A stretch of 64,000 nt of DNA. It comes from a virus. Below, one piece after another: positions 1-64,000 of the stretch. Position numbers and translations under genes: made by a program. The stretch lies in IMG/VR virus record IMGVR_UViG_3300010167_000860, positions 7,964 through 71,963 of that record. The stretch is one strand, 5' to 3'. The notes under the pieces are model-generated. The model was given only the letters and a program-made list of their open reading frames with translations, searched no databases and had not been told where the DNA came from. Positions within the stretch are counted from its first letter, which is position 1. Each line of letters begins with the position of its first letter.

Positions 1-945
1 TAAAGAAGCTGTATTACCTTCAGTTCAGTTAGATTGAACAGGTGTTACAATATTATTGATTGCTGTATTAACATCCACTACTCATTCTAATAATGTTGAG
101 TATGCACCAGGAATATCACCTGTAATATCTTCAACACTATGCTCATGTATAGGTATAGATCCAAAAGTATAACTTGTTGCTCCAGTTGCCTGTAAAATAT
201 GTCCTGCTGTTAATCCTGATACTGTATGATAACCTCCTATTAAAGGATGGTTTTCCATACCCACTCCTGGACCTCCTGAATCTAAATTAATAGTAGCAGG
301 TCCAGATTGGTTTAATGTAAAACTGCCTTTAGGAACACCTCCTTGATTTATAGTTATAGTTGGATTATATACAGTAGGTATAGTGTTTAAAGCAGTCTGT
401 AATCCTGTAATATCAGATATACCTAAGGTATGCGTATGATTACCTGCTGCTGCCTGATTAGCATTACTACCTATCTGTATAATACCTGCTAATGATGTGC
501 TTGCAGTAGGGATACCTGTTATAGAACTTCAGGATATTACTCCTCCATTCCCTGTACTGTGGTTATGGTTTAATAACCAATTATCTAAACTTACTCCTGA
601 AAAGGTCATATTTGCAGGAGCTATATTTATATTAGCAGATAATGACAAACCATTAACTGTTCTTGTCAAAGGAACAAAATCCCCTGATACACCCCCTGTT
701 ACCTGTACTCATTGTCCTCCTCCTGCTGTACCCTGTCTTCCATAAGTATTTCCATCATTAGGAGGTTCTTCAAAAGCCATTACTTCAGTACTAAGGGGCA
801 TCCATTTACCTTTCCTTCATTCTTTTCAGGTAAAAGGATCTGTATTAATATCTACTCATATATTTGCTTCACTTAATGAAGGGGCTACATTAGAAAAGAG
901 TATATTACCCTTTTCAGTAGATATTCTTGATAAAACATTATTCAT
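1..945 (-). CDS. Tail fibre / tail-spike-like structural protein (partial, runs off window start; TGA=Trp)
   Basis: ATG at 945; frame open to position 1 if TGA=W (7 in-frame TGA, 2 TGG). Fibre-type motifs EPPNDGNTYGRQ...W, ISWSSITGIP, HTHTLGISDITGL, VQSNWTEG. Contains track ORF 82..264. Confidence 0.75.
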
Positions 946-947
946 AT

Positions 948-3371
948 TTATTTCTTTATTGGTGATTTATTAATCTGTTTATTTTTAAGTCTCAACTCTT
1001 CAGCAGTTTTCTTTTTATCAAATTCAAACTTAGCTTTTTCAAGACTATGTTTATCATTCCACTCCCTTATTTTTTCTGATAGTTCTGCTTGTTTTTCAGG
1101 GTTATATGGAACTTCCTTAGGAACTTCATTAGCTTCATTATTCATAAGATTAGTTTCACTTTGTATCCCTGCAATCATAAGTTTTGTTTCATTATCTCTT
1201 ATATTATTTTCTTCCAATAATCTTAATTTTCCTTCTTCTAAGGCTGCCTGTTGTTCTAACTGTGCCTGTTGCATCTCCCTTTCTGCTTGTGCTGCCTCTT
1301 GTTGTTGTTGCATAGTTCTTGCTTCACTCTCCTGCATAGTCCTTGTAATTTCAGCAATAGAGTTTGTAGTTTTAATCTTTATAAGGTCTGAACCTGTCAT
1401 TAACTGATTTTGTACCATAGCCTGAGCTAATCCATCTAAACTTTGTATTAATTCCTGAGATTGTCTGCTATCCTGTATTACTAATCCATAATCACACTCA
1501 CAAAATTCATCCCCATCTATATCTATAATCTTATTAGTTCCATCTGATAATAAGTATTGAAATTTCTTTTTCTGTCCTCTTAATGCTGCTTTAGCTGTTT
1601 CTATAAAACATTCTAATACCCTTTTCTTGACATTATCATGTGTCATAAATAACCATTCAGTTATATGAGAACTTTGTAACACTGACCTTTCTACTCCCCC
1701 AACAGTTTCCCTGTTATCTATAGCCCCTTCTCTTTGTTTAGTTATACCTACCATAGAGGACATAGTCTCAGTTATCCATTCTAGGACATTAACATAATGC
1801 TGTATCTCATCTCCCTGTGTAGCATCTATAACCCCTGAGGATTGATTATTCATAAGTCCTGCTAATTTTCCCATAGCAGCACCCTTATTACCTTCTTTAA
1901 AACTGTCTGTTATAGCTATCCTGTTTATCTTGGCATAATAAAGCCATTTATCTACTTCCCATCCTGATGGTACAGTTGCCAAATCCATCTTAACTATCTT
2001 ACCCCAGTTAGTAGCCATAACCTTTAGCATATTATCCATAGTAACATCATACAGATAATTATACCATTTCATCATATCTACCATAGAGTAAGGCTTACTG
2101 TCATTAAGATTATATATACTTCCTACTATTCCAAAATGACACCTTGAAGGGTTTTCTAATCTGTTATACTGAACTACTCTAGGTCTCATATTAACATAAA
2201 CCTTGCCTATCTTAGTAGCTTCTCAGGCTTCCATTATATATAATATCTCTACCTCTTCTCCCACATCTTTGTTAGGGATATAGTCCTCTGGGTAAAAATT
2301 AAAGTCCTCTTCTCCAGTCATAGGGTCATAAGACTTGACTTTTTTAATTCTTCTGTAGGATTTTCAATAAAGTCTAAGTACCCTAATATTACCAAGATTA
2401 TCAGTGATATTAGAATAACTGTACATAGGGGGACCAAATAAACCCAGCCTACCTTCAACAACAACACCTTCACCATATTCTCCTCCTCAGGGATCTAATA
2501 AATTATAACTCTTTTCCTCATCATAATTAGCCTGATTATCTAAAGATGTAGAACCAAAAGGAAGTTCTGTTATATACTTTATATCACTTTCCTTTAATAC
2601 ATCATAAAAAGTATCCTGTATCCTCCCTGGGCTTCAATAATCCCATAGAAGTATCATATCTGCATCTTCTACCCTGTTTGAAAAACCTGACCTTATAACC
2701 TGTATTTTCTTAGGATTTATTCTTTCCATAGTAGGTTCTCCTCCTACTATATCACATTGATATATCTCCTCCCCACATATCATAGCATCCATTATCCCTG
2801 AATTAAATTTTAAAGCCATATCAAGTTCTTGATAATAATGCTTTAAAAGATAATTAGCTCTTATTTCCCTAAGATCTTTTCATTTATATTTGTAGTAATC
2901 CTCTATCTTAGCTAATTGTTTTTGCTGTTCCTCCTCTGCTCCTTCCTGTTCAGGATCTATTCCCTGAGTTATCCACTGTTCTAATTCCTGCATCATAAGT
3001 TCTTTTTTCTGCTCATTCATCTCACTTATAGCTTCAGGATTAGTTACTACAACCCTTGCATCAAATCTTCTACCTCACTCTTCTCCCTTAATAATATTTA
3101 ATTTTGAATTTATAATAGGATAATGCTGTATCTTGTCAGGATTAAAACTGGATTTAATCTGATTAGGATTAAGAACTAACTGTACATCATCCATATCAAG
3201 TATTCCATTAACCAAGTTATAATTGATTATCTTATTCTTAATGGATTTTCTTGTATATGAATTATGTATAAAATAATTCTTATCTGCTCAATCTATACAC
3301 TCCATCCTCCACTTCTTATTTTTACTCCTGTAAGAAAGTTTTTGAGGAGGCATTCTATTAAAGTCTTGCAT
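948..3371 (-). CDS. Portal protein, crAss-like (~807 aa; TGA=Trp)
   Basis: Track ORFs 948..2189 and 2634..2819 share one frame with ATG 3371; the junctions examined are TGA at Trp-like positions (MEA-W-EATKIG). crAss portal-like motifs QREGAIDNRETVGGVERSVLQSSHITEW. Confidence 0.85.
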
Positions 3372-3392
3372 ATTTACAATTTTAAATATCTA

Positions 3393-3400
3393 CAAAAATA
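3393..3400 (-). promoter_or_regulatory. Bacteroidetes sigma-A -7 box (TATTTTTG) upstream of portal
   Basis: Matches the TAnnTTTG consensus ~20 nt upstream of the portal ATG. Confidence 0.55.
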
Positions 3401-3571
3401 ATAAAAAAAATAATAATTCAGTCAAATATAAAATTTTCTGTTAGATTACATAATCAATTAAAATAATAAAATAGAAATTAAACTTTCCTAAATCCTTTAT
3501 TTTAAATTCAAGTATCAAATTTATTCTTTTACTTTTGTAATGAATTTAATTAATATTTTATGAAAAAAAGT

Positions 3572-3603
3572 AAAAAGAAAGGAGGGAAATTTGCCCCCTC
3601 CTT
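3572..3603 (-). terminator. Intrinsic terminator after terL
   Basis: GGAGGG/CCCTCC stem followed by a U-rich tract on the minus strand, just after the terL stop. Confidence 0.65.
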
Positions 3604-3620
3604 ATGAGAATTTTTTTACC

Positions 3621-5981
3621 CTAATCTGCTGTAATATAACTTTTGATTTTATATTTTTCATCATACTTTCTTAATTTCTCTAACGTATTATCATTCATAT
3701 TATTATTAAACCTGTCATCATAATTTTGAGTAAAGAATTTATCATTACCTAAATAGTTTTTATCATTAGCCCTATTTTCCTTTTCTCCTGTTCCTCCTCC
3801 ATAAAGTATTAATCTTTCTTCCCTAAGAAGCATTAAAGCTCCTAAAGCATCGTGCCTATCAGTGTTTAAATCATTACTAAATGCAGCTAATTCCTTTAAT
3901 AATGCCCTATATACTATTCTTCTCAGGTTAGGTATTGTTTCTTGTATTTCCTGTGCTTCTCCCTCCTCTGCATTTTTTGATGTAAGGATTTCCACTGGTT
4001 TAAGGAGAAAGTCTCTGATATGTCTTCTGTACATATTTTTGACAGGTTCTGTGGCTGTAAATCCATAGGAACTACTTCCCAATGTTTCTTTGTAAGCATG
4101 TTTATCTTTTAAATATTCTAAAGTTTTTGATAAATATCTAAGTGAGTTATATTTTTGCATATAACTGTAAAATCCCTTTTTATTATTTTCATAACAGCAT
4201 TGTGCATTATAATACATTAATAACCTTCTGGCTATTTCAAAAGTATCATCTGAAAAAGTATATCTTCCTGTATATTCTGCTACTATATCATCTGTTCATA
4301 AATCTAATACATATACAGATAATAAAGACATAGATTGTGCTGGTCCATCAATTATATCCACAGGGTCTAATCCTGCTATATACCTTCCCCAAGGTATTTC
4401 TCCTGAACTATCATTCTCAGGATGATTTTTAATATATACTGCCCCTTCAGCTTTATTATTATTCAAAGGAAATTCCTGAATAGCTTTTACATCTAATGAA
4501 GGTTCAAAAATTACCTTACTATCCCTTATAATAAGATTGCCCTGATACATTCTATTTAATATGTCAGGATTATTATCTATTTCAAATACCCTGTCATTTA
4601 AATCTGCTACAGGGTATATAGTTCCATCTCTTCTCATTATAGCTTCCTGAAGGGTGAATGCTATCTCTGCCCTTCTTTGGGTAAGCTCCATTGGATTATT
4701 AGAATTATACTTTATAAAATATCTTTCTTTTAATTCATACACCAAAGCTCCTATAACATCGGATACCCCATCTTTATTAAAAAAAGGTCTGTAATTTACA
4801 TATCCAGGAAAAAAGAAAACAGTGTTTTTTGCTCCTAAACTGCCTCTATCATATACATTAGGAATACCATAAACATTCTTAGTTTCAGGAGAATATATCA
4901 TATCTAAAGCCCCTTCAAATGAATTTCCAGGAGTTCCTCCGGTCCCTGTACAGAAGGCTGTACCAAATACTATAGCCCCTTCTTGAACATTAGGCATAGA
5001 AGTAGCAAACCACTCATTAAATTTAGGAAATTTACCAAATTCTTCTGCAAACAATAAATCATTCCTCCTCCCTCTTGTTTTTCCAGGGTCATCTGCTATA
5101 GATATACCATTTATAGCATTTTGAGGACCTCTTTTATTATTATCAGAATCTACTCATCCACATACCCAGGACATATTAGAAGGGGATTTTTGAGAACAGG
5201 TAGTAGGAAACTGTGTGGTCTTAGATAGATGATCTAACCCAAATTCAAACTTTCCTAATATACCATCTTCTCCTGATAAATACACCTTATCACTTGCAGT
5301 AACTAATCCTACCCTATTATTACTCCTTTCCTTATCTATACCTATTGTAAATAATTTAAGCAGCATTGAAGCTAGGGAGTAGGACTTGGATTTAATCCTA
5401 GAAGATATTTCAGCACCATGAGAACCATTTTCCCTTGCTTGCTCTATATAATGAAATCTTCAATAAACTCCTTCCCAACATTCTGGTAAATCATCTTTTC
5501 TAAACCCAACTTTTTTACCTGTTTTGGTTTCAATAGTTGTGTTTAATTTCATTAATAAGTAATTAAGATAAAAATACATATCTCCTGTTATTCACTCTCC
5601 ATCACTCTCCCTTACCATACCATTTCAACACCTATCTAACTCCTGCCTAAACCATTTCATATATTCAGATTTAGGAGAAGTATTAAGTTTTAGTTTAGTA
5701 TAACAACCATACTCTTTAAAATGTAAAGCAGCAGGTCTAAAGAAATCCATATTTTCGAGATAATGAGGCATAGTTAAATTAACAATTATTCTTCCAGTTT
5801 TGTCACGTGGAAGCTCACAAGCTCTTTTTCTCTTTAGAGAAATTAAATTTTGAATAAAAGGAACATTGTTGATATAACCTAAAAAATCTTCTCAACATTC
5901 TTTTGGCATACTATCTCTAAGTTCTTCAGTAATTTTAGTTTGAAATTTATTAGTAGGAATAATTTCATTTATATTTTTCAT
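3621..5981 (-). CDS. terL: Terminase large subunit (786 aa; TGA=Trp)
   Basis: Track ORFs 3621..4217, 4296..5054 and 5154..5366 share one frame with ATG 5981. Read-through restores crAss TerL motifs ELDRC-W-NGMVRESDGE-W-ITGDMYFYLNY and DL-W-TDDIVAEYTGR; Walker B-like LFAEEFG; RNase H-like YIAGLDP; ends in TAG. Confidence 0.92.
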
Positions 5982-6841
5982 AAAAATCCTCCTGCATGTT
6001 TATATTTGCCTTCAGCACTTCTCATTATACCTCTATTATCTATTGATGTTACTCTGCTTGCTTCTCTAATACTATTAAATTCCTGAATATAATTTCCGTT
6101 CATATCATATTGAGTTACTTTTATAGACTTATTATATTTGTTTTCTTGAATTTTTACTCTTCTATCTAAATCCTCCAATTGGTTTTCTCATAAGAATATA
6201 TATCCATTAGCAGTACTACAATTTTTAAAAAAATTGCAACATGCTAATATATTTATATTACACATATTTAATTCTCTTGATGCTTCATTGGCTGATCTGA
6301 AAATTTCTATCAATTTCCCATCAAGAGAAAATTGATACACTTTTTTCTTAGAATGAGCAATTTTTATTTTTTCTATAGATTCTGCACTTCTTTTAGAACC
6401 TCTATTTTTGTTTTTATCACTTAATAAAAATGATTTTATTTTTTCTATTGTTTCTTGAGTAGGTTTATATCCACATATTCCTTCTCCACCATCAGTCATA
6501 TTATAAGACATTTCATGTGTTTTATACCATGCAATAAGATATTTTTCAGCATATACAGCATGTTTTTTTGATATACTTTCTAAAACAATTTCTTGTTTTA
6601 TATTTTCCCACCCATATTTTTTTATGGCTCTATTAAACAATTTTTGATTTTTATAGCCCCTTCCATAATTTCATCTATTATTTATACCAATTGAAGTAAT
6701 GCCAACATACACTCTATTTGAAGGAGAGGTGTGTTTATATACTGTTCATTTATTATCTTCCTCTACCTCTTTAGGCAAAGTATCTAATAACTCTCTGGTT
6801 ATTTTTGTTTGGTAGGAATTTGTTTTTATTATTTCTTCCAC
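5969..6841 (-). CDS. GIY-YIG homing endonuclease with NUMOD-type DNA-binding repeats, N-terminally fused to a TerL-like leader (290 aa; TGA=Trp)
   Basis: From GTG 6841: ...K-W-TVYKHTSPSNRVYVGITS...NNR-W-NYGRGY...FNRAIKKYGW, then two VxQ(Y/F)xxxG...HTH repeats ending ANGYIFL-W and AGGFL-W-KI*. Joins track ORFs 6188..6640 and 5978..6178. Confidence 0.88.
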
Positions 6842-6934
6842 TCTTCTTTGTTATTTATTAAAATTACTTATTTTTGCCCTTAATTCATAATATTATGAAG
6901 AAATTTCTTTTTACATTAAAATATGAAAAAGAAA

Positions 6935-6971
6935 AATAAAAAGGGAGGTGGCAGCATTAACCACCTTCCCT
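6935..6971 (-). terminator. Intrinsic terminator
   Basis: GGGAGGTGG/CCACCTTCCC stem with an A-tract on + (U-tract on -). Confidence 0.6.
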
Positions 6972-7197
6972 GATTAGAAATAATCAGTATAGTTGTTACA
7001 CTTATTAGCATTGTTATAGGAATTGCTATCCTATTCTCTGCTAACCAACAAAAAGTAAACAACTTTCATATTTATTCTCCAATAATTATTGTAGAATAGT
7101 GTCTCTTTATTAAAAAGAGTTTAACAAGTATCATCACATACTTGATAAAGCTGTATAATCAGTTTTTCCTCAGGATATGATTCCTGAGGATTTTTCT

Positions 7198-7362
7198 TTA
7201 TTCCAAAAAAAATCCCATTACATAATCACACTTTTCACATTTATAAACATCCATAATTCTTTTCATTTTTATACCTTCTTTATTCATATTAGATTCTATA
7301 AAGCTAACAAGTTTTTTCTTAATATAGTTACATTTAGGACAAGGATAGTCTTGTATTTTCAT
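7198..7362 (-). CDS. Small zinc-ribbon protein (54 aa)
   Basis: MKIQDYPCPKCNY...YKCEKCDYVMGFFLE*; two CxxC pairs; below the track length cutoff. Confidence 0.6.
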   Translation of the reverse strand: MKIQDYPCPKCNYIKKKLVSFIESNMNKEGIKMKRIMDVYKCEKCDYVMGFFLE

Positions 7363-7480
7363 AACTCTTTGTTATTATTTCCTGTTAGGAATTTTGTGAG
7401 ATATATTTTATAGTACTATATGTAATGCTTGTTTACAGGAGTACTTTTTATTCCACAAAACTCCATAACAAGAAAATTAT

Positions 7481-7789
7481 TTAACATCCCTCATTACCTT
7501 CTTTATACATATCTTTAACCAAGTCATAGTTCTTTCATTTCTTATATTCACCTGATATTAGTATATCAAATAAATATTCAAATATATCAGCTTCAAGATC
7601 ATCAAATCCAGTATTTTTAAATTCCTTCAATAACTTCCTTGAGGTATCAGGATAATTAACCTGATATAATCTGAATATAAAAACATTCTTATTTGTAAAG
7701 CCTTGTCTTTCTACTCCCTTCTCAACAACTAAAGTACATAGTCCTGAGATTTTTTTGTTTATTAGGTCTAATGATTTATATATATTCAT
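7481..7789 (-). CDS. Hypothetical protein (extended through TGA 7535)
   Basis: Track ORF 7535..7789 stops at TGA; read-through adds WKNYDLVKDMYKEGNEGC to TAA 7481. Confidence 0.55.
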
Positions 7790-7945
7790 AGTTTAATATT
7801 CAAGTATTATATCTGCTAATTTTATCTTAATTCAATTAAAACACAATTCAAAAAAATTATCATCTTTTTTCATTGATTTTTCTTTTCTATCTTTTTTTCT
7901 TCTTTCTGAGTTTATCTCTAAATTATCATTTTCTTTCATAATATC

Positions 7946-8167
7946 TTATAATGTATTTATTAACTCTTGTTTTGTTCTAAATAGATTTTCTTCACGAAAA
8001 CCAGCAATAGTAAGACCATATATATGAAAACAAACTTCTGATTTTACATTTAAAAAATATAAAACTTTATCATCACTATCTAAAAAAATACCTGTAATAA
8101 TATCTTTTTTAATCCCATCTTCAGTTATACGAAATACCTCATCATATAAATTATACTTGTTTTTCAT
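7946..8167 (-). CDS. Hypothetical protein
   Basis: ORF track; resembles the short phage family pattern of 27404..27628 (F-x-I-x-E/D-E-V-F...LF-x-T-x-E-E). Confidence 0.55.
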   Translation of the reverse strand: MKNKYNLYDEVFRITEDGIKKDIITGIFLDSDDKVLYFLNVKSEVCFHIYGLTIAGFREENLFRTKQELINTL

Positions 8168-8180
8168 ACCTTATAATATT

Positions 8181-8711
8181 TTATACATTTGACAAGCCAA
8201 GATCACCTATTGTAAGTTGTGTTTTTCCCCTTACCTTAGCACTCTGTTCCTCTATATCTTTAAATATCTCCTTTTCAGCTATAGACAGTTCTACTGCTAA
8301 CTTATTACTATCTGATATAGCCTTAGTAAATTTAGCCATATTATCATCATCTAATACAAGTTCATCTAAAAAGGTATTAAGTTTATCCATCCTTCTCCTA
8401 TTCCCATCTATAAGTTTTGAAGAAGATGTTATTACCATTTTCTGATAAATATCTACACACTGTTTATATTCAGGAAAATCAAGAAATTCATTTATATCTT
8501 CTATTCCTAAAGCCTCACTTACTGTTTCTATTTTCTCATCCCAGTCAGTTATATAATTATAATCAGAGCCAGGATGAAACATAAAATACAAATAACCAAA
8601 GATAGTCATAGCCTCATCAGCATTTCTTTCATACATATCCCTGAAACATTTTATATGAAATGCTTCATCAGATATTACTAATTCATTATTTTTAAATTCT
8701 ATTAGTTTCAT
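8181..8711 (-). CDS. Conserved crAss-like hypothetical protein of the terminase neighbourhood
   Basis: 176 aa; GYLYFMFHPGSDYNYI motif recalled from crAss genes near terL; no in-frame TGA. Confidence 0.6.
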   Translation of the reverse strand: MKLIEFKNNELVISDEAFHIKCFRDMYERNADEAMTIFGYLYFMFHPGSDYNYITDWDEKIETVSEALGIEDINEFLDFPEYKQCVDIYQKMVITSSSKLIDGNRRRMDKLNTFLDELVLDDDNMAKFTKAISDSNKLAVELSIAEKEIFKDIEEQSAKVRGKTQLTIGDLGLSNV

Positions 8712-8898
8712 CTTCAGTAGTGTAATAAGGATTATCTGTCATATATAATATTACTTTATGTTTACTATTTTCTCCAACATAACATTTAGGTAGTATCTTG
8801 TAACACATCTTATTCTTTACATCATTTTCAAACTTTACAAATACCTTTGCTTCATTAGAAAACTGTTCCAAATATTTTTTAAATTCTATTAGTTTCAT
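8692..8898 (-). CDS. Hypothetical protein flanked by 21-bp direct repeats
   Basis: ORF track; repeats at 8691-8711 and 8878-8898. Confidence 0.55.
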   Translation of the reverse strand: MKLIEFKKYLEQFSNEAKVFVKFENDVKNKMCYKILPKCYVGENSKHKVILYMTDNPYYTTEDETNRI

Positions 8899-9124
8899 TC
8901 CCTGTATCTATTATTAAATAATCCCTCTTATCTTTGTAAAGTTTATTATCAAGATATATACCTCTAACATCTATTTCTTTGAATCTTTGATCTGGAACTT
9001 TATTTCCTTCTTCAGTAATTGTATGTCCATAACTTTTTTCTATGATATTTATATTAGGACATTCAGAGGCTTTTAAATGTTTAACTACTGTTTCTAATAT
9101 CTGAATTAAAATTATTCTATCCAT
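8879..9124 (-). CDS. Hypothetical protein
   Basis: ORF track; overlaps and is translationally coupled to the next gene. Confidence 0.5.
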   Translation of the reverse strand: MDRIILIQILETVVKHLKASECPNINIIEKSYGHTITEEGNKVPDQRFKEIDVRGIYLDNKLYKDKRDYLIIDTGNETNRI

Positions 9125-9155
9125 TCTATATATCTTATTTTTTATAAATCTAAAT

Positions 9156-9500
9156 CTATTTTTTGTTTTCTAACCTTTCATTCCACTTATAAAATTGTAA
9201 TACTCTACTATCCATCACCCCTTCCTCTATAAGTGTTATAGCCTCACTTTCTGTTATAGGGAATATCCTAAAGTGCAGAAATACAAAGTAGAGGTATGCT
9301 AAACTTACAGCTAAAGGAACAAACATTAAGTAAAATATAAGATTTATATCCTGATAGGAATAACCACACATTAAGGCTGATAATACTAATGAAGGAAATC
9401 CCCACAAAGTACACTTATTATAGTTAAGTTGATGTTTCCCTAATTTAAGCGCTGAAGCAATACAAAATTGCTTTATTATAAATAATCTAAATTTTGTCAT
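9156..9500 (-). CDS. Small membrane protein (two hydrophobic segments)
   Basis: LWGFPSLVLSALMCG and LIFYLMFVPLAVSLAYLYFVFL segments. Confidence 0.55.
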   Translation of the reverse strand: MTKFRLFIIKQFCIASALKLGKHQLNYNKCTLWGFPSLVLSALMCGYSYQDINLIFYLMFVPLAVSLAYLYFVFLHFRIFPITESEAITLIEEGVMDSRVLQFYKWNERLENKK

Positions 9501-9511
9501 ATTAATCTTTT

Positions 9512-9546
9512 AAAAACCCCCTGGCTATCCATCAACCAGGGGTAAA
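9512..9546 (-). terminator. Intrinsic terminator
   Basis: CCCCCTGG/CCAGGGGG 8-bp stem with an adjacent A-tract on +. Confidence 0.65.
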
Positions 9547-9574
9547 GTGTACAACGTGTTAATTTTAATGTTAA

Positions 9575-10009
9575 CTAGTTCAAAAGATGGATTTTTGAAT
9601 TTTTCTTTTTCTTATATGCCTTACCTGAAGATACCTCTTGTTGTTCTTCCATTTCAAGAATAATAAACACAATATCATTACATCTAAGGTTAAGACATTC
9701 CTTATTATCTATATCAATAGTAGGGATACTAAATGCTAATTGCTGACTATACTGCTCATCAAATCCCTGTATAGCATCTTTCCTTTGTACAGGTCTGGCG
9801 TAATTATAAAAATTTACCATAACTGTATCTCCTACATTAATTCCTCTTTGTTCTGCCCCTGATGAGGTAAACAAAACTTCCTGGTATTCCTTAAAATTAC
9901 CAGACTTTGTTGGATCTAATAATCCCCCTGTAGTATAAACTTCATCATACCTGTTTCCTGTGGTTATTATCCCATCCATTAATGGTTTTACTTTCTTTAA
10001 TACTAACAT
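9575..10009 (-). CDS. GroES-like co-chaperonin (crAss type)
   Basis: KKVKPLMDGIIT...GINVGDTVMVNF...DIVFI resembles the GroES KPLxDRV / VKVGDxV pattern. Confidence 0.6.
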   Translation of the reverse strand: MLVLKKVKPLMDGIITTGNRYDEVYTTGGLLDPTKSGNFKEYQEVLFTSSGAEQRGINVGDTVMVNFYNYARPVQRKDAIQGFDEQYSQQLAFSIPTIDIDNKECLNLRCNDIVFIILEMEEQQEVSSGKAYKKKKNSKIHLLN

Positions 10010-10068
10010 CCTTTTTTTCCTCCTTTTTTACCACCCTTTTTTACTGGGCTATTTTTTTGTCCTTTCAT
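10003..10068 (-). CDS. 21-aa Lys/Gly-rich basic peptide MKGQKNSPVKKGGKKGGKKGC
   Basis: ATG 10068 after an A-rich leader; TAG overlaps the start of the GroES-like gene. Confidence 0.5.
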   Translation of the reverse strand: MKGQKNSPVKKGGKKGGKKGC

Positions 10069-10089
10069 AATTTTGTTCTTTTAATTGTT

Positions 10090-10383
10090 TTAATCCTTTA
10101 ATATTTCAATTCCATACTCCTTACATACTTGATGTTCTACCCTACATCCTCTTGCATCCTGCCATCCTTCCATAAAATATACACAATCTGCATCTGATAT
10201 ACATTCTATTGATTTTGCAAGATATTTTACTGGCACATTTCCTTTACTTATAAAATCAGGAAATATAGTACTTATAATCTCATAACCATCCTTTAATAAT
10301 CTTTTTATAACAGGTTCTCTCTCTTCCCTAATTTCCCCTTCTGTCTTACCATTCATAGGCTGACAAATAACTACTTGCATCAT
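10090..10383 (-). CDS. DUF4406-like / nucleoside-deoxyribosyltransferase-fold protein
   Basis: ICQPMNG...ADCVYFMEGWQDARGCRVEH pattern. Confidence 0.6.
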   Translation of the reverse strand: MMQVVICQPMNGKTEGEIREEREPVIKRLLKDGYEIISTIFPDFISKGNVPVKYLAKSIECISDADCVYFMEGWQDARGCRVEHQVCKEYGIEILKD

Positions 10384-10384
10384 A

Positions 10385-10657
10385 CTACTTATACTTTATA
10401 ATATTTAACTCTCTCTTTTTCCTTAATTTCTTTAAATCTATAAAAAATCTACAAAACTTAGGAATAAAAAAATTAGTCCCAAGTTCTGCAATATTTTCTA
10501 CAGGTAATCCTTTTAATTCAGGTAATCCCTTAACTGTAACCTTCATAAATGAAAATACACTATCATATACCTTTTTTATTACCTCAGGGCTTCTATGATG
10601 CTTATTTCCCAAAGTAACAAACAAATCATTCAAAGATTTATAATTAGTCAGTTTCAT
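10385..10657 (-). CDS. HU/IHF-like DNA-binding protein (crAss type)
   Basis: Basic 90 aa; VIKKVYDSVFSFMK...TNFFIPKF resembles crAss IHF-like proteins. Confidence 0.5.
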   Translation of the reverse strand: MKLTNYKSLNDLFVTLGNKHHRSPEVIKKVYDSVFSFMKVTVKGLPELKGLPVENIAELGTNFFIPKFCRFFIDLKKLRKKRELNIIKYK

Positions 10658-11036
10658 TTATATTAAAAGCTACTAACAATGTAAATTTATTATTAGATAT
10701 ATCAGGAATAATCCTCCTGTTTAAATCCCCATTCTGTATAACACCTATACTCTTAAACAAAGATATTAAGTTATAATACCCAGCCTTTGAAGTTTCTATA
10801 CTCTCCATAACACAATTCCTTGTTTCTACAGAGAATAATAACTGTGGGATAAGTTTAGGTTCAGTAACCCCTTTAGAAATTTCATACCTCTTAGTTAATA
10901 AAACTGCTAAGGCTTCCATAGGTTTAGTTCCTAATTTTGAAATAGGTTCTAAAGGTTTTATAAACAGTAACCATTTCTTGTAAAAATCTAATAATGAACT
11001 ACAAGTTAAATTTATTGATGAATTACCTTTTACCAT
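10644..11036 (-). CDS. Hypothetical protein
   Basis: ORF track, 130 aa, within the operon. Confidence 0.55.
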   Translation of the reverse strand: MVKGNSSINLTCSSLLDFYKKWLLFIKPLEPISKLGTKPMEALAVLLTKRYEISKGVTEPKLIPQLLFSVETRNCVMESIETSKAGYYNLISLFKSIGVIQNGDLNRRIIPDISNNKFTLLVAFNINETD

Positions 11037-11038
11037 AA

Positions 11039-11353
11039 CTACTGATTATCTGTGTTAGTTTCCTCTTCCTCTTTAGGAGGATAAAGTATAGCTATTAATT
11101 CATTAGCCATAATTTTGTTAGCCTCTTCAGGAAAACATTCCTTATTAAATTCTATGTAGGAACACTGTAGTTTCAAACATTCTAATAATAATGATATTCT
11201 ACTTATTTTCCCAGCTTCCTGATAAGCCTTTTGTTTCCATAAATTAGCCTGCTCTTCCATCTGTAGTAAAGCATTCTTTAGTTGTTCATAAGACAACTTT
11301 TCATCTTTTTGTCCCATATTAATTATAGGAGCTTCATTCTTATTTTCTTCCAT
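11039..11353 (-). CDS. Hypothetical coiled-coil protein
   Basis: KLSYEQLKNALLQMEEQ helix; ORF track. Confidence 0.55.
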   Translation of the reverse strand: MEENKNEAPIINMGQKDEKLSYEQLKNALLQMEEQANLWKQKAYQEAGKISRISLLLECLKLQCSYIEFNKECFPEEANKIMANELIAILYPPKEEEETNTDNQ

Positions 11354-11364
11354 TTGTTTAAAAT

Positions 11365-11745
11365 TTATTCTATATTTATATGTAAATAATTTAACTCTTC
11401 TCTTGTATATTGAACTACATAATATTCACTTATCATTTCTTCAATTTCATTAGTTATACTGTCCCTATCATTCTTCTTATTTAAAAATTCCTGGTATTCT
11501 TTATACTCTTTGAGATTTTTAAATACTCTGGGAGGTTGTAAAGCCAGTCATTCAAAAATACTTCCCTCACTAATATTAGTACTTAAACAATGTTCACAAT
11601 AAGTATTGGGACATCCTTTAACAGTACTGTTTAAAGATAATATAGATAAAGACAGACATCTATTACATCATAAGACAGGTTCATCATTATACTCAGTATT
11701 TATCTGTGATGGACTGTATTCTTGCAAACATTCTTCAATTTCCAT
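11365..11745 (-). CDS. Zinc-binding protein, crAss-type (126 aa; TGA=Trp; absent from track)
   Basis: MEIEECLQ...YNDEPVL-W-CNRCLSLSI...YCEHCLSTNISEGSIFE-W-L; two CxxC pairs; two in-frame TGA. Confidence 0.75.
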
Positions 11746-11746
11746 A

Positions 11747-12139
11747 TTAAGTTCAGTTAATATTATTCAAATCCATCTTTACAGCAAATTTAGGAATTAT
11801 AGACTGCCTTGCTAATTCCTCAACAATCTTATAATCCTTATCCAAAGTTTCCTTCAATATCCATCTAACATTTCCTGTCATTTGATACTTAACTTTAACT
11901 GCTAACTCTGAAATTTCAAGGGTATAAATCTCTATTATCTCAGGAGGAGTAAATAATGGTCTTGGAGTACCATAAATAAGGTATCTATTAAGTACCTTTA
12001 AATCTTTAGTGCTTAAACTATTACTCTTACAGCAGTTCTCTATATTTTCCACAGGCACAGGTCTTTTCTTTTCTTCCTGTTTCCTTATTTTCTCATCAAT
12101 AACCTCTTCCATTGTAGGTTTTACTTTCTCTTTTTTCAT
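11747..12139 (-). CDS. Hypothetical protein (TGA read-through to TAA 11747)
   Basis: Track ORF ends at TGA 11753; read-through gives ...NINWT* with TAA-T-ATG coupling to the next gene. Confidence 0.6.
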
Positions 12140-12166
12140 AATTGTTATTTTATTTATTTTTAATTG

Positions 12167-12238
12167 CGGGCTTACAAGGCTATGCTCCCTGGACTTTAGT
12201 TTTGAAGACTAATATATTTCTGATTATACTATAAACCC
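12167..12238 (-). tRNA. Opal suppressor tRNA-Trp (anticodon UCA), non-canonical D and T loops
   Basis: GGGTTTA-TA-GTAT-AATCAGAA-ATAT-A-TTAGT-CT[TCA]AA-ACTAA-AGTC-CAGGG-AGCATAG-CCTTG-TAAGCCC-G: 7/4/5/5-bp stems, 72 nt, U33, A37, G73 discriminator; CCA not encoded. Confidence 0.85.
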
Positions 12239-12243
12239 CTATT

Positions 12244-12489
12244 TCAATATACTGTTAAAAACATTATACAATTTTTTCCATTTTTATTCTCACAAAAAAT
12301 ATGTTTCCTTTTATTATACATTATATAGTAATATACTAATGAATTTTTTCTTTCAATTACATCTATCCCTTTTTTAAACAAATCTGCTAAATATTGAAAC
12401 CTTTCTCCAGGTCTAAGATTTAGTCTTTCTTTAAGTCTGTTAGAACCGTGATTAGTTATTACTATATTCATATTACTTATTATACACAT
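12244..12489 (-). CDS. Small protein with possible BECR/DUF4258-like RNase-fold signature
   Basis: ITNHGSNRLKERL near the N-terminus, MFLTVY at the C-terminus; ends at TGA (read-through extends to TAG 12229). Confidence 0.45.
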   Translation of the reverse strand: MCIISNMNIVITNHGSNRLKERLNLRPGERFQYLADLFKKGIDVIERKNSLVYYYIMYNKRKHIFCENKNGKNCIMFLTVY

Positions 12490-12689
12490 AAACTCTTTTG
12501 AAATAATTCTTCCCTATATTTATCATAAGCCTTAGTATCTCCTAATAAAGAGTGCATATGGGGATCTATCTCCAACATAATCTTTCTTACTAAATCTCTT
12601 GAGGGATGTCCTGAGGCTTTCTGTGTAGCTTCTATAGTATAGCCTTTCCTAAGACAAGCTTTTATCTTTGTTCTTATAGATTCATTCAT
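12480..12689 (-). CDS. Hypothetical protein, possible HTH
   Basis: KACLRKGYTIEATQKASGHPSRDLVRKI. Confidence 0.45.
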   Translation of the reverse strand: MNESIRTKIKACLRKGYTIEATQKASGHPSRDLVRKIMLEIDPHMHSLLGDTKAYDKYREELFQKSLCV

Positions 12690-12784
12690 AATTGTTCTAT
12701 TTTATTAAGAAATTTTAGTTAGGAACTCTGTAATAACTCTTTTATTAAAAAAGAAAGGAGCTTAATAAACTGTTGAAAAAAAGT

Positions 12785-12818
12785 AAAAACTTCCCCCTGC
12801 TAGTTCAGGGGTTTTTCT
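12785..12818. terminator. Possible bidirectional terminator
   Basis: CCCCTG/CAGGGG stem flanked by AAAAA and TTTTT. Confidence 0.5.
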
Positions 12819-12894
12819 ATTACAAATATTCCTAACTAAAAACTTCCTAATACCATTCATAATTGTTTTATTTTTTTAAACTTCATCATTCTTG

Positions 12895-12963
12895 AAAGGA
12901 TGGCAGGATATAAACCTGCAATCTCCTGATAAAATCCAGGGCTTTAATTTAAGCTACATCCCT
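12895..12963 (-). tRNA. Degenerate tRNA-like cloverleaf (pseudo-tRNA; anticodon not assignable)
   Basis: AGGGATG/CATCCTT acceptor, GCTT/AAGC D-stem, CCTGG/TCAGG stem with a 6-nt loop ATTTTA, GCAGG/CCTGC T-stem with loop TTTATAT. Confidence 0.55.
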
Positions 12964-12976
12964 TACTACAAAAAAA

Positions 12977-13183
12977 TTATTCTTCAACTGTACTAATATT
13001 CAAAGTATCAGATTCCAAGTAAATATCTTCTAATTCCTCAGTAATCTCATAAACTTCCATCTTTACTTCTTCTTGTAGTTTACCCTTGTTATGCTGAATT
13101 ACACATAACAAGATTACTAACATTACTATTAAGCCCACTATTCCAAATATTACAGGCTTTAACCAAGTTTTTAATGTTTCCAT
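12977..13183 (-). CDS. Small bitopic membrane protein
   Basis: VIFGIVGLIVMLVILLCVI transmembrane segment followed by an acidic tail. Confidence 0.6.
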   Translation of the reverse strand: METLKTWLKPVIFGIVGLIVMLVILLCVIQHNKGKLQEEVKMEVYEITEELEDIYLESDTLNISTVEE

Positions 13184-13210
13184 TCACAAATATATTTATT
13201 AAATTTTTCA

Positions 13211-13218
13211 CAAAGGTA
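13211..13218 (-). promoter_or_regulatory. -7 box TACCTTTG heading the leftward operon that contains the suppressor tRNA
   Basis: Exact TAnnTTTG match on the minus strand. Confidence 0.55.
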
Positions 13219-13400
13219 AGGATTATTTTAATATATCCAAACATATTTTAAAATATTTTTATTGATTTTTGTTATAAATATATAAATATTATAAACACTA
13301 TATCTTTTAAGATAAAATTACGTTTACAAAATTATAACAAAAGTTTAAGAAATTGAAATGTTTAAACTATGTTTAAACTATTAGTATTATTAATTTTTAT

Positions 13401-13408
13401 TACCTTTG
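13401..13408 (+). promoter_or_regulatory. -7 box TACCTTTG immediately upstream of the half-tRNA
   Basis: Consensus match ending 5 nt before tRNA position 1. Confidence 0.6.
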
Positions 13409-13413
13409 ATTTT

Positions 13414-13452
13414 GCCTTCTTAGCTCAGCGGTAGAGCAGCTCACTCGTAATG
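13414..13452 (+). tRNA. Truncated tRNA-Thr(CGT), positions 1-40 only
   Basis: GCCTTCT-TA-GCTC-AGCGGTA-GAGC-A-GCTCA-CT[CGT]AA-TG, then unrelated A-rich sequence; no T arm or 3' acceptor strand. Confidence 0.85.
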
Positions 13453-13552
13453 GAAAAATTATATTAAAAAACACAGTATTTACACATTTTCTCCCTTATA
13501 CTTTTTGCAATAATCCATTAATTGTTTAAACTATGTTTAAACCAAAATTTTT

Positions 13553-14761
13553 ATGAGTACATCTGTTTCTATAGTATGTTATAAGTCAAAAATATTATCT
13601 AGCGGGAAACATCCCCTAATGTTGAGAATTATAAAAAACAGAAAGCCTAAGTACAAAAATTTAGGCATTTATGTATATCCTGATGAATGGGATTTTAAAA
13701 AGAATAAGCCTAAACTAAAATGTCCTAATAGGGAGGCTATACTTAATATTATACGTCAGAAAGAAACAGAAATACAAAGTGAAATAATTGAATTAAATAC
13801 TATAAATAAAGAATATACACCACAATCATTACTAAGCCCTAATAAAAAAGTTACTATAAAAACAGTTGAGGAATTATTTGAAAAAACTATAACACAATTA
13901 AAAGAAGAGAATAGGTTAAACTATGCAAGAATATTTAAACATACTAAAGGCTCAATAAAAAAATTCTGTAATAATAATCTAGATTTCTTATTTCCCAGTA
14001 TAGATGTTGAATGGCTTAGTAAATATGAACTGTGGTTAAGAAAAAACAACTGTAATGAAGTTACTATAGCCACAGTCTTTAGGATACTAAGAAGAATGTA
14101 TAATATAGCAATAACTGAAAAATGTGCTGCAAAAGATAGTTATCCTTTTAATGAATTTAAAATATCTAAATTTGATATTACAACTGAGAAAAGAGCTATT
14201 CCTAAAGAAGCTATAAAGAAAATAATAGAAACAGATGTAGAAGAAAAAGACCACTATACAAAACTTAGTAAAGACCTGTTTATATTTAGTTATCTATGTG
14301 GGGGTATAAATTATACAGACATTGCTCATCTAAAACAAAGTAACCTTGTAGATGGAAAATTAAAGTATATAAGAAAAAAAACAGGTAAGAAAATCAATAT
14401 ACCCCTATCTAATGAAACACTGGTTATTATTAACAAATATCTTACAGAGGATAATGCTTTTATTTTCCCTATATTACACAGTAAAATTCATTTAACAGAG
14501 TTACAAAAATTTAACAGACTGCATAAAGTATTAGCTAAAATAAATAATTCATTAAGAAAAGTGTCTGAACTAGCAGAAATAAAAGGAAATATAACAACCT
14601 ATGTAGCCAGACATTCCTTTGCTACAATATTAAAAAACTCAGGTGTAAATATTGCCCTTATAAGTGAAACATTAGGACACTCTGATTTAAAAACTACTCA
14701 AATATATCTTGATAGTTTTGAAAGTAGTCAGATAGGAGAAGCATTTAAAAATCTATTATAA
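13553..14761 (+). CDS. int: Tyrosine recombinase / integrase, Bacteroidetes three-domain type (arm-binding, SAM-like, catalytic)
   Basis: MSTSVSIVCYKSK...HPLMLRI arm-binding N-terminus; RKKT, YVARHSFAT, LGHS, TQIYL catalytic motifs; box I reads GGINYTD. Confidence 0.92.
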   Translation: MSTSVSIVCYKSKILSSGKHPLMLRIIKNRKPKYKNLGIYVYPDEWDFKKNKPKLKCPNREAILNIIRQKETEIQSEIIELNTINKEYTPQSLLSPNKKVTIKTVEELFEKTITQLKEENRLNYARIFKHTKGSIKKFCNNNLDFLFPSIDVEWLSKYELWLRKNNCNEVTIATVFRILRRMYNIAITEKCAAKDSYPFNEFKISKFDITTEKRAIPKEAIKKIIETDVEEKDHYTKLSKDLFIFSYLCGGINYTDIAHLKQSNLVDGKLKYIRKKTGKKINIPLSNETLVIINKYLTEDNAFIFPILHSKIHLTELQKFNRLHKVLAKINNSLRKVSELAEIKGNITTYVARHSFATILKNSGVNIALISETLGHSDLKTTQIYLDSFESSQIGEAFKNLL

Positions 14762-15097
14762 TAAAACCTCTTGGTTATCAGCCCTTATCCCCTGAATATT
14801 TTCATAGTATCTGTATAAGATACAACAGGCTATTTAAAATTCCATGCTTTGTTATCCCAAGAGGTTAAGCAAGAATCCCTATAAAGGACCCCGTATCTCC
14901 TTTAACTATGGTTAATGAGATTATCTTGTCCCAGCTAATAATATCATACTGGGAAATCCTTTACTTTCTATCCACTCTGTAAAGCTCATAAATGGATTAT
15001 AATCACTTAATATATTTCTCTCAGGCATATAGCCCTGTATAGGTGATGTATGATTATAGTTAAACTTTGTTACTAAAGTACTCATAATATTATGTTT

Positions 15098-15403
15098 TTA
15101 ATTTTTTCTTCTTTTCTTTGAACCAAGCTCTTCTTTAAGAGAACCCTTAATATTCTTAATTTTCTTTGCTATTCTCTTGGAACTTTCTTTTGGTAAAACA
15201 CCATTATTTTCAATAAAAGCCCATTCATCTCTATAATTCATTCTGGACCTGTTATAAATTACATTAGCCATATTATCTACCCCAGTCTTACCATATAATT
15301 CCCTAATATATTTCTTTCTTCTAGAATAATTTTCAGCATTCTTTTTCTTAACCATCTTGTCTACAGCTAAGTCCTTATAAATATTTGAAATTGAATATCC
15401 CAT
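15098..15403 (-). CDS. Basic hypothetical protein
   Basis: ORF track, 101 aa, Lys/Arg-rich. Confidence 0.5.
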   Translation of the reverse strand: MGYSISNIYKDLAVDKMVKKKNAENYSRRKKYIRELYGKTGVDNMANVIYNRSRMNYRDEWAFIENNGVLPKESSKRIAKKIKNIKGSLKEELGSKKRRKN

Positions 15404-15419
15404 AATTACAGTTTACTTC

Positions 15420-16310
15420 ACAATTGGGCATAGCTATCCCCTAATTATTTTATTAATAATTACTTAAAATTAAGACAATAAGAGACCCTGGCAATTTATT
15501 TCATTTTTTTACTTTTTAAAGGAAAAGCTTTATTAAAAATGTTGCCAAATGGTTTTACCCTCTGTAGTACAAGTATTATCCCCCGTTCTCTCCTTATTAT
15601 TAGTTTCCCTGAACTATCTATAATTGTGTTACTTATCTAACTCTTAACTATCCTTTCAGGTAAATGGTTAACACCCCATCTTTTTTCTACCTTACTAATT
15701 CCCTTGCCTGACCCTTCATAATACCCTTTATTCTCTTATGCTGGTAGGGACAAAGATAATCCTACTACATTAAAATTTATTTTACAAAGATAATACATTT
15801 TTTTAAAAAATGGTAAGATATAATAAAATTTATTATATGTTAGGGCAAAATTTAACATTTGAAAGTCTATTTAACATAATATAACTAAAATTAAGCCCTT
15901 ATTTGTGAGTACATATATATAAGGTATGGTATAAGGTATGTTATAAAGATAAAATATGGGGTTCTTCTCCCTTTAAATTTACCCCCATCCCTTTGTGTGT
16001 ATAGGTAAATATACCCCCTGTTCTTTATATAATACTCTTTTATGTGTATGTCTGTAAGTAAAGCAGTAAAAAAATCTCCCCTATTCTTTTATGTGGTAGT
16101 CTGTTTATAGTAAACCTTACACTTATTTATGTGATAGTCTAAAATTACATATACCCTTTTATATGTATGTCTGTCCAAGTAATTTTTTATCTATACTTGT
16201 TTATAAGGGAGTCTTTATATAAAAATACTATACTTGTTTATATGTTACTCTATCCCCAACCCCTCCCCTGCCACTATTTGCAGTGGGACTATACCCCTGT
16301 ATAACCTTTA
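15420..16310. other. Large non-coding strand-switch region (candidate origin / early-promoter region)
   Basis: ~900 nt without ORFs between divergent gene blocks; minus-strand TATCTTTG boxes at 15751-15758 and 15785-15792; repeats and C-runs. Confidence 0.55.
16038..16251 (+). repeat. Six degenerate TTTAT(G/A)TGnnnGTCT-type direct repeats (iteron-like)
   Basis: Copies start near 16038, 16087, 16126, 16157, 16200 and 16237; exact CTATACTTGTTTATA at 16191-16205 and 16228-16242. Confidence 0.65.
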
Positions 16311-16322
16311 AATTTGTATATT

Positions 16323-16658
16323 ATGGATATGGAATTTGTTGAAACTTTTACTCTTGATGAGTTCTTTGATGAATATGGTAGTACTTTCATCAAAGTAAGA
16401 ATAAATATTGCTACTAAGAAAGTTCACTTCAGATATGGAGAGGATAAAACTAACACTGGGTTAGTGAGTAAACCTTTTGTTAGTATGATAGATGAACTTT
16501 CTGAAGAAGAATTAATGAAAATTAGTTCTATTAGTCTGGTAAAATATGAGGATGATGATGGCAAGGAAATTACTAATTTAATGCTGCATCTATCTGAGGC
16601 TCAATACAAAGACCTTCTTACCTTCACTAAGAAAACTACTAAGAAAAGAGGTAAGTAA
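16323..16658 (+). CDS. crAss-type early protein (first gene of the rightward block)
   Basis: EFVETFTLDEF...IKVRINIATKKVHFRYG...TGLVS...MLHL; apparent paralogue at 19683. Confidence 0.6.
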   Translation: MDMEFVETFTLDEFFDEYGSTFIKVRINIATKKVHFRYGEDKTNTGLVSKPFVSMIDELSEEELMKISSISLVKYEDDDGKEITNLMLHLSEAQYKDLLTFTKKTTKKRGK

Positions 16659-16665
16659 CATTAAA

Positions 16666-16700
16666 TAGCAGAAGCACTATGTGCTTTTGCTTTTTTTATT
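16666..16700 (+). terminator. Intrinsic terminator
   Basis: AGCAGAAGCAC/GTGCTTTTGCT stem plus T-tract. Confidence 0.75.
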
Positions 16701-17230
16701 TTTATTATTTGCAAATAATATAAAAAAATTATTAATCTTCAATAAGATAAGTGGAGTTGCTAATTATAAACCACATCTAAAATTTAAAGCAATGTAGTAA
16801 CTGAGAAGATTATAGATTTTTATAACAGGAATAGCAATATTCCTGTTTTTTTTAATCATATTTTTCATATAATTTTTAATGCAACTGATTATTTATAATC
16901 AACTGTCCAAAGTCAGTTTATATGCAGATGGAAAATTATCTATATCTTATTACTTTATTGTGTACAGATAAAAGACAGTATTATTTTGTAACAAGGTTAA
17001 AATAGTATTTAAGATGAATTATAGAGTAGGTATTTAAGTTTGTGAAAGTTCTTGTAGGATAGCAAACATTAGAGTAATTAACTAATAACTTACCTCGATA
17101 AATCTCATATATTACTTTCTTATAGTTCTAAATGATAATAATGATAATAAAAACATTTAGAGTATAAAACAATTAAAAATCTATAGCATTTAATTGGAAA
17201 GTAATATATAAAAAAAAATTAATTATTAGC

Positions 17231-17265
17231 AAGGTAAGGGGAACATTCCTCTTACCTTTATTTTA
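17231..17265 (+). terminator. Intrinsic terminator
   Basis: AAGGTAAGGGGAA/TTCCTCTTACCTT stem plus T-rich tail. Confidence 0.65.
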
Positions 17266-17324
17266 ATGTAGCCAATGATTTATCATTGAGAGTTCAAAGC
17301 CTCTATAAATACAGATGAAAATAG

Positions 17325-17385
17325 AAGCAAATAAAAGCAAATTATACCTTTAATTTTTTAGTTATTAGCAAGTAAAATACTTTTG
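17325..17385 (+). promoter_or_regulatory. Composite promoter: AAGCAAATAAAAGCAA + N37 + TACTTTTG
   Basis: Identical motif and spacing at 22575-22635. Confidence 0.65.
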
Positions 17386-17420
17386 TAAAATGAAATATTA
17401 ACCAATAAATAAAATATATT

Positions 17421-19325
17421 ATGAGTCCTAACTATTTTAAAGCAATGCTTGACCATTTAATTGATTTATGTACAGACAATTGTAATAATTTAGAAATTAA
17501 AGAAGTAGTAAATTCATTAGAAAGACACTATACAAGTGTGTATAATAAGAGTAATAAAAGATATGATTTTTTAAATCAATTGCAATTACTTGATTTATAT
17601 GAATTTTATAATAATGGATTAATAACAATAAAAGAGGATAATTAATATCCTCTTTTTTTTAAAATTTATATATTATGAAATCTGAAATTAGTAAATTAGT
17701 TTATTATCATTCAAATCCTGAATATCATAGAGGAGGGGAAAGTGGCAATATTATAATTGCTGCATTTCTTTTAACAAATAAAAATCTTGAATATGATGAT
17801 TATTTAAAAGAATGTGCATATTATAATATTGAAAATTACAATGAAAAAGTATTTAATGAATATAAAGAAGGGATAAAATATGTTTATTAAATAATTTTTC
17901 AACATAATATTTCAACAGTTTTAAATGTATAAAATTAAACTGTTATTAATTTTACAAATAATATCTGTAAATCCTCTGTAAGCCCAAAACTAAAGTGGTG
18001 GCATTAATATACAGTTGTAAATCAGTAATTAGGAGAATAACCTAATAGTATTATAAAAAAATATCCTGAGTAAGATATAAAACTGCTCATTGTTTAATTT
18101 GATTATTAACACTTTAAATAAATATATTATGCAAATAATACATCAGCCTTATAAATTAACAAGAAATATTCTATATACTACATTTAATGAATTAACAGGA
18201 GAAAATAATTTTATAGAGTTAGATAATTTTTTCATAAAATATAAAGATTTAGGCATTACTCATAAACTGATTTTTAGTAAAAGAGAGTGGTTACATGCAA
18301 GTCATACTTATGAAAATATAAAAGATGAATTATCACGTAATTTTGATAAACACTTGGAAGAACATAATAAATATGCTGCTGGACTATCTTTTAATATAAA
18401 TATTACTGATAGGTTTTTAAATGATTCAGAAGAATTAGAAATTACAGTTGATGTTTATAATGTACAAATAAAAGATTAAAATATTAACACTTTAAATAAA
18501 TAAATATTATGGAAGAACTTTTAACTAATCTCAATAGAAATTATAAATCTATTGCAGATTATAGAAAATTACTGGTATATAATTGTGATAAATGGTTAGA
18601 TGAATATAATCAACATTTTTATATCTCAGGTTATACAACCATATTAACTGGAGTAGAACAATTAGAAAGAGAATATTGTTCTAAAAAGGCTATTAAATCA
18701 TTTTTAGCTGGTATAGATAATATGGTTAGTGAGATTTATTTATTCTATCAATTACAGGAGAAAGAAGATGAGGAAATAGAAAGAATAAATAGATGTAAAA
18801 AAAGAGATTTACATATGCAGGAAATTGCTGATAAGGTAGCTAAAATGCCTTATATAGGTCATTTTATACCTTCAGATAATTCTACAGATTGTCAAGAATT
18901 AGAGCAATCTTTAGATGATAACTATGAACCTTGTGAAGGAGATTATTATCAAAATAAGGAGGAACAGGGCTATGAATAAATCTTATTTTATACAATTTAC
19001 ATTAAAAGCCATATTAGTTATAATAATGTGGCTTTTATGTTCTTTTACAGTGATACATTGTTTTAATATACATAGGGCAGATATAGAAGAGGAATATTCC
19101 TATAAATATGTATTAACAGATGGATTATTAGAATATGTAGTTACTGATATGGATGGAGAATATTATGATAATATTATTGATAATTTAACTACTCTGGTTA
19201 ATAATAATATATTATCATATATTGAATATACAGATATACTTGCTGTAATCTTATATAAACTACAGCAAGATATATTATGGGAAGATATTAATTTGGATGA
19301 TATAATTGATTCAGTTGATATTTAA
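17421..19325 (+). CDS. Cluster of five small early hypothetical genes (17421-17645, 17675-17890, 18129-18479, 18509-18979, 18972-19325)
   Basis: ORF track with starts adjusted to ATGs after A-rich leaders; the last has an N-terminal transmembrane segment; terminator hairpins at 17630-17660 and 19354-19383. Confidence 0.55.
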
Positions 19326-19682
19326 TTAATAAAATTTTTTGGATTTGTTTTTTCAGGGGGTATAGAAATATATCCCCTTTTTTAACCTTTAAATTAATGA
19401 ATTATGAGAACCAGAACTATTAGTAAATCCTACGGAGAAAGGTTTAAATTAATAGGCATAGTAAGAGAGAAAAATGATTTTAGATTTACATCTATACCAC
19501 AATATAATACTCATTTATCTTTCAAACAGGTGTGTAGTATGGCTAATATAGCCACTAATAATGTATGTTTTAAATAAATCCTATCTATTAATCTATATAA
19601 CAACAGGTTGATAGTTAGTCTTTATATTTTTATAGTTAATTTTTATTTTTTAATCTTAATTTTAATCTTAATTTTTATTATT

Positions 19683-19985
19683 ATGGAAAAGAATTTGGAA
19701 TTTTTAAAAACAGAACCTTTAGCAGATTTTGCTAAAAGAACAGGTATTTCTAGTATTGATGTTAAAGAAAATTCAGAAAAACCTGAATGGGGATATTGTT
19801 TCTTTCTTGCAGGAGTAAAATACTCTATAACAAGAAAATTTGACCCTACTACAGGTATTGGGGGGTTAGTAAATCCTGCTGTTTCTATAGTAAGAGACAA
19901 AAGTGATTCTACAGGAAAAACTTTTGGATTATTACATGAACAAGGCAGCACTCTTTCTACTGTAGGCAGTTTCCAAATTGCTTAA
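19683..19985 (+). CDS. crAss-type early protein, paralogue of 16323..16658
   Basis: NLEFLKTEPLADFAKRTGISSIDVKEN...NPAVSIV...FGLLHEQG. Confidence 0.6.
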   Translation: MEKNLEFLKTEPLADFAKRTGISSIDVKENSEKPEWGYCFFLAGVKYSITRKFDPTTGIGGLVNPAVSIVRDKSDSTGKTFGLLHEQGSTLSTVGSFQIA

Positions 19986-20729
19986 GGGCTTAAAAGTTAT
20001 AATTATAACATCTTTATTAAAAAGAAAAAGCCTTTTATTGCTAATATATATTAGCAATTATAAAATCAATAGTTTTATTAGTTTTTTCTTTTAAAAAAAA
20101 CTTGAAAAATCACAGCAGGGCATAAAAATAAGTCCCTGCTTTTGTTTTGAATATTCATTTAATATTATATATATGGAATACATTAATAAGAGAAATGAGG
20201 TATTTGCTGCTTTAGATGCTTTTAAAGAACTAAAAGTAAATCCTAAAAATATACAGCTATTTAGAAGGTTGCAGAATGAGTTATATAATCTATATAAATC
20301 CAGTCAATCTCCTTATATAGCTGCATAATGTTTTGTTTAAAGGTTAATATTTTGGTATTCTGGGAGACAATGGTTTTAATTAATTATTCTCCCAGAATAT
20401 TTTCTATTTATCTTTATACATTAAATTACAATATTTTTATTATCTTTGTATTATTATTATTCAGTTAAGTGCTACGCACATAACTTCAGGGCATCAATGA
20501 GTTACAGAGATTATCTAAAGTATTTGTTTAAGTAATTATATATAATTTATTGATTAAAAATATATTAAAGAATAGACTTAACAGGATTAAATTATAGTTA
20601 CCTGTTATTTGGGAGACCATTATACTATATGAACTGATGTCCTTACTATTCTTTTATAAAATAATATTCTATTTAATCAGGTATGTGTTTTATACCTGTT
20701 TTCCTTAGGATATTTATAAGTTGGAGTAT

Positions 20730-20807
20730 TTACCTCTTCTTATTTCTGCATATAATAAGCATATATGCAACTATAAGGACTAATACCAATGTTATTGTTA
20801 TTCACAT
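20730..20807 (-). CDS. 25-aa single-TM peptide M-[TGA]-ITITLVLVLIVAYMLIICRNKKR (type I toxin / holin-like)
   Basis: ATG 20807, TGA at codon 2, TAA 20730; upstream TACTTTTG box at 20866-20873 on -. Confidence 0.55.
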
Positions 20808-20994
20808 AGGGAAAAGTTTAAATTAATACTATACCTGCTTGTTAGAAATTTCGCAGGATTAAGTACAAAAGTAAATAACATAGGTAAAAGTATATAAGGT
20901 AAGAGAAAGTTATAACTATAAATAACTTTCTTTTACTTTTTTAATATAATATTATTTGTAATTTTGTAGTTTATAATTTGTAAACAGAAACCTT

Positions 20995-21150
20995 ATGAAA
21001 AAGAAATATAAAGTAGTAATATATATATTTATAAGTATTATTTTAGCAATACTTATTTGCAGTTTAATTATTAGCCTTATTGGAATTAGAGATCCAATAA
21101 ATTATAGAGAAATTATGAAGGAAAACACTAATTTAATATTTTCACAGTAA
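20995..21150 (+). CDS. Small membrane protein (51 aa)
   Basis: MKKKYKVVIYIFISIILAILICSLIISLIGIRDP...; TAATTTTG box at 20959-20966. Confidence 0.5.
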   Translation: MKKKYKVVIYIFISIILAILICSLIISLIGIRDPINYREIMKENTNLIFSQ

Positions 21151-21735
21151 TCCTCCAAAATTATAATTTTCTTGGGCATTTTTAGGTCTTGTTTTTAGAT
21201 AATGAGAATTATTTTCATTACTAAAAGCTTCTTTTTCAAAAGGATTATTTCAGTACCATTTATTTTTTTCAGTCTTATTTCCAAAAATAGGATAGCCTTT
21301 CAAATATCTTAGATGATAAAATGGAAAATTATCTTTATGCTGAGCATGATGAATTAATTCATGTGTAATAGTAGAACTGTCTTTAGGATCAGCAATAGAT
21401 ATTTTTGATAAATTAGGGTGAATACCTCTATAACTTCCTAGATATCCCTTATTTAACATAGAAGGGTTTATTGTAAGTTTGCTGGTATTGAAATTTGATG
21501 TATAACTTGGTAAAAGGATATTATCTCTTATTTCTTTATCTCTTTTATACATATTATAATTATCAGCAGAATAATTATAAACTTTAGTTGATACAGCTGG
21601 AGGGGTTAATCTTTGTAACTCTTGATTCATAAAATAACTTAATGAATAATTTTTTGGGTTATTATAAGCAAATCCAATTAAATTATTGTTATTTCCCTTA
21701 CTTCAAGGGTTAAGTTTCAAATATTGTTCTTCCAT
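21133..21735 (-). CDS. HExxH metallopeptidase-like protein (200 aa; TGA=Trp)
   Basis: THELIHHAQH; read-through of TGA 21250 restores Y-W-NNPFEKEAFSNENNSHYLKTR, typical of the distal Glu motif of such proteins; ATG 21735; TATATTTG box at 21755-21762. Confidence 0.72.
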
Positions 21736-21801
21736 AATATAAATTTTTAAACCACAAATATAGTAAAAATAAATGTAAAATCTAACAATCTAATAAATTT
21801 A

Positions 21802-22182
21802 ATGAAGAAGTATAATATTTTATTAGTATCCCTTTTATTTTGTATATCTGGATATTCTCAGAAATTTTTAAGTTATAGATATATATCTGAATATGACACT
21901 ATACAGGGATGGAGTATATTAAAAAATGAGTATAATAGTTTCATTTTTCATAATAATGGAACTGTTACTCATAATAATAATGATAGTATATGGTATATGT
22001 ACAGTAAAATATCAAAAGTATGGGCTGTAATAAATGATACTGCAATATATGAATATTCTAAATATTTATATAAAGCAGACACTATTATTATAATAATAGA
22101 TGAAGAATGGGCTATACAGATAAATTACCCTACAGGCTCTGCCATAAGATTTAAAGAATATAAACCAAATAAAGAGAGATAA
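21802..22182 (+). CDS. Secreted/periplasmic protein with signal peptide
   Basis: MKKYNILLVSLLFCISGYSQ signal-peptide pattern. Confidence 0.55.
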   Translation: MKKYNILLVSLLFCISGYSQKFLSYRYISEYDTIQGWSILKNEYNSFIFHNNGTVTHNNNDSIWYMYSKISKVWAVINDTAIYEYSKYLYKADTIIIIIDEEWAIQINYPTGSAIRFKEYKPNKER

Positions 22183-22207
22183 AGGTAGTTTATAAGTTCA
22201 ACACACA

Positions 22208-22486
22208 TTAACCTCTCTTTATATACCATTTCTCAAGTAAAAGGTTTATATCACTGTTTTTATAGTAATATATGCCTTTTAATTGGGTATAAGGAATAAT
22301 ATTTTCCTTCCTGTAAGTTTGTAAAGTTCTTGGGGATATTTTTAATTTCCTCATAACTTCAAAACTATCTATCCAATCTTCTTTATAAGGTTGGATATTT
22401 TCTAATATTTTATTTAGCAGTTCTTCAATAGAACCTAATTTGCTTAGGATATTTATATCCTCATCTAAACTTTTTTTGTATCACAC
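22208..22486 (-). CDS. HTH_17/MerR-like excisionase (RDF)-type protein, 92 aa; start requires TGA read-through or a -1 slip
   Basis: EDWIDSFEVMRKLKISPRTLQTYRKENIIPYTQLKGIYYYKNSDINLLL matches the Bacteroides Xis-like HTH pattern; frame begins GTG-TGA; absent from track. Confidence 0.75.
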
Positions 22487-22564
22487 ATAATGCAAAACTT
22501 TATATATTAAGAATGTAAAGATAAAAGTATTATATTGTATTATTCAAAATATTTAAGGATAGAG

Positions 22565-22635
22565 AAGCAAAATCAAGCAAATAAAAGCAATAGATACTGT
22601 AAATTTGGAGCATTATAGTATGCACTATACTTTTG
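22565..22635 (+). promoter_or_regulatory. Composite promoter with three AAGCAA repeats at 10-bp period, -33 TTTG and -7 TACTTTTG
   Basis: AAGCAA at 22565, 22575 and 22585; TTTG 22604-22607; TACTTTTG 22628-22635; lies between divergent xis-like and helicase genes. Confidence 0.65.
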
Positions 22636-22669
22636 CCCCATCAATTTTATTGATAATAAATATTAATAA

Positions 22670-23926
22670 ATGAAAGCAACAAATTTTAGAGATGAAACAT
22701 TAAAAAATGTATTAAATCTTGCTGAAGAAAACTCTGTTATTTTCCTGAATATGGCTACTGGGAGTGGTAAATCTAAACTTGCCCTGGCTATAGCTGAAAG
22801 TTTAATAACTGAAGAACCTATAATGTATAGTAATGGAGAAATGTCAAGAGATTTACAAGTTATATATCCTAAGATACTTGTAATTATTGCAGAAAGGGCG
22901 CATCAAAGGAATTGGTGGGATGAATTTAATAAACATAACTATGGAATGTTATTACAGAATACTACCTTTACTTGTTATGCTTCCCTACATAAGTTTAGAA
23001 ACACTGGATGGGATATAATAATTGTTGATGAAAGTCATCACCTCTCAGAGCTTAGATTAGGGCATTTATCTACTCTTAGGTTTAATAAGGCAGTATTTTT
23101 ATCAGCTACTATGAAAAAAGCTGTAAAAGCCTGTATAGAATATACATTCAGAGATAAAAAAACTTGTACTTATAAAGTATCCTTAGATGATGCTATAACA
23201 GCTGATATTTTACCTGAACCTAAGATATTTATTCATAAACTTACTTTAAATAATACCTATAGAGATTTAACAATTGAAACAGGTAATAAAAAAAGTAATA
23301 AAACTATTGAATGTAAATATCCTGAAAGATGGGCATATATTAAGATGTACAGTAAAACAGCAAAGATTATTATTAAATGTACAGAACAGGAAAAGTATAA
23401 TTACTTGACTGATCAGGTAGATTATCTTAAAAGGAGATTTATGGCTGACCCTTCAAATATATTTGCTAAAAATAAATGGTTAAGGACAGCCTTAGATAGA
23501 AAAATATTCCTTGGTAAATTAAAGACAGATTATGCTAAGGTTATTATTAACAAAGAGAAAGATAAAAGGCTTATTTGCTTCTGTACAGATATAGAACAGG
23601 CTAATTTATTAGGGGGTAAAGATAATATTGTACATAGTAAAATTAAAGATGTAGAGAAGGTTATAATTAACTTTCAACTGAAAAGTATAAATAGATTATA
23701 CTGTGTAAATATGCTTACTGAAGGAATGAACTTAAATAGTTTGGATGTTGGGATTATAGTCCAATTGGACTCAGAAGAATTAAAAATAATCCAAAAATTG
23801 GGGAGATTATTACGCAGTGATAGTCCAAAGGTTCATATTACAGTTTATTTAAATACTAGGGATAGTGAGTATTTGGATAAAGTTTTAGAAACTATTGATA
23901 ATAAATATATTAAATTTATAGAATAA
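22670..23926 (+). CDS. Superfamily 2 (DExH) helicase
   Basis: ATGSGKS Walker A, IIVDESHH, FLSAT, MLTEGMN, QKLGRLLR. Confidence 0.9.
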   Translation: MKATNFRDETLKNVLNLAEENSVIFLNMATGSGKSKLALAIAESLITEEPIMYSNGEMSRDLQVIYPKILVIIAERAHQRNWWDEFNKHNYGMLLQNTTFTCYASLHKFRNTGWDIIIVDESHHLSELRLGHLSTLRFNKAVFLSATMKKAVKACIEYTFRDKKTCTYKVSLDDAITADILPEPKIFIHKLTLNNTYRDLTIETGNKKSNKTIECKYPERWAYIKMYSKTAKIIIKCTEQEKYNYLTDQVDYLKRRFMADPSNIFAKNKWLRTALDRKIFLGKLKTDYAKVIINKEKDKRLICFCTDIEQANLLGGKDNIVHSKIKDVEKVIINFQLKSINRLYCVNMLTEGMNLNSLDVGIIVQLDSEELKIIQKLGRLLRSDSPKVHITVYLNTRDSEYLDKVLETIDNKYIKFIE

Positions 23927-25173
23927 TGGAAGATGTAACAACATTAGATTGGATATTATTATCATTTGTACAAATGATACTAACTTTCTCTTATATATGG
24001 ATTTTAACTAAACTTAAATTTAATTTCTCTGAAGAGCTTTTACTTTATAGTTTCAAAAGAAAATATCTCTTTTTTGTATTATTATCAGGATTTCCTTTTA
24101 TAGGACTTATAGTCATTCTTTTATGTTATGCCTTTATACTTATCGCATTAATAATGGGAGGCTTAGAACTTAATAATTCTAAATACCCTAATAGATGCAA
24201 AGAATTTTGGAATAAAGAATTGTTTAACCCTGTTAAAAATTAATACTATGATTGTACTTATGGGAGGTATTACAACACTTTTAAGTATGTTGTTTGTAAT
24301 GTATATACTTTGGAATAACAGTTATTTCTGGCGTGAAAATAATCCTAAATATGAGTATAAAAACTTTCTTATTAAAGAAACTATATACTCTTATGATGGT
24401 GAATCTAATATAAAAGATATTAATTATTACATAGCCTTCAGATATGATAAAAAGGGAAAAGTATTTAAAATAGATGGTAATGATGATTTTTATACTTTAC
24501 CATTAGCTAAAAATATTAGATGGAAATATATAGATTAATAATAAATAATTATTTAACCCTATTAAAGATTAAAAAGATTATGAAACTTACTGAAGAAGAG
24601 AAAGAATTTTTAAGAAATTTACTTGAAGATGTATTATTTAATTATGATGAAATACTTGAAGAACAGGGCTATCAATATTTATATGCAAGAGGAATGATGA
24701 GAAGTATTGGAGAAAAATTAGAAATTAATATTCAAACTGTACTGTAAAAATAGATATGAAGAGGTTTAAAAATACATTGATAGTAAAAAATAATTCCCTT
24801 GAATGGGAAGATGAATTAGAATATTGTCCTAATTGTGGTAGTAAAAACATAGATATTTTTACTCCTGAAGAGGATAATAATGATGATGGGGATATAAGTC
24901 TTAATGGCTTATATTCCTTTATTTGTAATAAATGTAATACAAAATTTTAAAATTATGAGTAATAAAAGTAAAGTTAGTTTTGGATGTTCAGGTATATTTG
25001 GTATAACATTTATAGTATTGCTAATATTTAAGTTAGGCGGATTTACAGAAATAAATTTAAGTTGGTTTATAGTATTCCTGCCTTTATTTATTCCCTTAGT
25101 ATCAGTTGTATTAGCATTACTTACTTTATTAGCTATTGATATTATATCGGATTTTAACATTAAAAAATGGTAA
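23926..25173 (+). CDS. Cluster of small hypothetical genes (23926-24243 TM, 24248-24538 TM, 24580-24747, 24756-24950 Zn-ribbon, 24955-25173 TM)
   Basis: ORF track; hydrophobic segments; CPNC...CNKC. Confidence 0.5.
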
Positions 25174-25174
25174 T

Positions 25175-25732
25175 ATGAGGATAATATTAGACACAGAGTT
25201 CCTGGAAGGGCTTTCCATAAATTTAGCCTATCTCCTTCTCTACAGAAATACTTTAGATAATCCTGATAGTTTAACAGATATAGAGAATAAGAATTTTCTT
25301 ACTGATAATGGGCTAACAGATAATTCTGGAAAGGTAACTGAAAGAGGTAGGGAAATGCTTAAAAAGATAGTTTCTGGAAACACACCTCTGGTAAATATAG
25401 AGAATTTAGCCCAAAGAATGAGGGAAATATTTCCTTCAGGTAAAAAGTTAGGTACAGAGTATTATTACAGAGGTAATCCTGCTGAAATTAAGCAGAAATT
25501 AAGAAGGTTCTTTCAGTTATATGGAGATAAAGAAAAGATAACTGAAGAAGAAGTTATAACTGCTACTGAAAGATATGTTAAAGATATGGAGTATGATAGC
25601 TATATGAGAATATTAAAGTATTTCATACTTAAACAGAATGATGAGAAAGACCAGTGTAGTGATTTATACACTTGGATTATGGGAATAAGAGAAGGTATAG
25701 AAGATATTAAAACTGATAGTATATTAATATAA
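25175..25732 (+). CDS. Conserved crAss replication-module protein upstream of DnaB
   Basis: LAQRMREIFPSGKK...YYYRGN...KLRRFF...YMRILKYFILK pattern; function uncertain. Confidence 0.55.
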   Translation: MRIILDTEFLEGLSINLAYLLLYRNTLDNPDSLTDIENKNFLTDNGLTDNSGKVTERGREMLKKIVSGNTPLVNIENLAQRMREIFPSGKKLGTEYYYRGNPAEIKQKLRRFFQLYGDKEKITEEEVITATERYVKDMEYDSYMRILKYFILKQNDEKDQCSDLYTWIMGIREGIEDIKTDSILI

Positions 25733-26106
25733 TGAATGAATTACTTATACTAATAATGATGGTATTTGCAGGATTTGTTGATGATTTTTACCTGCAAAAT
25801 ATACGTATGACCAATTTAAAACAAAAAGATTGGTGGAAGGATAATGTACCTGATGTAAAATATAAATATGATTATATCATAGTATTATTTATACATAGTT
25901 TTTCTTGGTCTTTTATGATTTTATTGCCCTGGTTATGGTTTTATGGATTTAATTTTAATTTAACCTGTTTTGTAGTTTTTGTATGTAATATAATAATACA
26001 TTCAATTATAGATGATTTAAAAGCAAACAGAAGAAAATTAGATTTAATACAAGACCAAATTTTACATATAGGACAAATAGTTATAACATGGTTAATGATA
26101 ATGTAA
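25732..26106 (+). CDS. DUF3307-like membrane protein
   Basis: DDFYLQ...LKQK, LFIHSFSW, IIHSIIDDLKAN, DQILHI. Confidence 0.7.
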   Translation: MNELLILIMMVFAGFVDDFYLQNIRMTNLKQKDWWKDNVPDVKYKYDYIIVLFIHSFSWSFMILLPWLWFYGFNFNLTCFVVFVCNIIIHSIIDDLKANRRKLDLIQDQILHIGQIVITWLMIM

Positions 26107-26110
26107 AGAA

Positions 26111-27226
26111 ATGAGCATTTGGAGAAGCAGGAAACAACACTATGAGGATAATAGAAAAGTTATTACATCAGGAGGAGTAAACTGTATTCCCTTTCCTTTT
26201 GAAAGGTTTAGGCAAATATTCCCTGGAATACAACAAAGTAAGTATTATGGTATAACAGGACAGCAGAAGAGTGCTAAATCTCAAATCTGCTTATATTTAT
26301 TCTGCTTACAGCCTTTATGGTATGCTTTCAATAATCCTTCTAAAATATCAGTTAAAATATTATATTTTAGTCTTGAGATGGGTACTGAGCAATTAATGGA
26401 TAGAATAGTGGGCTACTGGTTATATATAATAACAGAAGGTAAAGTTCAATTATCTACTCAAAATCTTAATTCATTAAACTCTGCTATACCTGAAGAAGTT
26501 CTTAGAATAATGGATACTGATGAGTTTAAAAGATTTATGGATTATATTGAAGATAACTTAATGATTTACAACACAATACGTAATCCAACTGGAATTTACA
26601 AAGAATGTGTAAATTTTGCTCTTAGCAGGGGTAAATTAAGTTATAAAGATTATTTATATACTGACCCTATAACAGGAGAAAAGGAGACTAGAAAGGCTGT
26701 AAATAGCTATATAAAGGATAATCCTAATGAGTATCATATTTTAATAACTGACCATATATCTTTATTAACCCCTGAAAAGGCTTTTGGAGGGCAATTACTA
26801 AATTTAAGAGAAACTATAACTAAGTTTAGTAATAATGATTGCTTGATTTTAAGAGATCTTTATAAATTTAGTATTTGTAATGTACAACAACAGAATCTAG
26901 AAAGTGAGAATATTGAACATTATAAATTAGATAAAATGATGCCTTCTGCTGCTAATTTAGGGGATAGTAAAAATACAGTAAGAGATTTTAACACTCTTTT
27001 TGGTATATATAATCCTCACAAATATAAAGTAAATAACTATCTGGGATATGATATTAATAAATTTAAGAAGAATGTCAGATTCCTAGAGATAATTGAAAAT
27101 AGGGAAGGAGAGGGCAATGAAACAGTTGCATTATTATTTAAAGGAAATGTAAATTTCTTTGAAGAACTTCCTAAACCTAATGATAGTGCAGGATTAAATA
27201 CAGTAATGACTAAATATAATATTTAA
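26111..27226 (+). CDS. dnaB: DnaB-like replicative helicase
   Basis: ITGQQKSAKS degenerate Walker A, FSLEM, ILITDHIS, VQQQN, LGDSK...RDFN. Confidence 0.8.
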   Translation: MSIWRSRKQHYEDNRKVITSGGVNCIPFPFERFRQIFPGIQQSKYYGITGQQKSAKSQICLYLFCLQPLWYAFNNPSKISVKILYFSLEMGTEQLMDRIVGYWLYIITEGKVQLSTQNLNSLNSAIPEEVLRIMDTDEFKRFMDYIEDNLMIYNTIRNPTGIYKECVNFALSRGKLSYKDYLYTDPITGEKETRKAVNSYIKDNPNEYHILITDHISLLTPEKAFGGQLLNLRETITKFSNNDCLILRDLYKFSICNVQQQNLESENIEHYKLDKMMPSAANLGDSKNTVRDFNTLFGIYNPHKYKVNNYLGYDINKFKKNVRFLEIIENREGEGNETVALLFKGNVNFFEELPKPNDSAGLNTVMTKYNI

Positions 27227-27403
27227 ATGGTATGAGTAAATTTATAACAATATTAGATTATTGTACAGGAACAGTGTATGTAACTAAGGGTAAAATTGAT
27301 GACCCTGAAAGTTCTGTTATGCTATTTTGTAATGAAATAGACATAGACTTTAATGATTGCCATTGGATGGAAACTGATAATATTATAATGAATTTTAAAT
27401 AAA

Positions 27404-28950
27404 ATGGAAATAAAAACAAAGTTTACAATAGGGGAAGAAGTTTTCTTTATAGCAAATTATTTAATTTGTAGTGATAAAATAAAATCTATTTATACACAAC
27501 ATTCTGCTAAAAATAGAAAGTTTATTTGTTATGTTTTTGAGGGATATGTAACGGATAGGAAAGAATATGAATTATTTGAAACTGAAGAAGGAGCTGAAGC
27601 ATTTTTAAATAGATATAATAATGAATAAAACTAAAGAACAATTAGCAACTGAATTATATCCATATAATATGTTTAGCCATTCATATAGAAGAGAAGGGTT
27701 TAAAACAGGATGGGATAGGGCTGTAGAAAAAGCAGTAGAAATATTTGATGAAATATGTCCTGAGGAATACCAACACATTTTATGTAATGAATTTAAAAAA
27801 TTAATTGGATATGAAAAGTAAAGAACAAGCAGCAATAGATTATCACAAATGTAATCCTAAAAATAGCAATAAATTAGCATTTTTAGCAGGAGTAGCCTTT
27901 GCAGAACAGTGGATTTCTCTGGAAGATGAGTTGCCTGAAATAGTAAAAAATAATAATTCAGATTTTGTATTATTATTATTTGAAGATCATTTTACGATTG
28001 GCAGTTTGAATAATAATGGTTATGGGTGGAGAGACTTTTGGGGCAACCCTATAATATATGAAATACTTGGGTGGAGACCTATAAACAGAAAATAGTTATG
28101 GAATTAGGAACTAAAAAAAAATTATTAAATTTAATAGAAGAATATGAAAAGTAAATTTGAAGCAGCAAAAGAACATTCAGCAAAAGTTCAAGCAGAAGAG
28201 CCTTATGTAACATCAAATGCTTTTTTAGCAGGAGTAGTCTTTGCAGAGGGGTGGATTTCAATTGATGATGAATTGCCCGAAGAAAATCAGATGTGTATTG
28301 CAAAAATTGAATTTGACGGATTCCCAGAAGAAACTACATATTCTATAGCAATGTATGTAAAAGATATAGAACAATGGGTAATAGAAATTCATTATTATTT
28401 CCCAGATTATATTTATAAACCAACCCATTATAGACCAATTAACAGAAAATAATATGGAATTAGAAGATTTCTTAAAAAAGTTTTTGCCTGATTATAAGGT
28501 AAAAGCAGAAGATTACAGAAGGAGTTTTTATAGTAGTAATCCTGTGAATTGGGAAATGTTTGGAAAAACAGATTTTCACAAAGATAATTTTCACAAAGCA
28601 CTTCAAAATTATACAGATTTTATTTGTGAAAAGCAAAGAGACTGTGTTAATGATTATTGGAAAACAAATTTTCGTAATTATATGGGATGTAGAGAAGCAA
28701 TTTTAAATGCACAACAACCTAAAATACAAGAATTATGAAATTATTAAGTTACGAAATTAGTCCTTTTCACTCATTAAATTCAAATTTTTGGGTATATGAT
28801 TTAACATTGGAAAAATCTTACTTTTTTGGTTTGAAAAAGAAAATCATAAAGAAATCTTATGAACTTTCTCCATATAGCGATTTTAGAAGTTATATAGAGC
28901 ATTGGGATTTTTTAATTAAAGAGAAGAAAAATATTAAGTATAGTATGTAA
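27404..28950 (+). CDS. Cluster of small hypothetical genes including two tandem DUF551-like paralogues (27811-28095, 28144-28452)
   Basis: Both paralogues carry AFLAGVxFAExWISxxDELP and end RPINRK*. Confidence 0.6.
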
Positions 28951-29005
28951 AACGCATCACAACCTAAAATAGAGGAATTATAAAAACAATTAATAAATAA
29001 TTAAA

Positions 29006-29683
29006 ATGGGAAAACTTATAGGCATATTAGGTTCTACAGGTTCAGGAAAATCAAGAAGTGTAAAACATCTTGACCCTAAAACCACTGTAGTAATAAATTG
29101 TGCAAATAATAAAGACTTGCCTTTTAAAGGCAGTAGAACTATATGGAATAAAAATGAAAAGAATTTATTCTTTATAGATAACTATCCTGACCTTATCAAT
29201 ATGATAAAAGGGATAGATAGTAAAGCTCCTCAAATAAAAACTATAATACTTGATGATTTTAGATACCAAATGTCAAGGGAGTTTTTTAGCAGGGCTAAAG
29301 AGACAGGCTATGGTAAATTTACCTCTTTAGCTGTTAATTTTCAGTCAATTCTGGAATTAATAAACACTATAAGAGATGATATTACTGTGTTTGCAATGTT
29401 ACATGATGATGATGTTATTAGTGATAATAAGATTGTAGCAAAGAAAATTAAATTAGTAGGAAAATTAGTTGAAGATCAATATAATCCTGCTGAATTAATG
29501 AGTATTTTATTATATGCTCATTGTAGTGTTACTAAAGAAGGAGCAACTTGGAGCTTTTATACTAATAAAACTCTTATTGATGGGATAGAGATACCAGCAA
29601 AAAGCCCTGAAGGACTTTTTGAACTAACTATGCCTAATGATTTATCATTAGTACTAAAAGCAATTGAAGAATATTATAATTAA
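29006..29683 (+). CDS. AAA_24-like P-loop ATPase (recombination-associated)
   Basis: ILGSTGSGKS, IILDD, PAKSP. Confidence 0.8.
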   Translation: MGKLIGILGSTGSGKSRSVKHLDPKTTVVINCANNKDLPFKGSRTIWNKNEKNLFFIDNYPDLINMIKGIDSKAPQIKTIILDDFRYQMSREFFSRAKETGYGKFTSLAVNFQSILELINTIRDDITVFAMLHDDDVISDNKIVAKKIKLVGKLVEDQYNPAELMSILLYAHCSVTKEGATWSFYTNKTLIDGIEIPAKSPEGLFELTMPNDLSLVLKAIEEYYN

Positions 29684-29702
29684 CAATTTAATTAATTAAA
29701 AA

Positions 29703-30026
29703 ATGGAATTAGGAAAATTTGAAAATGCCTCTCTAACAAGGCAAAAAAGAGAAATTCAAATGTTAGACAATAGAACTGAAGCTATTGAGAAAAAAATAAG
29801 AGGAGTTGTTGAAAAATACAGGGGGGAACTTACAGCCCTTAAAGAAAGAAGAAATTATCATCAACAAATTATTAACCTTATTGAAGGCGGTAAAATTAAT
29901 GGAGAAACTGTAAAGGAAGTTCCTGGGGTATCCTGTGGAGAACCTGACATTCCTGTATTAAAAGATACTGTTGCAGAAGAGGTAGGTTGTGAAGATGTTG
30001 TAGATAATTTTGTTTTACCATTTTAA
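29703..30026 (+). CDS. Coiled-coil hypothetical protein
   Basis: ORF track. Confidence 0.5.
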   Translation: MELGKFENASLTRQKREIQMLDNRTEAIEKKIRGVVEKYRGELTALKERRNYHQQIINLIEGGKINGETVKEVPGVSCGEPDIPVLKDTVAEEVGCEDVVDNFVLPF

Positions 30027-30039
30027 GAAAGGATAAATT

Positions 30040-30930
30040 ATGGCATTTGGAAAAGGAACAGAAAGTGTAAGTACAGGTGATAGTAATTTTGCATTATATA
30101 CAGGAATAGCCCCTGTTAGTATAGTAGCAGTTAATCCTACACCTGAAGAATTATCTGCTATATATGGCAGAACAGTTGAGAAAATAACAGATTATACCTC
30201 TAAAAATGAAGAGGGAATTGATACCTTGAGAATAGATTTTATTCTTAAAGTGTCTGAAACTTTTGCTAAGAAAGAATTAGGTATAGAAGAACCTATATTT
30301 AGTAAATTATCTATATTTCTTTCTGGCAATGTTATGGCTAATAAAGAGAACACTAAGTTCAAAGTAATAAATAATTATGGTAAAACTCAGTGGGTTACTC
30401 AGGAAATATTTAAAGCTGGGGGGTATCCTGTGCTTAATGATGGGACTGAGATGACTAATTATTTATTACCTTATAAACCCTGTGTAAAGGGAGAAGAGGA
30501 GTTAGTAGAGTTCCTAAGGTGTTTTATAGCTATTGAAAGCCCCACTTATCAGGAAAATGATGTGTGGAAAGTTAGACCTGAAGAAGAACTTGCAAATTGT
30601 CAATGCTATTTTACTGTAGAAGAAATTAAAACATTCTTAAAAGGTAATGTAAAATTGATAAAAGACTTAGTTAGTACTGTTTCTAACAATGAAGTGGCAG
30701 TATTATTTACTGTAAAAATATCTGATGAGAATAAAAAATATCAGCAGGTATTTAACAGATTCTTTGCTAAGGCAAAAGATAGAGGATATAAAAACAGGTT
30801 TGTTGATTATATTAATAAAAATGCTCAGGCTGTACAAGGGCTGGAATATACTATACCTTTTATGAGATATGTAGAAAAGCCTGATGAGGTTATAGCCCCA
30901 GCAGTACCAACTCAACAAATGCCTTGGTAA
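30040..30930 (+). CDS. Putative single-stranded DNA-binding protein (crAss type)
   Basis: LYTGIAPVSIVAVNPT...LRIDFIL...QVINNYG-like motif; located between ATPase and primase. Confidence 0.5.
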   Translation: MAFGKGTESVSTGDSNFALYTGIAPVSIVAVNPTPEELSAIYGRTVEKITDYTSKNEEGIDTLRIDFILKVSETFAKKELGIEEPIFSKLSIFLSGNVMANKENTKFKVINNYGKTQWVTQEIFKAGGYPVLNDGTEMTNYLLPYKPCVKGEEELVEFLRCFIAIESPTYQENDVWKVRPEEELANCQCYFTVEEIKTFLKGNVKLIKDLVSTVSNNEVAVLFTVKISDENKKYQQVFNRFFAKAKDRGYKNRFVDYINKNAQAVQGLEYTIPFMRYVEKPDEVIAPAVPTQQMPW

Positions 30931-30931
30931 A

Positions 30932-31921
30932 ATGTTCTCTAAAGGTTCTTTATCATTAAGTTTACCAGAGTATATCTCTGATGAGGATATTCTAAATCAT
31001 TATTTTGGAATATCAAGGATTCCCTGTTTAATTAGCAGCCCTTTGAGGGTAGATAATAATCCTTCTTTTAAATTATTTAGAGCAAATAATCTTAGAGTTT
31101 ATTATAAGGATTTTAGTAATAATGATAAAGGGAATATTATTGATTTACTCAAAAAATACTTTAACCTTACTTATGAAAGTGTAATATTAAAATTATATAA
31201 TGAAAGTAAGAATATAGGATATAAATACAAGATAATCAATGATAAACTTAAAAGTAAAACCAGGGAACACAGTATAACTTACTCTGACATAAAAGTTAAG
31301 ACAAGAAAATGGAAAAAGTATGATATAGAATACTGGGAAAGTTATGGGATAAATTTACATACTCTAGAGTTTGGAAAGGTTTATCCTATAACTACTATTT
31401 TTGTATATAAATATGATAACACAGGCTGTTTAAAAGAATATAAAATAAATGCTGATAAATATGCCTATGTATTTGTTGAAAATAAAGATGGTATTGAAAC
31501 ATACAAAATATATCAGCCCTACAGTAAAGCCTTTAAATGGAGAAATAAGCATAATGGAAGTGTATGGAGTTTATGGACACAGTTACCTGAAAAAGGTGAT
31601 AGACTTATTATAACTTCATCAGTGAAAGATGCTTTATGTATTATAGCTAATACAGACATTCCATCTGTAAGCCTTCAATCAGAAAGTACTTTACCTAAAA
31701 AACATATAATACAGCAATTAAAAGATAGATTTGAGAAGATATATGTATTATATGATAATGACAATACAGGCATAGAGTGTGGAAGGAAACTGGCTAATGA
31801 ATATGGGTTAATATATACAGAAATACCTCAGAATTTAAGTACTAAAGATCCGTCAGACAGTTATAAACTTTATGGTAAAGAGAAGTTTATTGAAATTATA
31901 AATAAATTATTAATTAGTTAA
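30932..31921 (+). CDS. DNA primase (Toprim)
   Basis: SSPLRVDNNPSF, YKDFS, ITSSVKD, LYDNDNTG, KDPSD. Confidence 0.85.
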   Translation: MFSKGSLSLSLPEYISDEDILNHYFGISRIPCLISSPLRVDNNPSFKLFRANNLRVYYKDFSNNDKGNIIDLLKKYFNLTYESVILKLYNESKNIGYKYKIINDKLKSKTREHSITYSDIKVKTRKWKKYDIEYWESYGINLHTLEFGKVYPITTIFVYKYDNTGCLKEYKINADKYAYVFVENKDGIETYKIYQPYSKAFKWRNKHNGSVWSLWTQLPEKGDRLIITSSVKDALCIIANTDIPSVSLQSESTLPKKHIIQQLKDRFEKIYVLYDNDNTGIECGRKLANEYGLIYTEIPQNLSTKDPSDSYKLYGKEKFIEIINKLLIS

Positions 31922-31933
31922 TTAAAAGTAAAA

Positions 31934-32641
31934 ATGGAAGAACTAGTAAGTATAAAAAGAAATATTTTAGCACATTCTCCTTCAACAGGGAAAGTGATTT
32001 TTGAAACTATTGCAAGAACAGTAGGAGAATTAAAAGAAGATCTTAACAGACATGGGTTTAATTTAGATGTAAATTTTAAAGAGGATGACAGAGGGCATAA
32101 AATTGAGCATACATATAAAATAACTGAAGGACAAACCCAGGTTACATTTGAAGGTGATAATGCTTTATTACCTACTAATATAATGTATGAAGGAAGAGTA
32201 ACTAATGATTTACTTATCCTTGTAACTCCTATAAAGATTGACCATGGAATATTACCTTATAAAGAGATTAAAAGAACTCTTAAAGAAATATTTGAGGCAG
32301 TCCCTTCATTTAAAGAGCATATAAGAGATAATAGAGGTAATTGGACACAGTTTACTACTGAACAGTTAAACCAGATTCTTGATGAGTATAATAACAACTG
32401 GTCAAGTGGTAATGTAAAAGAAGAATCTTGTGAAGAACCTTGTAGAGAGTGTTCTGAAGGACACAGAGAAAAGAAAAATAAATTCTCACAAGAATATGCT
32501 ATGGAACTTATTACTGAAGGTATAAGTCTAATTAATACTGGTATTTCAGTTCTAAGTTCTCTTCTAAATCTTAAATCTATTATTCATATTTCTAATAAAG
32601 ATCTTGGAAAAATAATAGAAGAAATAAATGGAAAACAGTGA
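31934..32641 (+). CDS. Putative ubiquitin-like (beta-grasp) domain protein with C-terminal extension
   Basis: TVGELKEDL...LLPTN...LLILVTPIKIDHG; first gene of the E2-JAB-E1 cassette. Confidence 0.45.
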   Translation: MEELVSIKRNILAHSPSTGKVIFETIARTVGELKEDLNRHGFNLDVNFKEDDRGHKIEHTYKITEGQTQVTFEGDNALLPTNIMYEGRVTNDLLILVTPIKIDHGILPYKEIKRTLKEIFEAVPSFKEHIRDNRGNWTQFTTEQLNQILDEYNNNWSSGNVKEESCEEPCRECSEGHREKKNKFSQEYAMELITEGISLINTGISVLSSLLNLKSIIHISNKDLGKIIEEINGKQ

Positions 32642-33788
32642 TAATCTGTATGATATTTATATAAATAACCTGAAAGAGGGAAAATATACTATTCCCCTCT
32701 TTTGGGATATTTATAAAACTACTGTAAGGAAATATGGAGAAGATAAAGTTGATTTATTAATTACTCCTAAAAAAGAAAAGTTTGAATATGTGTGGGATAA
32801 TCTTGAGGATATAAAAACTTTTGATATACTTTGTAAATATTTTTTATGTAATAATACAGAAGTTAATTCACAAACACTTGATAACTCAGATTTCATAATT
32901 AATAACCATGGGATTATGTACATGAAAATTATTATCTATTTCCCTAAAGTAGAAATATCTAATAGTGAAGGGAGAAAACATAAAATCTATGATATTTATG
33001 TTAAGTTCACATTTGATGATAACTGTGCTTTAAAAAGGAAACCTGGTTTTATGAGATCCACTTATACTCCTGAAGAATTTAATATAAATTATGCACATTC
33101 TCACATCAGTACTTCTTATGTATCAAGTTTAAAAAATAGAGGAATTCTTTGGGGAGAAGCCTGTTTTGGAGGGGGTACTACTATAAACAGCCTTTTAACA
33201 CAGTGGCAGTGTAATAGTCATAAATTATACATTGAGCAGTGGATGCAGGTACTTATTACAATAGATATATTTTTAGAATGGGAAAGTTTAGAAGGAGGTC
33301 CTTATGTTAAAATGGAATATATACAGAGGGATAGATCTCTTAATTATCCCCGTGATTTAAGTAATTATATTAGAATATATGAAGATACTATTAAATGTAT
33401 ATTAGAGAAAATATTAAATGAATATATTTCAATAAAAATATGCTCTGATAAAAAGGGATTTTTGTATATAGATTTAGTTAAAGATAGGGATGGTTTAGAA
33501 GATAGATTTCTCAAAGAGTGGTTAAAAATACATAATTTTATCCCTGAGGCTTTTATATGCAGGAAATATAAAGATAGGCTTAGTACCAGGTATTATAATA
33601 CTATTAGGGATACTTCAACAAATGTGTTGGATTTAGAATTATTTCAATTTAAAAATAAGCCTGTTAAATTAAAATTTATAAAAAATCAGGAGGAAAATAT
33701 GGACAAATACTGTATTATTCCTATGATTTTAAATGGGTTTTTAGAAAATCTTAAAAATAAGTTAAATGATAGAAGAAAAGTTTTTTAA
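32628..33788 (+). CDS. Prokaryotic E2 (UBC)-like protein
   Basis: YAHSHI...WGEACFGGGT (His...Cys pattern) and ESLEGGPY; adjacent to JAB and E1. Confidence 0.55.
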   Translation: MENSDNLYDIYINNLKEGKYTIPLFWDIYKTTVRKYGEDKVDLLITPKKEKFEYVWDNLEDIKTFDILCKYFLCNNTEVNSQTLDNSDFIINNHGIMYMKIIIYFPKVEISNSEGRKHKIYDIYVKFTFDDNCALKRKPGFMRSTYTPEEFNINYAHSHISTSYVSSLKNRGILWGEACFGGGTTINSLLTQWQCNSHKLYIEQWMQVLITIDIFLEWESLEGGPYVKMEYIQRDRSLNYPRDLSNYIRIYEDTIKCILEKILNEYISIKICSDKKGFLYIDLVKDRDGLEDRFLKEWLKIHNFIPEAFICRKYKDRLSTRYYNTIRDTSTNVLDLELFQFKNKPVKLKFIKNQEENMDKYCIIPMILNGFLENLKNKLNDRRKVF

Positions 33789-34917
33789 AAAGAGTTTACC
33801 TGAGTTAATTGATAAAAATGAAGTGTTTACATTATATATACCTAAAACTGTTTCAAATAAAATACAGTATGTCTGTGATGAAATTCCTAATAATGAATGG
33901 TCAGGAATACTGTTTTATAAATATGAAGGCAGTCTTTTAGATATAAATAATTTAAGAGCAGAGGTTGTTGATATATTACCTTTGGATATAGGTTCAGCAG
34001 GATTTACTTCTAATGAATTTCCTAAGGAATACAGTGAGTTTTTATTGAAAAATCCTCATATGATGGAGTATAATCATGGAATAGTGCATTCACATAATAA
34101 TATGGGAGTATTTTTCTCAGGTACTGATAATGAAGCATTAGCTAAAATTTCTGACCAATATGCGGGGTTAATATCTCTTATAGTGAATAATAAAGGGGAA
34201 TATTGTGCTAAATTAGGAGTATATATAAAAGCAGACAGGGTAGATAATATTACTGTAAGGGATATAGATTATAAAGATAAAGTTTTATCTGAAAATGTGA
34301 GTGTAGGTTATGTAAAAGTTTATAATGCTAAAATTGAAAAAGAAGTTATTAATGTAGATCTTAGTTTTCAAAATAGAATATATAATCTTAGAGTTAATTC
34401 TGAGTTACAGAATGCAAATAAAGAAAGAAATCTTTTTAATCAGGGGGGGTTTTATAATAATCCTGATACTCCTTCAAGATGGATAAATCCCAAAGTAGAT
34501 GATAAATTACCTGTACCTCTTAAAAATAAAAAAGAAGATAGTATAGATATATGTACAGAAGATGTAGATTATATAAATTTTATATGTAAAGTTATATCTT
34601 TTAATCCTTTTCTTGATTCTGATTGTTATGATTTTGAAGAGGATTTTAATATAGCAATAAGCGCTTATAAGGGAAAAGATGTTTTAAATGAAGGTGTAAT
34701 AAATAATATTAACTCTGTTCTGAGATTAATTCTTTATAATAATACAGCAAATCCCTTTGAGATAAAGGATATGTGTAAATATCTTATACTTGAACTTGAA
34801 GAATTAGAGCTAAAAAGGATATATAAAGGAAATGTTAAAGAACTTATTAAATCATTGATAACTACTTTTAGTAGGTATTTAGAGAATTATAATGCGCCAA
34901 TAAACTTTAGTGAATAG
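33766..34917 (+). CDS. JAB/MPN metalloprotease
   Basis: NNEWSG (catalytic Glu) and GIVHSHNNMGVFFSGTD = HxH-x7-S-xx-D. Confidence 0.8.
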   Translation: MIEEKFFKKSLPELIDKNEVFTLYIPKTVSNKIQYVCDEIPNNEWSGILFYKYEGSLLDINNLRAEVVDILPLDIGSAGFTSNEFPKEYSEFLLKNPHMMEYNHGIVHSHNNMGVFFSGTDNEALAKISDQYAGLISLIVNNKGEYCAKLGVYIKADRVDNITVRDIDYKDKVLSENVSVGYVKVYNAKIEKEVINVDLSFQNRIYNLRVNSELQNANKERNLFNQGGFYNNPDTPSRWINPKVDDKLPVPLKNKKEDSIDICTEDVDYINFICKVISFNPFLDSDCYDFEEDFNIAISAYKGKDVLNEGVINNINSVLRLILYNNTANPFEIKDMCKYLILELEELELKRIYKGNVKELIKSLITTFSRYLENYNAPINFSE

Positions 34918-36064
34918 TATGGATTTAGATGAATTAATAAGAAGTGTAATAGGAGAAAATACAGCAGCACCCTCTTATAATCTTGGAGTTGAATCTGTAA
35001 ATCCTGTAGAAATTGAAGAAACTATAGAAACTATTGCTGAAGTTGTTGAAGAGGAACACAGTATAATTAATATATCTGATGAAGAACTTGAGAATAGGAT
35101 AAGGGAAATTAACTCTACTATACCTGTAAACACTGTTCCTGAAAATACTGTAGAAGAATTAGAAGATAATACTGAAGAGGAAGAAGAGGAAGAAGATTAT
35201 TATGATTATCCAGAAGAGGAAGAGGAAGAAGAAGAAACAGTAGAAACAATAAATCCTGAAGTTGATGAGTATAATATACCATTAGCAAGTACAGACGTTA
35301 TTCAAAGTATAGAAAATCAATCTCAGGAAGGAATACAGGATAATTTAATAAGATTTAGCAGTGCTTCATGGTTTGATGTTGTGCAGGAACAGGAAATAAT
35401 ATTAGCAGGATTAGGGGGTATAGGTGGATATGTGAGCTTCCTGTTAAGCAGATTAAACCCTAAGAACCTTATTTTATTTGATAATGATCTGTTTGAAGCT
35501 CATAATTTAGGGGGCCAGCTCTGTAGAACTACTGATATTCAAGAATATAAAGTCCGTGTAGCATCAAATATAGCTCAAGATTTTAGCAGTTATTATGATA
35601 TATCTGATATTAGTAGAAAATATGTTGAAGGGGAAATTACAAGGAATATTATGATATGTGGATTTGATAATATGCAAGCAAGGAAAGTATTCTTTGAAAG
35701 TTGGCTTAAAAGAGTAAGATTAGTAGGAGCAGAAGAAGCTAAGAAATGTCTTTATTTAGATGGGAGACTATTAGCTGAAACCTTTCAAATATTCTGTGTA
35801 AGAGGAGATAGAGAGGATTATATAGAGAATTATCAAACCAGACATTTATTTGGAGAAGGAGTTGCTGTAGGTACTACCTGTACTTTAAAGCAGACCTCCC
35901 ATATAGCTATGATGATAGCAAGTAAGATGGTAACATACCTTGTTAATCATTGTAATAATATAAACCCTGATAATTTTCCAAGAAGGTATCCTTACTATAC
36001 TCACTATGATGCAACTTTTAATATAATAGAGGAGGTGTACGAAGATGTTAACAAAGTATATTAA
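34910..36064 (+). CDS. ThiF/E1-like activating enzyme with long acidic N-terminus
   Basis: LAGLGGIGG, FDND, HNLGGQ, CGFDNMQARK, YLDGRL, TCTLKQTSH. Confidence 0.88.
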   Translation: MNSMDLDELIRSVIGENTAAPSYNLGVESVNPVEIEETIETIAEVVEEEHSIINISDEELENRIREINSTIPVNTVPENTVEELEDNTEEEEEEEDYYDYPEEEEEEEETVETINPEVDEYNIPLASTDVIQSIENQSQEGIQDNLIRFSSASWFDVVQEQEIILAGLGGIGGYVSFLLSRLNPKNLILFDNDLFEAHNLGGQLCRTTDIQEYKVRVASNIAQDFSSYYDISDISRKYVEGEITRNIMICGFDNMQARKVFFESWLKRVRLVGAEEAKKCLYLDGRLLAETFQIFCVRGDREDYIENYQTRHLFGEGVAVGTTCTLKQTSHIAMMIASKMVTYLVNHCNNINPDNFPRRYPYYTHYDATFNIIEEVYEDVNKVY

Positions 36065-37045
36065 TATCTATGCTAATGTAGATCTTACAGCCAGCTATGG
36101 TACAAATAGAATTGTTCATAAATGTGATTATACTAAATTACTCACATTAAAGGATATTACTTACTCAGATATATTAAATAATACTGATAAATTTTACACT
36201 CTAATTGCTAAAACTATTGAGAATCTTTTTATAGGAAGTAGGGAACTGGCTGTTTCTAGAAAAACTTTTGTTGATGTATTTATGTACAGTCAGTTACTTG
36301 TAAAAATAAATGTAAAAGGTTCTAAATATATTATAACAAGAGGTATTATTATGGATAATAATTTTAATATCCTTTTAGCTATTATGACTAGGAAGAATAT
36401 TTTAGAAGGTATTGATGCAAGTAATAGAAGACTTCTTTGGCAGAGACTCATAGATATAAAAGATTTAATAGTTTTTGTGAACAGAAGTTTTTATACAGTA
36501 AAAAGAACTAAATCTGATATAGTAATGAACTTTATGAAAAATGTAATAATGAATAGTATGGAGAATAATATTGAAGTGAGAGTAGTAGATAAAATAAGTT
36601 GTTTTACTGTACCTGAGGTTTATACTACAGATATTGGGAATCCTATCTCTATTGATATTATTAAAGAAATAAATGTTGTATGAAAAATGTAAATTTAAAA
36701 AAAGAAATAGAAGAAAATTTAGATAGATTGGGGAGGAATTGTTGTGTAAACTGTTTACCTCCTGAAATTTATGAAGAATTTCTTCATCATAATCCAAGAG
36801 AACTTTTTGATATATATGCTAAAAGATGTGCTTTATTCTTTAACAAAGATTCCAATAAGCATATAAAGAAAGAACCTGAGTTATGGTATATAAATACTCC
36901 TTGTCTAAGTGTAAGAAAGTATAATGAAAATCCTAAGAAAATTCCAAGATGGAAATTAAGGTTTTATCCTTTCTTTAGAAGTCAGGCAGAAGCAATAGCC
37001 ACAGTAATATTTCTAAGAGATATTTATAAAAAGGCAAATGAATAG
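36045..37045 (+). CDS. Two hypothetical proteins (36045-36683, 36680-37045)
   Basis: ORF track; ATGA-coupled. Confidence 0.55.
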
Positions 37046-37502
37046 GAAGATAGCTAATGCTGCCCAGATTAAAGTAGATAATATAAAGTTTCAATCAAAA
37101 CTTGAAGCTAAGTGTTATACTTTACTAAAAGAAGCAGGTCTGAAATTTGATTATGAAAAGTATATAATTACTCTATTTGAAGGTTTCAGACCTACTTTTA
37201 AAATATATGAAGTGAAAAATAAGGTATTCAAAGAAAAGAAAAGTAAAATAGGCTCTCCTCTTATAAGAGATATTACTTATACCCCAGATTTTGTATATAT
37301 AGATGATAAAAGATATATTATTATAGAAACTAAGGGATTTAAGAATGATACTTATCCTTATAAGAAGAAATTGTTATTTAGAGTGCTGGAGAATAAGAAA
37401 AAAGACAGGGATGTATATTTCTTTGAACCTAATAATATCACCTCAATAAAGGCTACTATAGATACTATAAAGGATATTCTAAGTAGTGATGATATTAATT
37501 AA
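37038..37502 (+). CDS. PD-(D/E)xK endonuclease (endonuclease I / resolvase-like)
   Basis: FQSKLE...YTPDF...IIETKG. Confidence 0.75.
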   Translation: MNRKIANAAQIKVDNIKFQSKLEAKCYTLLKEAGLKFDYEKYIITLFEGFRPTFKIYEVKNKVFKEKKSKIGSPLIRDITYTPDFVYIDDKRYIIIETKGFKNDTYPYKKKLLFRVLENKKKDRDVYFFEPNNITSIKATIDTIKDILSSDDIN

Positions 37503-37513
37503 TAAAATATATT

Positions 37514-38542
37514 ATGAAGAGTTTTAAAGAATTGTGTTTAGAAATAACAGAAAATCAGTATAGAGAATTAAATGCTATAAATTATTCCTTATTATCAAGA
37601 TATAGTCAGAATGGAGTAAGAGCTTTAAAAGAGGATATTTCTCTTGAAGGTCCTGGAATAACCTTTGGAAGTATGGTAGATACCCTTATAACTAATAAGG
37701 AGGCTTTTAATGATCTTTATTATGTATCTGATGTATTTGTTACCCCAGGTATAAAACAGATTGTAGATTATATTGTATCTACAACTAGTTATCAATGTGA
37801 TATTAATAGTATTCCTGAAGAGGTTTTAATTTATGCAATAGAAGCCTGTGATTGGCAACCTAACTGGAAAATTGAGACTAAAATTAAAAAGGTATTATCA
37901 GAAGGAAGGGATTACTATAAAGCAAGGATAGCAGCTATAAATAAAATTCCTGTCAGTAATTTTGATTTTAAAGAGGCTATGGAACTGTGTAAAGAAATTA
38001 CTCAGGGAATGTGGACTAAAAATATATTTGGGATTAAGGGCAAAGAAGGGGTAGAATTTCTATACCAGCAAAAGATGAAATATACCCATGAGATGTGGAA
38101 TTTATACGGACCATCAGGTAAATTTATAGATTTAAAGGCAATGATAGACATTATTATAGTTGATCATAATAACAAGATTATTATTCCTTTTGACATAAAA
38201 ACTACAAGCAGCAGTCTGTATAATTTTAAGAAATCCTTCTATAAGTACAGATATGATATACAAGCGCAGTTATATAATTATATCCTTGAGAAAAAGTGTG
38301 TTAATGATGATTATTTTAAAGATTTTAGTTTGTTAGATATAAGGTTTATTGTAGCAAGCAGGGAAGATATGAAAGTAGTATCTTTTATAGATGATTCTGA
38401 ACAGGGTGTTTATGAAAATAATTTTAAACATTGGTCAGATTTATTAAAAGAGATAGTATTTCTTAAAACTAATGGTATGGAGTATGAATATGATGCTTAT
38501 ATAAATGAAGGTTTAATTAAATTAAATGCAAATGACAGATAA
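37514..38542 (+). CDS. PD-(D/E)xK exonuclease (RecE/Exo VIII-like)
   Basis: YSLLS, FGSMVD, KAMIDII, DIKTT, YDIQAQLY. Confidence 0.75.
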   Translation: MKSFKELCLEITENQYRELNAINYSLLSRYSQNGVRALKEDISLEGPGITFGSMVDTLITNKEAFNDLYYVSDVFVTPGIKQIVDYIVSTTSYQCDINSIPEEVLIYAIEACDWQPNWKIETKIKKVLSEGRDYYKARIAAINKIPVSNFDFKEAMELCKEITQGMWTKNIFGIKGKEGVEFLYQQKMKYTHEMWNLYGPSGKFIDLKAMIDIIIVDHNNKIIIPFDIKTTSSSLYNFKKSFYKYRYDIQAQLYNYILEKKCVNDDYFKDFSLLDIRFIVASREDMKVVSFIDDSEQGVYENNFKHWSDLLKEIVFLKTNGMEYEYDAYINEGLIKLNANDR

Positions 38543-39047
38543 GGACAGATTAGCAAAGGTTTTTAGAGGTAATTATTTAGCAGCAGAAAAGTATATTGAA
38601 AGGCAAAATAATAAAAAACAGTTATTATCATTCTATGAAGTTCCTAAAAGACCTGATGTTTTAAAATCTGAAGTTCATATAAAACATTGTATGGATAAGA
38701 AATATGCTGTAGTTATGGGATTATATCAAAATAAGCCCTATGAAATATTTGTAAGAGATATTACTGATTTCCCTATAGTTAAAAGAAAGTTTATAGGGAA
38801 AACAACAAGAGTAAGAAAAAATAGATATGATTTTATAGCTGATGATGATTCATTAATTTTAAGATGTTTAGATGATAATAAAGATAAAGAACTTATTATT
38901 TGCTGTGCATTTGTTTCTATGTTATTAAGGCATAATTGTAATATAAAACTGATTAATAAAACTATTAGTCAATTGTGGGGTAATAGCCACAAACTGTGGG
39001 AAGCTTCAATAAGAAGAACCCTGAATAAATTTGTAAAGAGTAAATAA
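38526..39047 (+). CDS. Protein resembling the C-terminal domain of class II ribonucleotide reductase
   Basis: PKRPDVL...VVMGLYQNKPYEIF and VSMLLRH; no catalytic core present. Confidence 0.5.
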   Translation: MQMTDKDRLAKVFRGNYLAAEKYIERQNNKKQLLSFYEVPKRPDVLKSEVHIKHCMDKKYAVVMGLYQNKPYEIFVRDITDFPIVKRKFIGKTTRVRKNRYDFIADDDSLILRCLDDNKDKELIICCAFVSMLLRHNCNIKLINKTISQLWGNSHKLWEASIRRTLNKFVKSK

Positions 39048-39497
39048 ATGGTAGAAAAAATAAAATGGGAATCCATAGATATAGAGAAGGAAATTTTCTT
39101 TGAAACAGGTTTATCTCTTATCAAGATAAATATATATGATAAAGATTATTTATTTCTTGTAGATACAGGGGCTAATGATTGTATCATAGATACAGATGCT
39201 GTAAAAGAATTAGGTCCTAATATAGAACTTGTAGAAACTGATAATATGTTAAAAGGATTTGAAAGTAATATGCAATTAAAAGAGGTAAATATTCCTGTTA
39301 AAGTAGCTAATATTGATGAAACAATGCTTTTTAGTGTGTTAAGTCTTGATAATATTAATGAATATTTTAATGAAAAAAATGGAGTAATCACCGGTATAAT
39401 AGGCAGTAATTTTCTTAGATATTTTGCATTAATTATTGATTTTCATCAGTTAAAACTATGGTATCCTGTTAAATATATGGAAGAAGAAGATTTATGA
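39048..39497 (+). CDS. Retropepsin-like aspartyl protease
   Basis: FLVDTGA and GIIGSNFL. Confidence 0.8.
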   Translation: MVEKIKWESIDIEKEIFFETGLSLIKINIYDKDYLFLVDTGANDCIIDTDAVKELGPNIELVETDNMLKGFESNMQLKEVNIPVKVANIDETMLFSVLSLDNINEYFNEKNGVITGIIGSNFLRYFALIIDFHQLKLWYPVKYMEEEDL

Positions 39498-41452
39498 TTT
39501 ATTTAGTAACAAACCAAAAAGAATTATGTATTGAAGATAGAATATATGAGATTATTTCTGTAGAAGAAAGTCTTAGTATGCTTAAAGAACTTAGTGTTAT
39601 AGGTTGTGATACAGAAACTACATCTTTAAGTCCTATTGGTGGTAAAATAATTACTTTACAATTTGGTTGTAAGAAATTTCAAATAGTGGTAGATTGTACC
39701 ACAGTAAATATTGATAATTATAAAGAAATATTAGAAAATCCTAAGCAATTAAAGATATTTCATAATGCAAAGTTTGATGTTAAGTTTTTATTAAAAGCAG
39801 GGATAGTCCCAGAAAATATCTGGGATACATTTCTTGCTGATAATGTATTATTTAATTCAGATAATTATGAATGGGTATCTTTAGAAGAATTAGTTCTTAG
39901 ATATTGTAATTATCAATTAGATAAAAGTGCAAGGGACTCAATTATCATAGGAAGTTTTTGTAATAGATTTGTTAAATATGCTGCTGAAGATGTAGAATAC
40001 TTAGAAGGGGTTTATTCTTGTCAAATGTTACAGGCAGCAAATGATAACTGTGGGGTAGCTATAAATATAGAAAATAAGTATGTTATAGTTTTAGCTTATA
40101 TTGAAAATTGTGGAATATATTTAGACAGAAATAAATGGACTAAATTATATGAAACAAATAAATATAAGTTATCTGAAAGTATAGAAACTCTTAATAACTG
40201 GGTAATAAAGAATTTACCTGAATTTTTAGACCCCCAATTAGATTTATTTAGCCCTGAGAAAAGGAAAGTAAATATTAACTGGGCAAGTAGTAAACAGGTT
40301 ATCCCTATATTTAAGAAATTAAAGTTAGATATAATTGTAAGAGATAAAAAAACAGGTAATATTAAAACAAGTATAGAAGCTACTGTTATAAGTAAATATG
40401 CTGAAAAAAATGAATTTGTAAGATTATATCTTGAGTATAAAGAAGTAGATAAAGCAATCACCACCTATGGATTAGATTTTTTAAAGCATATAAACCCTAT
40501 AACTAATAGAATACATCCTGATTTTATTCAATTAATATCTTCAGGAAGAATGGCTTGTACTAATCCTAACATGCAAAATATTCCAAGGGACACATCTTTT
40601 AGAGAATGTTTTACTAACAGTAATGAAGGTACTATACTTGTTGATGCAGATTTTTCAGGACAGGAGCAGGTAGTATTAGCAAATTTTTGTTTAGAGCCAA
40701 GACTGTTAAAGTTTTATGATGAAGGTAAAACTGATATGCACAGTTATATAGCAAAATTATGTTTTCCCGAAGAACTAAAAGATATTCCTGAGGAGGATGT
40801 AAAGAAAAAAGAACCTGAATTAAGGTACTTGGCTAAAACTTGTGGTTTTTCAATAAATTATGGTGGGACAGGAGAAACTATTGCTAAAAATGCTAATATT
40901 CCTGTTGAAAGGGGCAATGAGGTTTATAATGCCTATTTTAAAGCATTTCCTGACCTTAAAAAATATTTTGATAAAGTAGGTAAGGAAGCTATAAAAAGAG
41001 GCTATGTGCTTATTTCTGGTAAAACTGGAAGGAGATATTATTTTGACTTCTTTGAAGAATTTACAAGGATACATAATATAGTATCTCAAGAAGGATTTTG
41101 GGGCTATTATAGAGAAAATAAAGAGGAAAATAAAAGTGAAGTAAAAAATTACTTTAAATATATAGGTACTATTCAAAGAATTGCAAATAATTACCCTATA
41201 CAGGGGTGTAGTGCTGAGATAGTAAAAATATCCTTAGTACATTTCTGGGAATGGTTAAAACAAAGCGGATTAATAAATTCTATTTTGATAATAAATTCTA
41301 TACATGATGAAATAGTACTTGAAGTTCCTGTACCCTTTGCTCAAACTGCTGCTAATATACTTAAAGAGTGTATGGAGAAAGCAGGTAAATATTATTGTAA
41401 TAGAGTTAAATTAACTGCCACACCTGTTATATCTAATGTGTGGGGTCATTAA
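39494..41452 (+). CDS. polA: DNA polymerase, family A, with 3'-5' exonuclease
   Basis: DTET, HNAKFD, YAAED; DADFSGQE (motif A), RYLAKTCGFSINYG (motif B), SIHDEI (motif C). Confidence 0.93.
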   Translation: MIYLVTNQKELCIEDRIYEIISVEESLSMLKELSVIGCDTETTSLSPIGGKIITLQFGCKKFQIVVDCTTVNIDNYKEILENPKQLKIFHNAKFDVKFLLKAGIVPENIWDTFLADNVLFNSDNYEWVSLEELVLRYCNYQLDKSARDSIIIGSFCNRFVKYAAEDVEYLEGVYSCQMLQAANDNCGVAINIENKYVIVLAYIENCGIYLDRNKWTKLYETNKYKLSESIETLNNWVIKNLPEFLDPQLDLFSPEKRKVNINWASSKQVIPIFKKLKLDIIVRDKKTGNIKTSIEATVISKYAEKNEFVRLYLEYKEVDKAITTYGLDFLKHINPITNRIHPDFIQLISSGRMACTNPNMQNIPRDTSFRECFTNSNEGTILVDADFSGQEQVVLANFCLEPRLLKFYDEGKTDMHSYIAKLCFPEELKDIPEEDVKKKEPELRYLAKTCGFSINYGGTGETIAKNANIPVERGNEVYNAYFKAFPDLKKYFDKVGKEAIKRGYVLISGKTGRRYYFDFFEEFTRIHNIVSQEGFWGYYRENKEENKSEVKNYFKYIGTIQRIANNYPIQGCSAEIVKISLVHFWEWLKQSGLINSILIINSIHDEIVLEVPVPFAQTAANILKECMEKAGKYYCNRVKLTATPVISNVWGH

Positions 41453-41464
41453 AACAATTAAATT

Positions 41465-43176
41465 ATGGCTAAACATTATAGAATATCTGATGGTAGTGAA
41501 GTACCTGAAGAAGAATTAATAAAATGTCCCTTATGTGGACAAACAGAATATATTCATGAAAGGGAAACCCCTGTGAGAATGGTATATACTCTTGATAATG
41601 GTGTAATTATACCAATTAATGGAGAATGTAAATATTTTTGTGGATATTGTAATAAAGATTTCTAGTAAATAACTTTAAATATAAAAATTATGGGAAAAAC
41701 TAAAAATGATTTTATGAATGGGTTTGTAAGAGATTCAGATTTTGAATATTACTTACAGAAAAAAAGAAATAATGAAATTAATGAATATGAAGATTTTCTT
41801 AGTGCTTCTGAAGAAGAAGATGAAGATGATTTTTTTGAAGATAACTGATATGACTAATAATAAAGAAATTTGGGTTTGTAAAGAATGTGGGAGTACTGCC
41901 ATAGAAAGTTTAGCTTGGGCAGATGCTAACACTGAAGAAGTATTATCTTTTGAAGAAGAAAAATCTTACTGTAGATTATGTGAGAAAAGAGTAGAAATAA
42001 TAACTTTAGAAGAATATAATGAACAATAGTAAATATGATAATGCTCCTTTTAATGAGAAAATAAGAAAAATAAAAGTCTTTGCTACACTAGAAGGAGAGT
42101 TTATATGGGAAGTAAATAAAAATTCCTCAGAAGAAGATATAGAAGATTGGGTAAAGGAAGAATTTATAGGATACCGAGGATTAACAGGAGAAGTTGTTAG
42201 TATAGATAATATAAAATTTTTATAATGGAAAATAAAAAAGAAAAATTGAGTTTAAAAGAACTTGTAGAATTTCTGAATAATCAAGAAATTATACAGGAAA
42301 GAGATTGGTTAGAAGATATTCCTGAGGATATTTATAAGGAATATTTTGACCTGCCTAATAATAGGGCATATTTAGATACAGTAGCTGTAAATGAACATAG
42401 ATGGTATGAAGATGCTATAGAAGTATATAAGTTTGATGATGAATTTTTAGGGGTAAATACTATAACTAAACTTTATAGTGAAAGCTCTGGATATGAAGAC
42501 TGTTATCATACTTTAAAATTCTATGTGATGGAACAAATACCCTCTGTTACTTATAAAGTAAAATAATTATGACAAAGAAAGAATTAATAGACTTTTTAGA
42601 AGACTATGATGGTGATTTAGAAGTAGTAGCAGAGGTGTATATTTGGGATACATTAGAAGAACAAACCTATAAAGAGTTTAGAGCAATAGATAATGTTTTT
42701 AAATATCCTAATGGTAAATTAATTTCATTAATAACAAGAGAATAATGAATGTAGAAGAATTAAAAAAGAAGTTAGAAAATTATGCTGATGATATTCCTGT
42801 ATATGCTGAGAATGTTATTAAAACAGAAGAATACCCTTATTATCAACAAACTCTTTATGATATAAAAGGAGGAAGGTGTGAGATAAAGAGTAAGGAGGAT
42901 GTTAATTTATATTTAGCTATCAAGAAATGTGAGGATAATACTGAAGAAAAAACAGATAATAAACCTATAACATCAGTTATAGTAACATTTAGCAGAGTAT
43001 ATGAAGTTCCTATAGAACAAATTTATGATAGACTTGATCTTAATATTGATAATATTGAAGAAGAAGATATTAAAGAAGAAGCAAAACTTATGGCAACAGA
43101 TTGGCTTAACGATGAAATAGGACTTTATGATACTGAAGATTTTGCATCAGCAGAAGTAACAGTAATGAGAAATTAA
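41465..43176 (+). CDS. Cluster of small hypothetical genes (41465-41665 Zn-ribbon, 41690-41848, 41850-42029 Zn-ribbon, 42019-42225, 42225-42566, ~42569-42744, 42745-43176)
   Basis: ORF track plus manual reading; CxxC pairs in two. Confidence 0.5.
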
Positions 43177-43327
43177 ATGGCTTAGATGTGCACTAAGACG
43201 TAAATTACCACTCTTAAAAAGCTATTATAGTAATATAATAAAAGAGCAAAGGGGTAGGGAAACGTAAGTCCCCCTTACTTAGGAGGTGCAGGGTTAGTAA
43301 CCTCCCTTTTTTAAAAAACTTAAAATT

Positions 43328-43744
43328 ATGTTAGGAAAAATATTAGTTCTACAAGGAAATGTAGCAAGTGGAAAAACTTCTTTTGCTAAAACTTTAGTAA
43401 CAAAAGATACTTCTTATATAAGAGTAAACAGAGATGACATTAGAAATATGTTTAGAACTGTATGGCAAATGAAGGATGAGGAACTTGTTAAAGAAGTTGA
43501 GAAAAGTATAGTAAAAAAGGCTATACACTATGATTATAACATAGTTATTGATGATGTAAATCTTAATCCTGAAACCTGTGATATGTGGAAGGGTTTAGCT
43601 AAAGAACTTGGTTGTGCTATAGAATTTAAGTTTATACAGTGTCCTTTAAAAGAATGTATAAGAAGAGATGCTTTAAGAACTCCCTCAGTAGGAGAAAAAG
43701 TTATAATGAATTTGTATAGTAAATATTTAAAAATGAAGTTATGA
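43328..43744 (+). CDS. AAA_33 / polynucleotide-kinase-like P-loop protein
   Basis: LQGNVASGKTS, RVNRDDIR, VIDDVNL, CIRRD. Confidence 0.85.
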   Translation: MLGKILVLQGNVASGKTSFAKTLVTKDTSYIRVNRDDIRNMFRTVWQMKDEELVKEVEKSIVKKAIHYDYNIVIDDVNLNPETCDMWKGLAKELGCAIEFKFIQCPLKECIRRDALRTPSVGEKVIMNLYSKYLKMKL

Positions 43745-44086
43745 TAATATCTTGTAAAGACTGTGGCAGTGAGGAATTATATAGAAAAGCCTGGGTAAGA
43801 TATGATACAGGTTCTTTTGGAGATTGGGCAGAAGATAGTGAAGAAACTGCTGTGTTTTTTTGTGAAAATTGTGAGGAATTTGTTGATGTATTAATAATAC
43901 TATAAATTATGAAAAGAAAAAAGAAGTTTATTTTGGATCTTGAAGTAAGTGGTAGGAACTATGGGTTGGCATTTAAAGGTTCAAGGGGTGAAGTTATACA
44001 ATGGGAAGATTTTACTAAAGAAGATCAAATTACCCTATGTAAGGCTTTATTTAGTTTTTATGAATTATTTAGTAAATGTATAAAAA

Positions 44087-44644
44087 ATGATTAATATGGA
44101 ATGGTTATTTTGGTTAAGTGTAGCAGTGTTTTTAATATATAACACTGTAATTATTATGAGGTATGGAGTACCTGTAAGTTTGTCGGAAACCTTCTATCTA
44201 ATGCCTAAGAAGTATGGTAAACATATATTCTTGATGGTATTTACACTGATAGGTTTACCTTTGATGATATTTGGTACAGAAATATCTCCTGAAACTTTCC
44301 CTTCAGAATTTGCAATATTCTTTTGTGGGAGTTTCTTTATAGCAGTAGCTGTAGCAGCAGAATTTAAAGAAAAGTTTGTAGAGAAGTATCATATAGCATT
44401 TGCTATGATATGTGCTGCTTTATCTATTGTATGGACAGGGTTTACTTATATTATAGGACTTGTAGTATTTGCTTTCTTTGCTGCTATATTTATCCCTATA
44501 GGATTAAAAACTAAAGGTGTAAGAAGAAATAGAAATGGAGATCTTAGAGTAGATGGTAATTCCAAGACCTATTTTCTAGAATTAATCTGTTTCTTTGGCT
44601 TATATATTTGTATGATGTTATATTACTATAAAGTATTGATATAA
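44087..44644 (+). CDS. Multi-pass membrane protein
   Basis: Several hydrophobic helices; SLSETFY motif. Confidence 0.65.
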   Translation: MINMEWLFWLSVAVFLIYNTVIIMRYGVPVSLSETFYLMPKKYGKHIFLMVFTLIGLPLMIFGTEISPETFPSEFAIFFCGSFFIAVAVAAEFKEKFVEKYHIAFAMICAALSIVWTGFTYIIGLVVFAFFAAIFIPIGLKTKGVRRNRNGDLRVDGNSKTYFLELICFFGLYICMMLYYYKVLI

Positions 44645-44868
44645 TGATAAGTGAAAAGGAAAGAGATCTAAGAACATTAGAAAAATTAAAAGACCAGTTT
44701 GAATCTTTACTTGATGATTATAGATTAGATAATTATACTTTTCATCTAGTTACTGATGAACTGGAATATGCAATAGAAAATTCTAATAAAGATTAATAAT
44801 AAGGAGAAATTACTTATCACGTAAAATGAATTTTAGATAAGTAATTTTCTCTTTTTAAATAAATAATT

Positions 44869-45459
44869 ATGATTGATAAATTGAAGAAAAGAGGAAGACT
44901 TTTAGACAGGGCAACAGATATACTTACAGGTTCATTGGTTATAGTTGCAATAATGCTTATTTTTTCAACAGCATCAAATAAAAATAGTGTAGATAACCTT
45001 AAATATGACACTCAAAGGCTAAAAATGGATGTTCTAAAGTTTCAAAGAGAAATAGATAGTTTACAGAAAAGAATATTATTTCTTGAGAGTGTAGATTATT
45101 TTAAGGTAAATCTTGAAAAGGAATGGAGTTTAGCTAAAATTGCCCTAGCTATTGTTGAAAGTAATCTTGATAAAACAGCAATAAATCCTACTTCAGGAGC
45201 TTCAGGAATATATCAGATAATGCCTATATTTCTGAAAGAGGTAAACAGGTTACAAAAGGCTGTAATATATACTCCAGAGTGTGTATTTGATATTAAAAAA
45301 TCCTCTGAAATGGTGGAAATTATAAATTTTCACAGAAATCCTGAAAAATCTATAGAAAGATTAGCCTATCTACATAATCCAACAGAAAGGCAAGGATGGT
45401 ATTTAAATAGGGTAAAAAATACTTATGAAACATTAAAATTAATATGTTATAATGACTAA
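44869..45459 (+). CDS. Membrane-anchored lytic transglycosylase (SLT-like)
   Basis: N-terminal TM helix, coiled coil, IVESN...AIN...GASGIYQI. Confidence 0.8.
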   Translation: MIDKLKKRGRLLDRATDILTGSLVIVAIMLIFSTASNKNSVDNLKYDTQRLKMDVLKFQREIDSLQKRILFLESVDYFKVNLEKEWSLAKIALAIVESNLDKTAINPTSGASGIYQIMPIFLKEVNRLQKAVIYTPECVFDIKKSSEMVEIINFHRNPEKSIERLAYLHNPTERQGWYLNRVKNTYETLKLICYND

Positions 45460-45992
45460 AAAAGAAAAAAATATGATGTCTGAACTATCTGCAAGTGTAT
45501 TTATAGACAAATACAAACCTATATGTAATAACAGGTTTCCTACATTTAACACTATATTACCCCTAAATCATCCCTTACAGCCTTATGTATGGGATAAAAG
45601 AGAGAAATTTCTTATATCTGAATATATACCTAACAGGTGTTTCTTTAGTGTTGTCCTTTCTCCTGATAAAGAGGGGTATTATAAAGTAATTCCCAGCAGT
45701 ATTCCTTCATTAGGAATAGCTTGGATAATTACAGAGTGTGCTTGGAGACCTGAAAGTAAAGAATATGTTGAATTTAATTTAGAATAATATGGCTACTAAT
45801 AGGAATAAAGAATATAAAGAATATAAAAAAGTATTAGAATCTATGAATTTTAATATGTGTGAAAGTGAGTTTCATTATGAATTAAATAAATTTTTATTAA
45901 CAAATTCAAATATTAAAATTGAACATATCATTGAACATGGGAAATACAATATTACTTTAATTTATTCATATTTAAAAGAAGTAGAAAAATGA
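45452..45992 (+). CDS. Two hypothetical proteins (45452-45787, 45789-45992)
   Basis: ORF track. Confidence 0.5.
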
Positions 45993-46873
45993 AATTAATA
46001 AAACCAAGCGTAGAAATTTTAAAAAACTACTTAGAACAAGTAGATTATATACCTGCTAAAGAAGAGGTTTTAAATAATATATTTCAACAAATAGAAGTAG
46101 CAGGCAGAACCTGTTTCAAGTCTGAAGATAAGATAACAGAAGATTCTTCAAAAGCATTTGTACGGATGCTTATTAAAAAAGGTGATTTAAGTTTGTTAGA
46201 ACAGGGGACTGTTTACCTTAAAGTTCCTGCTGGAAATTTAGATTTGTATCATAAATATATAGGTAATAAATATTCAATATTAAATCTGGATGATTGTTTA
46301 GCTGGAAAACAAGGATATTATGCTGTTACAACTAATTATCGAGTTCTTGTAAAGAACAATTGGTTAGATGATTTACAGTATCTTTGTGAACCAACTGAAC
46401 ACCATGAAAAAAGAGTATCTGTTAGATTTATTTGTGATAGAGGCACAATGACAGAATTTTTAAGACATAGAACTTTTAGTTTTGTAATAGAAGATATAAA
46501 CAATCTTAATAGCAGAGAATTAACCTTTATTTTACCAATGTGGTGTAAAAAAGAAGAAGGTTCATATAATAGAATGTCAGATGGTTATATAGCAGGGTTA
46601 TATAGATATTATTCATCTGATAAAGATATAGCATTTATAAAAGCTTTAATCTCTGTTGAGGAATACTATTATAATTTACTTAAATATGATAACCAACAAG
46701 CAAAGGTTGTATTACCTAATGCTTTAAAAACTGAAGTTATTATGACAGGATACTTATCTGACTGGAAAAAGTTCTTTGAGAAAAGAACTATTTCTGATAA
46801 TCATCCACAAATGTTACAACTTACTATTCCTTTACAGGAAGCATTTAAAGGGAATGGATATATAAATAATTAA
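45989..46873 (+). CDS. thyX: Flavin-dependent thymidylate synthase ThyX (Thy1)
   Basis: IEVAGRTCFKS, EFLRHRTFS, AKVVLPNALKTEVIMTG, HPQM. Confidence 0.85.
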   Translation: MKLIKPSVEILKNYLEQVDYIPAKEEVLNNIFQQIEVAGRTCFKSEDKITEDSSKAFVRMLIKKGDLSLLEQGTVYLKVPAGNLDLYHKYIGNKYSILNLDDCLAGKQGYYAVTTNYRVLVKNNWLDDLQYLCEPTEHHEKRVSVRFICDRGTMTEFLRHRTFSFVIEDINNLNSRELTFILPMWCKKEEGSYNRMSDGYIAGLYRYYSSDKDIAFIKALISVEEYYYNLLKYDNQQAKVVLPNALKTEVIMTGYLSDWKKFFEKRTISDNHPQMLQLTIPLQEAFKGNGYINN

Positions 46874-46883
46874 ATAAAATAAA

Positions 46884-47570
46884 ATGAGAAATTACAGTTT
46901 AGTAAAAGACGGAGTTATCTTAAAAAATAATGTAAAAAGATACTTTGAGCAGATATATAATTTAATGGAAACTAATGAAGAGTTTCCTGTGGATTTTGAA
47001 TTAGTGTACTTTTTAGTATATGCTAATAAACAAAATGCAGTAAGAGAATTAAGGAATAATTTTATACAAGACATTGATTATCAAATTTCCATCCTTAATG
47101 ATGGAAATATGGTAGGCAGAAGAACAGAAAATTATAAACTTTCTGTACCTTGTATGGAACATTTTATAGCAAGGAAAGTTCCTGAAGTATTTGAAGTTTA
47201 TAGACAAGTATTTCATCAAAAAGTTGAGGAGATAAAACAGGAAGTAAAACCTTCTATTAATAATGATGTTATAAGTGCATTAGAGTTATTTCTTGATGCT
47301 ATAAAAAACCACAATATCAGGATAGGAAAGTTAGAAGATGATGTTGATGATCTAAAAAATGCAAGATTTACAGATTATTCAGCAGTAACAGAATATGCTA
47401 AGAAAAATAACATTTTAGGGATAGATACAGGCACTTTTAGAAGATTAGGGATAGATGCTTCTAAAATATGCAAAGAGAGAGGAATAGAGGTTAAAAAGGC
47501 TAAATTTGCTAATGCTTATCCTGAAAGTATATGCAAAGAGGTATTTAGAAATAAAAGCCTTGCTGCTTAA
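46884..47570 (+). CDS. Antirepressor-like (AntA/B-type) DNA-binding protein
   Basis: EEFPVDFELVYFLVY...AVRELRNNFIQDIDYQ...YKLSVPCME, then coiled coil. Confidence 0.6.
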   Translation: MRNYSLVKDGVILKNNVKRYFEQIYNLMETNEEFPVDFELVYFLVYANKQNAVRELRNNFIQDIDYQISILNDGNMVGRRTENYKLSVPCMEHFIARKVPEVFEVYRQVFHQKVEEIKQEVKPSINNDVISALELFLDAIKNHNIRIGKLEDDVDDLKNARFTDYSAVTEYAKKNNILGIDTGTFRRLGIDASKICKERGIEVKKAKFANAYPESICKEVFRNKSLAA

Positions 47571-47573
47571 CTT

Positions 47574-48359
47574 ATGTTGAAAGTAAAGAAATACAAAAAA
47601 TTTGCAAATGGTATAGTATGGTGTTTAGAACTTGAAGATGGTAGATTAATAGAAACTACAAGTACTTTTTTACCATACTATACTAAAGATGCAATTAACA
47701 GAAAACAGAATACTCTTAATAATACATCATTAGGAGATTATTCTGAAAGATGGATGATAGGAGTATCTGTAATGTCAGGGTGTCCTGTAAAATGTAAATT
47801 TTGTGCTACAGGGCAAATGAAGGGCTATAGAAATCTTACTTCTGAGGAAATTGTTTCTCAAGTTACTTTTGCCGTTGAGGAAATAAAAAGTAATCCCTAT
47901 GACGCCAAAGAGTTTAAAATTAACTATACAAGAATGGGAGAACCCTTTCTTAATATAGAGAATGTTAAACAAGCTATAAAACAGATTACCAATGTTTATC
48001 CTCATACCCATCATTATATTTCAACAATAGGTATAAAGAAATCTGATTTTTGGTTTATACAGGATAATATTACTTTACAATTATCTTTACACAGTTTAGG
48101 TGAAGAACATAGAAATTGGTTAATTCCTTATAAGAATAAAATGACTATAAAGGAGTTAGGAGAAATAAAAACAAAATCTAATCTAAAAACTACTTTAAAT
48201 TTAACATTAGTTGAAGAAAAAGATTTTGACATTAACAGATTAAAAGAAAATTTCTCTCCTGATAATTTCTTTGTAAAGATTAGCCCTATAAATCCAAATG
48301 TAATATCAAAGAAAAATAAATTAGGCAATGGAATAATAGATAGTATAAATTTAATTTAA
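47574..48359 (+). CDS. RlmN/Cfr-like radical SAM enzyme core (C-terminally truncated)
   Basis: SGCPVKCKFCATG, RNLTSEEIVSQV, RMGEP, ISTIG, SLHS; lacks the AACGQL tail. Confidence 0.85.
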   Translation: MLKVKKYKKFANGIVWCLELEDGRLIETTSTFLPYYTKDAINRKQNTLNNTSLGDYSERWMIGVSVMSGCPVKCKFCATGQMKGYRNLTSEEIVSQVTFAVEEIKSNPYDAKEFKINYTRMGEPFLNIENVKQAIKQITNVYPHTHHYISTIGIKKSDFWFIQDNITLQLSLHSLGEEHRNWLIPYKNKMTIKELGEIKTKSNLKTTLNLTLVEEKDFDINRLKENFSPDNFFVKISPINPNVISKKNKLGNGIIDSINLI

Positions 48360-48370
48360 AAATCAATCTT

Positions 48371-48496
48371 ATGACAGAAGTGATTAAAAACCAATTAGAA
48401 GAAGCAGGTTATGAGTATGCAGTTGCAGTAGCCACTCAAAGTGAAGTGGAAAATGGAGCAGCATGTGGACAATTGTCTATTATAACTGAAGAGTAG
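48371..48496 (+). CDS. 41-aa peptide carrying the RlmN C-terminal AACGQL motif
   Basis: MTEVIKNQLEEAGYEYAVAVATQSEVENGAACGQLSIITEE*; own ATG 11 nt after the upstream stop, different frame. Confidence 0.8.
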   Translation: MTEVIKNQLEEAGYEYAVAVATQSEVENGAACGQLSIITEE

Positions 48497-48502
48497 TAAT
48501 TA

Positions 48503-48545
48503 AAAAGGAAATTACATTAATTTGTAGTTTCCTTACTTTTTTTTA
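48503..48545 (+). terminator. Intrinsic terminator closing the rightward block
   Basis: AAGGAAATTACA/TGTAGTTTCCTT stem plus T-tract. Confidence 0.75.
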
Positions 48546-48680
48546 CTTGTTAAATGAAACTTAAATGAAACTAAATAATAATAACAAAAAATCAGGAAAA
48601 GATATAATTTATACCTTTGTCCTGACGTAGGTTCTGTTATTATTAGTCTTTTTGCTATTAACTATTTAATACTTAATAAT

Positions 48681-48755
48681 ATGAATATATTAGAAGAAAT
48701 ACTAAAATTAATGGTATCAATACTTAAACTTTTTGTTTTAATCCCGTTCAATTGA
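48681..48755 (+). CDS. 24-aa amphipathic peptide MNILEEILKLMVSILKLFVLIPFN (candidate type I toxin)
   Basis: Lies between convergent -7 boxes (48612-48619 +, 48807-48814 -) inside an 11-bp long-range inverted repeat. Confidence 0.4.
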   Translation: MNILEEILKLMVSILKLFVLIPFN

Positions 48756-48885
48756 TATTTTATTAATCTTAATATGTTAATAACAGAATCATTTTTTTTA
48801 AAAATGCAAAGATAAATATTTTTCTTAAATATTTTAAAAAAATGAAATAAATATAGTAATTTTGTAGTTTTAAATTTTAAAAATT

Positions 48886-49077
48886 ATGGAAGAAATCACT
48901 GAAGAAGAAAAATTCTGGATTAAAAGGTTAGATATTATAATAAAAGATATGATTAATACAGATGATGATAATATTATTTTTGATAAAATTGGAGAATTAG
49001 AATCAAATCTTAAAATGCTCAAACATACCAGAAACAGTCTAAAAAAAAATAATTTTTTATTTAGGTCAGGGAGCTAG
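48886..49077 (+). CDS. Hypothetical protein
   Basis: ORF track; TAATTTTG box at 48857-48864. Confidence 0.45.
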   Translation: MEEITEEEKFWIKRLDIIIKDMINTDDDNIIFDKIGELESNLKMLKHTRNSLKKNNFLFRSGS

Positions 49078-49368
49078 CTCAACGCTTTGCCCCCAAATAT
49101 TATTATCAACAACATTTATGGTATTATAATTTGTCTTAATATTTGGGTTATAATATCTAAAATTACTTGGAACAAATATATCATTACCTATCTTTACAGG
49201 TTTATACTTAAATTTATTTAATCCTGTTAATTTTGCAACCTCAGAAGTAGTCATATTAGTGTTTGCATAAAACACATATCCAGCTTCTTTTAATAAATCC
49301 TCTGCATTAATATTATTTCCTCTTTTAATTTGATCCATTGCTTTATTGTAAGATCCTTTATCAACCAT
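49057..49368 (-). CDS. Hypothetical protein (read-through of TGA 49066 to TAA 49057)
   Basis: Track ORF 49066..49368 ends in TGA; adds WPK. Confidence 0.5.
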
Positions 49369-49571
49369 TTGTGTTGAGATACTACCATCTCTTGATTTTA
49401 GACTGTTACATTAATTCATTTTTCTGTCTTAAACTTAAATTATCTCACATAACTATAATATTTAATTTACCTTTAGGATTAGCATCCTTCCTCCCCTTAC
49501 TTTTTTTTAGCTCTTAAAGAAATAAGAGTAAAAAAAGTTTTAACTTAATTTACCCTTATAATTATTCAGTA

Positions 49572-52500
49572 TTAAAATACTCCTTTATTAATAACATTTA
49601 TCCTTTCTTTAGGATCTGCTATTACATCTATCATTCTTACACCAGGTATTACTCCTGAAGCTGATCTCCATAATTTATTTTTACCTGTATGTCTTCCTCT
49701 TTCTACTTCATCTGCCCAATTCCAAGGAGTTACTAATCTTGTTCCAAAGGTCATTACATTCTCTAAATAAGTAGTTGCTGCAACAGGGGCTTTAAAAGTT
49801 TTTCAGTTATAACTTAACAATTGATGGTTAGGTATAACAGAACCTAATTCATTCTTAGTCCTAAGTATCCCCAAAGTAAGCATATTTAATCCCCAATTAT
49901 CATCATCATCATCTCCTCCTCCCTTTAAATTTAATAAAACCATAGTTAATATTGAAGCTGAAATTAATCCTATAATATCTACCATAGTTCTTATCATATT
50001 AGCCTTTTCTTCATCTGACAGGTTTGAGTATAAATCTGCAAATTCTTTAGATTTTCAAGCCTTAGCAGCTTGTCTTAAAAATGTTCTGTAAAACCCTTCA
50101 GTTACAGCATCAAGATTATAATCATAATTAGCTTGTTGCCATCTCCTATTTATCATTTGAGGTACAATATGCTTTTTAAACATAAAGAATAATTTAGCAA
50201 GAGCATTTCTTTGTGCCATAGCCATATCATCTTTATTATATATACCATTTAATCTTTGGTATACTGCTAAGGATTTTCTTGAAAATTTTCCCACATCTGC
50301 GTCATTAAATGCTGTGCCATCGGTTTTAGTATAACCTTTCTTAATAACCAATCTTGCTATATTTCCTGTTTCTACTACTTCCATAGCATCTCATAAGTTA
50401 GTCTCCTTTCCATTAGGATCTATCATTTTGTAATTATAAGCTAATGCAAGCCCTATTTCATTATAAGCAGAATGTTCCCCCATATTATTAAACATATACA
50501 TAGTATCAGCGTCTAAAGCCCTTCCTAATTTAGTTTTTCTGTGCATTTCAAATCCTCTTATCCTATTCTCCTGATCTTGCATAATATTAAATTTCTCTGA
50601 GAATAAGCTTAGTTTATTTTTCTTAACCCTGTTACCAAGTTCTTTTAATACGTAGGGAAGGTTTTTAGTGTAAGTAACTTTTGCATCTTTTATATTAGTC
50701 TTACTAAAGAACTGCCCTGAAAATCCTTCTATCCACATCTGAAATCTATTATTTAATGAGTTAGATATACCTGCTGGGAAGTTAAAAGCCATACCATTTA
50801 AAGATACTATTGTGCCTAATGCACCTAAAGCTTTATTAATAGGAACATCTTTTTTCCCTATTTTCATAACTCCAGCATCTTTTATATACTTTCCATATAC
50901 CTGAGCCTCTATATATTCATCAAATTTTGTTAATAAATTTGAAGCTAATACCTCAACAGTACCATCTTTATTTATAGTGTCTTTCCCATATTTAATCTTT
51001 TCAACTAACTTTTTATTACCTCTTGTAGCATTTATTTTATATTTATTCACTAAAACATCTCTTAATACTGATAAAGAGCTAACTACTTTAGTCATTTCAC
51101 TAAAATTATTAGCCATATTAGCATATACTATCATTGAAGAGGTTAAGTCTGTAGAAAGTTGTGAAGTATCTTTTATTCTGTTAGTATAATAAACAGGCAA
51201 TATATTTAGGGGCTTATTATCAAATCCTAAAGATATATTACTCTTATTACCCATTTCATCTTCTGTTTCCCTCATAAGGAAAGTGTCCCCTAAAGATGAT
51301 TTTAACTCTCCTAATAACCCTTTAGCCCCTGTTACTCCCTTTAGCCTCTCTATAAAACTTTTCCTTATTTGAGGAGCTTTAAATACACTTGTTGCTATAG
51401 CTAAATCTCCTTTATAATCTCCTTCAGTATAAGTTCTGTCTATTAACCTGTCCATAGGGAGTTTTTTATCTAATCTTCTTTTTTCATTTATTATAGTATC
51501 ATAATATCTCTTTTGGGCAGTATTTAAAGCCTCATATTCAGGATTACTATAAACAGACCTTTTAGGAACACTATAACCATTAATCTTTTCAGAATTTGCT
51601 AAATGTCATTCTCTTCATAATTTCTTTATTTCAGGCAGTTTATCAGGATCATTAGGGTACATATTTTTTAACCTTTCCCTTTCTATGTAATAATTTTGCC
51701 AGTAAGTTTCATAATCTCTATCCTGTAATAAATTACCTGTTTTTTCCCCTTCTTTATTTTCATACATAAAATCAGTATTTTTTATACCTGATTGTTCTAA
51801 TTCTATGTGAGCATCTGTAAATATCTTACTATCTTCAGTAGTAAGTAATCTTGCATTATCTTTATTAGTCCTTACTATCTGATCTACAGTTCTTAACATT
51901 AGATTATTACTGTTAGCCATAGAGTATATTCAAGTATCCATAAATGTAATATCTGAAAAACTTTCTTTTATTAATTCCTGAAGAGTAACTTCTTTACCTT
52001 TAAAATCTACTATCCTTCTATCTCCAAAGAAAGGTTTAAATAATTGTTCTGTTAAAGGTAATCCATTTCTTATATATTCCCTTTCTAATTTATTCATAGC
52101 ATCTAAAATACTTGTAGAGCCTTTATAAATCCTTTGTTCTATAACACCTGTATCACCTTCATATAAATCAATTAATCTTTCTACTAAAGGTCTATAAGCC
52201 TCTATATATGTTTTACCATCTAAAAGAACTTTAGCTACATCATTAACTTCCTTTCCAGGAACTCCATTCTCTATTTCAAGATTATTTCAATCTTCTTTAA
52301 GTATCTTTAAATCCCTTCAGGCTTCTTTTAATACATCTAAATTTCCATCTAATATTTCTCCTTTATCTAACCTTTTTCTTATAGCTTCCCTTCTTCTATT
52401 TTCCTCCTTAGATAGTCCAACATTTCTTTCCTTCCAATTTTTATTTATAATAGATAATCTTTTAACTGTAGCTTCTTTTCACTCTTCTAACACTGTTTTA

Positions 52501-55500
52501 GCATCATCTATCTCAGTATTTAATTTATATAACATATCATCATCAATGATATTATCAGGATTTAATTTAAGAAAATACTTACCATCTAATATTGAAGTAG
52601 CAAGTTTAGAGAACATTTTATCAGCTTTTAATAATTTTTTATCATATTCTGAAACATTTACTTTCTCAACTTTTCTTTTAAATATGTTCTTAACTCTTTC
52701 AATAAAACTTTGTAAGATACTTAACTTAGGCTTAGCAACATTATCCATTCTTAACTGTATCTGCTGTACTATAGACCTTCCTATCATCTTACCTATAGCT
52801 TCCCTAAGCATTAAATCCTGCCTGTCATTATATCTCTTTTTATATTCTTCATACTTCCCTTCTCCTTCTACATTAAAAACTGCTTCCATCACATCTTTAT
52901 TAGCAGCAAGATAATCACTTAACCTACCCATTATCTTTTCATTTCTTAAAGCAGCTTCTATAAAGTGTCCAAATTCTTCAGGTAAAGCAAAATCCCCTTT
53001 TATACCTTTAGCAACTCTTATTAAATTACCAATATCTTTAGCAACATTACTTAATACTGAAGGGTCAAATACTCCTGTTATACCTTTCCTTTCCTCAAGT
53101 TCTGTTAATGCTCCTATAGGAATACCTGCCTGTTCTAATAACCTTTCTATCTCTGACCTTATTTGTTTGTATAATGCTTCTCTTTCTTTTGTATTTTGAT
53201 TATTATTATCTGTGCCTAAACTATATAATTGTTTATTTTCTGTTTGATTATCTATATCTTCAGCCTTAACATTACTTAACCCTGTCTCATTTAAAATAGA
53301 TATTCCTACTTTTTTTAAAGTATCTATATCACTTTCCTTTTCCTCTATACCACCTTCATAGTGATATGGGTCATATTCTTCTTTATAAGCATCAAAACTA
53401 CTTTTTTCTTCCCCCCTTTCTAATAAATAAGGATTTTCTGAGTAAAATTTAATAGGATATTCTCTTTTATATCCTGTACCATCAAAAGAATAATAAGCAT
53501 TACTATCGCCAAAAGGATTAGGATAGGCTAAAGGTACAGAAACAAAGTATCCATAAGGATTTTCTCTTGTATTAATTACATCTTTACCTGCTACCATTCC
53601 TTTATATACAGTATTATCTCCTTCAATAGGAGCAAAAACACTATTAACTAAATCTTTATTATCAAGATTTCTTAGTATAAACTGTTTTCAAAATCCCCAA
53701 TCTTCATTATTATTTCCCCCTGTTAAATCTCCTTCTTTACTTTCAAAGTGATTATCTGCTCATTGTTGTATTCTTCTTAGATAATTTATATATTCAGGCA
53801 TTGCTTCTTTAACAAGACTTGGTATAAGATGTGCAAAGGATTTAGCTTCAAAATTAAATCCTGATTTATAAAATGTATATACTGCAAGGTCTATTGCTAA
53901 TTGTTTATAATCATCATCATATAATAACTGTTCCCACTCCCTCATAACAACATTAACATCCTCAGTAGATAGTTTACCTGCATTATTAAATACTATACCT
54001 TCCTTTTTATCAAATTTTAAAGACTTAAATAATTTTAGATTAGCTAAATAATCATCATTTTCTCTTAGCTCTTTAAATAGTTTAGGAAACTCTTTTATAA
54101 ACATATCTCTTTGATTACTATCTCTTAATTCTAAAAGACTATCAAATGCAGAATCCCTTTGAAGTTCCATATAATATTCAAATATATTCTGATATATCTT
54201 ATTTATAGTTTGTGGACTCAATTTATTTCTTCTACTAGCTTTTATTAATCTATTCACAACACTTTGAAAAGATGTAGATAATTGAGGGAATAATACTTCT
54301 TCTCCTACTTTATTTAATACATTCTTTGTACTTTCTAATCCTAAGGTATAAAACCCTTGTAAGAATTTAAGAGGAGCATTATTTAATTTTTCTCTTAGTA
54401 TATCTTTATTTTCATTAAAATTCTCAGCAGTTATTCCTTTTGTTAAATTATCCTCATCTAAAAATAATTCCCTTACACCTGATAAAGGATACCATTCCTC
54501 TGTACTATCTGATTTTATCTTATCTATTTTATTAAGATTACTTATAGTATCTGCTATTTTAGGTCCTGAAGGTATAGTATCCACTTTTAATAATGCTGAT
54601 AAATCTCTTATAGCTTCCCCTGCTTTAAGCATCTCTGCAAAATTATTTGCTACTTCTATCTGAAAAGCAAGATGATCTACAAGGGATTCTGTAGATAAAG
54701 TTTTTAATCCTTTTTTATATTGAGTTATACTTCTTTCTAATTCATTGATAGTTAAAAGTGATCCTTCTTTAGAGGACTTTTCTACTCCACTTTTAACTAA
54801 AGTATCTTTTATATATTTTTCTGTTTTACTTATAAGTTGTTTTATAATAGTATCTTTATCAGGGTATAATTCCTGTCCTGCTATTTTAGTAAATTCTTTT
54901 ATTACAGGCTGATTTAAAAATAATCCTATCTCTTCTCAACTATACCCTGTTCTTGCTAATAATGCTGCTACATTAACAGTATTTAAGTCCACATTTAAAC
55001 TTAAAAATACAGGCTCTTTTACTGCATCTACTGAAGCAGCTAAAGGCTCAGAAACATTTCTTGCTGTAAAACTATTTTCACTTGATAAATTTGTTAAAGA
55101 TTTTCCATTAAGCACATAATTACTTTTTACAGTTACATTATGTTGTTGTAAAATTGCGTGAGAAGTATTATGATTAGCTCATATTCCTATTAAATGAGTT
55201 GCAGCAGCATTTTGATTATGTAAAAATATTTGTGTGGAAGGTAATGTTATATCTAAATCTGTTTCAGGAGTTCCGTTTAACTCATCCATTTCCTTAGCTA
55301 CCCTTTTCATAGTATCAAATCCACCAGGTGTAAACATATCCACAGCAGCCTTAGGATGTGTTAATACTGCCCACATTATATCTTTTAATTGATTATCCCT
55401 TTGTGCTAAAGTTAAATCTTTTACAGGAGTATGAGAAGAATAAGGTATAACTTCATATTTACCTGTATCATAATTTAATTGCATAGTAGGTAATATAATA

Positions 55501-58500
55501 TATTCTTTATCTATATCAAAGTCTAACCCTGCTATATTAGTTATTTCAGTAGGAAGTTGTAGGTTACTGCCCCCATTTTGAGGTAAAAATTCTACTATCT
55601 TTATGGGTATCATAGAATATTTATTTTCTGTAGGTATTCTATAACCTATAATCTTTCTTGCCTCATCTGATAGAATACTAATATCTAATATACCTGTTTT
55701 TTTATAATCATCAAGCATCTTTCTTTCAGTAGGATGTAGGTCCTGACCTTCCATATACTTTCTAATAAATTCCATAGAATGAAATGGCAACCTCCCTTCA
55801 AAATAATCTAATGAACCATCCTCTTTAAATACTATCCTTAAATCATCTTTTAAATCAGATTTCATCCCTCAATCTGTAAAGTTTACTGCTGAGCCTCCTG
55901 TAATTTTTTGTTTAGTTACAGTCTTTTTAATAACAGAAGTTAGTAGTTGTTGAAATTTTACTGATCTTAATGGTTCATAAGAAGGTATAGAAAATCTTTT
56001 CTTTATTATAGCATCTCCTTTCTCACCATTTTCATTATACTCATATCCTGCAATATAATCTTCTAATTCTATAGCTTTTAATCAATCATTATCATACCTT
56101 GCATTACTCCTTATTTCTCTAACAAGCATATTATATACACTCTCTACATCTTTAAAGTCATTTAACAGGTTTTCAAAAGAAGTAAGCAAGTTTTCATTTA
56201 TTAGTTCTGTATATCTTTGTAATAATTCATCTTTTGTTGTTTTTTTACCATTTATTTCAAAATCAAATATATCATCAGCAGAAAAGTTACTTATTAATAA
56301 CTTTCTTAACTGTGTTCCTACCAAAGATGTAGTATCTATTAAATGTTCAGGTACAGGTTGCTGTATTTTATAATATTCATAAGGAAATTCTTGCATTTTC
56401 CCTTGTTCTAATGCTTCAGATAAGATATTATAAGCTCCTTCTGAGGTTGTTGTATTGTTTAAATCTATTTTACTATGCCCTCCTACTTTAACTGCACTCT
56501 CAAATAATATTAAATCTATGTCATTCTTTGTCATAAATTCATACATACCATTTAACTTACTGTCTTTATCATTAACATTGGGTAATAATATCATTTCAGA
56601 ATCCTTATGTTGTGTAGAAGTTCTTATATATTGAGTATCCCCATTATTATCCTTATGAGATACTACAGGTACATTTCCATAAGAGAAGGGTTTAAAATTC
56701 TGATATACTATATTATAATCATTAAAATCTCAATCTCCCTTTTTAATATTAAGATATGCTGTAAATATAGCATCATTCATTTGTCCTGCCATAGTAATAA
56801 TCTGTACAGCAGAATCTAAAGTTCTGTAAGCTCCTCCATCTGTCCTGTTTATATTTTCATAAGTAGCTAATACTCTTTGTCCTTCTTCATTGAAATTACC
56901 ATTTTTATCAACTAAATTTTTATTTTGTTTTAATATATTTTTAATCTGGTTATATGATGAACTTTTAACTTTCTTTTCATCATTTATTATCATAGTATTT
57001 TGGACTTTCTTTGAAACACTGTGTCCCCCTGGAAATATATTACCAACCTCTTCTCCTCTATAAAAAAACCTTGCTTCAGTATCTAAATGTTCCCCTGGGG
57101 AGTATATTTGTTTAAATCTCTTATTAAAGTCTTTGGTAGATTTAAAAAAGGCTAAATCTCCTATTGTAATATTTACAATATTTTGAATAAACAAGGAATT
57201 ATTTCAGAAATAATTCTCTAACAGGTTATTAACCTGTTCTCTTGATAATCCTGATAATGCAGGTATTTTCTCTAAATGTTTGTATTTATCCTTTTTATAT
57301 TCACTCTTATCAAATAACCCTAGAGTTTCATAGTTTGCTAATTCTGATTGGAATAACTTATCCATATTTTCAGAGATAATATTCTCTAACTCTGCATTAA
57401 ACATTTCCTCTTTACCTTCAAACTCTCCTATAACAAATCTATCAAATAAACCTTTATTATTTTCAGTATTATATTGTCCATTAAGATATGGAAAATGTAA
57501 AAATTTATCACCTCTTGTATCAAAATTATCTATAAAAGGTTTCCTTACTTCAACTAACTGTATTCTTTTAAACTCTGCAATAGCAGCATTTTTTAATTTC
57601 TCAACAATAATATCTTTATAATAATTTACACTCTTTTCATTCATATTATTGTATCTTACAAACTTTACTCCTGCAAAGGTCATACTATTACTCATTACAG
57701 GTAATGTATAAGTACTAACATTATCTCCGGAAAAGAAGTTTATTAACTGTGGGATAACATAATTTACATTAGACTGATTATCATTCTCTATACTATCATA
57801 ATGAAGTAATTCTTCAAATTCAAGCATATCTCTATATTTCTTACTTTCCTTTCATAATAAATCATCATATTCCTTTTGTAGTTCTTCTACTCTGTAAGTA
57901 TCTATAAATCCTGAATCATCAGGTAATTGTGCTTCTTCTAACTCTGAAAGTTTATCTGCAAATTTTTCCCTAATCTCTGTAGATTTCCCTGTTAGTAAGT
58001 TAAGATATTCATTATAAAACTGGTCTGTTTCTTCATTATAATAAGCATCTCCATATTTTAAAAACTCTTCTTTTATAAATTCTTGAAACCTTTCCCTACC
58101 ACCAATCTTATTATTAAATCTTTTAAATAAATCTGATAAATAAGAAGTGTATCTATAAGAACTATATCCAGCTCCTAATTCATGTACAAAATCATCAGTT
58201 ACATCATAATTAACTTTATCAAATAACCTTGCTATTTTACTATATGCTCCTGAATTATCACTAACTAATTTTTCAGGAGTTTTTATTTGAGTATCAGATT
58301 TATTAGGAATAATTGAAGATGATATTCCCATTATTGATGTTAATATAATAGATATATTTTTTTCATCTGAAGATAATACTTCCTCAAGGTCTTTTGTAGT
58401 ATGACTTACACCTATACTTTTTAGTAAGGTAGATATATTTTCAGAATTTTCTATAGCATATTCTATTATCTTACTTGGATTTTTAATCTTACTTATATTA

Positions 58501-59720
58501 GTGATGTGGTTTTCAGCAAACATAATAACCTCTGTAGCATTATAAGTATTTAATCCTTCAGCATTATATATAGAAGTACCTTCATTTAAAACAATAGGTT
58601 CTTCTCCTGTAATATTATCCCCCCATTCTGATACTAATCCTCTTTGAAAATCTGATACATTTACATTTATTTTGTTATACTGTTTTGTCTTTTTATCTAG
58701 TTTTATAACACTAAAATTTGTAAAGGCTTTATTAAAATGCCTAAAAAACTGTATTTTAAGATGAGGATTATCTTCTAATTTTTCTATTAACTCTTCTGCC
58801 CATAAATTATTATTATCCTTTAATAACCCTTTTAACAGCATAATAATATCACCCTGCTTTTCTACACTCTTTAAAGTTCTTAATATTGTCTTTTTTACAT
58901 CAGAGGCATCTACTTTTCTATGATAACCTAAAAAGTTAGTAGAATTTGCTGTTTCCTGTTCCCCTGTTTCTTTATTTACTTTTACTTCTTTTTCTTTTAA
59001 TCCAAATAAAACCCTTTTAATTTCTGAGGGTAAATCTGCTAATGCTGATATTTGTCTGTAATTTATTTGCCATCCTTCTTTAGCCTTTTCCTCAGGAGTA
59101 TAATAATCTTCAGCCATATCTTCTAATTCTGATACTCCAAAATCATTCTCCATTGAATTTAATACTTCTAATATATCTCCATTATAAACATCAAATTCAA
59201 ATCCTTCTATAGCTTTAAAAGTGGACATAGCATTTTGCATAAGTCCATAGAAATTATCTAATATCATCCCAAAATTACTTGCTTTTTCTATATTTCCTGC
59301 TTGTTCTGCTTTATTCTTTTCATTGGTAAAGACTGTAACTATATGCTTGTATATATTGTCAAGATTATTATTCTTATTTTTTAATGACATAATATACTCC
59401 TTACTATCTCATATACCTGCTTTATTCTTTTCCATTTCTATACTTTTATAGAACATATCTAATATCATATCAGATAAATGATGTAATGTTACAGGATCAT
59501 ATACCATTCTTACTTTATTTAAAGCAGGAATATCATTAAATTCTTGTATTAATTCCTCTAACCTTTCTTTTGTAGGGACAGTTTCATTGTTTAGTATAAA
59601 TAAAGTTCAGGCTTTATTTACAGCCTCTTCTGTATTTATAGGATTACCCTTATCATCTTTTTCTGAAAGAGTGTTTACTAAGTCTTTTCACTCTTTACTA
59701 TTTATTACTGGACATTTCAT
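49572..59720 (-). CDS. Giant virion-associated RNA polymerase (~3,382 aa; TGA=Trp)
   Basis: Twelve track ORFs share one frame and are separated only by TGA; start MKCPVINSKE-W-KDLV; catalytic GLDFDIDK (DFDID at 55509-55523), GYRIPTE, LAASVDAVKEP, GDLAFFK. Confidence 0.9.
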
Positions 59721-59727
59721 ATATTTA

Positions 59728-62700
59728 TTATTTTGGGTTACAATCTTCTTTTTTAGTTTCTCTTGTAAATTCTTCTTTTTTATCCATCTCTTCTAAGGAT
59801 TTTTCAAATGTAAATTCTTCCTGAGATTTACCTTTATTAACTTTAAATATTTGTTTTCTTCCTCCTTCTTTTGTTGCAGAACTAAATCCTTCATATTTTG
59901 TAGATTTAGCAGGACTTGGTTTTTCAGATATATCTTCTCCAAGAAATTCCTCAACACTAATTTGAGATTCTGCTTGTTGTTGCTTACTTTGTTGTTCTAA
60001 AGCAGCAAGTTCAGCATCATACTTAGCATTAATTTCAGAATTAATAGTATTTAAAAGAACTTGTTCATCCTTTGAAAGGGTAATTATAGGAGCAGTTTTT
60101 ATTTTTTCTGTAAGAAGTTTTTGTCTTTCAAATTCCTCTTGTCTCCTCCTCTCAATATCTGCTTTCTGTTGTTCTAAAGTTGGTTGTTCTTTAGATTCTA
60201 TTTTATTAACTCCTTTCTTAACAGGCTTACCTGCTTTATCTTTTAAAAAAGCATCCATAGCTCCATTACTTTTTGTTTTAACTCCCTGTTCATTATATTG
60301 ATTACCTTGTTTATCTTCATAAGCAGCCTCATTAAGATTACCTTCATCATCAAATAATGTAACTTTTGGTTTTTCAACAATAGATTTAGGATCTTGTAAC
60401 CCTGCTTTATTATATATTATTTTTCTATTACCATCATTAGCCTCTGAATATACTGTAGTTCTACCTGTTGCAGCAGTTGAATAGATATTACCCTTATCAG
60501 TAACTATATAATCAGTGCTATTATGTTCTACAATCTTATAATTTCCTTGTACTGTAATATCTTTATTATCTTTTAAAGGAGTTCCTGGTAATCTTTCTCC
60601 ATTATCATCTATTAATTGTAATCTTCCTGCTGCATTAACTCTTCTTACTAATGCCTTTTTTCCTTTATAATTTATTACAGAGCCTGCTTTTAATGTTTTA
60701 TCCTTTGAGTTAAAAGATTTTACTACAGGAGTTTCTTTTTTATCAGAAGTTTCTTTTATAGCCCCTGTTTTAGTTAAAAATTCCCTTGTCTTTGTACCTT
60801 TAGGAGTTACTTTATTTCCTAAAGAACTTTCAGTATTATTTCCCATAGGATTTCTTACAGTAACTTGTTTTACCTCAGGTGTTTTTCCTATTATATTTCC
60901 CTTCTCATCTAAAGGATTAAGTACATAATTTATTCCGTGAACAGCAGGACTACTGATATTAGTGCTTAATATTCCTGATTCTATTAATTTAATTACATAA
61001 TCTTGTCTTTTTAACTCATCTTTTCCTATTGAAAAGCCTATGTCTATATTTCTTACTTTTGTATCTCCTTTTCTGGTAAAATACTCATATAAATTATCTA
61101 ACAAATAAGCATTTAACTCATTATTTTCTCTTCTTACCAACACCTTAGCCTTTTCTACTCATTTATGATTATCATCAAGTCCTTTTATGGTTAACCTTCA
61201 CTCTCCATCTATTTCAACAAAATTTGCCCTATGATTTGCATTATTACCTATCCTAAAATAATTATTTAATTTTGATAATATTGACCTAAAATCTGTCTCA
61301 ACTTCTTTTGCATCCCTATTAACATTTATATTCTCTAAACTATGTGCAAAATCTCTTAATGCAAGTAATGCTTCCTCAACAAATGTAGGATTTTCCATAA
61401 CTTCTCCATTAAATATCTGCTCTTTTCTACCTATTAATTGAGTACTTAATTCACTTAATTTTTGTACTCTTACTGCTAAAGGCATAAATTCTCCTTTACC
61501 CCCTCTTAATCCTAAGTATAATCTGCCTGCAATATCTTTAAAATTTTGTCAGGTTTCATTATCCCTCATCTTATTAAACCTTGTATTAAGAGATATGCCA
61601 AAACTAATTCTACTGGGTATATATTTTTTCCCTGTTTTTTCATTAATCTTAACAAGATCAAGAGAATTTAAATCTGTTTCTTCTTCAGTAAATTTAACCT
61701 GACCATTCTTTACAAACTGTACAGTAGTTTTTTCTTTGGATACTCAAACAGGAGTATCCTTTACATAAGTTGTAGTATTAGTTATTGCACTTTCTTCTTT
61801 CTCCTTAGCCTCTTTATTATCCTTATACTCTTTAATTACTCTATCTCTTAAAGCCTGTACATTAGCCATTCCTGATAAAGTATCTATAGGTTGATATTTA
61901 TTTCCTCTTTTTACTGCCATAAATATAGCATCAGATTCCTTTATTTCAGGTTTAGAAGTAGATTGATATTCAGGTCAGATTATAAAATAAACCTCATCTC
62001 CTGCCTTTACACTATTATTATCTCTAACTGCTTTAGCTCCTTCATTTTCTAAAAAATTATCAGTAGAACTTAAAGGCTTATCTTCTAATTGCCTGTTTCT
62101 TACTACATATCCTGTTAAATTTGCAGTGCCTAAATAATTATCCTTATCATTTACAGTGTATAATTCTGTTTGTTTTTCTTCAAAAGCACTATTTTCTTTA
62201 GTAACATCCCCAAAATTATTTGCAGGGTCTCCTTCAATTATTTCCCTACCATCCTTAGTAAGGGGAGCTATGTTTTTACCATCCTTATCTATACCTGTAG
62301 CAGCAGTCCTAATCTTTTTATTAACAGTATTAAAGAATTTCTTTAATGCTTCTATATCTTCTTTTGACATATTTTTAGGAATTTCCTTATCTTTAAGATA
62401 CCCAAGTATATCATCAAATAAACCATTATCTAATCTATCCTTTAAAATAGATTTTGCAAGATCTCTTATAGCAGGAGTTGTAGTTACTGTTCTCCCTACT
62501 TCATTAAATTTATCAACTTTTTCTTTTCTATCTAAATACTTTTTTACAAAAGGATTATCTGCTGTTACTTTTAAGATATTATCTCTTTTATCTTCAGGGA
62601 GTTTGTTTATTTCACTAAGTACTTCTTCATATTTTTTAGTATTGGATATAGCATTAACAAATCCTACAGCCTCTGCTATATCTTTTAATTCTTTTACAGC

Positions 62701-63999
62701 CTGTTCTTTCTGTATAGTTTCCTTTTCTATTTCTTCAGGATTACCAAGAAATTTATTATATTTTTCAGCAAACCTTGTACTTAATCCTTTTAACATTAGA
62801 TTATTAGCAAGTGCTTTTTTAAATTTATCAGTTTCCGTAGGATTACTTTTCTTTAATAAAGCATTAAAATTTACTTTATCTTCCTTAGGCATTGTAGATA
62901 ATATATTTATAAGCTCACTTGCAGGAGTTTTTAATAACTCTTCAAAGGTTATAGTTTTACCTTCTCTTTGTTCTTTAAGTTCTTTACTCTTTTCATCCTC
63001 TACAAGTTCTTCAGTATAATATCTAAATTTTTGTAACTTTGTTTTATCATCTTTAGGGCTTGTCTTACTTAATACCTCATCTATCTCTGTAAGCCCATTA
63101 GCATATTCTGTATCTATATTTCTTAATTGTGTTGCTAAAAAAGTAAGGCTTTCTAATCCCTTTTGGTCAAATTTATCTCCAACCATTTCCCTGAGATTAT
63201 TAGATATGTCAAGAAAATTTGTATATTTCTTTTTTATACCCTCAAGATTTTTCTTATGTTTTAATAGAATTGCCTCATTACTCAATCCTTTAAATGGATT
63301 TATATTCTTACCCTCCACAGTTATACCCATAACCTCTTTTAAATCCTCTACTATATCATTTATCATCTCTACATTATTAGGAGAGGATAATGCCTTATTT
63401 ACACTTTCTAACTCTATATCTATTGTATCTAAAATATCATCTAATTTATCAGCCTTATTAAAAGTAATAAACATATTAATAAGGCTTTCTGTTTGAGCAT
63501 TATCATATTTTATTTTATCATCCTCTATTATAGCATCTCTTTCCTTGTCAGTAAGTTCTCTATTAGTAGTAAGAAAATCAGCATATATTTTCCTTATATT
63601 CTTTTTATCAAAAGTATTTAATTCTTTAGTAACACTTTCTAAGGCTTTATTATCATAATATCTATCTACAGCTTCTCCTATAACACCTCCTTGTCAAGTT
63701 AATCCTGTACCTCCTTTTCTATTCCTACCAACAGTAACTACCCCTCCTGCCCCTATAACAGCTCCAAAAAATCCTTCTTCTCAATGTTCAGGATTAGTAA
63801 AAGTCTCTTCATAGCTTTTTAATATACTATTTCATAAGCTATAAGTCTCATCTCTTTTATCAGGATCTACATATCCTAAATAAATACTATCATTTACATA
63901 ATCCTTTGCAGCCATAGATACAGCATTTTGTCCCATCTCTTCTCACATACCTTCAGAAAGTGCATTTTTAATAATAGTATAAGCCCCTTGTCCTATATA
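59728..63999 (-). CDS. Large virion cargo / ejection protein (partial; TGA=Trp)
   Basis: Track ORFs 59728..61143, 61198..61485 and 61975..63474 share one frame open to the window end; SEGM-W-EEMGQ, EH-W-EEGFFGAVIG, LT-W-QGG; adjacent to the vRNAP gene. Confidence 0.8.
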
Positions 64000-64000
64000 A

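Follow-up and report, generated by a model that had tools for sequence, protein, structure and literature searches.

Dual coding in phages

Dual-code crAss-like phages, in which TGA encodes Trp in the late genes, have been described (Yutin 2021; PMC7886860), so that the reference of the preliminary description to recoding in this group is correct. The organization of multi-code phages into blocks and strands has been modeled with Mgcod by Pfennig, Lomsadze, and Borodovsky, who could detect a Sup-TCA tRNA in only 3/17 complete genomes combining codes 11 and 4 (bioRxiv 10.1101/2022.06.29.495998). Stop-codon-recoded gut phages, including temperate ones with a standard-code integrase, were described by Borges et al. 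in 2021 (bioRxiv 10.1101/2021.08.26.457843). In that work 65% of the TGA-recoded phages are without a detectable suppressor, and non-canonical suppressors that escape tRNAscan were predicted. All of the elements discussed below are therefore already in print (Yutin, 2021; Borges, 2021 and Pfennig, 2022, both preprints): dual coding by block and by strand, a suppressor gene at the head of the recoded strand, a "dual-coded" early block, and suppressors that are missing or non-canonical. The genome described here opens no new question, since its principle and architecture have been published, as has the function proposed for them. What it adds is a clean, nearly complete instance, an apparently temperate crAss-like phage of an insect gut in which TGA=Trp coding follows the strand. 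One of its tRNA genes may also be a concrete example of the non-canonical suppressors that have long been suspected to escape standard tRNA finders.

How does this genome compare? It shares with the phages of Yutin the Crassvirales gene set, a reassignment limited to the late-gene part of the genome, codes that switch over short phylogenetic distances and an imperfect match between recoding and suppressor. Unlike them it comes from a termite gut rather than the human gut, encodes a tyrosine integrase and has two tRNA-like genes instead of an array; its portal reaches no more than ~52-53% identity with any other in the GenBank phage collection that was searched. As in the Mgcod phages, code and coding strand change together, the recoded strand has the suppressor gene at its 5' end, and the early genes form a "dual-coded" block that yields nearly the same proteins in either code. 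Here, however, a Sup-TCA gene is present, visible only to a covariance model or at a lowered ARAGORN threshold. The phages of Borges et al. are likewise low in G+C, with integrase and early genes in the standard code and structural genes recoded. The proposed role, timing of late/lytic genes, and the presumed charging of the suppressor by host TrpRS are also alike. In contrast, the RF1 or TrpRS "code-change module" of their Jade phages is absent (neither an RF-1-domain gene nor a class-Ib synthetase gene was found), and recoding here reaches regulator-like small genes that closely follow the tRNA.

A relative of crAss001 from a termite gut

The window, a stretch of 64,000 nucleotides, covers the bulk of what is probably a near-complete crAss-like phage genome on a contig of ~106 kb. 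Completeness is estimated at 92% (CheckV), and when the contig is joined directly end to end the ORF cut at its end closes after 2 codons. Homologous portal, TerL, capsid and giant RNAP-like proteins, crAss-type synteny and a genome of ~100 kb place it in the Crassvirales. Judged by best hits only, its nearest group appears to be that of crAss001 (Steigviridae), a standard-code Bacteroides phage. Both genomes have the same order of tRNA region, small genes, endonuclease, TerL, portal, tail, capsid and giant RNAP genes, and their replication modules are homologous. In crAss001, by contrast, 23 canonical tRNA genes are annotated and no codon is recoded. There the RNAP genes gp49/gp50 are located on the replication strand, whereas the giant genes here are all on the recoded strand.

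A recoded minus strand

Translation of the minus strand with the standard code (table 11) gives a fragmented picture: positions 1-6841 fall into 9 ORFs, whose median length is 82 aa. With TGA as Trp (table 4) the fragments fuse, as had been claimed, into a portal of 807 aa, a TerL of 786 aa and an endonuclease of 290 aa. Coding density of this region rises from 60% to 96%, and that of 49057-64000 from 77% to 99%, whereas it is practically flat in the plus-strand block at 13553-48359 (0.83 versus 0.84). The late minus-strand genes contain 153 in-frame TGA and 99 TGG among 20,119 codons. No TAA or TAG interrupts these frames; both still terminate translation, each recoded gene closing with one of them.

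The recoded genes, all on the minus strand, begin with the C-terminal 315 of the 665 aa of a tail-fibre-like protein (1-945; 7 in-frame TGA in this part, weak PHROG tail-fibre match). The portal gene (948-3371; PHROG 6547, E 2e-122) has 7 TGA, at W28, 99, 164, 246, 295, 336 and 383, and the TerL gene (3621-5981; PHROG 6681, E 3e-72) has 6; both proteins match their PHROG profiles from end to end, across the TGAs. A free-standing GIY-YIG/NUMOD homing endonuclease (5969-6841; Pfam GIY-YIG and NUMOD1) has 4 TGA. The first ~25 aa of the endonuclease repeat the N-terminus of TerL.

The preliminary description extended the recoding over positions 1-12500. It is heavy in 1-6841, but the small minus-strand genes of 7481-12139 have only 3 clear sense TGAs. 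One is codon 85 of a 102-aa protein (7481-7789), which pairs with Trp of the relative L012 and is followed by further similarity. The other 2 are in the gene for a 126-aa Zn-finger protein (11365-11745), a homologue of crAss001 gp11, and are the first ones met downstream of the tRNA; a TGA here pairs with Tyr in three relatives and with Trp in L012. The same code was correctly extended to 49057-64000. There, a 3382-aa virion RNA-polymerase-like giant protein (49572-59720; crAss001 gp49 homologue by best HSP) has 21 TGA. A 1874-aa homologue of the RNAP-subunit-like crAss001 gp47 has 16, of which 9 lie in the C-terminal 1423 aa inside the window (59728-64000).

Strand restriction holds. Every verified sense TGA is on the minus strand, including those of the small Zn-finger regulator homologue and the 3 of a 200-aa HExxH protease-like gene (21133-21735) isolated within the plus block. 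A PHROG protease match of the latter crosses the TGA, and W162 pairs with Trp in P0276 with ~70% identity over the next 29 residues. Strand describes the pattern better than the label "late genes".

A putative opal-suppressor tRNA

What might read these TGAs? The preliminary description named no decoding agent; a candidate lies inside its 1-12500 span, at the head (5' end) of the recoded strand. This is a putative opal-suppressor tRNA with anticodon UCA at 12167-12238 on the minus strand, scored by Rfam at 46.6 bits (gathering score 29; E 1.5e-6 over the whole genome). The anticodon loop is canonical (C-U-UCA-A-A). In the Rfam alignment all pairs of the acceptor, anticodon and T stems are standard or G-U, while the D stem requires one non-standard pair (U-A/A). 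The alignment also places the discriminator G73 and C35-A36, which we take to fit the bacterial Trp identity set for TrpRS. The elbow is another matter. The T loop (AGCAUAG) is without U54-U55-C56 and the D loop without G18-G19, and this might mean that the tRNA is inactive.

Is TGA perhaps read as Trp by something else, with the phage tRNA decayed or otherwise used? A host suppressor, near-cognate tRNA-Trp(CCA) after disabling of RF2, or an unrecognized phage factor could then do the decoding. This seems unlikely to us, but several observations fit it besides the unusual loops. ARAGORN finds no tRNA in the genome at default settings and reports anticodon tca for 12167-12238 only after its threshold is lowered. 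The single-sequence fold is no better than shuffles (z = -1.6). No homologue was found in the relatives searched, so that covariation support is lacking, and there is no special likeness to tRNA-Trp of crAss001 or L013; in other words, neither a canonical elbow nor sequence kinship with tRNA-Trp was seen. Moreover, the majority of TGA-recoded phages do without a detectable suppressor, including 14/17 of the Mgcod set and the 65% of Borges et al. Against this stand an Rfam score well above the gathering threshold, three fully paired stems, a canonical loop presenting exactly the anticodon required and a position at the recoded strand's 5' end, as published for suppressors of dual-code phages. 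Decoding by the phage tRNA(UCA) remains our preferred reading. The whole contig has only one other tRNA-like gene by Rfam (12895-12963, minus strand, 40 bits), which folds as a cloverleaf; its anticodon loop is aberrant, with 6 or 8 nt, (G)AUUUUA(U).

A standard-code block with back-up stops

The plus-strand block (13553-48359) is compatible with the standard code. Genes for the integrase, an SF2 helicase, a DnaB-like helicase, primase, a ThiF-like protein and PolA, among others, are intact in table 11, and among 9,348 codons there are 113 TGG and no in-frame TGA. As noted previously, some plus-strand genes end in TGA. There are six, four in ATGA start-stop overlaps and two as TGATAA. All six have a TAA or TAG no more than 3 codons further on, compared with 13/45 of the genes whose own stop is TAA or TAG (Fisher p = 0.0015). 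It is because a second stop follows 1-3 codons past each TGA stop that the early block is dual-coded. Minus-strand genes flanking the tRNA behave similarly, with a TGA end and a close back-up stop: one (11747-12139) closes TGA-ACT-TAA (TGA at 11753-11755, TAA at 11747-11749), and a small gene (12244-12489) has its TGA stop 5 nt ahead of the tRNA, and read-through would continue to a TAG inside the tRNA. The last gene of the minus block (49057-49368) has a TGA 3 codons before its TAA.

A host that itself uses code 4, or another code with TGA as sense, would make any switch unnecessary, the plus block being free of TGA for unrelated reasons. The AT-rich genome (28.8% G+C) resembles those of code-4 bacteria. 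Nevertheless, this explanation is very improbable. None of the 113 Trp codons of the plus block is TGA, compared with 61% in the main structural blocks at equal G+C, and TGA is the terminal codon of six plus-strand genes. Replication genes and late genes are equally diverged from crAss001, which argues against a recent import of the replication block. Relatives infect Bacteroides, a standard-code host, and the mixture of TGA recoding, TAG recoding and standard code among the nearest relatives fits recoding driven by the phage.

The meaning of TGA

TGA positions were compared codon by codon with standard-code homologues, and the alignments support reading TGA as Trp. The family-typical Trp sites listed in the preliminary description are all present: LDL-W-TDD (W562) and DRC-W-NG (W119) in TerL, NK-W-TVY (W32) and NNR-W-NYG (W57) in the endonuclease, and MEA-W-EAT (W383) in the portal. 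Among 119 portal homologues, 5/7 TGA fall in invariant or near-invariant Trp columns, and these five are TGG in standard-code crAss001 (cultured) and L004. TGAs of TerL fall in Trp or aromatic columns, with W130, W174 and W562 encoded by TGG in crAss001, and W57 and W288 of the endonuclease pair with Trp of standard-code homologues. In the alignment with the TGA-recoded relative L012, too, there are columns where one phage has TGA and the other TGG, and in the nearest relative, which comes from other samples, the portal gene has 8 TGA that interchange with TGG. Counting TGA raises the Trp content of the late genes from 0.49% (TGG alone) to 1.25%, close to the 1.21% of the plus block.

Could TGA encode Gly, Cys, Arg or Sec instead? 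Nothing specific favors this, beyond the fact that some TGA positions pair with residues other than Trp, and we give it almost no weight. Of 87 TGA positions aligned to crAss001 genome-wide, 26 pair with Trp, by far the commonest partner, followed by Tyr (10), Leu (8), Phe (5) and Ile (5); Gly and Cys occur once each and Arg twice. TGG positions have a like spectrum (Trp 46/100). The single Gly excludes code 25 of Gracilibacteria/Absconditabacteria phages. The interchange with TGG at conserved Trp columns also speaks against another residue, and a 7-bp acceptor stem, short variable arm and G73 make the tRNA(UCA) unlike tRNA-Sec. That the TGAs are assembly or sequencing errors, or decay of a pseudogenized prophage, is hardly credible at all, since frames are interrupted by TGA alone at 153 sites, profiles match over full protein length, two further termite-gut runs (one of another study) contain 96% of sampled 31-mers from 948-6841, and a relative from other samples is TGA-recoded as well.

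Two dialects and a possible switch

Four features of a code-4 dual-code phage occur together here: TGA as the only in-frame stop, alignment of TGA with Trp, a standard-code replication/early block and a tRNA(UCA) gene heading the recoded strand. We think it quite likely that the genome is written in two compatible dialects, a standard-code plus block and a minus strand in which TGA is Trp and the phage tRNA(UCA) gates late proteins. A standard-code host would first translate the lysogeny and replication genes of the plus strand, which lack in-frame TGA and whose TGA stops are backed up. The suppressor would then be transcribed along with the first leftward genes and presumably charged with Trp by host TrpRS. 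Only after charging could ribosomes cross the TGAs of packaging and virion genes. TGA is a second Trp codon in all minus-strand genes downstream of 12167, from small regulators and homing endonuclease to terminase, portal, tail, capsid and giant virion RNA-polymerase proteins. In this way the difference in code may gate the late proteins and set them apart from the integrase and replication program. The early, middle and late timing of the blocks is an assumption from gene functions and crAss001 synteny. The tRNA would also have to outcompete host RF2 at up to 24 TGAs per gene. Genes with 16-24 TGAs demand very efficient suppression, and the genome offers no explanation of how this is achieved.

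Perhaps the scanner-invisible tRNA(UCA), with D-loop and T-loop rebuilt at the elbow, works fully as a dedicated opal suppressor whose non-canonical kin explain much of the "missing suppressor" problem. The 5'-ward bias of TGAs within genes and the back-up stops would then mark a tuned soft switch that, in this crAss-like phage with an integrase, also parts lysogeny from lysis. This combined proposal is tentative and, taken as a whole, somewhat doubtful. If it were true it would answer why 65-80% of TGA-recoded phages are without a detectable suppressor. The altered elbow of a true suppressor might also be an adaptation, one that lets it escape, for instance, quality control or the tRNA-directed nucleases of the host.

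Genes of this genome have to be predicted with two codes. With table 11 the portal, terminase, tail and RNAP genes fall to pieces, whereas the only effect of table 4 applied everywhere is to add 1-3 residues to six early proteins.

Reading frames under the two codes

When the standard bacterial code (table 11) is applied, the minus strand of 1-6841 breaks into nine short ORFs. The preliminary description held that such fragments fuse once TGA is read as Trp, and this is what happens under table 4. The restored products, all on the minus strand, are a tail-fibre-like protein (665 aa, the last 315 of which lie within the window), the portal (807 aa), the large terminase TerL (786 aa) and a GIY-YIG/NUMOD endonuclease (290 aa). 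PHROG profiles match residues 6-801 of the portal and 91-756 of TerL, in each case across all of the TGAs. Every one of the motifs quoted in the preliminary description is present in the translations.

Coding density points the same way. Going from table 11 to table 4 raises it from 0.60 to 0.96 in 1-6841 and from 0.73 to 0.91 over the whole contig. It also rises from 0.77 to 0.99 in 49057-64000, where the same code had been proposed. The density of the plus-strand block (13553-48359) is essentially flat (0.83 vs 0.84). TAA and TAG are still terminators, as had been stated: neither ever occurs in frame in a recoded gene, and each recoded gene ends at one or the other.

The amino acid encoded by TGA

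Of the seven portal TGA codons, five occupy invariant or near-invariant Trp columns when the protein is aligned with 119 homologues; the other two are in variable columns. The ten portal TGG codons have a matching column pattern. One of the homologue clusters, of 1,491 members, uses table 11, so the comparison with Trp is not circular. At codon level, the phage of that cluster and the cultured phage crAss001 both have TGG at the five conserved positions. The nearest relative (62% identity, from other samples) likewise requires TGA to be Trp, and TGA and TGG exchange at the same portal columns between the two phages, which is the signature of synonymous codons. The TGAs of TerL and the endonuclease behave in the same way against their homologues. 

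Genome-wide, 87 TGA positions could be aligned to crAss001. They pair most often with Trp (26) and next with Tyr, Leu, Phe and Ile; TGG positions have the same spectrum of partners (Trp at 46 of 100). The Trp content of the presumed late proteins is 1.25% with TGA as Trp and 0.49% from TGG alone, and that of the plus-strand proteins is 1.21%. Together with the matches to Trp columns, these figures lead to the rejection of three other explanations. Pseudogenisation and assembly error also disagree with the interruption of frames by TGA only (153 sites), with profile matches that extend across the TGAs, with the presence of 96% of the sampled 31-mers in two further runs, and with the same recoding in a relative from other samples. 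A reading of TGA as Gly is ruled out because Gly is the partner at just one of the 87 aligned positions. The observation is confirmed and its interpretation as TGA encoding Trp is supported.

Extent of the two codes

The plus-strand genes contain 113 TGG codons and no in-frame TGA in 9,348 codons. The two other frames of these genes are rich in TGA (132 and 532 occurrences). The tyrosine integrase, SF2 and DnaB-like helicases, primase, ThiF-like protein and family-A DNA polymerase of the plus-strand block are all intact in table 11, as had been described for this strand. In contrast, the late minus-strand genes have 153 TGA and 99 TGG codons, with up to 24 TGAs in one gene. A host that itself uses code 4 is rejected as the explanation, because TGA makes up none of the 113 Trp codons in the plus-strand block vs 61% in the late genes.

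The proposed restriction to one strand holds, but the proposed restriction to late genes fits less well. Sense TGA codons were also verified in two small minus-strand genes, one at 7481-7789 and the other, a homologue of the crAss001 gp11 Zn-finger protein, at 11365-11745. In addition, an isolated minus-strand HExxH gene within the plus-strand block (21133-21735) reads through a TGA. This TGA aligns to Trp in the sole homologue, and identity is approximately 70% for 29 residues past it. Strand is a better descriptor of the recoding pattern than 'late'. TGA density within 1-12500 is very uneven, with 24 in 1-6841 and only three clear sense TGAs in 7481-12139. Elsewhere on the minus strand, the frame of an excisionase-like HTH_17 gene (22208-22495) opens with GTG-TGA. 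If TGA is Trp throughout this strand, the gene could start at that GTG, or at an upstream TTG, and read through.

Some plus-strand genes had been said to end in TGA, and six of 51 do so. In four of them the stop is part of an ATGA that also contains the next start codon, and in the other two it is TGATAA. A TAA or TAG lies within one to three codons after the stop in all six, vs 13 of the 45 plus-strand genes with a TAA or TAG stop (Fisher p = 0.0015). With such back-up stops, the presumed early proteins would be barely altered by TGA suppression or its absence. Relative to TGG codons, the TGA codons of late genes are shifted 5'-ward by an average of 0.12 gene-lengths (within-gene permutation p = 0.002). 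The back-up stops and this shift may be signs of a soft switch. A preference for TGA as the first Trp codon of late genes was not upheld (24 observed vs 21.6 expected, p = 0.19).

A candidate opal-suppressor tRNA

ARAGORN with default settings reports no tRNA in the window or the whole contig. However, the Rfam tRNA model finds two genes, and only two, in the whole contig, which makes the default result a false negative. The first is a tRNA(UCA) at 12167-12238 on the minus strand (46.6 bits vs a gathering score of 29). Its features include a full cloverleaf, the anticodon loop C-U-UCA-A-A and discriminator G73, and ARAGORN at a lowered threshold calls the gene with anticodon tca. The default miss is explained by non-canonical loops: the T loop is AGCAUAG, without U54-U55-C56, and the D loop is without GG. 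The single-sequence fold is not better than those of shuffles.

G73 and C35-A36 match identity elements of bacterial TrpRS, and their presence in tRNA(UCA) would fit charging with Trp. This tRNA probably decodes TGA. Neither an RF-1-domain protein nor a class-Ib synthetase is encoded on the contig, which implies a part for the TrpRS and release factors of the host.

Homologues of the gene were sought in several ways. Exact-pattern scans of viral_contigs yielded none, and 120 loci from metagenome_contigs were either coincidental matches or canonical tRNA(UCA) genes unrelated to this one. All contigs of the nearest relative break approximately 450 bp short of the homologous small genes. In pairwise comparisons with the tRNAs of crAss001 and of L013, a TAG-recoded relative, neither tRNA-like gene has an evident ancestor, and the tRNA(UCA) body has no kinship to their phage tRNA-Trp. 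The second tRNA-like gene (12895-12963, minus strand, 40 bits) has well-formed acceptor, D and T arms and a U discriminator. Its anticodon loop is 6 nt (AUUUUA), or 8 nt with a G-U pair open.

The tRNA(UCA) gene heads the leftward strand, preceded by three small genes that have no internal TGA. The nearest of them has its TGA stop 5 nt from the tRNA, and the first sense TGA is approximately 500 nt downstream of the tRNA. Minus-strand hairpins that resemble terminators and carry T-runs occur at 12811-12794, 9542-9518 and 6966-6946 (six such sites were found vs 1.4 expected, as consensus matches only). They hint at three separate units on the leftward strand: a small initial one, the tRNA with small genes, and an endonuclease-TerL-portal operon. 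L013 (54% portal identity, 16 TAGs in its portal) has a canonical nine-tRNA array including tRNA(CUA) (L013:3338-4799) approximately 5-6 kb upstream of the portal. This array is syntenic with the tRNA(UCA) slot, and crAss001 has a tRNA array in the same slot.

Relation to published recoding

Yutin et al. (PMC7886860) reported that codes switch over short distances and that recoding and the presence of a detectable suppressor do not always coincide. Borges et al. detected a TGA suppressor in only 35% of code-4 phages. They predicted tRNAs of non-canonical form, put forward host TrpRS as the charging enzyme and suggested that recoding separates lysogeny/early from late/lytic functions (bioRxiv 10.1101/2021.08.26.457843). 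Pfennig et al. described code blocks that coincide with coding-strand switches, a 'dual-coded' early block, a suppressor usually at the 5' end of the recoded strand and a detectable Sup-TCA in only three of 17 code 11+4 genomes (bioRxiv 10.1101/2022.06.29.495998). Every structural element seen here has therefore already been described, and this phage adds a new example to a published recoding habit. One point of wider use is that it supplies a concrete example of a candidate opal suppressor that is invisible to a scanner. Its habitat and lineage (termite gut, integrase-bearing, approximately 52% portal identity to named phages) are outside human-gut surveys.

Genome, kinship and inserted endonucleases

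The genome is a single contig of 105,836 bp (28.8% G+C), of which the window is bases 7964-71963. IMG/VR classes it as linear and CheckV estimates 92% completeness. Comparison of its ends (genome 1 and 105836) revealed no terminal repeat. In a direct join, the ORF cut at the left end reaches a stop two codons on, and 8 nt separate this point from the start of the following gene. The contig thus seems to lack little or no sequence, and a complete, circularly permuted genome is probable.

The sequence is present in three metagenome runs of termite gut, which come from two studies; no RNA-derived run was among those listed as containing it. The portal, large terminase, capsid pieces, tail, giant RNA-polymerase-like proteins and replication module are homologous to and syntenic with those of crAss001 (Steigviridae). 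The giant proteins were identified by tblastn to crAss001, no PHROGs profile matching them. The portal is 52-53% identical to those of the best named phages, and megablast found no close relative of 1-12500 among GenBank phages.

In 5890-6841 (minus strand), the first 25 or so residues of the GIY-YIG endonuclease ORF are a diverged repeat of the TerL N-terminus (..EIIxTNxxQTKITxELxDxxPKE..), and the stop codon of this ORF overlaps the start of TerL. The endonuclease may therefore have inserted near TerL codon ~27, with duplication of the 5' part of TerL. Searching PDB sequences with the endonuclease returned nothing useful. TerL itself has no intein-like insertion in this phage. Many of its homologues (P0125-P0159) are 1,000-1,765 aa long and match in two to four separate stretches. 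They look like intein-bearing terminases, which have been described for crAss-like phages.

Outside the window, the major capsid gene is split in three (minus strand, genome 93658-97273; locus L008:1695-5310), with crAss001 gp32 matches at ~28359-28871, 28872-29036 and 29184-29810. A GIY-YIG-like and an HNH-like endonuclease ORF lie between the pieces, an arrangement that the nearest relative shares (Crass_capsid, HNH_3, Crass_capsid).

What the first reader, a model, noticed from the sequence alone, without database searches (positions are those of the whole stretch)
5890..6841. Homing endonuclease fused to the original TerL N-terminus and followed by a diverged replacement TerL start
Seen: the GIY-YIG ORF begins (M)EEIIKTNSYQTKITRELLDTLPKEVEED and TerL begins MKNINEIIPTNKFQTKITEELRDSMPKECWED, so the first ~29 aa are duplicated and diverged. 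The endonuclease stop overlaps the new TerL start. Inference: the endonuclease inserted into terL around codon 30, took over its promoter and start, and brought a recoded, cleavage-resistant 5' end. This would be intron-less homing at a gene start rather than an intron or intein.
Basis: partly seen in the sequence, partly recalled or inferred. Interest (0 to 1): 0.7.

Follow-up and report, generated by a model that had tools for sequence, protein, structure and literature searches.

The report
Homing endonuclease cassette that replaces terL's start
In a termite-gut crAss-like phage, a selfish endonuclease gene sits inside the start of the essential DNA-packaging gene terL, uses that gene's original start as its own, and carries a spare copy of the gene's first ~30 codons so that terL still works; this design is known from fungal mitochondria but, as far as I could find, not from phages.

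Summary
Read with TGA=Trp, a 290-aa GIY-YIG/NUMOD1 endonuclease ORF (5969..6841, minus strand) begins with 29 residues that match TerL residues 4-32 (18/29, E=1e-7). Its stop overlaps the terL ATG by 13 nt.

- Three contigs of a distant crAss-like lineage (TerL 41% identical) show the same architecture at the same codon, within one codon. The four fused endonucleases form one clade (support 0.97).
- That lineage has natural empty sites. The upstream fragment (U) matches HEG-less relatives up to the junction, including a rare 12-aa insertion. The downstream copy (D) is a different allele that travels with the endonuclease.
- In one contig U carries a ~29-codon in-frame deletion, so TerL must start at D.

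An intron is unlikely. The insert has no non-coding space, lacks the intron signature found in this phage's own capsid gene, and its 3' part has no excess RNA structure.

Not shown: endonuclease activity, the target site, cleavage resistance of D, expression, and an empty site in the window's own lineage.

Verdict: a new variant of a known kind, the 5' mirror image of mitochondrial "mORF gene hybrids".

The parts
6755..6841 (-). U: relic of the resident terL 5' end (GTG plus 28 codons), now the N-terminal leader and only available start of the endonuclease ORF
   Evidence: 18/29 identical to TerL residues 4-32. TerL N-terminal profile hit at 1.3e-8. Absent from about 97% of endonuclease homologs.
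5969..6841 (-). Fused ORF of 290 aa (code 4): terL relic plus GIY-YIG/NUMOD1 homing endonuclease, with 4 in-frame TGA=Trp
   Evidence: TGA codon 57 falls on a Trp conserved in 98% of homologs, and all family-conserved catalytic-domain positions are present.
6500..6751 (-). GIY-YIG catalytic domain (residues 31-114)
   Evidence: Pfam PF01541. Conserved positions checked against 96 homologs.
6032..6124 (-). Best-scoring NUMOD1 / I-HmuI-like DNA-binding module (residues 240-270); a second NUMOD1 stretch lies further upstream
   Evidence: Pfam PF07453 (two stretches) and PF22083.
5886..6754 (-). The inferred inserted cassette (869 nt): endonuclease body plus replacement terL 5' end. It is entirely coding.
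   Evidence: Boundaries inferred by homology to the L007/L017 occupied and empty pair. There is no non-coding space.
5886..5981 (-). D: replacement terL 5' end (ATG plus 31 codons), in frame with the TerL body
   Evidence: TerL N-terminal profile hit at 5e-13. U and D differ at 35/87 nt yet keep 18/29 residues.
5969..5981 (-). 13-nt overlap of the endonuclease stop (TAA) with the terL start (ATG)
   Evidence: The same kind of overlap is seen in L006 (23 nt), L007 (20 nt) and crAss001 (29 nt).
3621..5981 (-). terL, large terminase subunit, 786 aa under code 4 (6 TGA=Trp)
   Evidence: tblastn to annotated Crassvirales TerL, 41-48% identity over 95% of the length. 5413 homologs in the large protein database.
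6946..6966 (-). Terminator-like hairpin about 100 nt upstream of U; it marks the end of the preceding transcription unit, ahead of the inherited terL leader region
   Evidence: Consensus scan only; function not shown.

Best explanation
The locus is a mobile 'start-replacement' cassette. It consists of a GIY-YIG/NUMOD1 homing endonuclease gene with no start codon of its own, followed by about 30 codons of a foreign terL 5' end whose ATG is embedded in the endonuclease's last codons. The cassette sits in frame between codons 32 and 33 (window numbering) of the phage's large-terminase gene. The resident terL leader, start codon and first 29 codons (U) now drive and begin the endonuclease. TerL itself is translated from the cassette's own ATG (D), which overlaps the endonuclease stop and is probably translationally coupled to it. 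No splicing is needed. The element most likely spreads as free-standing homing endonucleases do. The enzyme cuts HEG-less terL alleles near the junction, probably recognising the conserved sequence just downstream of it. Repair from an occupied genome then copies the cassette. Because terL sequence flanks the cassette on both sides, homology arms are available in any crAss-like phage, whatever gene lies upstream of terL. SHOWN: the duplication; the intact endonuclease; the shared junction and single clade of fused endonucleases; matching empty sites in the sister lineage; D travelling with the endonuclease; U being dispensable for TerL. INFERRED: enzyme activity, target site, immunity of D, late expression from the terL start, coupling, and present-day mobility in the window's lineage.
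For: (1) U is a real terL fragment. (2) The endonuclease is intact. All positions conserved in at least 85% of 96 homologs are present apart from conservative changes, and a TGA falls on a 98%-conserved Trp. This holds in a ~25% GC region where unselected frames close quickly. (3) The same architecture occurs in L006, L007 and L008 of a lineage whose TerL is only 41% identical, with the junction within one codon. The four fused endonucleases form a clade with support 0.967 among 98 homologs. (4) Empty sites exist. L012-L022 and L031 have no endonuclease within 3 kb upstream. L007's U matches empty L017 at 93/108 nt and 32/38 aa, including a shared rare 12-aa insertion. Identity stops at the junction and resumes at 68/75 nt just after D. 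L006's U matches L016 at 78% nt, while its D matches at 52%. (5) D travels with the endonuclease. D of L006 and D of L007 are 76% identical to each other, whereas D of L006 is at most 67% identical to any empty allele tested, although their U copies are of different types. (6) In L008, U has an in-frame deletion of about 29 codons that removes the conserved TerL motif, while D is intact. (7) In the window, U and D differ at 35/87 nt yet keep 18/29 residues. A neutral simulation gives 8.1 +/- 1.7, and 0 of 20,000 runs reach 18. So they diverged mostly as functional TerL N-termini, as alleles from different phages would. (8) Relatives of this endonuclease are ordinary free-standing HEGs scattered through crAss-like genomes, including directly upstream of terL with an overlapping stop and start but no relic, as in crAss001 gp18.
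Against: No empty-site or otherwise close relative covering the terL 5' end exists for the window's own lineage. The best is L043 at 73%, which starts at residue 219. The foreign origin of D in the window is therefore argued by analogy plus the selection signature. In the window, U and D are each other's closest known relatives; both have the rare QTKIT motif. U starts with GTG, not ATG, so translation of the endonuclease is not assured. No RNA data exist. No HEG-less variant was seen in the metagenomes that hold the phage. No D-specific 'immunity' signature could be identified. The whole insert shows a modest excess of RNA structure (z = -2.55, 1 of 20 shuffles as good).
Confidence: 0.8

Rival explanations
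1. Self-splicing intron with an in-frame endonuclease ORF. U would be exon 1 of terL, the 869-nt insert would be removed from the mRNA, and U would be joined to the TerL body. The D copy would be an intron-borne leftover.
For: The insert sits precisely between two codons, and U plus body would give an intact, recipient-type TerL. This phage is intron-rich: its capsid gene is cut by three inserts. Rfam fails to detect even those, so the negative Rfam result at terL has little power. In ICP1, terminase has a short N-terminal exon, a spliced intron and an adjacent HEG (PMC10448857). The whole insert has z = -2.55.
Against: The insert has no non-coding bases; the endonuclease ORF and D overlap. 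D keeps an ATG, the reading frame and the conserved TerL N-terminal motif in all four occupied loci, and scores better against the TerL profile than U does. In L008, U lacks the conserved motif through an in-frame deletion. The conserved 3'-end signature of this phage's capsid introns is absent at terL. The 3' 305 nt of the insert fold no better than shuffles (z = +1.15), whereas the ORF-less capsid insert gives z = -4.66. An intron has no need to carry a copy of exon 1.
Confidence: 0.05
2. A one-off local accident, now immobile. A free-standing endonuclease gene upstream of terL (as in crAss001), or its insertion, caused a partial tandem duplication of the phage's own terL 5' end. U and D then diverged in place, and the unit is inherited vertically rather than moving as a cassette.
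For: In the window, U and D are each other's nearest known relatives and share lineage-specific residues. No empty or alternative allele is known for this lineage. The GTG start may reflect decay.
Against: U and D diverged under strong protein-level constraint (0 of 20,000 neutral simulations), which is unexpected for a redundant relic. In the sister lineage, U is recipient-type and D is a shared foreign type in two different backgrounds. The junction is shared and the endonucleases are monophyletic across lineages whose TerL is 41% identical and whose endonuclease is 45% identical. The endonuclease is still intact.
Confidence: 0.1
3. Domesticated packaging accessory. The nuclease works with terminase, as HNH proteins next to terL do in some cos phages, and the TerL-derived leader is a functional interaction peptide.
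For: It lies next to terL, its translation may be coupled to terL, and it sits in the late, TGA-recoded gene block.
Against: It is sporadic among close relatives: most have no such gene. The leader is variable, carries indels and is nearly deleted in L008. The domain architecture is that of classical homing endonucleases, and relatives sit at many unrelated sites.
Confidence: 0.03

Closest known systems
Mitochondrial mobile-ORF 'gene hybrids' (Allomyces macrogynus atp6; Glomus atp6, atp9, cox2, nad3; Rhizopus atp9; Mortierella cox2), as summarised in PMC3630166
   Same: An endonuclease ORF travels together with a foreign copy of one end of the host gene. The unit is inserted in phase. The native gene end stays behind as a relic that matches sister taxa better than the inserted copy does. 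No splicing is involved.
   Different: The polarity is reversed. There the 3' end is replaced and the native C-terminus is left downstream, often unexpressed. Here the 5' end is replaced, and the native N-terminus with its start codon is translated as the leader of the endonuclease. The setting is a phage, not an organelle. I found no phage example in four full-text searches.
Free-standing GIY-YIG homing endonucleases of phages and intronless homing (T4 Seg proteins; reviewed in PMC2988022, listed; mechanism from my own knowledge)
   Same: GIY-YIG catalytic domain plus NUMOD/HTH DNA-binding modules. Sporadic presence next to a conserved essential gene. Flanking sequence is co-inherited.
   Different: Seg-type genes sit between genes and have their own starts. 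They do not fuse to a relic of the host gene or carry a replacement gene start.
crAss001 gp18 and similar free-standing GIY-YIG genes directly upstream of terL
   Same: Same enzyme family (31% identical), same neighbour gene, and a stop that overlaps the terL start.
   Different: They have their own start (the ORF in fact extends upstream of the annotated start and restores the GIY motif). There is no terL relic and no duplication. They are not in the fused-endonuclease clade.
ICP1 terminase intron with an adjacent T5orf172 HEG, 'collaborative homing' (PMC10448857)
   Same: A short N-terminal terL piece is separated from the body of the gene, with a homing endonuclease gene beside it.
   Different: In ICP1, splicing was shown by RNA-seq and RT-PCR, and the downstream exon has no second copy of the N-terminus. 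Here the downstream part is a complete gene with its own start.
T4 mobA / gene 60 bypass cassette (from my own knowledge; not checked here)
   Same: A homing endonuclease gene is thought to move together with an extra segment, inserted in the host gene, that keeps the gene functional and disrupts the enzyme's target.
   Different: There the extra segment is a 50-nt translational bypass element. Here it is a replacement coding start.

Membership tests
GIY-YIG homing endonucleases (free-standing type) | GIY-YIG catalytic domain with its conserved residues | tested here: met
   Pfam PF01541 at 23.4 bits, just above the 22.6 cutoff. All positions conserved in at least 85% of 96 homologs are present or conservatively changed, including both Tyr motifs and the Arg-Trp, Glu and Asn positions.
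GIY-YIG homing endonucleases (free-standing type) | C-terminal modular DNA-binding domain (NUMOD / HTH) | tested here: met
   Two NUMOD1 stretches (5e-17) and an I-HmuI NUMOD-like domain (5e-09).
GIY-YIG homing endonucleases (free-standing type) | Present or absent at the same site among related genomes | tested here: inconclusive
   Met in the sister lineage: 3 occupied loci against at least 10 empty ones. No informative relative exists for the window's own lineage.
GIY-YIG homing endonucleases (free-standing type) | Site-specific cleavage of the HEG-less allele and repair-mediated copying | not testable with these tools
   Indirect evidence only: sharp mosaic boundaries, and D co-inherited with the endonuclease.
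Group I intron with intron-encoded endonuclease | Structured ribozyme core in non-coding intron sequence | tested here: not met
   There are no non-coding bases. The 3' 305 nt give z = +1.15, against -4.66 for this phage's ORF-less capsid insert. The phage's own intron-end signature is absent. Rfam is negative but was shown to have low power here. The whole insert gives z = -2.55.
Group I intron with intron-encoded endonuclease | Splicing joins the flanking exons in the RNA | not testable with these tools
   No RNA run holding this phage was listed.
Intein | In-frame insertion without a stop codon, with Hint splicing domains | tested here: not met
   The ORF ends in TAA before the TerL body, and no Hint or intein Pfam domain is found. 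Many other crAss TerLs do carry inteins, at other positions.
Mitochondrial mORF gene hybrids (Allomyces atp6 type) | Endonuclease ORF plus a foreign copy of a gene end inserted in phase, with the native end left as a relic closer to sister taxa | tested here: met
   Met in mirror image (5' end instead of 3') in the sister lineage: U is 86% identical to the empty allele, against 64% for D. For the window it is inferred from the shared architecture, the clade and the selection signature. This is an analogy of mechanism, not homology.
Fractured genes with split inteins (PMC2677866) | Gene halves flanked by split-intein halves around a free-standing HEG | tested here: not met
   There are no intein domains. 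The downstream part is a complete gene, and the upstream piece is redundant.

The most novel reading that the evidence does not exclude
A previously undescribed class of phage mobile element: an intron-less, intein-less homing cassette that lives inside the 5' end of an essential gene. It takes over that gene's promoter and start codon for its own endonuclease and carries a replacement gene start. The replacement restores the host gene and, being a divergent allele, protects the occupied genome from cleavage. With terL on both sides as portable homology arms, it has moved between Crassvirales lineages as distant as different families.
Probability: 0.55. Interest if true: 0.7.

Novelty: new variant of a known kind. 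Interest (0 to 1): 0.66.

Why it matters
Homing endonucleases are thought to survive in essential genes only by hiding in a self-splicing intron or intein, or by sitting between genes. This locus shows a third solution in a phage: insert in frame, borrow the host gene's start, and bring a spare start for the host gene.

- **Annotation:** the short 'extra' N-terminal similarity and the fused ORF would otherwise be misread as a frameshift, a split terminase or an intron. With TGA=Trp recoding, standard gene callers break both genes.
- **Phylogeny:** terL is the standard marker for Crassvirales, and its first ~30 codons can be foreign.
- **Mosaicism:** the case shows how endonucleases can drive short, sharp allele swaps inside conserved phage genes.
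- **Testability:** the sister lineage offers natural occupied and empty allele pairs, so the mechanism can be tested directly in vitro.

Tried and rejected
- **Table 11 reading:** rejected. Both genes are broken, and TGA=Trp is supported by a TGA at a 98%-conserved Trp.
- **Rfam scans:** run on the window locus, L006, L007 and L008 at E up to 1-10, with no intron family found. I do not count this as evidence, because Rfam also misses the probable introns in this phage's capsid gene. A weak U6atac hit (E=0.038) at 6932-7051 overlaps the terminator-like hairpin and is taken as spurious.
- **Close relatives of the window's terL:** IMG/VR gave none. The 5.8-billion-protein database gave at best 56% identity. 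JGI metagenomes gave one 73% relative that lacks the 5' end.
- **Sequencing runs:** three termite-gut DNA runs hold the locus and may be its source. No RNA holder was listed. No HEG-less joint was seen in the laid contigs.
- **IMG/VR scan with the alignment of fused endonucleases:** 80 ordinary family members, no further fused case, and two loci with a free-standing HEG upstream of terL.
- **PDB sequence search with the endonuclease:** no hit at E<=0.01.
- **D-specific 'immunity' substitutions around the junction:** none identifiable. D resembles natural alleles of a sibling clade.
- **Second GIY-YIG gene of the phage:** an ordinary free-standing or intron-borne gene with its own start, without the same trick.
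- **Earlier scan notes:** nothing found.
- **Literature:** four searches found no phage description of this architecture. This is a limited library, so it is not proof of novelty.
Full report
WHAT THE WINDOW IS. The window lies in a 105.8-kb IMG/VR virus record. The same sequence is held by termite-gut metagenome runs. TerL, portal and capsid homology place it in the Crassvirales. The best GenBank TerL match is 48% identical (uncultured phage cr108_1, Steigviridae), and crAss001 is 41-42% identical. The late genes can only be read with TGA=Trp. Under table 11 terL and the endonuclease ORF break into pieces. Under code 4 they become clean frames of 786 and 290 aa. TGA codon 57 of the endonuclease falls on a Trp conserved in 98% of homologs. 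The phage encodes no tRNA at all.

THE OBSERVATION. It is confirmed.
- The ORF at 5969..6841(-) carries a GIY-YIG domain, two NUMOD1 modules and an I-HmuI-like module.
- Its first 29 residues align without gaps to TerL residues 4-32: 18/29 identical, E=1e-7.
- The N-terminal motif is conserved in all crAss-like TerLs. A profile built from it hits both copies, U at 1.3e-8 and D at 5e-13.
- The endonuclease stop (TAA, 5969-5971) lies 10 nt past the terL ATG at 5981, so the two genes overlap by 13 nt.
- The upstream copy starts with GTG three codons after a TAA, and there is no ATG.
- About 97% of 96 homologs have nothing aligned to the first ~16 residues. Their own starts lie 3-10 residues before the GIY motif.
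- No other start codon lies ahead of the catalytic domain, so an active enzyme must include the terL-derived leader.

THE KEY COMPARATIVE EVIDENCE. The three closest homologs by identity (P0122-P0124, 40-43%) come from another crAss-like lineage whose TerL is only 41% identical to the window's. Their contigs show the same anatomy:
- L006 and L007 have a TerL N-terminal fragment fused in frame to the endonuclease. A complete TerL follows, with its own diverged copy of that N-terminus and a start that overlaps the endonuclease stop.
- The fragment ends at the same position of the TerL alignment as in the window, within one codon.
- With the terL-derived leaders trimmed off, the four fused endonucleases form a clade with support 0.967 among 98 homologs.

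That lineage is well sampled in IMG/VR. At least ten relatives with 67-79% TerL identity have no endonuclease within 3 kb upstream of terL.
- L007's upstream fragment (U) matches empty L017 at 93/108 nt and 32/38 aa, including a rare 12-residue insertion that only a few alleles have.
- Identity stops at the junction, where L007 continues into the endonuclease and L017 continues into the TerL body.
- In L007, identity to L017 resumes at 68/75 nt immediately after the downstream copy (D).
- L007's D is only 64% identical to L017's 5' end, with 30 gapped columns. It is 79% identical to L019, a sibling clade.
- L006 sits in a different background. Its U is 78% identical to L016 and its D 52%. The D copies of L006 and L007 are each other's closest relatives at 76%.

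So U belongs to the recipient, and D travels with the endonuclease. Formally, the occupied allele equals the empty allele plus an in-frame insert made of the endonuclease body and a foreign terL 5' end.

WHICH START DOES TerL USE? In L008 the leader has lost about 29 codons in frame. Only the first three residues and the last six remain ahead of the GIY motif, in the same upstream context as L007. Its D copy is intact. That deletion removes the TerL motif conserved throughout Crassvirales, so TerL cannot depend on U there. Across L006-L008, D is conserved without indels, whereas U varies and carries indels. D also scores better than U against the TerL profile at every occupied locus.

THE WINDOW'S OWN COPIES. 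No relative close enough to serve as an empty site was found, and no HEG-less joint appears in the metagenomes that hold the phage. U and D differ at 35 of 87 bases, and 10 of the 18 conserved residues use different codons. Even so, 18 of 29 residues are kept. Random substitution to the same DNA divergence keeps 8.1 +/- 1.7, and none of 20,000 simulations reach 18. The two copies therefore diverged mostly under selection as working TerL N-termini. That is what alleles from two different phages would show. It is not what a redundant local duplicate would show. They do share lineage-specific residues, so the donor was a relative within the same broad lineage.

INTRON OR NOT? This rival deserves care. 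The insert is codon-precise, and ICP1 terminase is known to have a short N-terminal exon, a spliced intron and a neighbouring HEG (PMC10448857). Rfam finds no ribozyme at any of the four occupied loci, but I discount this.

The reason is that the same phage's major capsid gene is cut into four pieces by three inserts, and Rfam finds nothing there either. One insert holds a GIY-YIG gene, one holds an HNH gene, and one of about 300 nt has no ORF. These inserts give a better, phage-specific picture of what an intron looks like here:
- They have non-coding flanks.
- Inserts 1 and 3 share a conserved 3' end with a hairpin and a terminal G.
- All three begin after a shared short motif.
- The downstream exons have no start codon and do not repeat the upstream exon.
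- The ORF-less insert is strongly structured (-74 kcal/mol, z = -4.66).

The terL insert has none of these features:
- It has no non-coding bases.
- It lacks the signature.
- Its 3' 305 nt fold no better than shuffled sequence (z = +1.15).
- Its downstream 'exon' is a complete gene with an ATG and a second copy of the N-terminus.

The whole 869-nt insert has a modest excess of structure (z = -2.55, 1 of 20 shuffles as good), much of it a local hairpin. I put the intron reading at about 5%. Only RNA data can close the question. An intein is excluded by the stop codon and the lack of Hint domains.

HOW IT MOST LIKELY WORKS (inferred). Relatives of this enzyme are ordinary free-standing homing endonuclease genes scattered through crAss-like genomes. 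Some sit directly upstream of terL with the stop overlapping the terL start but with their own start codon, as crAss001 gp18 does.

A plausible origin is such an upstream gene being copied into a cut terL allele of a phage with no homology further upstream. The left end would then have been joined illegitimately, in frame, inside terL codon ~30. That event produced a unit flanked by terL on both sides. From then on, homing needs only terL homology. This would explain one clade of endonucleases at one junction in lineages as far apart as different Crassvirales families, with recipient-type U copies.

The sequence just downstream of the junction, which encodes the INNVPF-containing motif, is nearly invariant in every allele. 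The 48 nt upstream differ strongly between recipient-type and D-type sequences. By analogy with I-TevI-like enzymes (my own knowledge), the enzyme would bind the conserved side and cut in the variable side, and a divergent D would protect occupied genomes. This is untested. D looks like a natural allele of a sibling clade, not a specially recoded sequence.

Expression would follow the late terL promoter, and the four TGA=Trp codons tie translation to the late, recoded phase. The overlapping stop and start suggest coupling to terL translation.

COMPARISON WITH WHAT IS KNOWN. The closest analogue is in fungal mitochondria. Mobile endonuclease ORFs carry a foreign carboxy-terminal copy of atp6, atp9, cox2 or nad3, insert in phase, and leave the native C-terminus as a relic that matches sister species better than the inserted copy does (PMC3630166). 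The present locus is the mirror image at a gene's 5' end, in a phage, with one addition: the relic is not silent but supplies the start and leader of the endonuclease. Phage free-standing endonucleases (Seg or Mob type) and intronless homing are well known, but they sit between genes. I found no phage description of this architecture in four full-text searches. That is a limited search.

VERDICT. It is a new variant of a known kind, not a new category.
- Architecture and history: confidence about 0.8.
- Present-day activity and the immunity role of D: open.

Noticed in passing
L133:1-4101 (G000:C1:93400-97500, outside the window, minus strand): The major capsid gene (Pfam Crass_capsid) is in four pieces (MCP residues about 17-198, 190-244, 239-291 and 292-504). 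Three inserts separate them: one with a GIY-YIG gene (298 aa), one with an HNH/NUMOD4 gene (179 aa), and one of about 300 nt with no ORF. Inserts 1 and 3 share a conserved 3' end (hairpin plus terminal G). All three start right after a shared short motif, so every piece, like the true C-terminus, ends in (L/I)-A-A-stop. The ORF-less insert is strongly structured (z = -4.66). These are probably group I-like introns, and Rfam does not detect them even at E<=10.
   Followed up: partly
window 1-12000 and the whole genome: TGA=Trp codons occur in the late or structural genes (tail-fibre-like ORF, portal, terL, endonuclease), but there are none in the block of small genes at 7946-11353. The whole 105.8-kb genome encodes no tRNA, so no phage-borne suppressor explains the recoding.
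   Followed up: partly
L004:2418-3020 (crAss001, MH675552.1 gp18): The annotated start of crAss001 gp18 ('endonuclease') seems too far downstream. The open frame extends 10 codons further up to an ATG, which restores the first GIY strand of the GIY-YIG domain.
   Followed up: partly
proteins P0002, P0017-P0049 and others: Many crAss-like TerLs of about 1100-1330 aa carry intein or LAGLIDADG domains (PF14528, PF14890, PF05204, PF05203). terL is a general hot spot for selfish elements in this order, at several different positions.
   Followed up: no
L046:459-4214: A 98-kb crAss-like contig has two different GIY-YIG-family genes flanking the portal gene (TerL, HEG, portal, HEG). The gene boundaries abut or overlap.
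   Followed up: no
window 6529-6546 and 6614-6635; 6716-6725: In the termite-gut runs, other contigs at higher depth (2.7 kb and 10.4 kb) share only short stretches of the endonuclease's catalytic-domain region. In two runs the phage contigs break at 6716/6725. This suggests that related endonuclease genes in other genomes of the same samples confuse the assembly.
   Followed up: no
L015, L017, L022 (TerL N-termini): Some HEG-less alleles of the sister lineage carry a 12-17-residue insertion inside the otherwise conserved TerL N-terminal motif, so this segment tolerates indels. That may be why it can be swapped.
   Followed up: no
window 7198-7362 (-): A small 54-aa ORF with two CxxC pairs (zinc-ribbon-like) lies between the preceding genes and the terL leader region. 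It was not examined.
   Followed up: no

Follow-up and report, generated by a model that had tools for sequence, protein, structure and literature searches.

A putative opal suppressor tRNA with a conserved non-canonical elbow at the head of the TGA-recoded late genes of a crAss-like phage

How are late genes translated in which TGA stands for an amino acid, and can a tRNA gene that lacks most of the usual nucleotides of the tRNA elbow be the decoder? These questions are raised by a locus within the 64,000-nt stretch of DNA analysed here (the window), which comprises bases 7964-71963 of an IMG/VR virus record with a genome of 105,836 bp (G000). Phage-encoded opal and amber suppressors, recoding of the late genes of crAss-like phages and charging of the suppressors by the host TrpRS have been described or proposed (PMC7886860; doi 10.1101/2021.08.26.457843). 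A detectable suppressor tRNA is reported for only ~35-40% of recoded phages (Borges 2021, doi 10.1101/2021.08.26.457843), and divergent tRNAs have been suspected in the many recoded phages without a detectable one (PMC7886860; doi 10.1101/2021.08.26.457843; PMC12386605). A phage suppressor at the head of a late block is a known arrangement; the new part of the present locus is a conserved odd elbow.

Recoded late genes and the tRNA(UCA) gene

The G000 genome is that of a crAss-like phage from termite gut. Its DNA was found in termite-gut metagenomes of two studies, its TerL and portal proteins match crAss-type PHROGs, and the portal is 52-53% identical to the portals of crAss001, DAC15 and cr111_1 (all Steigviridae). 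Completeness of the genome was estimated by CheckV at 92%, and a megablast search of the region against phages gave no match. The genome encodes a tyrosine integrase (13553-14761, plus strand) with its nearest relatives (53-62%) in Dysgonomonas, Paludibacteraceae and Tannerella. Adjoining the integrase is a tRNA-Thr(CGT)-like 5' half (13420-13460, plus strand) between repeated TGTTTAAACTA motifs. Integrase and half tRNA-Thr suggest a temperate crAss-like phage, likely with a Bacteroidales host.

When TGA was read as sense, the longest frame between stops grew from 659 to 3406 aa. The minus-strand (late) genes of G000 contain ~170 in-frame TGAs and the plus-strand genes (integrase, replication) almost none; a few of the plus-strand genes appear to end in TGA. 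The recoded features of the window are the following.

1..11745, minus strand: late block downstream of the tRNA, with small late genes, a GIY-YIG/HNH endonuclease, TerL, portal and a tail-fibre-like ORF (7 TGA)
948-3371, minus strand: portal, 7 TGA
3621-5981, minus strand: TerL, 6 TGA
11747..12139, minus strand: first recoded late gene, 130 aa, one in-frame TGA (ORF list, code 4)
49572..63999, minus strand: second recoded block, with 21 TGA in a stop-to-stop frame of 3406 aa and at least 9 TGA in the next ORF

The 21 TGAs of the 3406-aa frame lie in a 3383-aa ORF, and the minus-strand late genes run on past the end of the window. Outside the window, a 1448-aa late ORF (G000 82385-86728, minus strand) has 24 TGA against 4 TGG, so that a full-length product requires near-complete read-through at each UGA.

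More than half of the Trp codons of the late genes are TGA. Five of the seven portal TGAs aligned with an invariant W in four crAss portals. In an alignment with ~79 crAss-like homologues of TerL and portal, 9 of the 13 TGA positions were dominated by W and one by Y, and the pooled share of W was 66% at TGA positions versus 57% at the phage's own TGG positions. As judged from these positions, TGA is Trp in the late genes of G000.

The tRNA gene opens the recoded late block, and 27 nt separate its 3' end from the ATG (12139) of the first recoded gene. It was identified with Rfam RF00005, with ARAGORN -ps and by covariation with two homologues, one on a metagenome contig (L010) and one in a related phage genome (L013). 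Its parts are given below.

12167..12238, minus strand: tRNA gene of 72 nt with anticodon UCA; discriminator G at 12167, CCA not encoded
12180..12186, minus strand: non-canonical T loop AGCAUAG (A54 G55 C56 A57 U58 A59 G60); AGCAUAG in L010, AGCGUAG in L013
12203..12205, minus strand: anticodon U34 C35 A36 in the loop CUUCAAA (U33, A37, A38), which is invariant in the three family members
12218..12225, minus strand: D loop AAUCAGAA, with A18 G19 replacing G18 G19; identical in L010, AAGAGUA in L013, which retains AG

The acceptor stem (GGGUUUA/UAAGCCC) has seven pairs, one of them U-G. It is separated by U8 A9 from a 4-bp D stem (GUAU/AUAU), position 26 is A, and the anticodon stem (UUAGU/ACUAA), a variable region of 4 nt (AGUC) and the T stem (CAGGG/CCUUG) complete the 7/4/5/5-bp cloverleaf of RF00005. 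In a search of the 64-kb window the gene scored 46.6 bits with this model (E 8.8e-7; gathering score 29). The core nucleotides U8, A14, A21, U33, a purine at 37 and the pairs G53-C61 and G19-C56 are all present in the window tRNA and in both homologues. The original prediction, made from the letters of this stretch, had described the anticodon arm, the stems, the T loop, a D loop without GG and a G-CAA 3' end, and each of these is found when the minus strand is read. Indeed, CAA directly follows the discriminator G, and this end is ordinary among crAss-like phage tRNAs: in 63 distinct tRNAs from 80 crAss-like loci (alignment A4) the discriminator was followed by C in 59/63 and CCA was encoded in 4/63, the trailers being mostly CTA or CAA. 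From its anticodon and the recoding of the genes behind it, we infer that the tRNA is an opal suppressor with Trp as its amino acid.

Two diverged homologues

The first homologue was found on one JGI metagenome contig with a DNA pattern in which the loops were fixed and the stems left free. Because the pattern demanded the loops, the loop identity of L010 is partly by construction, and only its T stem, G73, trailer and covariation count as independent evidence. The L010 tRNA scored 44.9 bits with RF00005. Its acceptor stem is wholly different (ACCCUCU/AGAGGGU, with A1-U72), and its D and anticodon stems are altered relative to the window tRNA with each change compensated. The T arm, the D loop, the anticodon loop, G73 and the CAATTAA trailer are identical in the two, and outside the D loop, anticodon and T loop they share 59% identity (over 54 columns, 10 of which are the invariant T stem). 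The flanks of L010 have no relation to the G000 phage and contain in-frame TGAs.

The second homologue was reached through the portal, a route unbiased as to tRNA loops. A portal alignment search of IMG/VR yielded 80 crAss-like loci, the closest of which (L013, 65% portal identity) belongs to a complete genome of 106,389 bp with terminal repeats (G001). This genome is TGA-recoded, with 11 TGAs in TerL and 9 in the portal, and here too TGA occurs in frame at the Trp positions of conserved genes. Its late genes are collinear with those of the window. A covariance model (R1) was built from the window and L010 tRNAs; it retrieves the family tRNAs at 64-100 bits and gave a single match in G001, of 63.8 bits, at the head of the late block. 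This L013 ortholog has G73, the T arm CAGGG-AGCGUAG-CCUUG and the D and anticodon loops listed above.

In the alignment of the family, which has only three members, all 63 base-pair cells are paired and 11 of the 21 pairs show double changes. None of 500 shuffles equalled this, and slid-register controls were 36-54% paired. Six of the seven acceptor pairs have changed, and the T arm is invariant among the three except for R57. This invariance points to a constraint on the sequence of the T arm, beyond its shape alone.

The canonical tRNAs closest to the window and L013 copies, whether ranked by R1 score or by identity outside the loops, are tRNA-Trp(CCA) genes of crAss-like phages, from which both copies likely originated. 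The phage tRNA-Trp(CCA) genes (for example L027:62-132, L023:1935-2006, L019:1415-1486) resemble the window tRNA in having G73 and a location ~8 kb upstream of the portal, and their loop CUCCAAA differs from CUUCAAA in one base. They are at most 72% identical to the window tRNA outside the loops, and unlike it they have D loops with GG and T loops of the TTCRAnT type and read UGG only. The L010 copy resembles phage tRNA-Arg(UCU) outside its loops, yet carries G73 and A1-U72.

Exact and degenerate DNA patterns retrieved from IMG/VR only chance coding matches (L011, L012, L095) and the G001 record. A pattern scan of genome contigs gave 93 chance matches; R1 recognised no tRNA at the 79 genome loci that were listed or at the viral L095. 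The same model found no match in three Bacteroidales MAGs, and blastn of the family tRNAs against GenBank phages returned only noise (E~0.7). A third TGA-recoded member of the clade (L190-L202, from Logan runs SRR12977085-98) was found via a conserved late protein. Every contig read, from several runs, stops short of the tRNA region and ends within ~450 nt of the same point, which lies upstream of the small late genes. The shared ends suggest a repeat or hypervariable region where the tRNA would lie.

Decoding of UGA and rival explanations

No other UCA tRNA was found in the entire G000 genome with Rfam and R1, or in the complete relative G001 with R1. Proteins of the TrpRS and release-factor families are absent from both genomes, and a protein of the MiaA family is absent from G000; charging, CCA addition and modification of the tRNA would therefore fall to host enzymes. 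The identity set of bacterial tRNA-Trp consists of G73, C34 C35 A36 and A1-U72. Of this set G73, named as a TrpRS identity element in the original prediction, is retained with C35 A36 in all three copies. Two features of the window copy count against the best reading: C34 is replaced by U34, a necessity of the UCA anticodon, and the first pair is G1-C72 in the window and L013 copies, A1-U72 occurring only in L010. The retained G73 fits TrpRS identity, and charging with Trp by the host TrpRS is very probable.

The further claim of the original prediction, that this tRNA is the mechanism of the TGA recoding, gains from the TGAs at Trp positions, from its being the sole UCA tRNA, from its place at the head of the late block and from its conservation with covariation. 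With high probability, on these comparisons, it is a functional phage-encoded opal suppressor that lets a host, likely a standard-code member of the Bacteroidales, translate the TGA-for-Trp late genes. Efficient function is not to be taken for granted, since the elbow is without the near-universal G18, T54, Psi55 and A58. In a search for RNA runs containing the phage DNA, no RNA run was listed.

In the mechanism that we propose, the tRNA would be excised from a transcript starting upstream, possibly at TAnnTTTG boxes near 13190-13220. The region contains the following elements.

13187..13218, minus strand: TAnnTTTG -7 boxes of the Bacteroidota type, TACCTTTG (13211-13218) and TATATTTG (13187-13194), the nearest ones upstream of the tRNA on this strand and a candidate promoter
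12977-13183, minus strand: small membrane-protein ORF, after the -7 boxes
12794-12811: terminator-like hairpin between the candidate promoter and the tRNA
12244..12489, minus strand: small standard-code ORF whose stop codon, TGA (12244-12246), lies 5 nt ahead of tRNA position 1

On the strand of the tRNA the order is boxes, membrane ORF, second tRNA-like gene (see below), hairpin, two small ORFs and tRNA(UCA); in L013 it is box, small membrane ORF, hairpin and tRNA. Scans for Sigma-70 and TAnnTTTG promoters gave none that was convincing directly upstream of the tRNA, and transcription from the boxes further upstream is plausible. The -7 motif is frequent in this AT-rich DNA (128 in the window) and is thus weak evidence for the candidate promoter. 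The transcript would be trimmed by host RNase P and a 3' nuclease, and CCA would be added by the host CCA-adding enzyme. Host TrpRS would charge the tRNA with Trp via G73 and C35-A36, and host MiaA probably modifies A37, A36-A37-A38 being the context that this enzyme uses. The charged tRNA would read UGA, and probably UGG too by U34 wobble, in competition with RF2. Its production may gate late-protein synthesis, because the early plus-strand genes need no suppressor.

Two observations concern the same region. If the TGA of the small ORF is read through, translation would continue for five codons within the tRNA gene and stop at a TAG (12229-12231, minus strand). Furthermore, 660 nt upstream of tRNA(UCA) lies the second tRNA-like gene (12895-12963, minus strand; Rfam 40 bits), with intact acceptor and T arms, a T loop UUUAUAU and a D loop, AAAUUA, that lacks GG. 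Its anticodon arm, CCUG(G)-AUUUUA-(U)CAGG, has a loop of 6 or 8 nt, for which ARAGORN -ps90 calls a 2-nt anticodon. No look-alike was present in any of the loci retrieved; the gene could be a tRNA in decay, a mimic or a signal for processing.

A tRNA that reads UGA could insert a residue other than Trp, such as Arg (in view of A20, A59 and C35), the Gly of code 25, Cys or Sec. ARAGORN labels the tRNA SeC, which it does because of the anticodon alone: tRNA-Sec has an 8+5 or 9+4 acceptor/T helix, a 6-bp D stem and a long variable arm, whereas the window tRNA has a 7/5 helix, a 4-bp D stem and a 4-nt variable region. The case for Arg draws on A20 and A59 of the window copy, which can favour ArgRS and Arg identity in E. 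coli suppressors, and on the likeness of L010 to phage tRNA-Arg(UCU) outside the loops. In addition, tRNAscan-SE assigned another crAss opal suppressor to 'Trp or Arg' (PMC12386605). However, A20 is not conserved (U in L013), all three copies have G73 where phage Arg(UCU) tRNAs carry A73, and TGA stands at invariant Trp positions, so that insertion of another residue is very improbable.

Equally slight is the chance that the locus does not decode but, shaped like a tRNA, marks a processing site or acts as a mimic where the late transcript begins, with suppression coming from a host factor or an undetected RNA. Such tRNA-like punctuation is known elsewhere, and the abnormal elbow, the missing promoter and the defective anticodon loop of the second tRNA-like gene would fit it. 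The anticodon side of the molecule speaks for a decoder instead: the CUUCAAA loop, with its U33 and A37, shows neither defect nor variation, and its stem covaries. All three carriers are TGA-recoded, neither G000 nor G001 has a second UCA tRNA, and we know of no Trp-inserting UGA decoder in standard-code Bacteroidales. A decaying pseudogene, or a leftover of integration by the integrase/attP region, might be suspected from the location 1.3 kb from the integrase and near the half-tRNA-Thr attP core, from the non-canonical loops and from a thermodynamic fold that is weak and unremarkable (z -1.6), as is expected of an AT-rich tRNA. Decay is at odds with 21 of 21 pairs intact in three diverged copies, 11 of them compensatory, with loops and T arm that are conserved and do not drift, and with the late-gene TGAs, which demand a suppressor; this origin is extremely improbable. 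A phage-encoded suppressor that inserts Trp at UGA is therefore the reading preferred here.

The odd elbow and its detection

In this suppressor family the nucleotides of the canonical elbow are replaced at five positions in the window tRNA and both homologues: G18 by A, T54 by A, Psi55 by G, A58 by U and the pyrimidine at 60 by G, G19-C56 and G53-C61 being retained. The 54-58 pair is thereby swapped from U-A to A-U, and A18 with G55 replaces G18 with Psi55; for contrast, the canonical form has the D loop AAUUGGCA and the T loop UUCGAUU. In T loops U54, U55, C56, R57, A58 and Y60 are near-universal, with a natural A54, in an A54-A58 pair, in eukaryotic initiator tRNAs (PMC7912444). The ~125 tRNA matches (63 distinct) in the 80 crAss-like loci have T loops of the TTCRAnT type and D loops with GG; only the three UCA tRNAs and one tRNA-Phe(GAA) depart from this. 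The latter (L076:1194-1266, plus strand) lies in a tRNA array of another crAss-like phage and has the T loop AGCGUAA and a D loop with UAG, thus AG and not GG. It was found by ARAGORN and went unreported by Rfam when 45 kb were searched at E up to 1.

Since the elbow is conserved in three copies, it seems selected rather than decaying, and the comparison favours an elbow that was remodelled yet is under selection. That the T arm does not vary speaks for a constraint of some kind on its sequence; the elbow may be neutrally tolerated or may be an adaptation, either to decoding kinetics against RF2 or to evading, or being recognised by, a protein. The effects on processing, stability or escape from host nucleases that the original prediction raised are speculative. 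The geometry could be that of an alternative elbow, or A-G pairs may lengthen the stem and leave a triloop. A literature search did not find a description of an A18 / A54 G55 C56 R57 U58 A59 G60 elbow. That the elbow (T arm plus A18-G19 D loop) is an adaptation and not a tolerated oddity is a tentative idea, less likely than not. It might be a Hirsh-like change of the tRNA body that speeds acceptance by the ribosome and so beats RF2 at up to 24 UGAs per ORF; or it might be a handle that evades host tRNA-directed nucleases or surveillance, or one specific for a phage partner. If it is an adaptation, the elbow type shared with the L076 tRNA-Phe would be an undescribed alternative tRNA elbow used by crAss-like phages, and such an elbow would explain some of the suppressors that seem to be 'missing' from recoded phages. 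A candidate partner, an RlmN-like radical-SAM gene (phrog_24834, of unknown function; 47574-48359, plus strand), was rejected: it has no counterpart in G001, so its association with the suppressor tRNA is not conserved.

Several known tRNAs share one or the other feature with the window tRNA. The tRNA-Trp(UCA) of Mycoplasma and Spiroplasma (code 4) has UCA and G73 and inserts Trp at UGA, in cells without RF2 and with a canonical elbow, whereas the phage tRNA(UCA) would have to compete with host RF2. tRNA-Pyl is a natural reader of a stop codon without G18G19 and T-Psi-C, with anticodon CUA, a 3-nt variable loop, a small D loop and its own synthetase; its sequence is unrelated to that of the window tRNA, which has standard cloverleaf dimensions. 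A change in the tRNA body alone can reportedly raise UGA reading, as in the Hirsh suppressor (tRNA-Trp G24A). The window tRNA differs from the A54 of initiators and from the Hirsh mutant in that its 54-58 pair is A-U, position 55 is G and the anticodon is changed too. Closest in role are the UCA suppressors of gut phages, including that of the Lera phage, which are likewise phage-encoded, located near the recoded block and mostly without a phage TrpRS, with TGA read as Trp mostly in late genes; their hosts use the standard code, as the host of G000 probably does (PMC7886860; doi 10.1101/2021.08.26.457843; PMC12386605). Those suppressors were found with tRNAscan-SE and the accessible text reports no odd shape for them; the window family differs in its conserved A18 / A54 G55 C56 R57 U58 A59 G60 elbow and in being missed by ARAGORN at its default. 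A tRNA without G18, T54, Psi55 and A58 apparently carries the whole Trp-at-UGA load of a 106-kb phage, which makes it a natural test case for the need of the elbow in bacteria and for the competition of a suppressor with RF2.

The tRNA had been called cryptic and liable to be missed by standard scanners, and both descriptions proved right in part. With default settings ARAGORN reported no tRNA in the window or in the 105.8-kb genome and also missed the L010 and L013 copies. At the relaxed setting -ps, a check proposed at the outset, the window tRNA was the single match in the genome, called tRNA(tca), and L010 and L013 were also reported; -ps90 added the second tRNA-like gene and one likely false match in the genome. 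Infernal with RF00005 reported the window and L010 copies. The L013 ortholog went unreported by Rfam when the whole record was searched and again when 45 kb were searched with E up to 1, and scored 43.4 bits with RF00005 in a search of 201 nt, so the earlier loss was due to the speed filters and not to the model. The filters presumably lean on the conserved T-loop sequence. The tRNAs are thus cryptic to default ARAGORN and, in the relative, to filtered Infernal, but not to the full covariance model, which recognises and scores all three. The family is a concrete, conserved example of a divergent suppressor that escapes tRNA finders, and relaxed or unfiltered tRNA models are advised in annotation pipelines for recoded phages.

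Two further tRNA matches were noted in the crAss-like loci. One (L009:1205-1276, plus strand), in a crAss-like relative whose TerL is 45% identical, is an amber suppressor tRNA(CUA) of fully canonical form and lies ~4 kb upstream of that TerL; the carrier of this amber suppressor and the TGA-recoded lineages thus have in common a slot for a suppressor where the late block begins. The other (L042:1360-1412, plus strand), in a crAss-like tRNA cluster, is a 53-nt tRNA-like match with acceptor, D and anticodon arms, anticodon UGA and G73, and with no T arm.

Follow-up and report, generated by a model that had tools for sequence, protein, structure and literature searches.

An intact tyrosine integrase gene beside a putative attachment site carrying the 5' half of tRNA-Thr(CGT) in a Steigviridae-like crAss phage

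The integrase locus and its carrier genome

The locus comprises a gene for a tyrosine integrase and, upstream of it on the same strand, two pairs of short repeats that flank the 5' half of a tRNA-Thr(CGT) gene (Table 1). All coordinates are positions in the window, that is, the whole 64,000-nt stretch analyzed here (7,964 to 71,963 of IMG/VR record IMGVR_UViG_3300010167_000860); the full genome, which comes from termite gut, is 105.8 kb long, with a CheckV completeness of 92% and no terminal repeat. The carrier had been called crAss-like in the first-pass annotation, and its structural genes agree. The portal matched phrog_6547 (E = 3e-122), the large terminase (TerL) matched phrog_6681 (E = 3e-72), and the portal is 52 to 53% identical to those of DAC15 and cr111_1, both Steigviridae. 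Judged by portal, TerL, best-match taxonomy, genome length, and a 3406-aa open reading frame (ORF) that appears once TGA is read through, the genome is that of a Crassvirales phage, Steigviridae-like. crAss-like phages rank with the most abundant viruses of the gut. The late genes are TGA-recoded, and the tRNA with anticodon UCA is presumably their opal suppressor.

Table 1. Features of the integrase locus and related genes, in window coordinates
Feature	Position	Strand	Remarks
Noncanonical tRNA, anticodon UCA	12167..12238	-	Rfam tRNA 46.6 bits; found by ARAGORN at low stringency only
Left (P) arm, TGTTTAAACTA twice in tandem	13359..13380	+	11-nt boxes
Putative -7 box, TACCTTTG	13401..13408	+	Matches Bacteroidetes -7 consensus TAnnTTTG; 5 nt before tRNA position 1
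Putative attP core	13414..13452	+	Exact copy of tRNA-Thr(CGT) nt 1 to 39
Spacer, core to right arm	13453..13522	+	70 nt; no terminator
Right (P') arm, TGTTTAAACTA and TGTTTAAACCA	13523..13544	+	8 to 9 nt ahead of int ATG
Tyrosine integrase (int)	13553..14761	+	402 aa; standard code (no in-frame TGA, stop TAA)
Small HTH_17 protein, candidate excisionase/regulator	22208..22486	-	31.3 bits; tentative part of the system

The integrase matched the Pfam families Arm-DNA-bind_5, Phage_int_SAM_5, and Phage_integrase (E = 2e-22, 6e-19, and 1e-17, all above the curated cutoffs) and was assigned to integrase by PHROG; searches of the PDB and NCBIfam returned generic tyrosine recombinase matches only. The N termini of homologues support the 402-aa start. 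From these domains and its conserved residues, the protein is classed as an intact Bacteroidetes-type tyrosine integrase, and we infer that it is catalytically active. All 28 family-invariant residues are present, active-site positions and the presumed nucleophile tyrosine near the C terminus among them; across 22 aligned sequences (its own included), no variation was seen at R214, N253, R274, K276, Y350, R353, H354, or H376, and almost none at Y385. The canonical box-I arginine is absent, a point that the first-pass annotation had raised as a possible sign of an inactive enzyme. Asn253 occupies that column in 22/22 members, among them the integrases of elements inserted in chromosomes, and the asparagine is thus a family trait and not a lesion, which favors the original claim. 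No integrase more than 62% identical was found on any other contig among 5.8 billion proteins, and a single-protein search of IMG/VR confirmed no relatives.

The arm 11-mer, TGTTTAAACYA, occurs four times in the 105.8-kb genome, compared with 0.55 copies expected, and all four copies lie at the att site, on one strand, as two tandem pairs on either side of the core. This pattern exceeds chance. It upholds the earlier observation of tandem repeats flanking a core, as does the position of the integrase ATG (13553), 9 nt past the right arm. The boxes are presumably bound by the N-terminal arm-binding domain of the integrase. The core had been described as exactly the 5' half of tRNA-Thr(CGT), ending just past the anticodon loop, and we found it identical at 39/39 nt to this tRNA in six Bacteroidota genomes (blastn-short E = 2.5e-17); the exact core gave 0 matches in IMG/VR. 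It spans the 5' strand of the acceptor stem, the D arm, the 5' strand of the anticodon stem, the anticodon loop, and 2 nt more. Since identity to the tRNA ends there, after the first 2 nt of the anticodon stem's 3' strand, the crossover would lie nearby, and the anticodon loop (CTCGTAA, 13444 to 13450) is presumably the 7-bp overlap region. There is one core with arms on both sides; thus, by its anatomy, the site reads as an unrecombined attP. RNA structure in the spacer/leader was not significant (RNA fold, z = -0.81).

The first-pass annotation had also given the phage a promoter of its own. The part that stands is the TACCTTTG box upstream of the core; its activity was read from the motif. 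An identical stretch (TTACCTTTG) occurs at 13210 to 13218 in the opposite orientation, ahead of a leftward gene, and bacterial tRNA-Thr(CGT) genes, too, have a TACCTTTG box 10 nt ahead of them (L003 and a loose end in one termite-gut run). TAnnTTTG occurs 128 times in the window versus about 105 expected, and because the motif is so frequent in this AT-rich genome, the box by itself is weak evidence. A sigma-70 promoter scan is uninformative for Bacteroidetes promoters. The box may drive the tRNA half and int in the phage and, once integrated, the rebuilt tRNA.

Relatives of the integrase inserted at tRNA genes

Homologues of the integrase that are 53 to 62% identical adjoin tRNA genes at borders between bacterial and island DNA. 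The nearest integrases all belong to bacterial islands or non-crAss proviruses, and five IMG/VR records with related integrases were not crAss-like by portal. One relative, on ENA contig k141_3487102 (its two ends are L007 and L012), is an 18.9-kb element inserted at tRNA-Val(GAC), with a 54-bp direct repeat and paired arm boxes on both sides. This repeat covers nt 1 to 49 of tRNA-Val, and the insertion is therefore likewise a replacement of the 5' part. In L007, L008, and L030, paired TAAAC(C/T) boxes 11 nt apart stand about 10 nt before the int ATG, with the same spacing as in the phage, and both the sequence of the P' boxes and their distance to the ATG are conserved in four family members. 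The far end (L012) has an equivalent pair, ATAAACCAA twice, about 55 nt from the core. The arm-core-arm layout of the phage is that of the attP reconstructed from the two ends of this inserted relative.

These elements of termite-gut and other Bacteroidales (for example, L007/L012 and L008, an island of Dysgonomonas sp. 216) share with the phage the same three integrase domains (57 to 60% identity), a tRNA target, the paired TAAAC(C/T) boxes, and a second pair beyond the core; in L007 and L030, int is faced by the 5' end of the tRNA, as in the phage. They are, however, small islands or non-crAss elements seen inserted, whereas the present case is a 105.8-kb crAss-like phage seen free. The target also differs, being tRNA-Thr(CGT) in the phage. 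Finally, the tRNA half of the phage, unlike that of the Bacteroidales elements, is codirectional with int, so that int would adjoin the truncated host copy and not the rebuilt gene.

Proposed integration and competing explanations

Because an intact integrase lies next to what looks like a complete attachment site, formed around the 5' half of a host tRNA-Thr, the phage can probably insert into a host chromosome; no inserted copy was found. We consider it fairly likely that the locus works as a lambda-type attP/int module by which a Steigviridae-like crAss phage exchanges the 5' half of the host tRNA for its own. Recombination, promoter use, and lysogeny would then proceed as follows. The genome would circularize, and host RNA polymerase would start at TACCTTTG and transcribe the 39-nt tRNA half as a leader, followed by int, which is in the standard code and so needs no suppressor tRNA. 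The N-terminal domain of Int would occupy the paired boxes on both sides, while its core-binding and catalytic domains would act on the anticodon stem region. Int would pair attP with the host tRNA-Thr(CGT) gene and exchange strands within the 7-nt anticodon loop. At attR, the phage arm and the phage promoter would precede a tRNA gene made of the phage 5' half and the host 3' half, encoding the same tRNA as before; at attL, the host promoter would be left with the displaced host 5' half, and beyond these would lie the right arm and int. The geometry claimed earlier, in which attR rebuilds an intact tRNA and attL sets int behind the host tRNA promoter, agrees with this analysis.

Comparison of the core with bacterial tRNA-Thr(CGT) had been proposed as a way to predict the host, and it returned the six Bacteroidota genomes with perfect identity. 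Matching tRNA k-mers were present in the same termite-gut runs at a depth of 127 to 263, versus 7 to 16 for the phage. The exact acceptor-stem variant (GCCTTCT) is rare (2/401 sampled Bacteroidales species), which fits a match to particular hosts. The candidate host is a member of the Bacteroidales with the GCCTTCT variant of tRNA-Thr(CGT).

Neither an attR-specific 55-mer nor the 39-mer of attP/attL had a match in JGI metagenome contigs, scans from which the records of the phage itself may be masked. A portal search of 401 Bacteroidales species and of five tRNA-matching genomes (G001 to G005, all of the six except that of L006) yielded no close crAss-like prophage and only two distant matches, one of them on a 96-kb, phage-sized contig. 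The phage genome had no match to repressor-type HTH_3 or Peptidase_S24, a search that could miss divergent regulators, and small ORFs around int had no Pfam or PHROG match. The HTH_17 ORF lies 7.5 kb from the att site, and its full-length frame includes a TGA, the sixth codon of the printed frame. The first-pass annotation had called the phage temperate; an attL/attR junction, a lysogen, and a repressor were all sought without success, and we only infer this lifestyle.

The alternative that survives best, though we think it unlikely, is that the module exists but goes unused, having been acquired from an integrative element of Bacteroidales by a phage that, like other crAss-like phages, is virulent or persists in a carrier or plasmid-like state and does not integrate. 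It is consistent with the location of the nearest integrases in bacterial islands and non-crAss proviruses and with the outcome of the searches for a lysogen, a junction, and an HTH_3/S24 repressor. The literature points the same way, as crAss-like phages are described as nonintegrating (PMC8375218, PMC10983915) and Steigviridae in culture as nonlysogenic (PMC8375218, PMC6235969). However, int is intact and keeps every family-invariant residue, and its GC3 of 16% is that of other phage genes and not of the bacterial homologues (25 to 28%), which argues against recent passive capture. Also preserved are all four arm boxes and the 39-nt core, without a mismatch, where decay would be expected of an unused site.

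A more elaborate form of the integration model is a rather improbable one, in which a truly temperate Steigviridae-like crAss phage uses its genetic code to set the direction of recombination. The standard-code int would be transcribed from a tRNA-type promoter in the phage and, in the lysogen, from that of the host tRNA-Thr gene, and Int would therefore be made in any cell. The sole excisionase-like gene, HTH_17, would require read-through of its early TGA and hence be expressed only once the phage tRNA(UCA) is active, thereby coupling excision and the lytic program through the code switch. Borges et al. (bioRxiv 10.1101/2021.08.26.457843) propose the genetic code as a partition between lysis and lysogeny. 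Their phages Garnet and Topaz have recoded late genes, an integrase without a recoded stop, and integration at tRNA genes; unlike the phage described here, they are 24- to 25-kb non-crAss phages with TAG recoding that were actually seen integrated, and the same authors treat their crAss-like phages as virulent.

The attP form might instead be an assembly artifact at a 39-nt repeat shared with a bacterial tRNA, with the phage present in the sample as a prophage bounded by attL and attR. Logan k=31 contigs over the region 11500 to 15500, from three runs that contain the phage and one more of the same study, do break at the core (in the three phage-containing runs, the left piece ends at 13438 to 13441 and the right one begins at 13423), and the depth of core k-mers is 10 to 20 times that of the phage. 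As the 39-nt repeat exceeds k=31, these contigs are uninformative on attL and attR. Against an artifact, two separate assemblies show the identical attP join, the ends of the contig lie 21 kb from the site and not at it, depth is similar to the left and right of the site, and the arm-core-arm layout matches the attP reconstructed from the inserted relative. We regard this explanation as quite improbable; if right, it would strengthen the claim that the phage integrates.

Still less probable is a Cre/lox-style recombinase for multimer resolution or plasmid-like maintenance, with the likeness to a tRNA incidental. The prototypic crAssphage has been suggested to live as a phage-plasmid (PMC10983915), but such a role has no need of a perfect 39-nt host tRNA 5' half ending at the anticodon stem, and the same integrase family is found inserted at tRNA genes. 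Finally, a passenger integrative element inside a phage tRNA-Thr gene, or the start of a complete noncanonical phage tRNA, could be imagined given the nearby noncanonical tRNAs that ARAGORN misses, but we rejected both as scarcely credible: the tRNA 3' half that the first-pass annotation had asked about is absent from the 105.8-kb genome (92% complete), as are a T-loop motif and a second core copy; the Rfam tRNA model has no match over 13414 to 13560, even at E <= 1; the sequence past nt 39 is unable to pair with the acceptor or anticodon stem; and arms on both sides of a single core mark an unrecombined site.

Comparison with known integration systems

Bacteroidetes tyrosine recombinases with an arm-binding N-terminal domain include IntDOT of CTnDOT and IntN1 of NBU1, both from Bacteroides. 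NBU1 targets the 3' end of a tRNA-Leu gene, whereas CTnDOT, to our knowledge, does not target tRNA genes. In box I, IntDOT reportedly has no canonical first arginine. This arginine is canonical in tyrosine recombinases generally, whereas the family of the phage integrase has asparagine throughout.

Lambda Int/attP and tRNA-targeting integrases, as described in PMC8371274, resemble the present system in having a core shared with attB, flanking arm-type sites, and a separate arm-binding domain. In those systems, too, the anticodon stem-loop, with a 7-bp overlap, is a place where a core naturally falls (Williams 2002 and Campbell 2003, via PMC8371274). They differ in that nearly all bacterial cases rebuild the 3' part of the tRNA and leave it under the host promoter, whereas here the 5' half and a promoter would be supplied. 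Replacement of the tRNA 5' half is uncommon, but cases are on record (PMC8371274). In Thermococcales, pTN3-like integrases (Cossu et al. 2017, via PMC8371274) use a tRNA 5' half as attB, and the rebuilt tRNA relies on a promoter that the element brings; these are integrases of an unrelated lineage from an archaeal plasmid/virus. The phage adds a case of this rare layout, with the element contributing the 5' half of its target tRNA and a putative promoter recognized as a motif match, and its base-for-base host-tRNA site and intact integrase make a concrete, testable case for classical integration in Crassvirales.

An integrase with a tRNA-derived site is not unique to this phage, since several other crAss-like genomes have one. 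These integrase-bearing crAss-like genomes (G406, G407; integrase cluster P0122-P0241) were found in IMG/VR, ENA, and Logan, many on contigs of 93 to 103 kb. Together with the phage, this larger clade suggests that integration modules in Crassvirales are underappreciated. Its members have a Bacteroidetes-type integrase, only 26% identical to that of the phage; some 100 nt upstream of int, and on its strand, lies a piece of a tRNA that begins with the anticodon stem. These genomes have likewise been seen in the free form only. The tRNA piece corresponds to the 3' half of tRNA-Ala(UGC), as in the canonical layout, in contrast to the tRNA-Thr 5' half described here, and int adjoins a giant polymerase gene.

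Carrier and attachment site

The window lies within a single 105,836-bp virus record (28.8% GC), 92% complete by CheckV. Both the portal and the large terminase have crAss-type PHROG matches, and the portal is 52 to 53% identical to those of Bacteroides phage DAC15 and cr111_1 (both Crassvirales, Steigviridae, Asinivirinae); these marker genes identify the carrier as crAss-like. Frames of 3406, 1876, and 1460 amino acids are open only when TGA is read through, and recoded frames are nearly all on the minus strand. In the phage genome (G000; window 1-12500 and 49575-64000), almost all genes that require read-through are late genes on the minus strand, and the plus-strand early block, int included, is nearly without in-frame TGA. 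Two noncanonical tRNAs were detected with Rfam directly left of the attachment site. The one with anticodon UCA is likely an opal suppressor for the recoded late genes; the anticodon loop of the other seemingly has 6 or 8 nt instead of 7.

Rereading the sequence reproduced the arms, box, core, and open reading frame (ORF) described in the first-pass annotation and confirmed the presence of an attP-like site with an integrase gene, int. With a repeat finder, the two arm regions come out as direct repeats of 35 nt, 83% identical. The entire 105,836-bp genome holds four copies of the exact 11-mer TGTTTAAAC(C/T)A, against ~0.55 expected, and all four are at the attachment site on the same strand.

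Positions of the attachment site components and associated genes (window coordinates)
Feature	Coordinates	Strand	Remarks
Noncanonical tRNA, anticodon UCA	12167-12238	-	Rfam 46.6 bits; missed by default ARAGORN
Second noncanonical tRNA-like gene	12895-12963	-	Rfam 40 bits
Left arm, two tandem 11-nt boxes TGTTTAAACTA	13359-13380		Sequence read directly
-7-type box TACCTTTG	13401-13408		5 nt ahead of core
Core, 39 nt	13414-13452		Between 5-nt gap and spacer
Spacer, 70 nt	13453-13522		Core to right arm
Right arm, TGTTTAAACTA + TGTTTAAACCA	13523-13544		Followed by 8 nt, then int ATG
int, 402-aa ORF	13553-14761		Start codon ATG
HTH_17 (excisionase-type) small ORF	22208-22486	-	7.5 kb from site

The integrase family and its conserved arms

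The int product contains the Pfam domains Arm-DNA-bind_5, Phage_int_SAM_5, and Phage_integrase, and it matches all 28 invariant columns of a 22-member family alignment, which include R214, R274, K276, Y350, R353, H354, and H376 (Y385 is nearly invariant). The first-pass annotation had raised the concern that an asparagine in box I (N253, in GGIN) might render Int inactive; this residue is instead a family trait, invariant in the alignment even among integrases of inserted elements. IntDOT of CTnDOT is likewise reported to lack the canonical first arginine. No in-frame TGA interrupts int, whose stop codon is TAA, and judged by its sequence, the integrase looks intact. The GC3 of int (16%) is in line with other phage genes (16 to 20%) and is below that of bacterial homologues (25 to 28%), which argues against very recent capture.

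Among 5.8 billion proteins, the nearest relatives, the phage's own copy aside, are 53 to 62% identical and come from Dysgonomonas, Paludibacteraceae, Tannerella, and metagenome contigs. Every readable context has the same gene order: bacterial genes, a tRNA gene, ~100 to 120 bp, the integrase, and foreign cargo. The tRNA gene targeted is tRNA-Val(GAC) at locus L007, tRNA-Val(TAC) at Dysgonomonas locus L008, and tRNA-Pro(TGG) at L030/L031. The phage integrase thus groups, by sequence, with a family that inserts at tRNA genes. One inserted element, 18.9 kb long, has both ends (L007 and L012) on a single contig (ENA contig k141_3487102). Its ends are marked by a perfect 54-bp direct repeat (L007 9838-9891, L012 546-599) composed of tRNA-Val positions 1 to 49 and 5 upstream nt, so this element too replaces the 5' part of its target.

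The 60 nt ahead of the start codons align without gaps among the phage, L007, L008, and L030, and all four carry two TAAAC(C/T) boxes 11 nt apart, the second ending ~10 nt ahead of the ATG. At the far end of the element, L012 has a second box pair (ATAAACCAA twice) ~55 nt from the element's core; joining the two ends would therefore yield the arm-core-arm-int layout of the phage. Of the comparative evidence, this shared layout argues most strongly for a working attP in the phage. The element also contains a 1047-aa ORF with four in-frame TGA codons, tRNA(tca), tRNA-Leu, and tRNA-Arg genes of its own, and P63C and GmrSD genes, and it has a few genes in common with this phage; it may be a recoded mini-prophage or satellite.

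The tRNA half and the putative promoter

The core had been read as the 5' half of tRNA-Thr(CGT), and a search that took one genome for each prokaryotic species bore this out: the exact 39-mer is present in six Bacteroidota assemblies (one Bacteroidales, one Marinilabiliaceae, one Cytophagaceae, and three Prolixibacteraceae), and in all six it forms positions 1 to 39 of a 73-nt tRNA-Thr(CGT) gene. In the alignment, identity runs from tRNA position 1 to 2 nt past the anticodon loop, where the phage reads TGGAA and the tRNA TGAGC. The exact 39-mer occurs in just 2 of 401 Bacteroidales species sampled; 13 more are 1 or 2 nt off, with all but one difference at acceptor-stem positions 5 and 6. The phage copy thus fits one particular acceptor-stem variant, and in a host with that variant, the hybrid tRNA gene would have the same sequence as the original.

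The pattern TAnnTTTG is common in a genome this AT-rich (128 occurrences in the window versus ~105 expected), and so the TACCTTTG box is weak evidence of a promoter by itself. Some weight is added by an identical TTACCTTTG in reverse orientation at 13210-13218, ahead of the leftward gene, by TACCTTTG 10 nt ahead of bacterial tRNA-Thr(CGT) genes (locus L003 and a loose end in run X4), and by the interval from core to int, which has no other TAnnTTTG-type box, terminator, or stable structure. Transcription of int thus probably starts at the phage TACCTTTG box and runs through the tRNA half. In an integrated phage, int would instead be transcribed from the host tRNA promoter, leaving the phage promoter to drive the rebuilt tRNA.

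Possible integration and lysogeny, and other crAss-like integrases

The first-pass annotation had proposed a temperate phage. The anatomy and crossover geometry given there stood; lysogeny stays a proposal, and no integrated copy was found in the contigs, proteins, and genomes searched. No other contig among those encoding the 5.8 billion proteins carries this integrase, no close portal is present in five tRNA-matching genomes (G001-G005) or the 401 Bacteroidales species, and an attR-specific 55-mer and an attP/attL 39-mer had zero matches in JGI metagenome contigs. Logan contigs are built from 31-mers, and the 39-nt core is common to abundant bacteria (depth 127 to 263 versus 7 to 16 for the phage); these contigs therefore break at the core and are blind to attP versus attL/attR. 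In termite-gut runs X1-X3, a 41-nt contig (window 13409-13449) consists of ATTTT and tRNA nt 1 to 36 at a depth of 33, against 7 for the phage, and a more abundant second sequence matches the phage in the 5 nt upstream of the tRNA and differs from 13408 leftwards. One Bacteroidales genome assembly includes a 96-kb contig (G375:C25, L033/L034) that encodes a distant crAss-like portal (26% identity); being phage-sized, this contig could represent either a binned phage or an extrachromosomal form.

No classical repressor domain (HTH_3 or Peptidase_S24) was found in the genome, and small ORFs neighboring int have no family matches. In the HTH_17 ORF, the standard code leaves only a 48-aa piece open, beginning inside the first helix; the full-length frame needs reading of an early TGA.

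With conserved arms and integrase on one side and no integrated copy on the other, we favor a functional integration module as the probable reading and consider it unlikely that the module is intact but unused. Assembly or other explanations are given a slightly smaller chance still. Phage DNA was found in three termite-gut metagenome runs from two studies, and an independent 11.3-kb JGI contig, 100% identical, has the attP form as well. A passenger element inside a phage tRNA and a full odd tRNA at the core are both unsupported, since the 92%-complete genome holds no complete tRNA-Thr, 3' half (the check suggested at first pass), T-loop motif, or second core copy, and the Rfam tRNA model has no score over 13414-13560 even at an E value of ≤1.

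According to a passage in PMC8371274 (citing Williams 2002 and Cossu 2017), integration at tRNA genes nearly always rebuilds the 3' part of the gene and leaves the host promoter in place, and 5'-half sites, known in pTN3-like archaeal integrases, are seldom met in bacteria; the functional module favored here would share the 5'-half site with the pTN3-like integrases. crAss-like phages are said to be incapable of lysogeny or to have very low rates of it (PMC8375218, PMC6235969, PMC10983915). A passage in PMC9980608, citing Yutin 2021, notes integrases in a subset of them; these are absent from the main text of Yutin 2021. Borges et al. described recoded non-crAss prophages that keep the integrase in standard code (10.1101/2021.08.26.457843).

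Integrases are present in three of five portal relatives in IMG/VR. Two, G406 (99.9 kb) and G407 (94.3 kb), are complete genomes with terminal repeats; their three-domain integrase shares only 26% identity with the one studied here. A tRNA-Ala(UGC) fragment, from anticodon stem to 3' end, lies ~100 nt upstream of their int on the same strand; it is a 3' half, whereas the phage studied here carries a 5' half. Their integrase family (which includes P0122-P0241) has hundreds of members, many on 93- to 103-kb contigs and adjoining the giant polymerase gene; all copies seen in this large crAss-like clade, which includes loci L026 (G407) and L027 (G406), were in free form. The third record (G409), a 28-kb crAss-like fragment, encodes a 371-aa tyrosine recombinase (L029 2245-3488) convergent with a complete tRNA-Met(CAT). 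Integration-type modules thus recur in Crassvirales, and sequence comparison points to this module as a separate acquisition, of unusual 5'-half design, from the termite-gut Bacteroidales element pool; the kind of system is familiar, and the crAss-like carrier is unexpected. At L029, GGTTGC repeats precede the recombinase start, and this locus could be a prophage end.

Follow-up and report, generated by a model that had tools for sequence, protein, structure and literature searches.

The window analysed in this work is a 64,000-nt stretch of DNA covering bases 7964-71963 of a 105,836-bp IMG/VR record (92% complete, 28% GC), and its source is a crAss-like temperate phage from termite gut. The phage is present in termite-gut metagenomes of two studies, and homologues of the helicase encoded near the locus are found on many contigs of ~100 kb. 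On the minus strand, an HTH_17 frame of ~92 aa occupies 22208-22495 and is interrupted by a TGA at 22481-22483. It reads TTG (22495) CAT TAT GTG (22486) TGA TAC AAA AAA AGT TTA GAT and continues to a TAA at 22210-22208, the GTG at 22486-22484 directly preceding the TGA. One base out of phase, the same strand reads ATG (22488) TGT GAT ACA AAA AAA GTT TAG. In this register the ATG (22486-22488), which we propose as the true start, opens the 0 frame; the A7 run at 22471-22477 forms an A_AAA_AAA slippery heptamer and is the proposed slip site; and the TAG at 22465-22467 closes a 7-aa peptide, MCDTKKV. The -1 frame body (AGT TTA GAT ... TAA, 22208-22471) encodes an N-terminal helix followed by the HTH_17 winged helix. 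The shifted translation of the gene is 93 aa long, and the slip product is predicted to begin MCDTKKSLDEDI... (MCDTKKSL...). The initial annotation had described the GTG-TGA opening of the HTH_17 frame, the out-of-frame ATG with its A7 run, and a sequence box upstream, and all of these were found in the DNA. The box, TATCTTTA, lies at 22523-22516, 27 nt 5' of ATG 22488. The promoter box TATCTTTAC (22515-22523, minus strand) resembles the consensus TAnnTTTG, which we take to be the Bacteroidota -7 box.

The HTH_17 gene is divergent from the early (replication) operon. TTGCTT repeats with a 10-bp period lie between the two promoters at 22565-22590 (minus strand) and are probable regulator or -33-type sites. 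Tandem pairs of TTGCTT occur just twice in the 105.8-kb genome, here and at ~17325-17345. The table 11 ORF list shows a sole ORF at the locus, a 48-aa tail from ATG 22354, and no canonical start is found in the HTH frame between the TGA at 22481-22483 and the methionine of that tail (Met48). ATG is the start codon in 77 of 87 genes of this phage, and Shine-Dalgarno sites give no signal among its genes. When the three candidate starts were scored with a start-context position weight matrix, ATG 22488 was the best (0.88, with A at -3), followed by the TTG (-0.11) and by GTG 22486, whose score of -6.15 falls in the lowest 1% of real starts. Runs of at least seven A are frequent (84 in the genome, both strands), and A7 alone is ordinary here; an ATG lies 7-10 nt upstream of the run in only 7 of the 84. 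A genome-wide search for other clean -1 A-run junctions gave none that was convincing.

Residues 43-89 of the long frame match PF12728 (HTH_17) at 30.7 bits, above the cut-off of 27, and the frame also matches a PHROG 'excisionase' family at 8.7e-6. It is not a member of NCBIfam Xis_Gifsy_1 (17.7 bits, cut-off 60). An exhaustive HMMER search returned 1137 relatives, most of them 90-100 aa long, with alignments that begin near residue 15 of the long frame. The AlphaFold2 model computed with 76 homologues has a pLDDT of 91 and shows a helix at residues 3-34 and a winged helix at 41-90. Judged from the homologues and the model, the residues ahead of Met48 are part of the coding sequence; initiation at Met48 would truncate the winged-helix domain, and therefore the protein must begin near 22486-22495. 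A sequence search of the PDB detected no relative among solved structures. The best Foldseek matches to the model were BldC, RacA, a putative excisionase and GlnR, with TM-scores to target of 0.5-0.84 at E-values of only 0.04-0.2. As in BldC (6ama) and the putative excisionase 2kvv, the C-terminal 50 residues form a strand, two helices, a beta-hairpin wing and a helix, and superposition of this domain on BldC gives an rmsd of 1.2-1.9 Å and a TM-score of ~0.8 normalised to the target. Unlike Xis/MerR-like proteins, the window protein carries an additional N-terminal helix of 35 residues, which is typical of the Bacteroidota subfamily.

The gene belongs to a module with the elements of site-specific integration. 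A tyrosine integrase of the Bacteroidota type (Arm-DNA-bind_5, Phage_int_SAM_5 and Phage_integrase domains; PHROG integrase) is encoded at 13553-14761 on the plus strand, free of in-frame TGA and convergent with the HTH_17 gene. It lies 7.4 kb away, or 7.4-8.9 kb over its whole length, in agreement with the ~9 kb given originally. An attP core at 13414-13452 (plus strand) is identical to the 5' half of a Bacteroidota tRNA-Thr(CGT); its first 37 nt are found exactly in 6 Bacteroidota MAGs, some of them from termite gut, and blastn identity extends over 39 nt in four. The tRNA-Thr(CGT) loci of these MAGs read well in the standard code. In one of them, a termite-gut Marinilabiliaceae MAG (L072), the match reaches 8 nt upstream of the tRNA (48 columns, 98% identical), and by sequence this match points to a host of that kind using the standard code. 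Among the homologue loci in IMG/VR, 60 of 61 have a tyrosine-integrase match within 4 kb, a linkage affected by sampling bias as the records are mostly integrated elements. We recognised no other DNA-binding protein in the lysogeny module. Family and model thus support the assignment of the gene product as an Xis-like DNA-binding factor of the lysogeny module. From the family, the fold and the integrase association of the homologues we infer a role as recombination directionality factor in excision. A switch regulator would be equally at home in this divergent position; the TTGCTT repeats adjoining the gene do not recur at attP.

Scanning JGI metagenome contigs with an alignment built from the nearest homologues yielded three full-length homologous genes, on the low-GC termite-gut contigs L077, L078 and L079. 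Their proteins are 46-49% identical to that of the window, and those of L077 and L078 are 64% identical to each other. The alignment of the four loci (A4) revealed a common 5' layout consisting of TTGCTT repeats, the TATCTTTAC box, a TTAATATATAAAATTTT leader, ATTATGT and CAAAAAAA, the last of which is invariant across the window, L077, L078 and L079. The TATCTTTAC box is kept in all four, with one base off in L078, and stands 26-32 nt before the ATG. The ATG itself is found in 4/4 loci. It is followed by a short reading that differs from locus to locus: ATG TGT GAT ACA AAA AAA GTT TAG in the window (8-nt spacer, A7), ATG TCG TAT AAT CAA AAA AAA TTG ACA TAG in L077 (10 nt, A8), ATG TTA GAT TCC CAA AAA AAT TGA TAG in L078 (10 nt, A7) and ATG TTA GAG CAA AAA AAA TAG in L079 (7 nt, A8). 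The 0-frame products are therefore 6-9 aa long across the loci, and the 0-frame stop comes 0-2 codons past the run in L077-L079. Despite the indels, the HTH ORF lies in the -1 frame of the ATG in all four loci with the shared leader. One extra A yields products of 93, 95, 92 and 97 aa in the window, L077, L078 and L079, which is the family's normal size, and the four proteins become similar precisely from the Lys-Lys encoded by the run onward. The A runs are 7-8 nt long and never shorter. The slippery heptamer is A_AAA_AAA in the window, L077 and L079 and A_AAA_AAT in L078; its phase is automatic once an ORF reads AAA AAA in the -1 frame, and is weak evidence alone.

Nearly all members of the wider family start at an in-frame ATG at the same position, and the alternative in-frame starts are different at every one of the four loci. 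In these sequences, only an ATG start with a subsequent -1 slip serves all four loci, which share ancestry in the 5' region and so are not fully independent; the tree inside the clade is unresolved and gives no order for gains and losses of the layout. Two other clade members, L089 and L090, start normally, in frame; L090 retains the upstream TTGCTT repeats, which are also conserved 5' of the homologues L077-L079. The gene-caller versions of the protein across the family are 48, 73, 76, 84 and 103 aa long, and two further proteins (P0013 and P0277) resemble, at the protein level only, read-through translations of the shared promoter and leader, and are at that level consistent with the two-frame arrangement. 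Neither the protein nor the neighbouring helicase retrieved a close relative from IMG/VR, and a scan of the same database with a further alignment (A1) gave distant homologues only, with ordinary starts. The phage relatives found through the helicase (L068-L070) are without the divergent HTH gene and so did not enter the comparison. On L077, positions 3-200 (minus strand) encode a relative of the window gene at 44869-45459 (59% identical), and this contig is therefore probably a piece of a related phage genome in which the genes are ordered differently.

The shared layout can be explained in more than one way, and the interrupting TGA brings in the genetic code of the phage. Translation could start at TTG 22495 (or GTG 22486) with the TGA read as Trp by a phage tRNA(UCA), so that MHYVWYKK... 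is made only once the suppressor is expressed and both the A7 and the ATG are incidental. Much in the genome agrees with such a scheme. Minus-strand genes are rich in in-frame TGA, with 21 in one ORF of 3382 aa. The 35 genes of the plus-strand block 22670-48359 are free of internal TGA, and five of them use it as their stop. TGG makes up 1.27% of codons in the early block, and TGG (0.49%) plus TGA (0.73%) make up 1.22% in the minus-strand genes; this codon arithmetic indicates that TGA is Trp in the minus-strand late genes, where it accounts for ~60% of Trp codons at every position. An opal-suppressor tRNA gene with anticodon UCA and discriminator G73 is present at 12167-12238 (minus strand; Infernal, 46.6 bits). 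The neighbouring minus-strand gene at 21133-21735 holds three in-frame TGAs, and a public gene call is exactly the 95-aa TTG product. The scheme is also in line with a published suggestion that recoding keeps the lysogeny and lytic programmes apart (10.1101/2021.08.26.457843). It is the comparison of the loci that speaks against it: the codon aligned to the window TGA is TAA in L077 and AGA in L078 and L079, where that frame is without a usable start. In L077 the HTH frame has this TAA directly before TCA AAA AAA ATT, which rules out both read-through and an upstream start in that frame, and therefore opal read-through cannot be the shared solution. The L079 gene ends at TGA, which implies that this type of gene is read with TGA as stop. 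Furthermore, non-ATG starts are rare in the phage, the GTG has a context seldom seen in real starts, and TGA is not significantly enriched near gene starts (permutation P = 0.20), the same value on which we rejected an early first TGA serving as a gate as a general design. We therefore regard expression gated by the code switch as unlikely for this gene. Of the mechanisms put forward in the initial annotation, frameshifting gains from the retention of the ATG, the A7/A8 run and the -1 ORF in 4/4 loci, and the tie to opal read-through and the code switch loses by the TAA or AGA at the aligned codon.

Several observations concern the code of this phage more generally. The tRNA(UCA) has an odd T loop and lies directly upstream of the first late gene. 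Default ARAGORN reported zero tRNAs in the window or the whole record, and tRNA(UCA) appears with relaxed thresholds only; a host using code 4 or 25 had been considered and was dropped once Infernal detected both this tRNA and a second one. Five early plus-strand genes between 28454 and 43747 end in TGA with a TAA or TAG 1-3 codons further on, twice as TGATAA, and this doubling fits genes that need termination before and after the suppressor is made. The gene at 21133-21735 encodes 200 aa with a HELIHH motif and a weak PHROG 'protease' match, and is a recoded gene within an otherwise standard-code lysogeny module, two genes from the Xis-like gene. At 20733-20810 (minus strand) a reading ATG TGA ATA ACA ... 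would give, if TGA is Trp, a 25-aa hydrophobic peptide with a basic tail; it has the string TATGTGA in common with the start region of the Xis-like gene.

The second tRNA-like gene, at 12895-12964 (minus strand; Infernal, 40 bits), has a six-base anticodon loop A-U-UUU-A on a 5-bp stem. Relaxed ARAGORN labels it 'tRNA-?(Lys|Lys)(tt)', and the loop is like that of tRNA-Lys. Phage tRNAs with non-standard anticodon loops are known, without a shown role. It is conceivable, and in our view quite improbable, that this gene supplies a dedicated tRNA promoting -1 frameshifts on A-runs, such that the Xis-like protein is made only when the tRNA is expressed. If true, the frameshift tRNA would be the counterpart to the opal-suppressor code switch of the late genes of the same phage.

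A homopolymer placed a few codons past the start is the classical layout of a contingency gene, and the conserved ATG and run would be accounted for equally well by phase variation of the DNA. The length of the run would then shift by slipped-strand mispairing, only A8 (or A9 in the A8 loci) would make the protein, and excision or switching would be stochastic; that run length varies by lineage (7, 8, 7, 8) suits this reading. However, all four lineages are in the OFF register, as are both loci for which two assemblies exist, and the consensus contigs yielded no locus that combines the shared leader with an ON register. Tracts of A7-A8 are moreover short for efficient DNA slippage. The assembly evidence bears also on the concern that the window carries an A8 misassembled as A7. 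Logan contigs from a termite-gut run of another study are identical to the window over 22456-23732, A7 included, so that at the level of consensus contigs neither the A7 nor the TGA is an assembly error. The source run (X1) has no long piece covering the A7 site. In X2/X3 the Logan contigs break at the A-run (22456-22476), with two contigs overlapping by 21 nt at a depth of 4-7; this break is most likely a coverage gap from low depth, not a bubble, and a minor length variant is possible. In L091, a separate Logan assembly from a public run, the L077 sequence recurs unchanged, A8 included. The OFF register is thus stable for the window in X2/X3 and for L077 in L091, at the consensus level, where minor alleles are invisible. 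Taken together we find phase variation improbable. It is also possible in principle that no full-length protein is made, the product being a shorter one from an ATA or ATC past the run or from Met48, or the gene being a decaying remnant. A canonical start is indeed absent between the TGA and Met48, and some clade members are naturally 70-76 aa. A start at Met48, however, would strip the winged-helix domain of its first strand and most of its first helix, and ahead of Met48 the frame runs for 44 codons without a stop in DNA of 28% GC, with similarity to the N-terminal helices of the homologues. A remnant would hardly remain an intact ORF in four of four lineages at 46-64% identity, and we consider both forms of this explanation very unlikely.

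We favor expression that depends on a slip: initiation would be at ATG 22488, and the 93-aa protein would result from either a programmed -1 ribosomal slip or a transcriptional slip that adds one A. Based on the conserved layout we assign this reading a probability of about 0.6. Transcription would begin a few bases past the TATCTTTAC box, and ribosomes would initiate at ATG 22488 and read M-C-D-T-K-K. At A_AAA_AAA (22477-22471) most of them would hold the frame and stop at the TAG, releasing the 7-aa peptide. A minority would reach the -1 frame and make the 93-aa protein, either when two Lys-tRNAs slip back by one base or, alternatively, when RNA polymerase has inserted one extra A into the run. 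The TGA at 22481-22483 is then probably never decoded, its bases being read as part of TGT GAT. The 93-aa protein would most likely bind DNA as an excision or lysogeny-switch factor of the integrating phage, and the slip would keep its level low. The sequences show the layout and its conservation; the slipping itself, its mechanism and its efficiency are inferred. Since three related genes keep the layout, the slip looks like a deliberate throttle, not an error. As for stimulatory elements, a 6-bp hairpin 9 nt past the run is no better than shuffled sequence (z = -0.98) and RNAalifold on the four loci returned zero consensus pairs; the hairpin, neither significant nor conserved, was rejected as a frameshift stimulator. 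With no conserved or significant RNA structure after the run, a classical stimulated -1 site is not demonstrated. Runs of A7-A8 are at the short end for efficient transcriptional slippage, and productive sites of that kind are mostly 8-9 nt or longer.

Recoding that limits a factor controlling the excision of an integrated element has been described before. In ICEMlSymR7A of Mesorhizobium, according to the account of Ramsay et al. given in PMC5009743, a +1 ribosomal frameshift joins msi172 and msi171 into FseA, which activates the excisionase gene, and the recoding dampens spurious excision. FseA has its +1 shift near the end of the first ORF, and it is an activator unrelated to HTH_17 that acts upstream of the directionality factor. 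In the window gene the shift would be -1 (or +1 A), would occur six codons past the start, and would affect the Xis-like gene of a Bacteroidota phage directly. A -1 frameshift is seen in the phage A2 cro gene when it is decoded in E. coli (PMC5009743). Classical examples of -1 or slippage sites are the A-runs of IS elements and dnaX, A_AAA_AAG or A_AAA_AAA (PMC5009743), with which the window site has in common the slippery motif and the combination of a short 0-frame product with a minority trans-frame product. At those sites two sizeable ORFs are connected, and the slip is usually aided by a hairpin downstream or a Shine-Dalgarno-like stimulator upstream, whereas here the 0-frame product is 6-9 aa and a conserved structure was not found. 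Borges et al. (10.1101/2021.08.26.457843) proposed recoding as a partition between lysis and lysogeny, with integrases free of recoded stops. The present phage is alike in that its integrase and early genes lack in-frame TGA, its late genes are recoded and it encodes a suppressor tRNA. In the text of that article the word 'excision' occurs 0 times and excision genes are not discussed; for the HTH_17 gene described here, the comparison points to frameshifting and not to a recoded TGA.

These results carry a warning for the annotation of stop-codon-recoded phages, in which an in-frame TGA invites the reading of a recoded codon; for this gene family, gene callers arrived at five different wrong N-termini. 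From the promoter box to the stop the element is compact (~45 nt) and may be usable for studies of frameshifting or slippage in Bacteroidota, which to our knowledge translate without Shine-Dalgarno guidance and for which we know of few natural recoding sites. The crAss-like phages are for the most part still considered non-integrating. Should the slip prove real, a temperate member of this group would be limiting an excisionase-type gene through recoding at that gene's own sixth codon.
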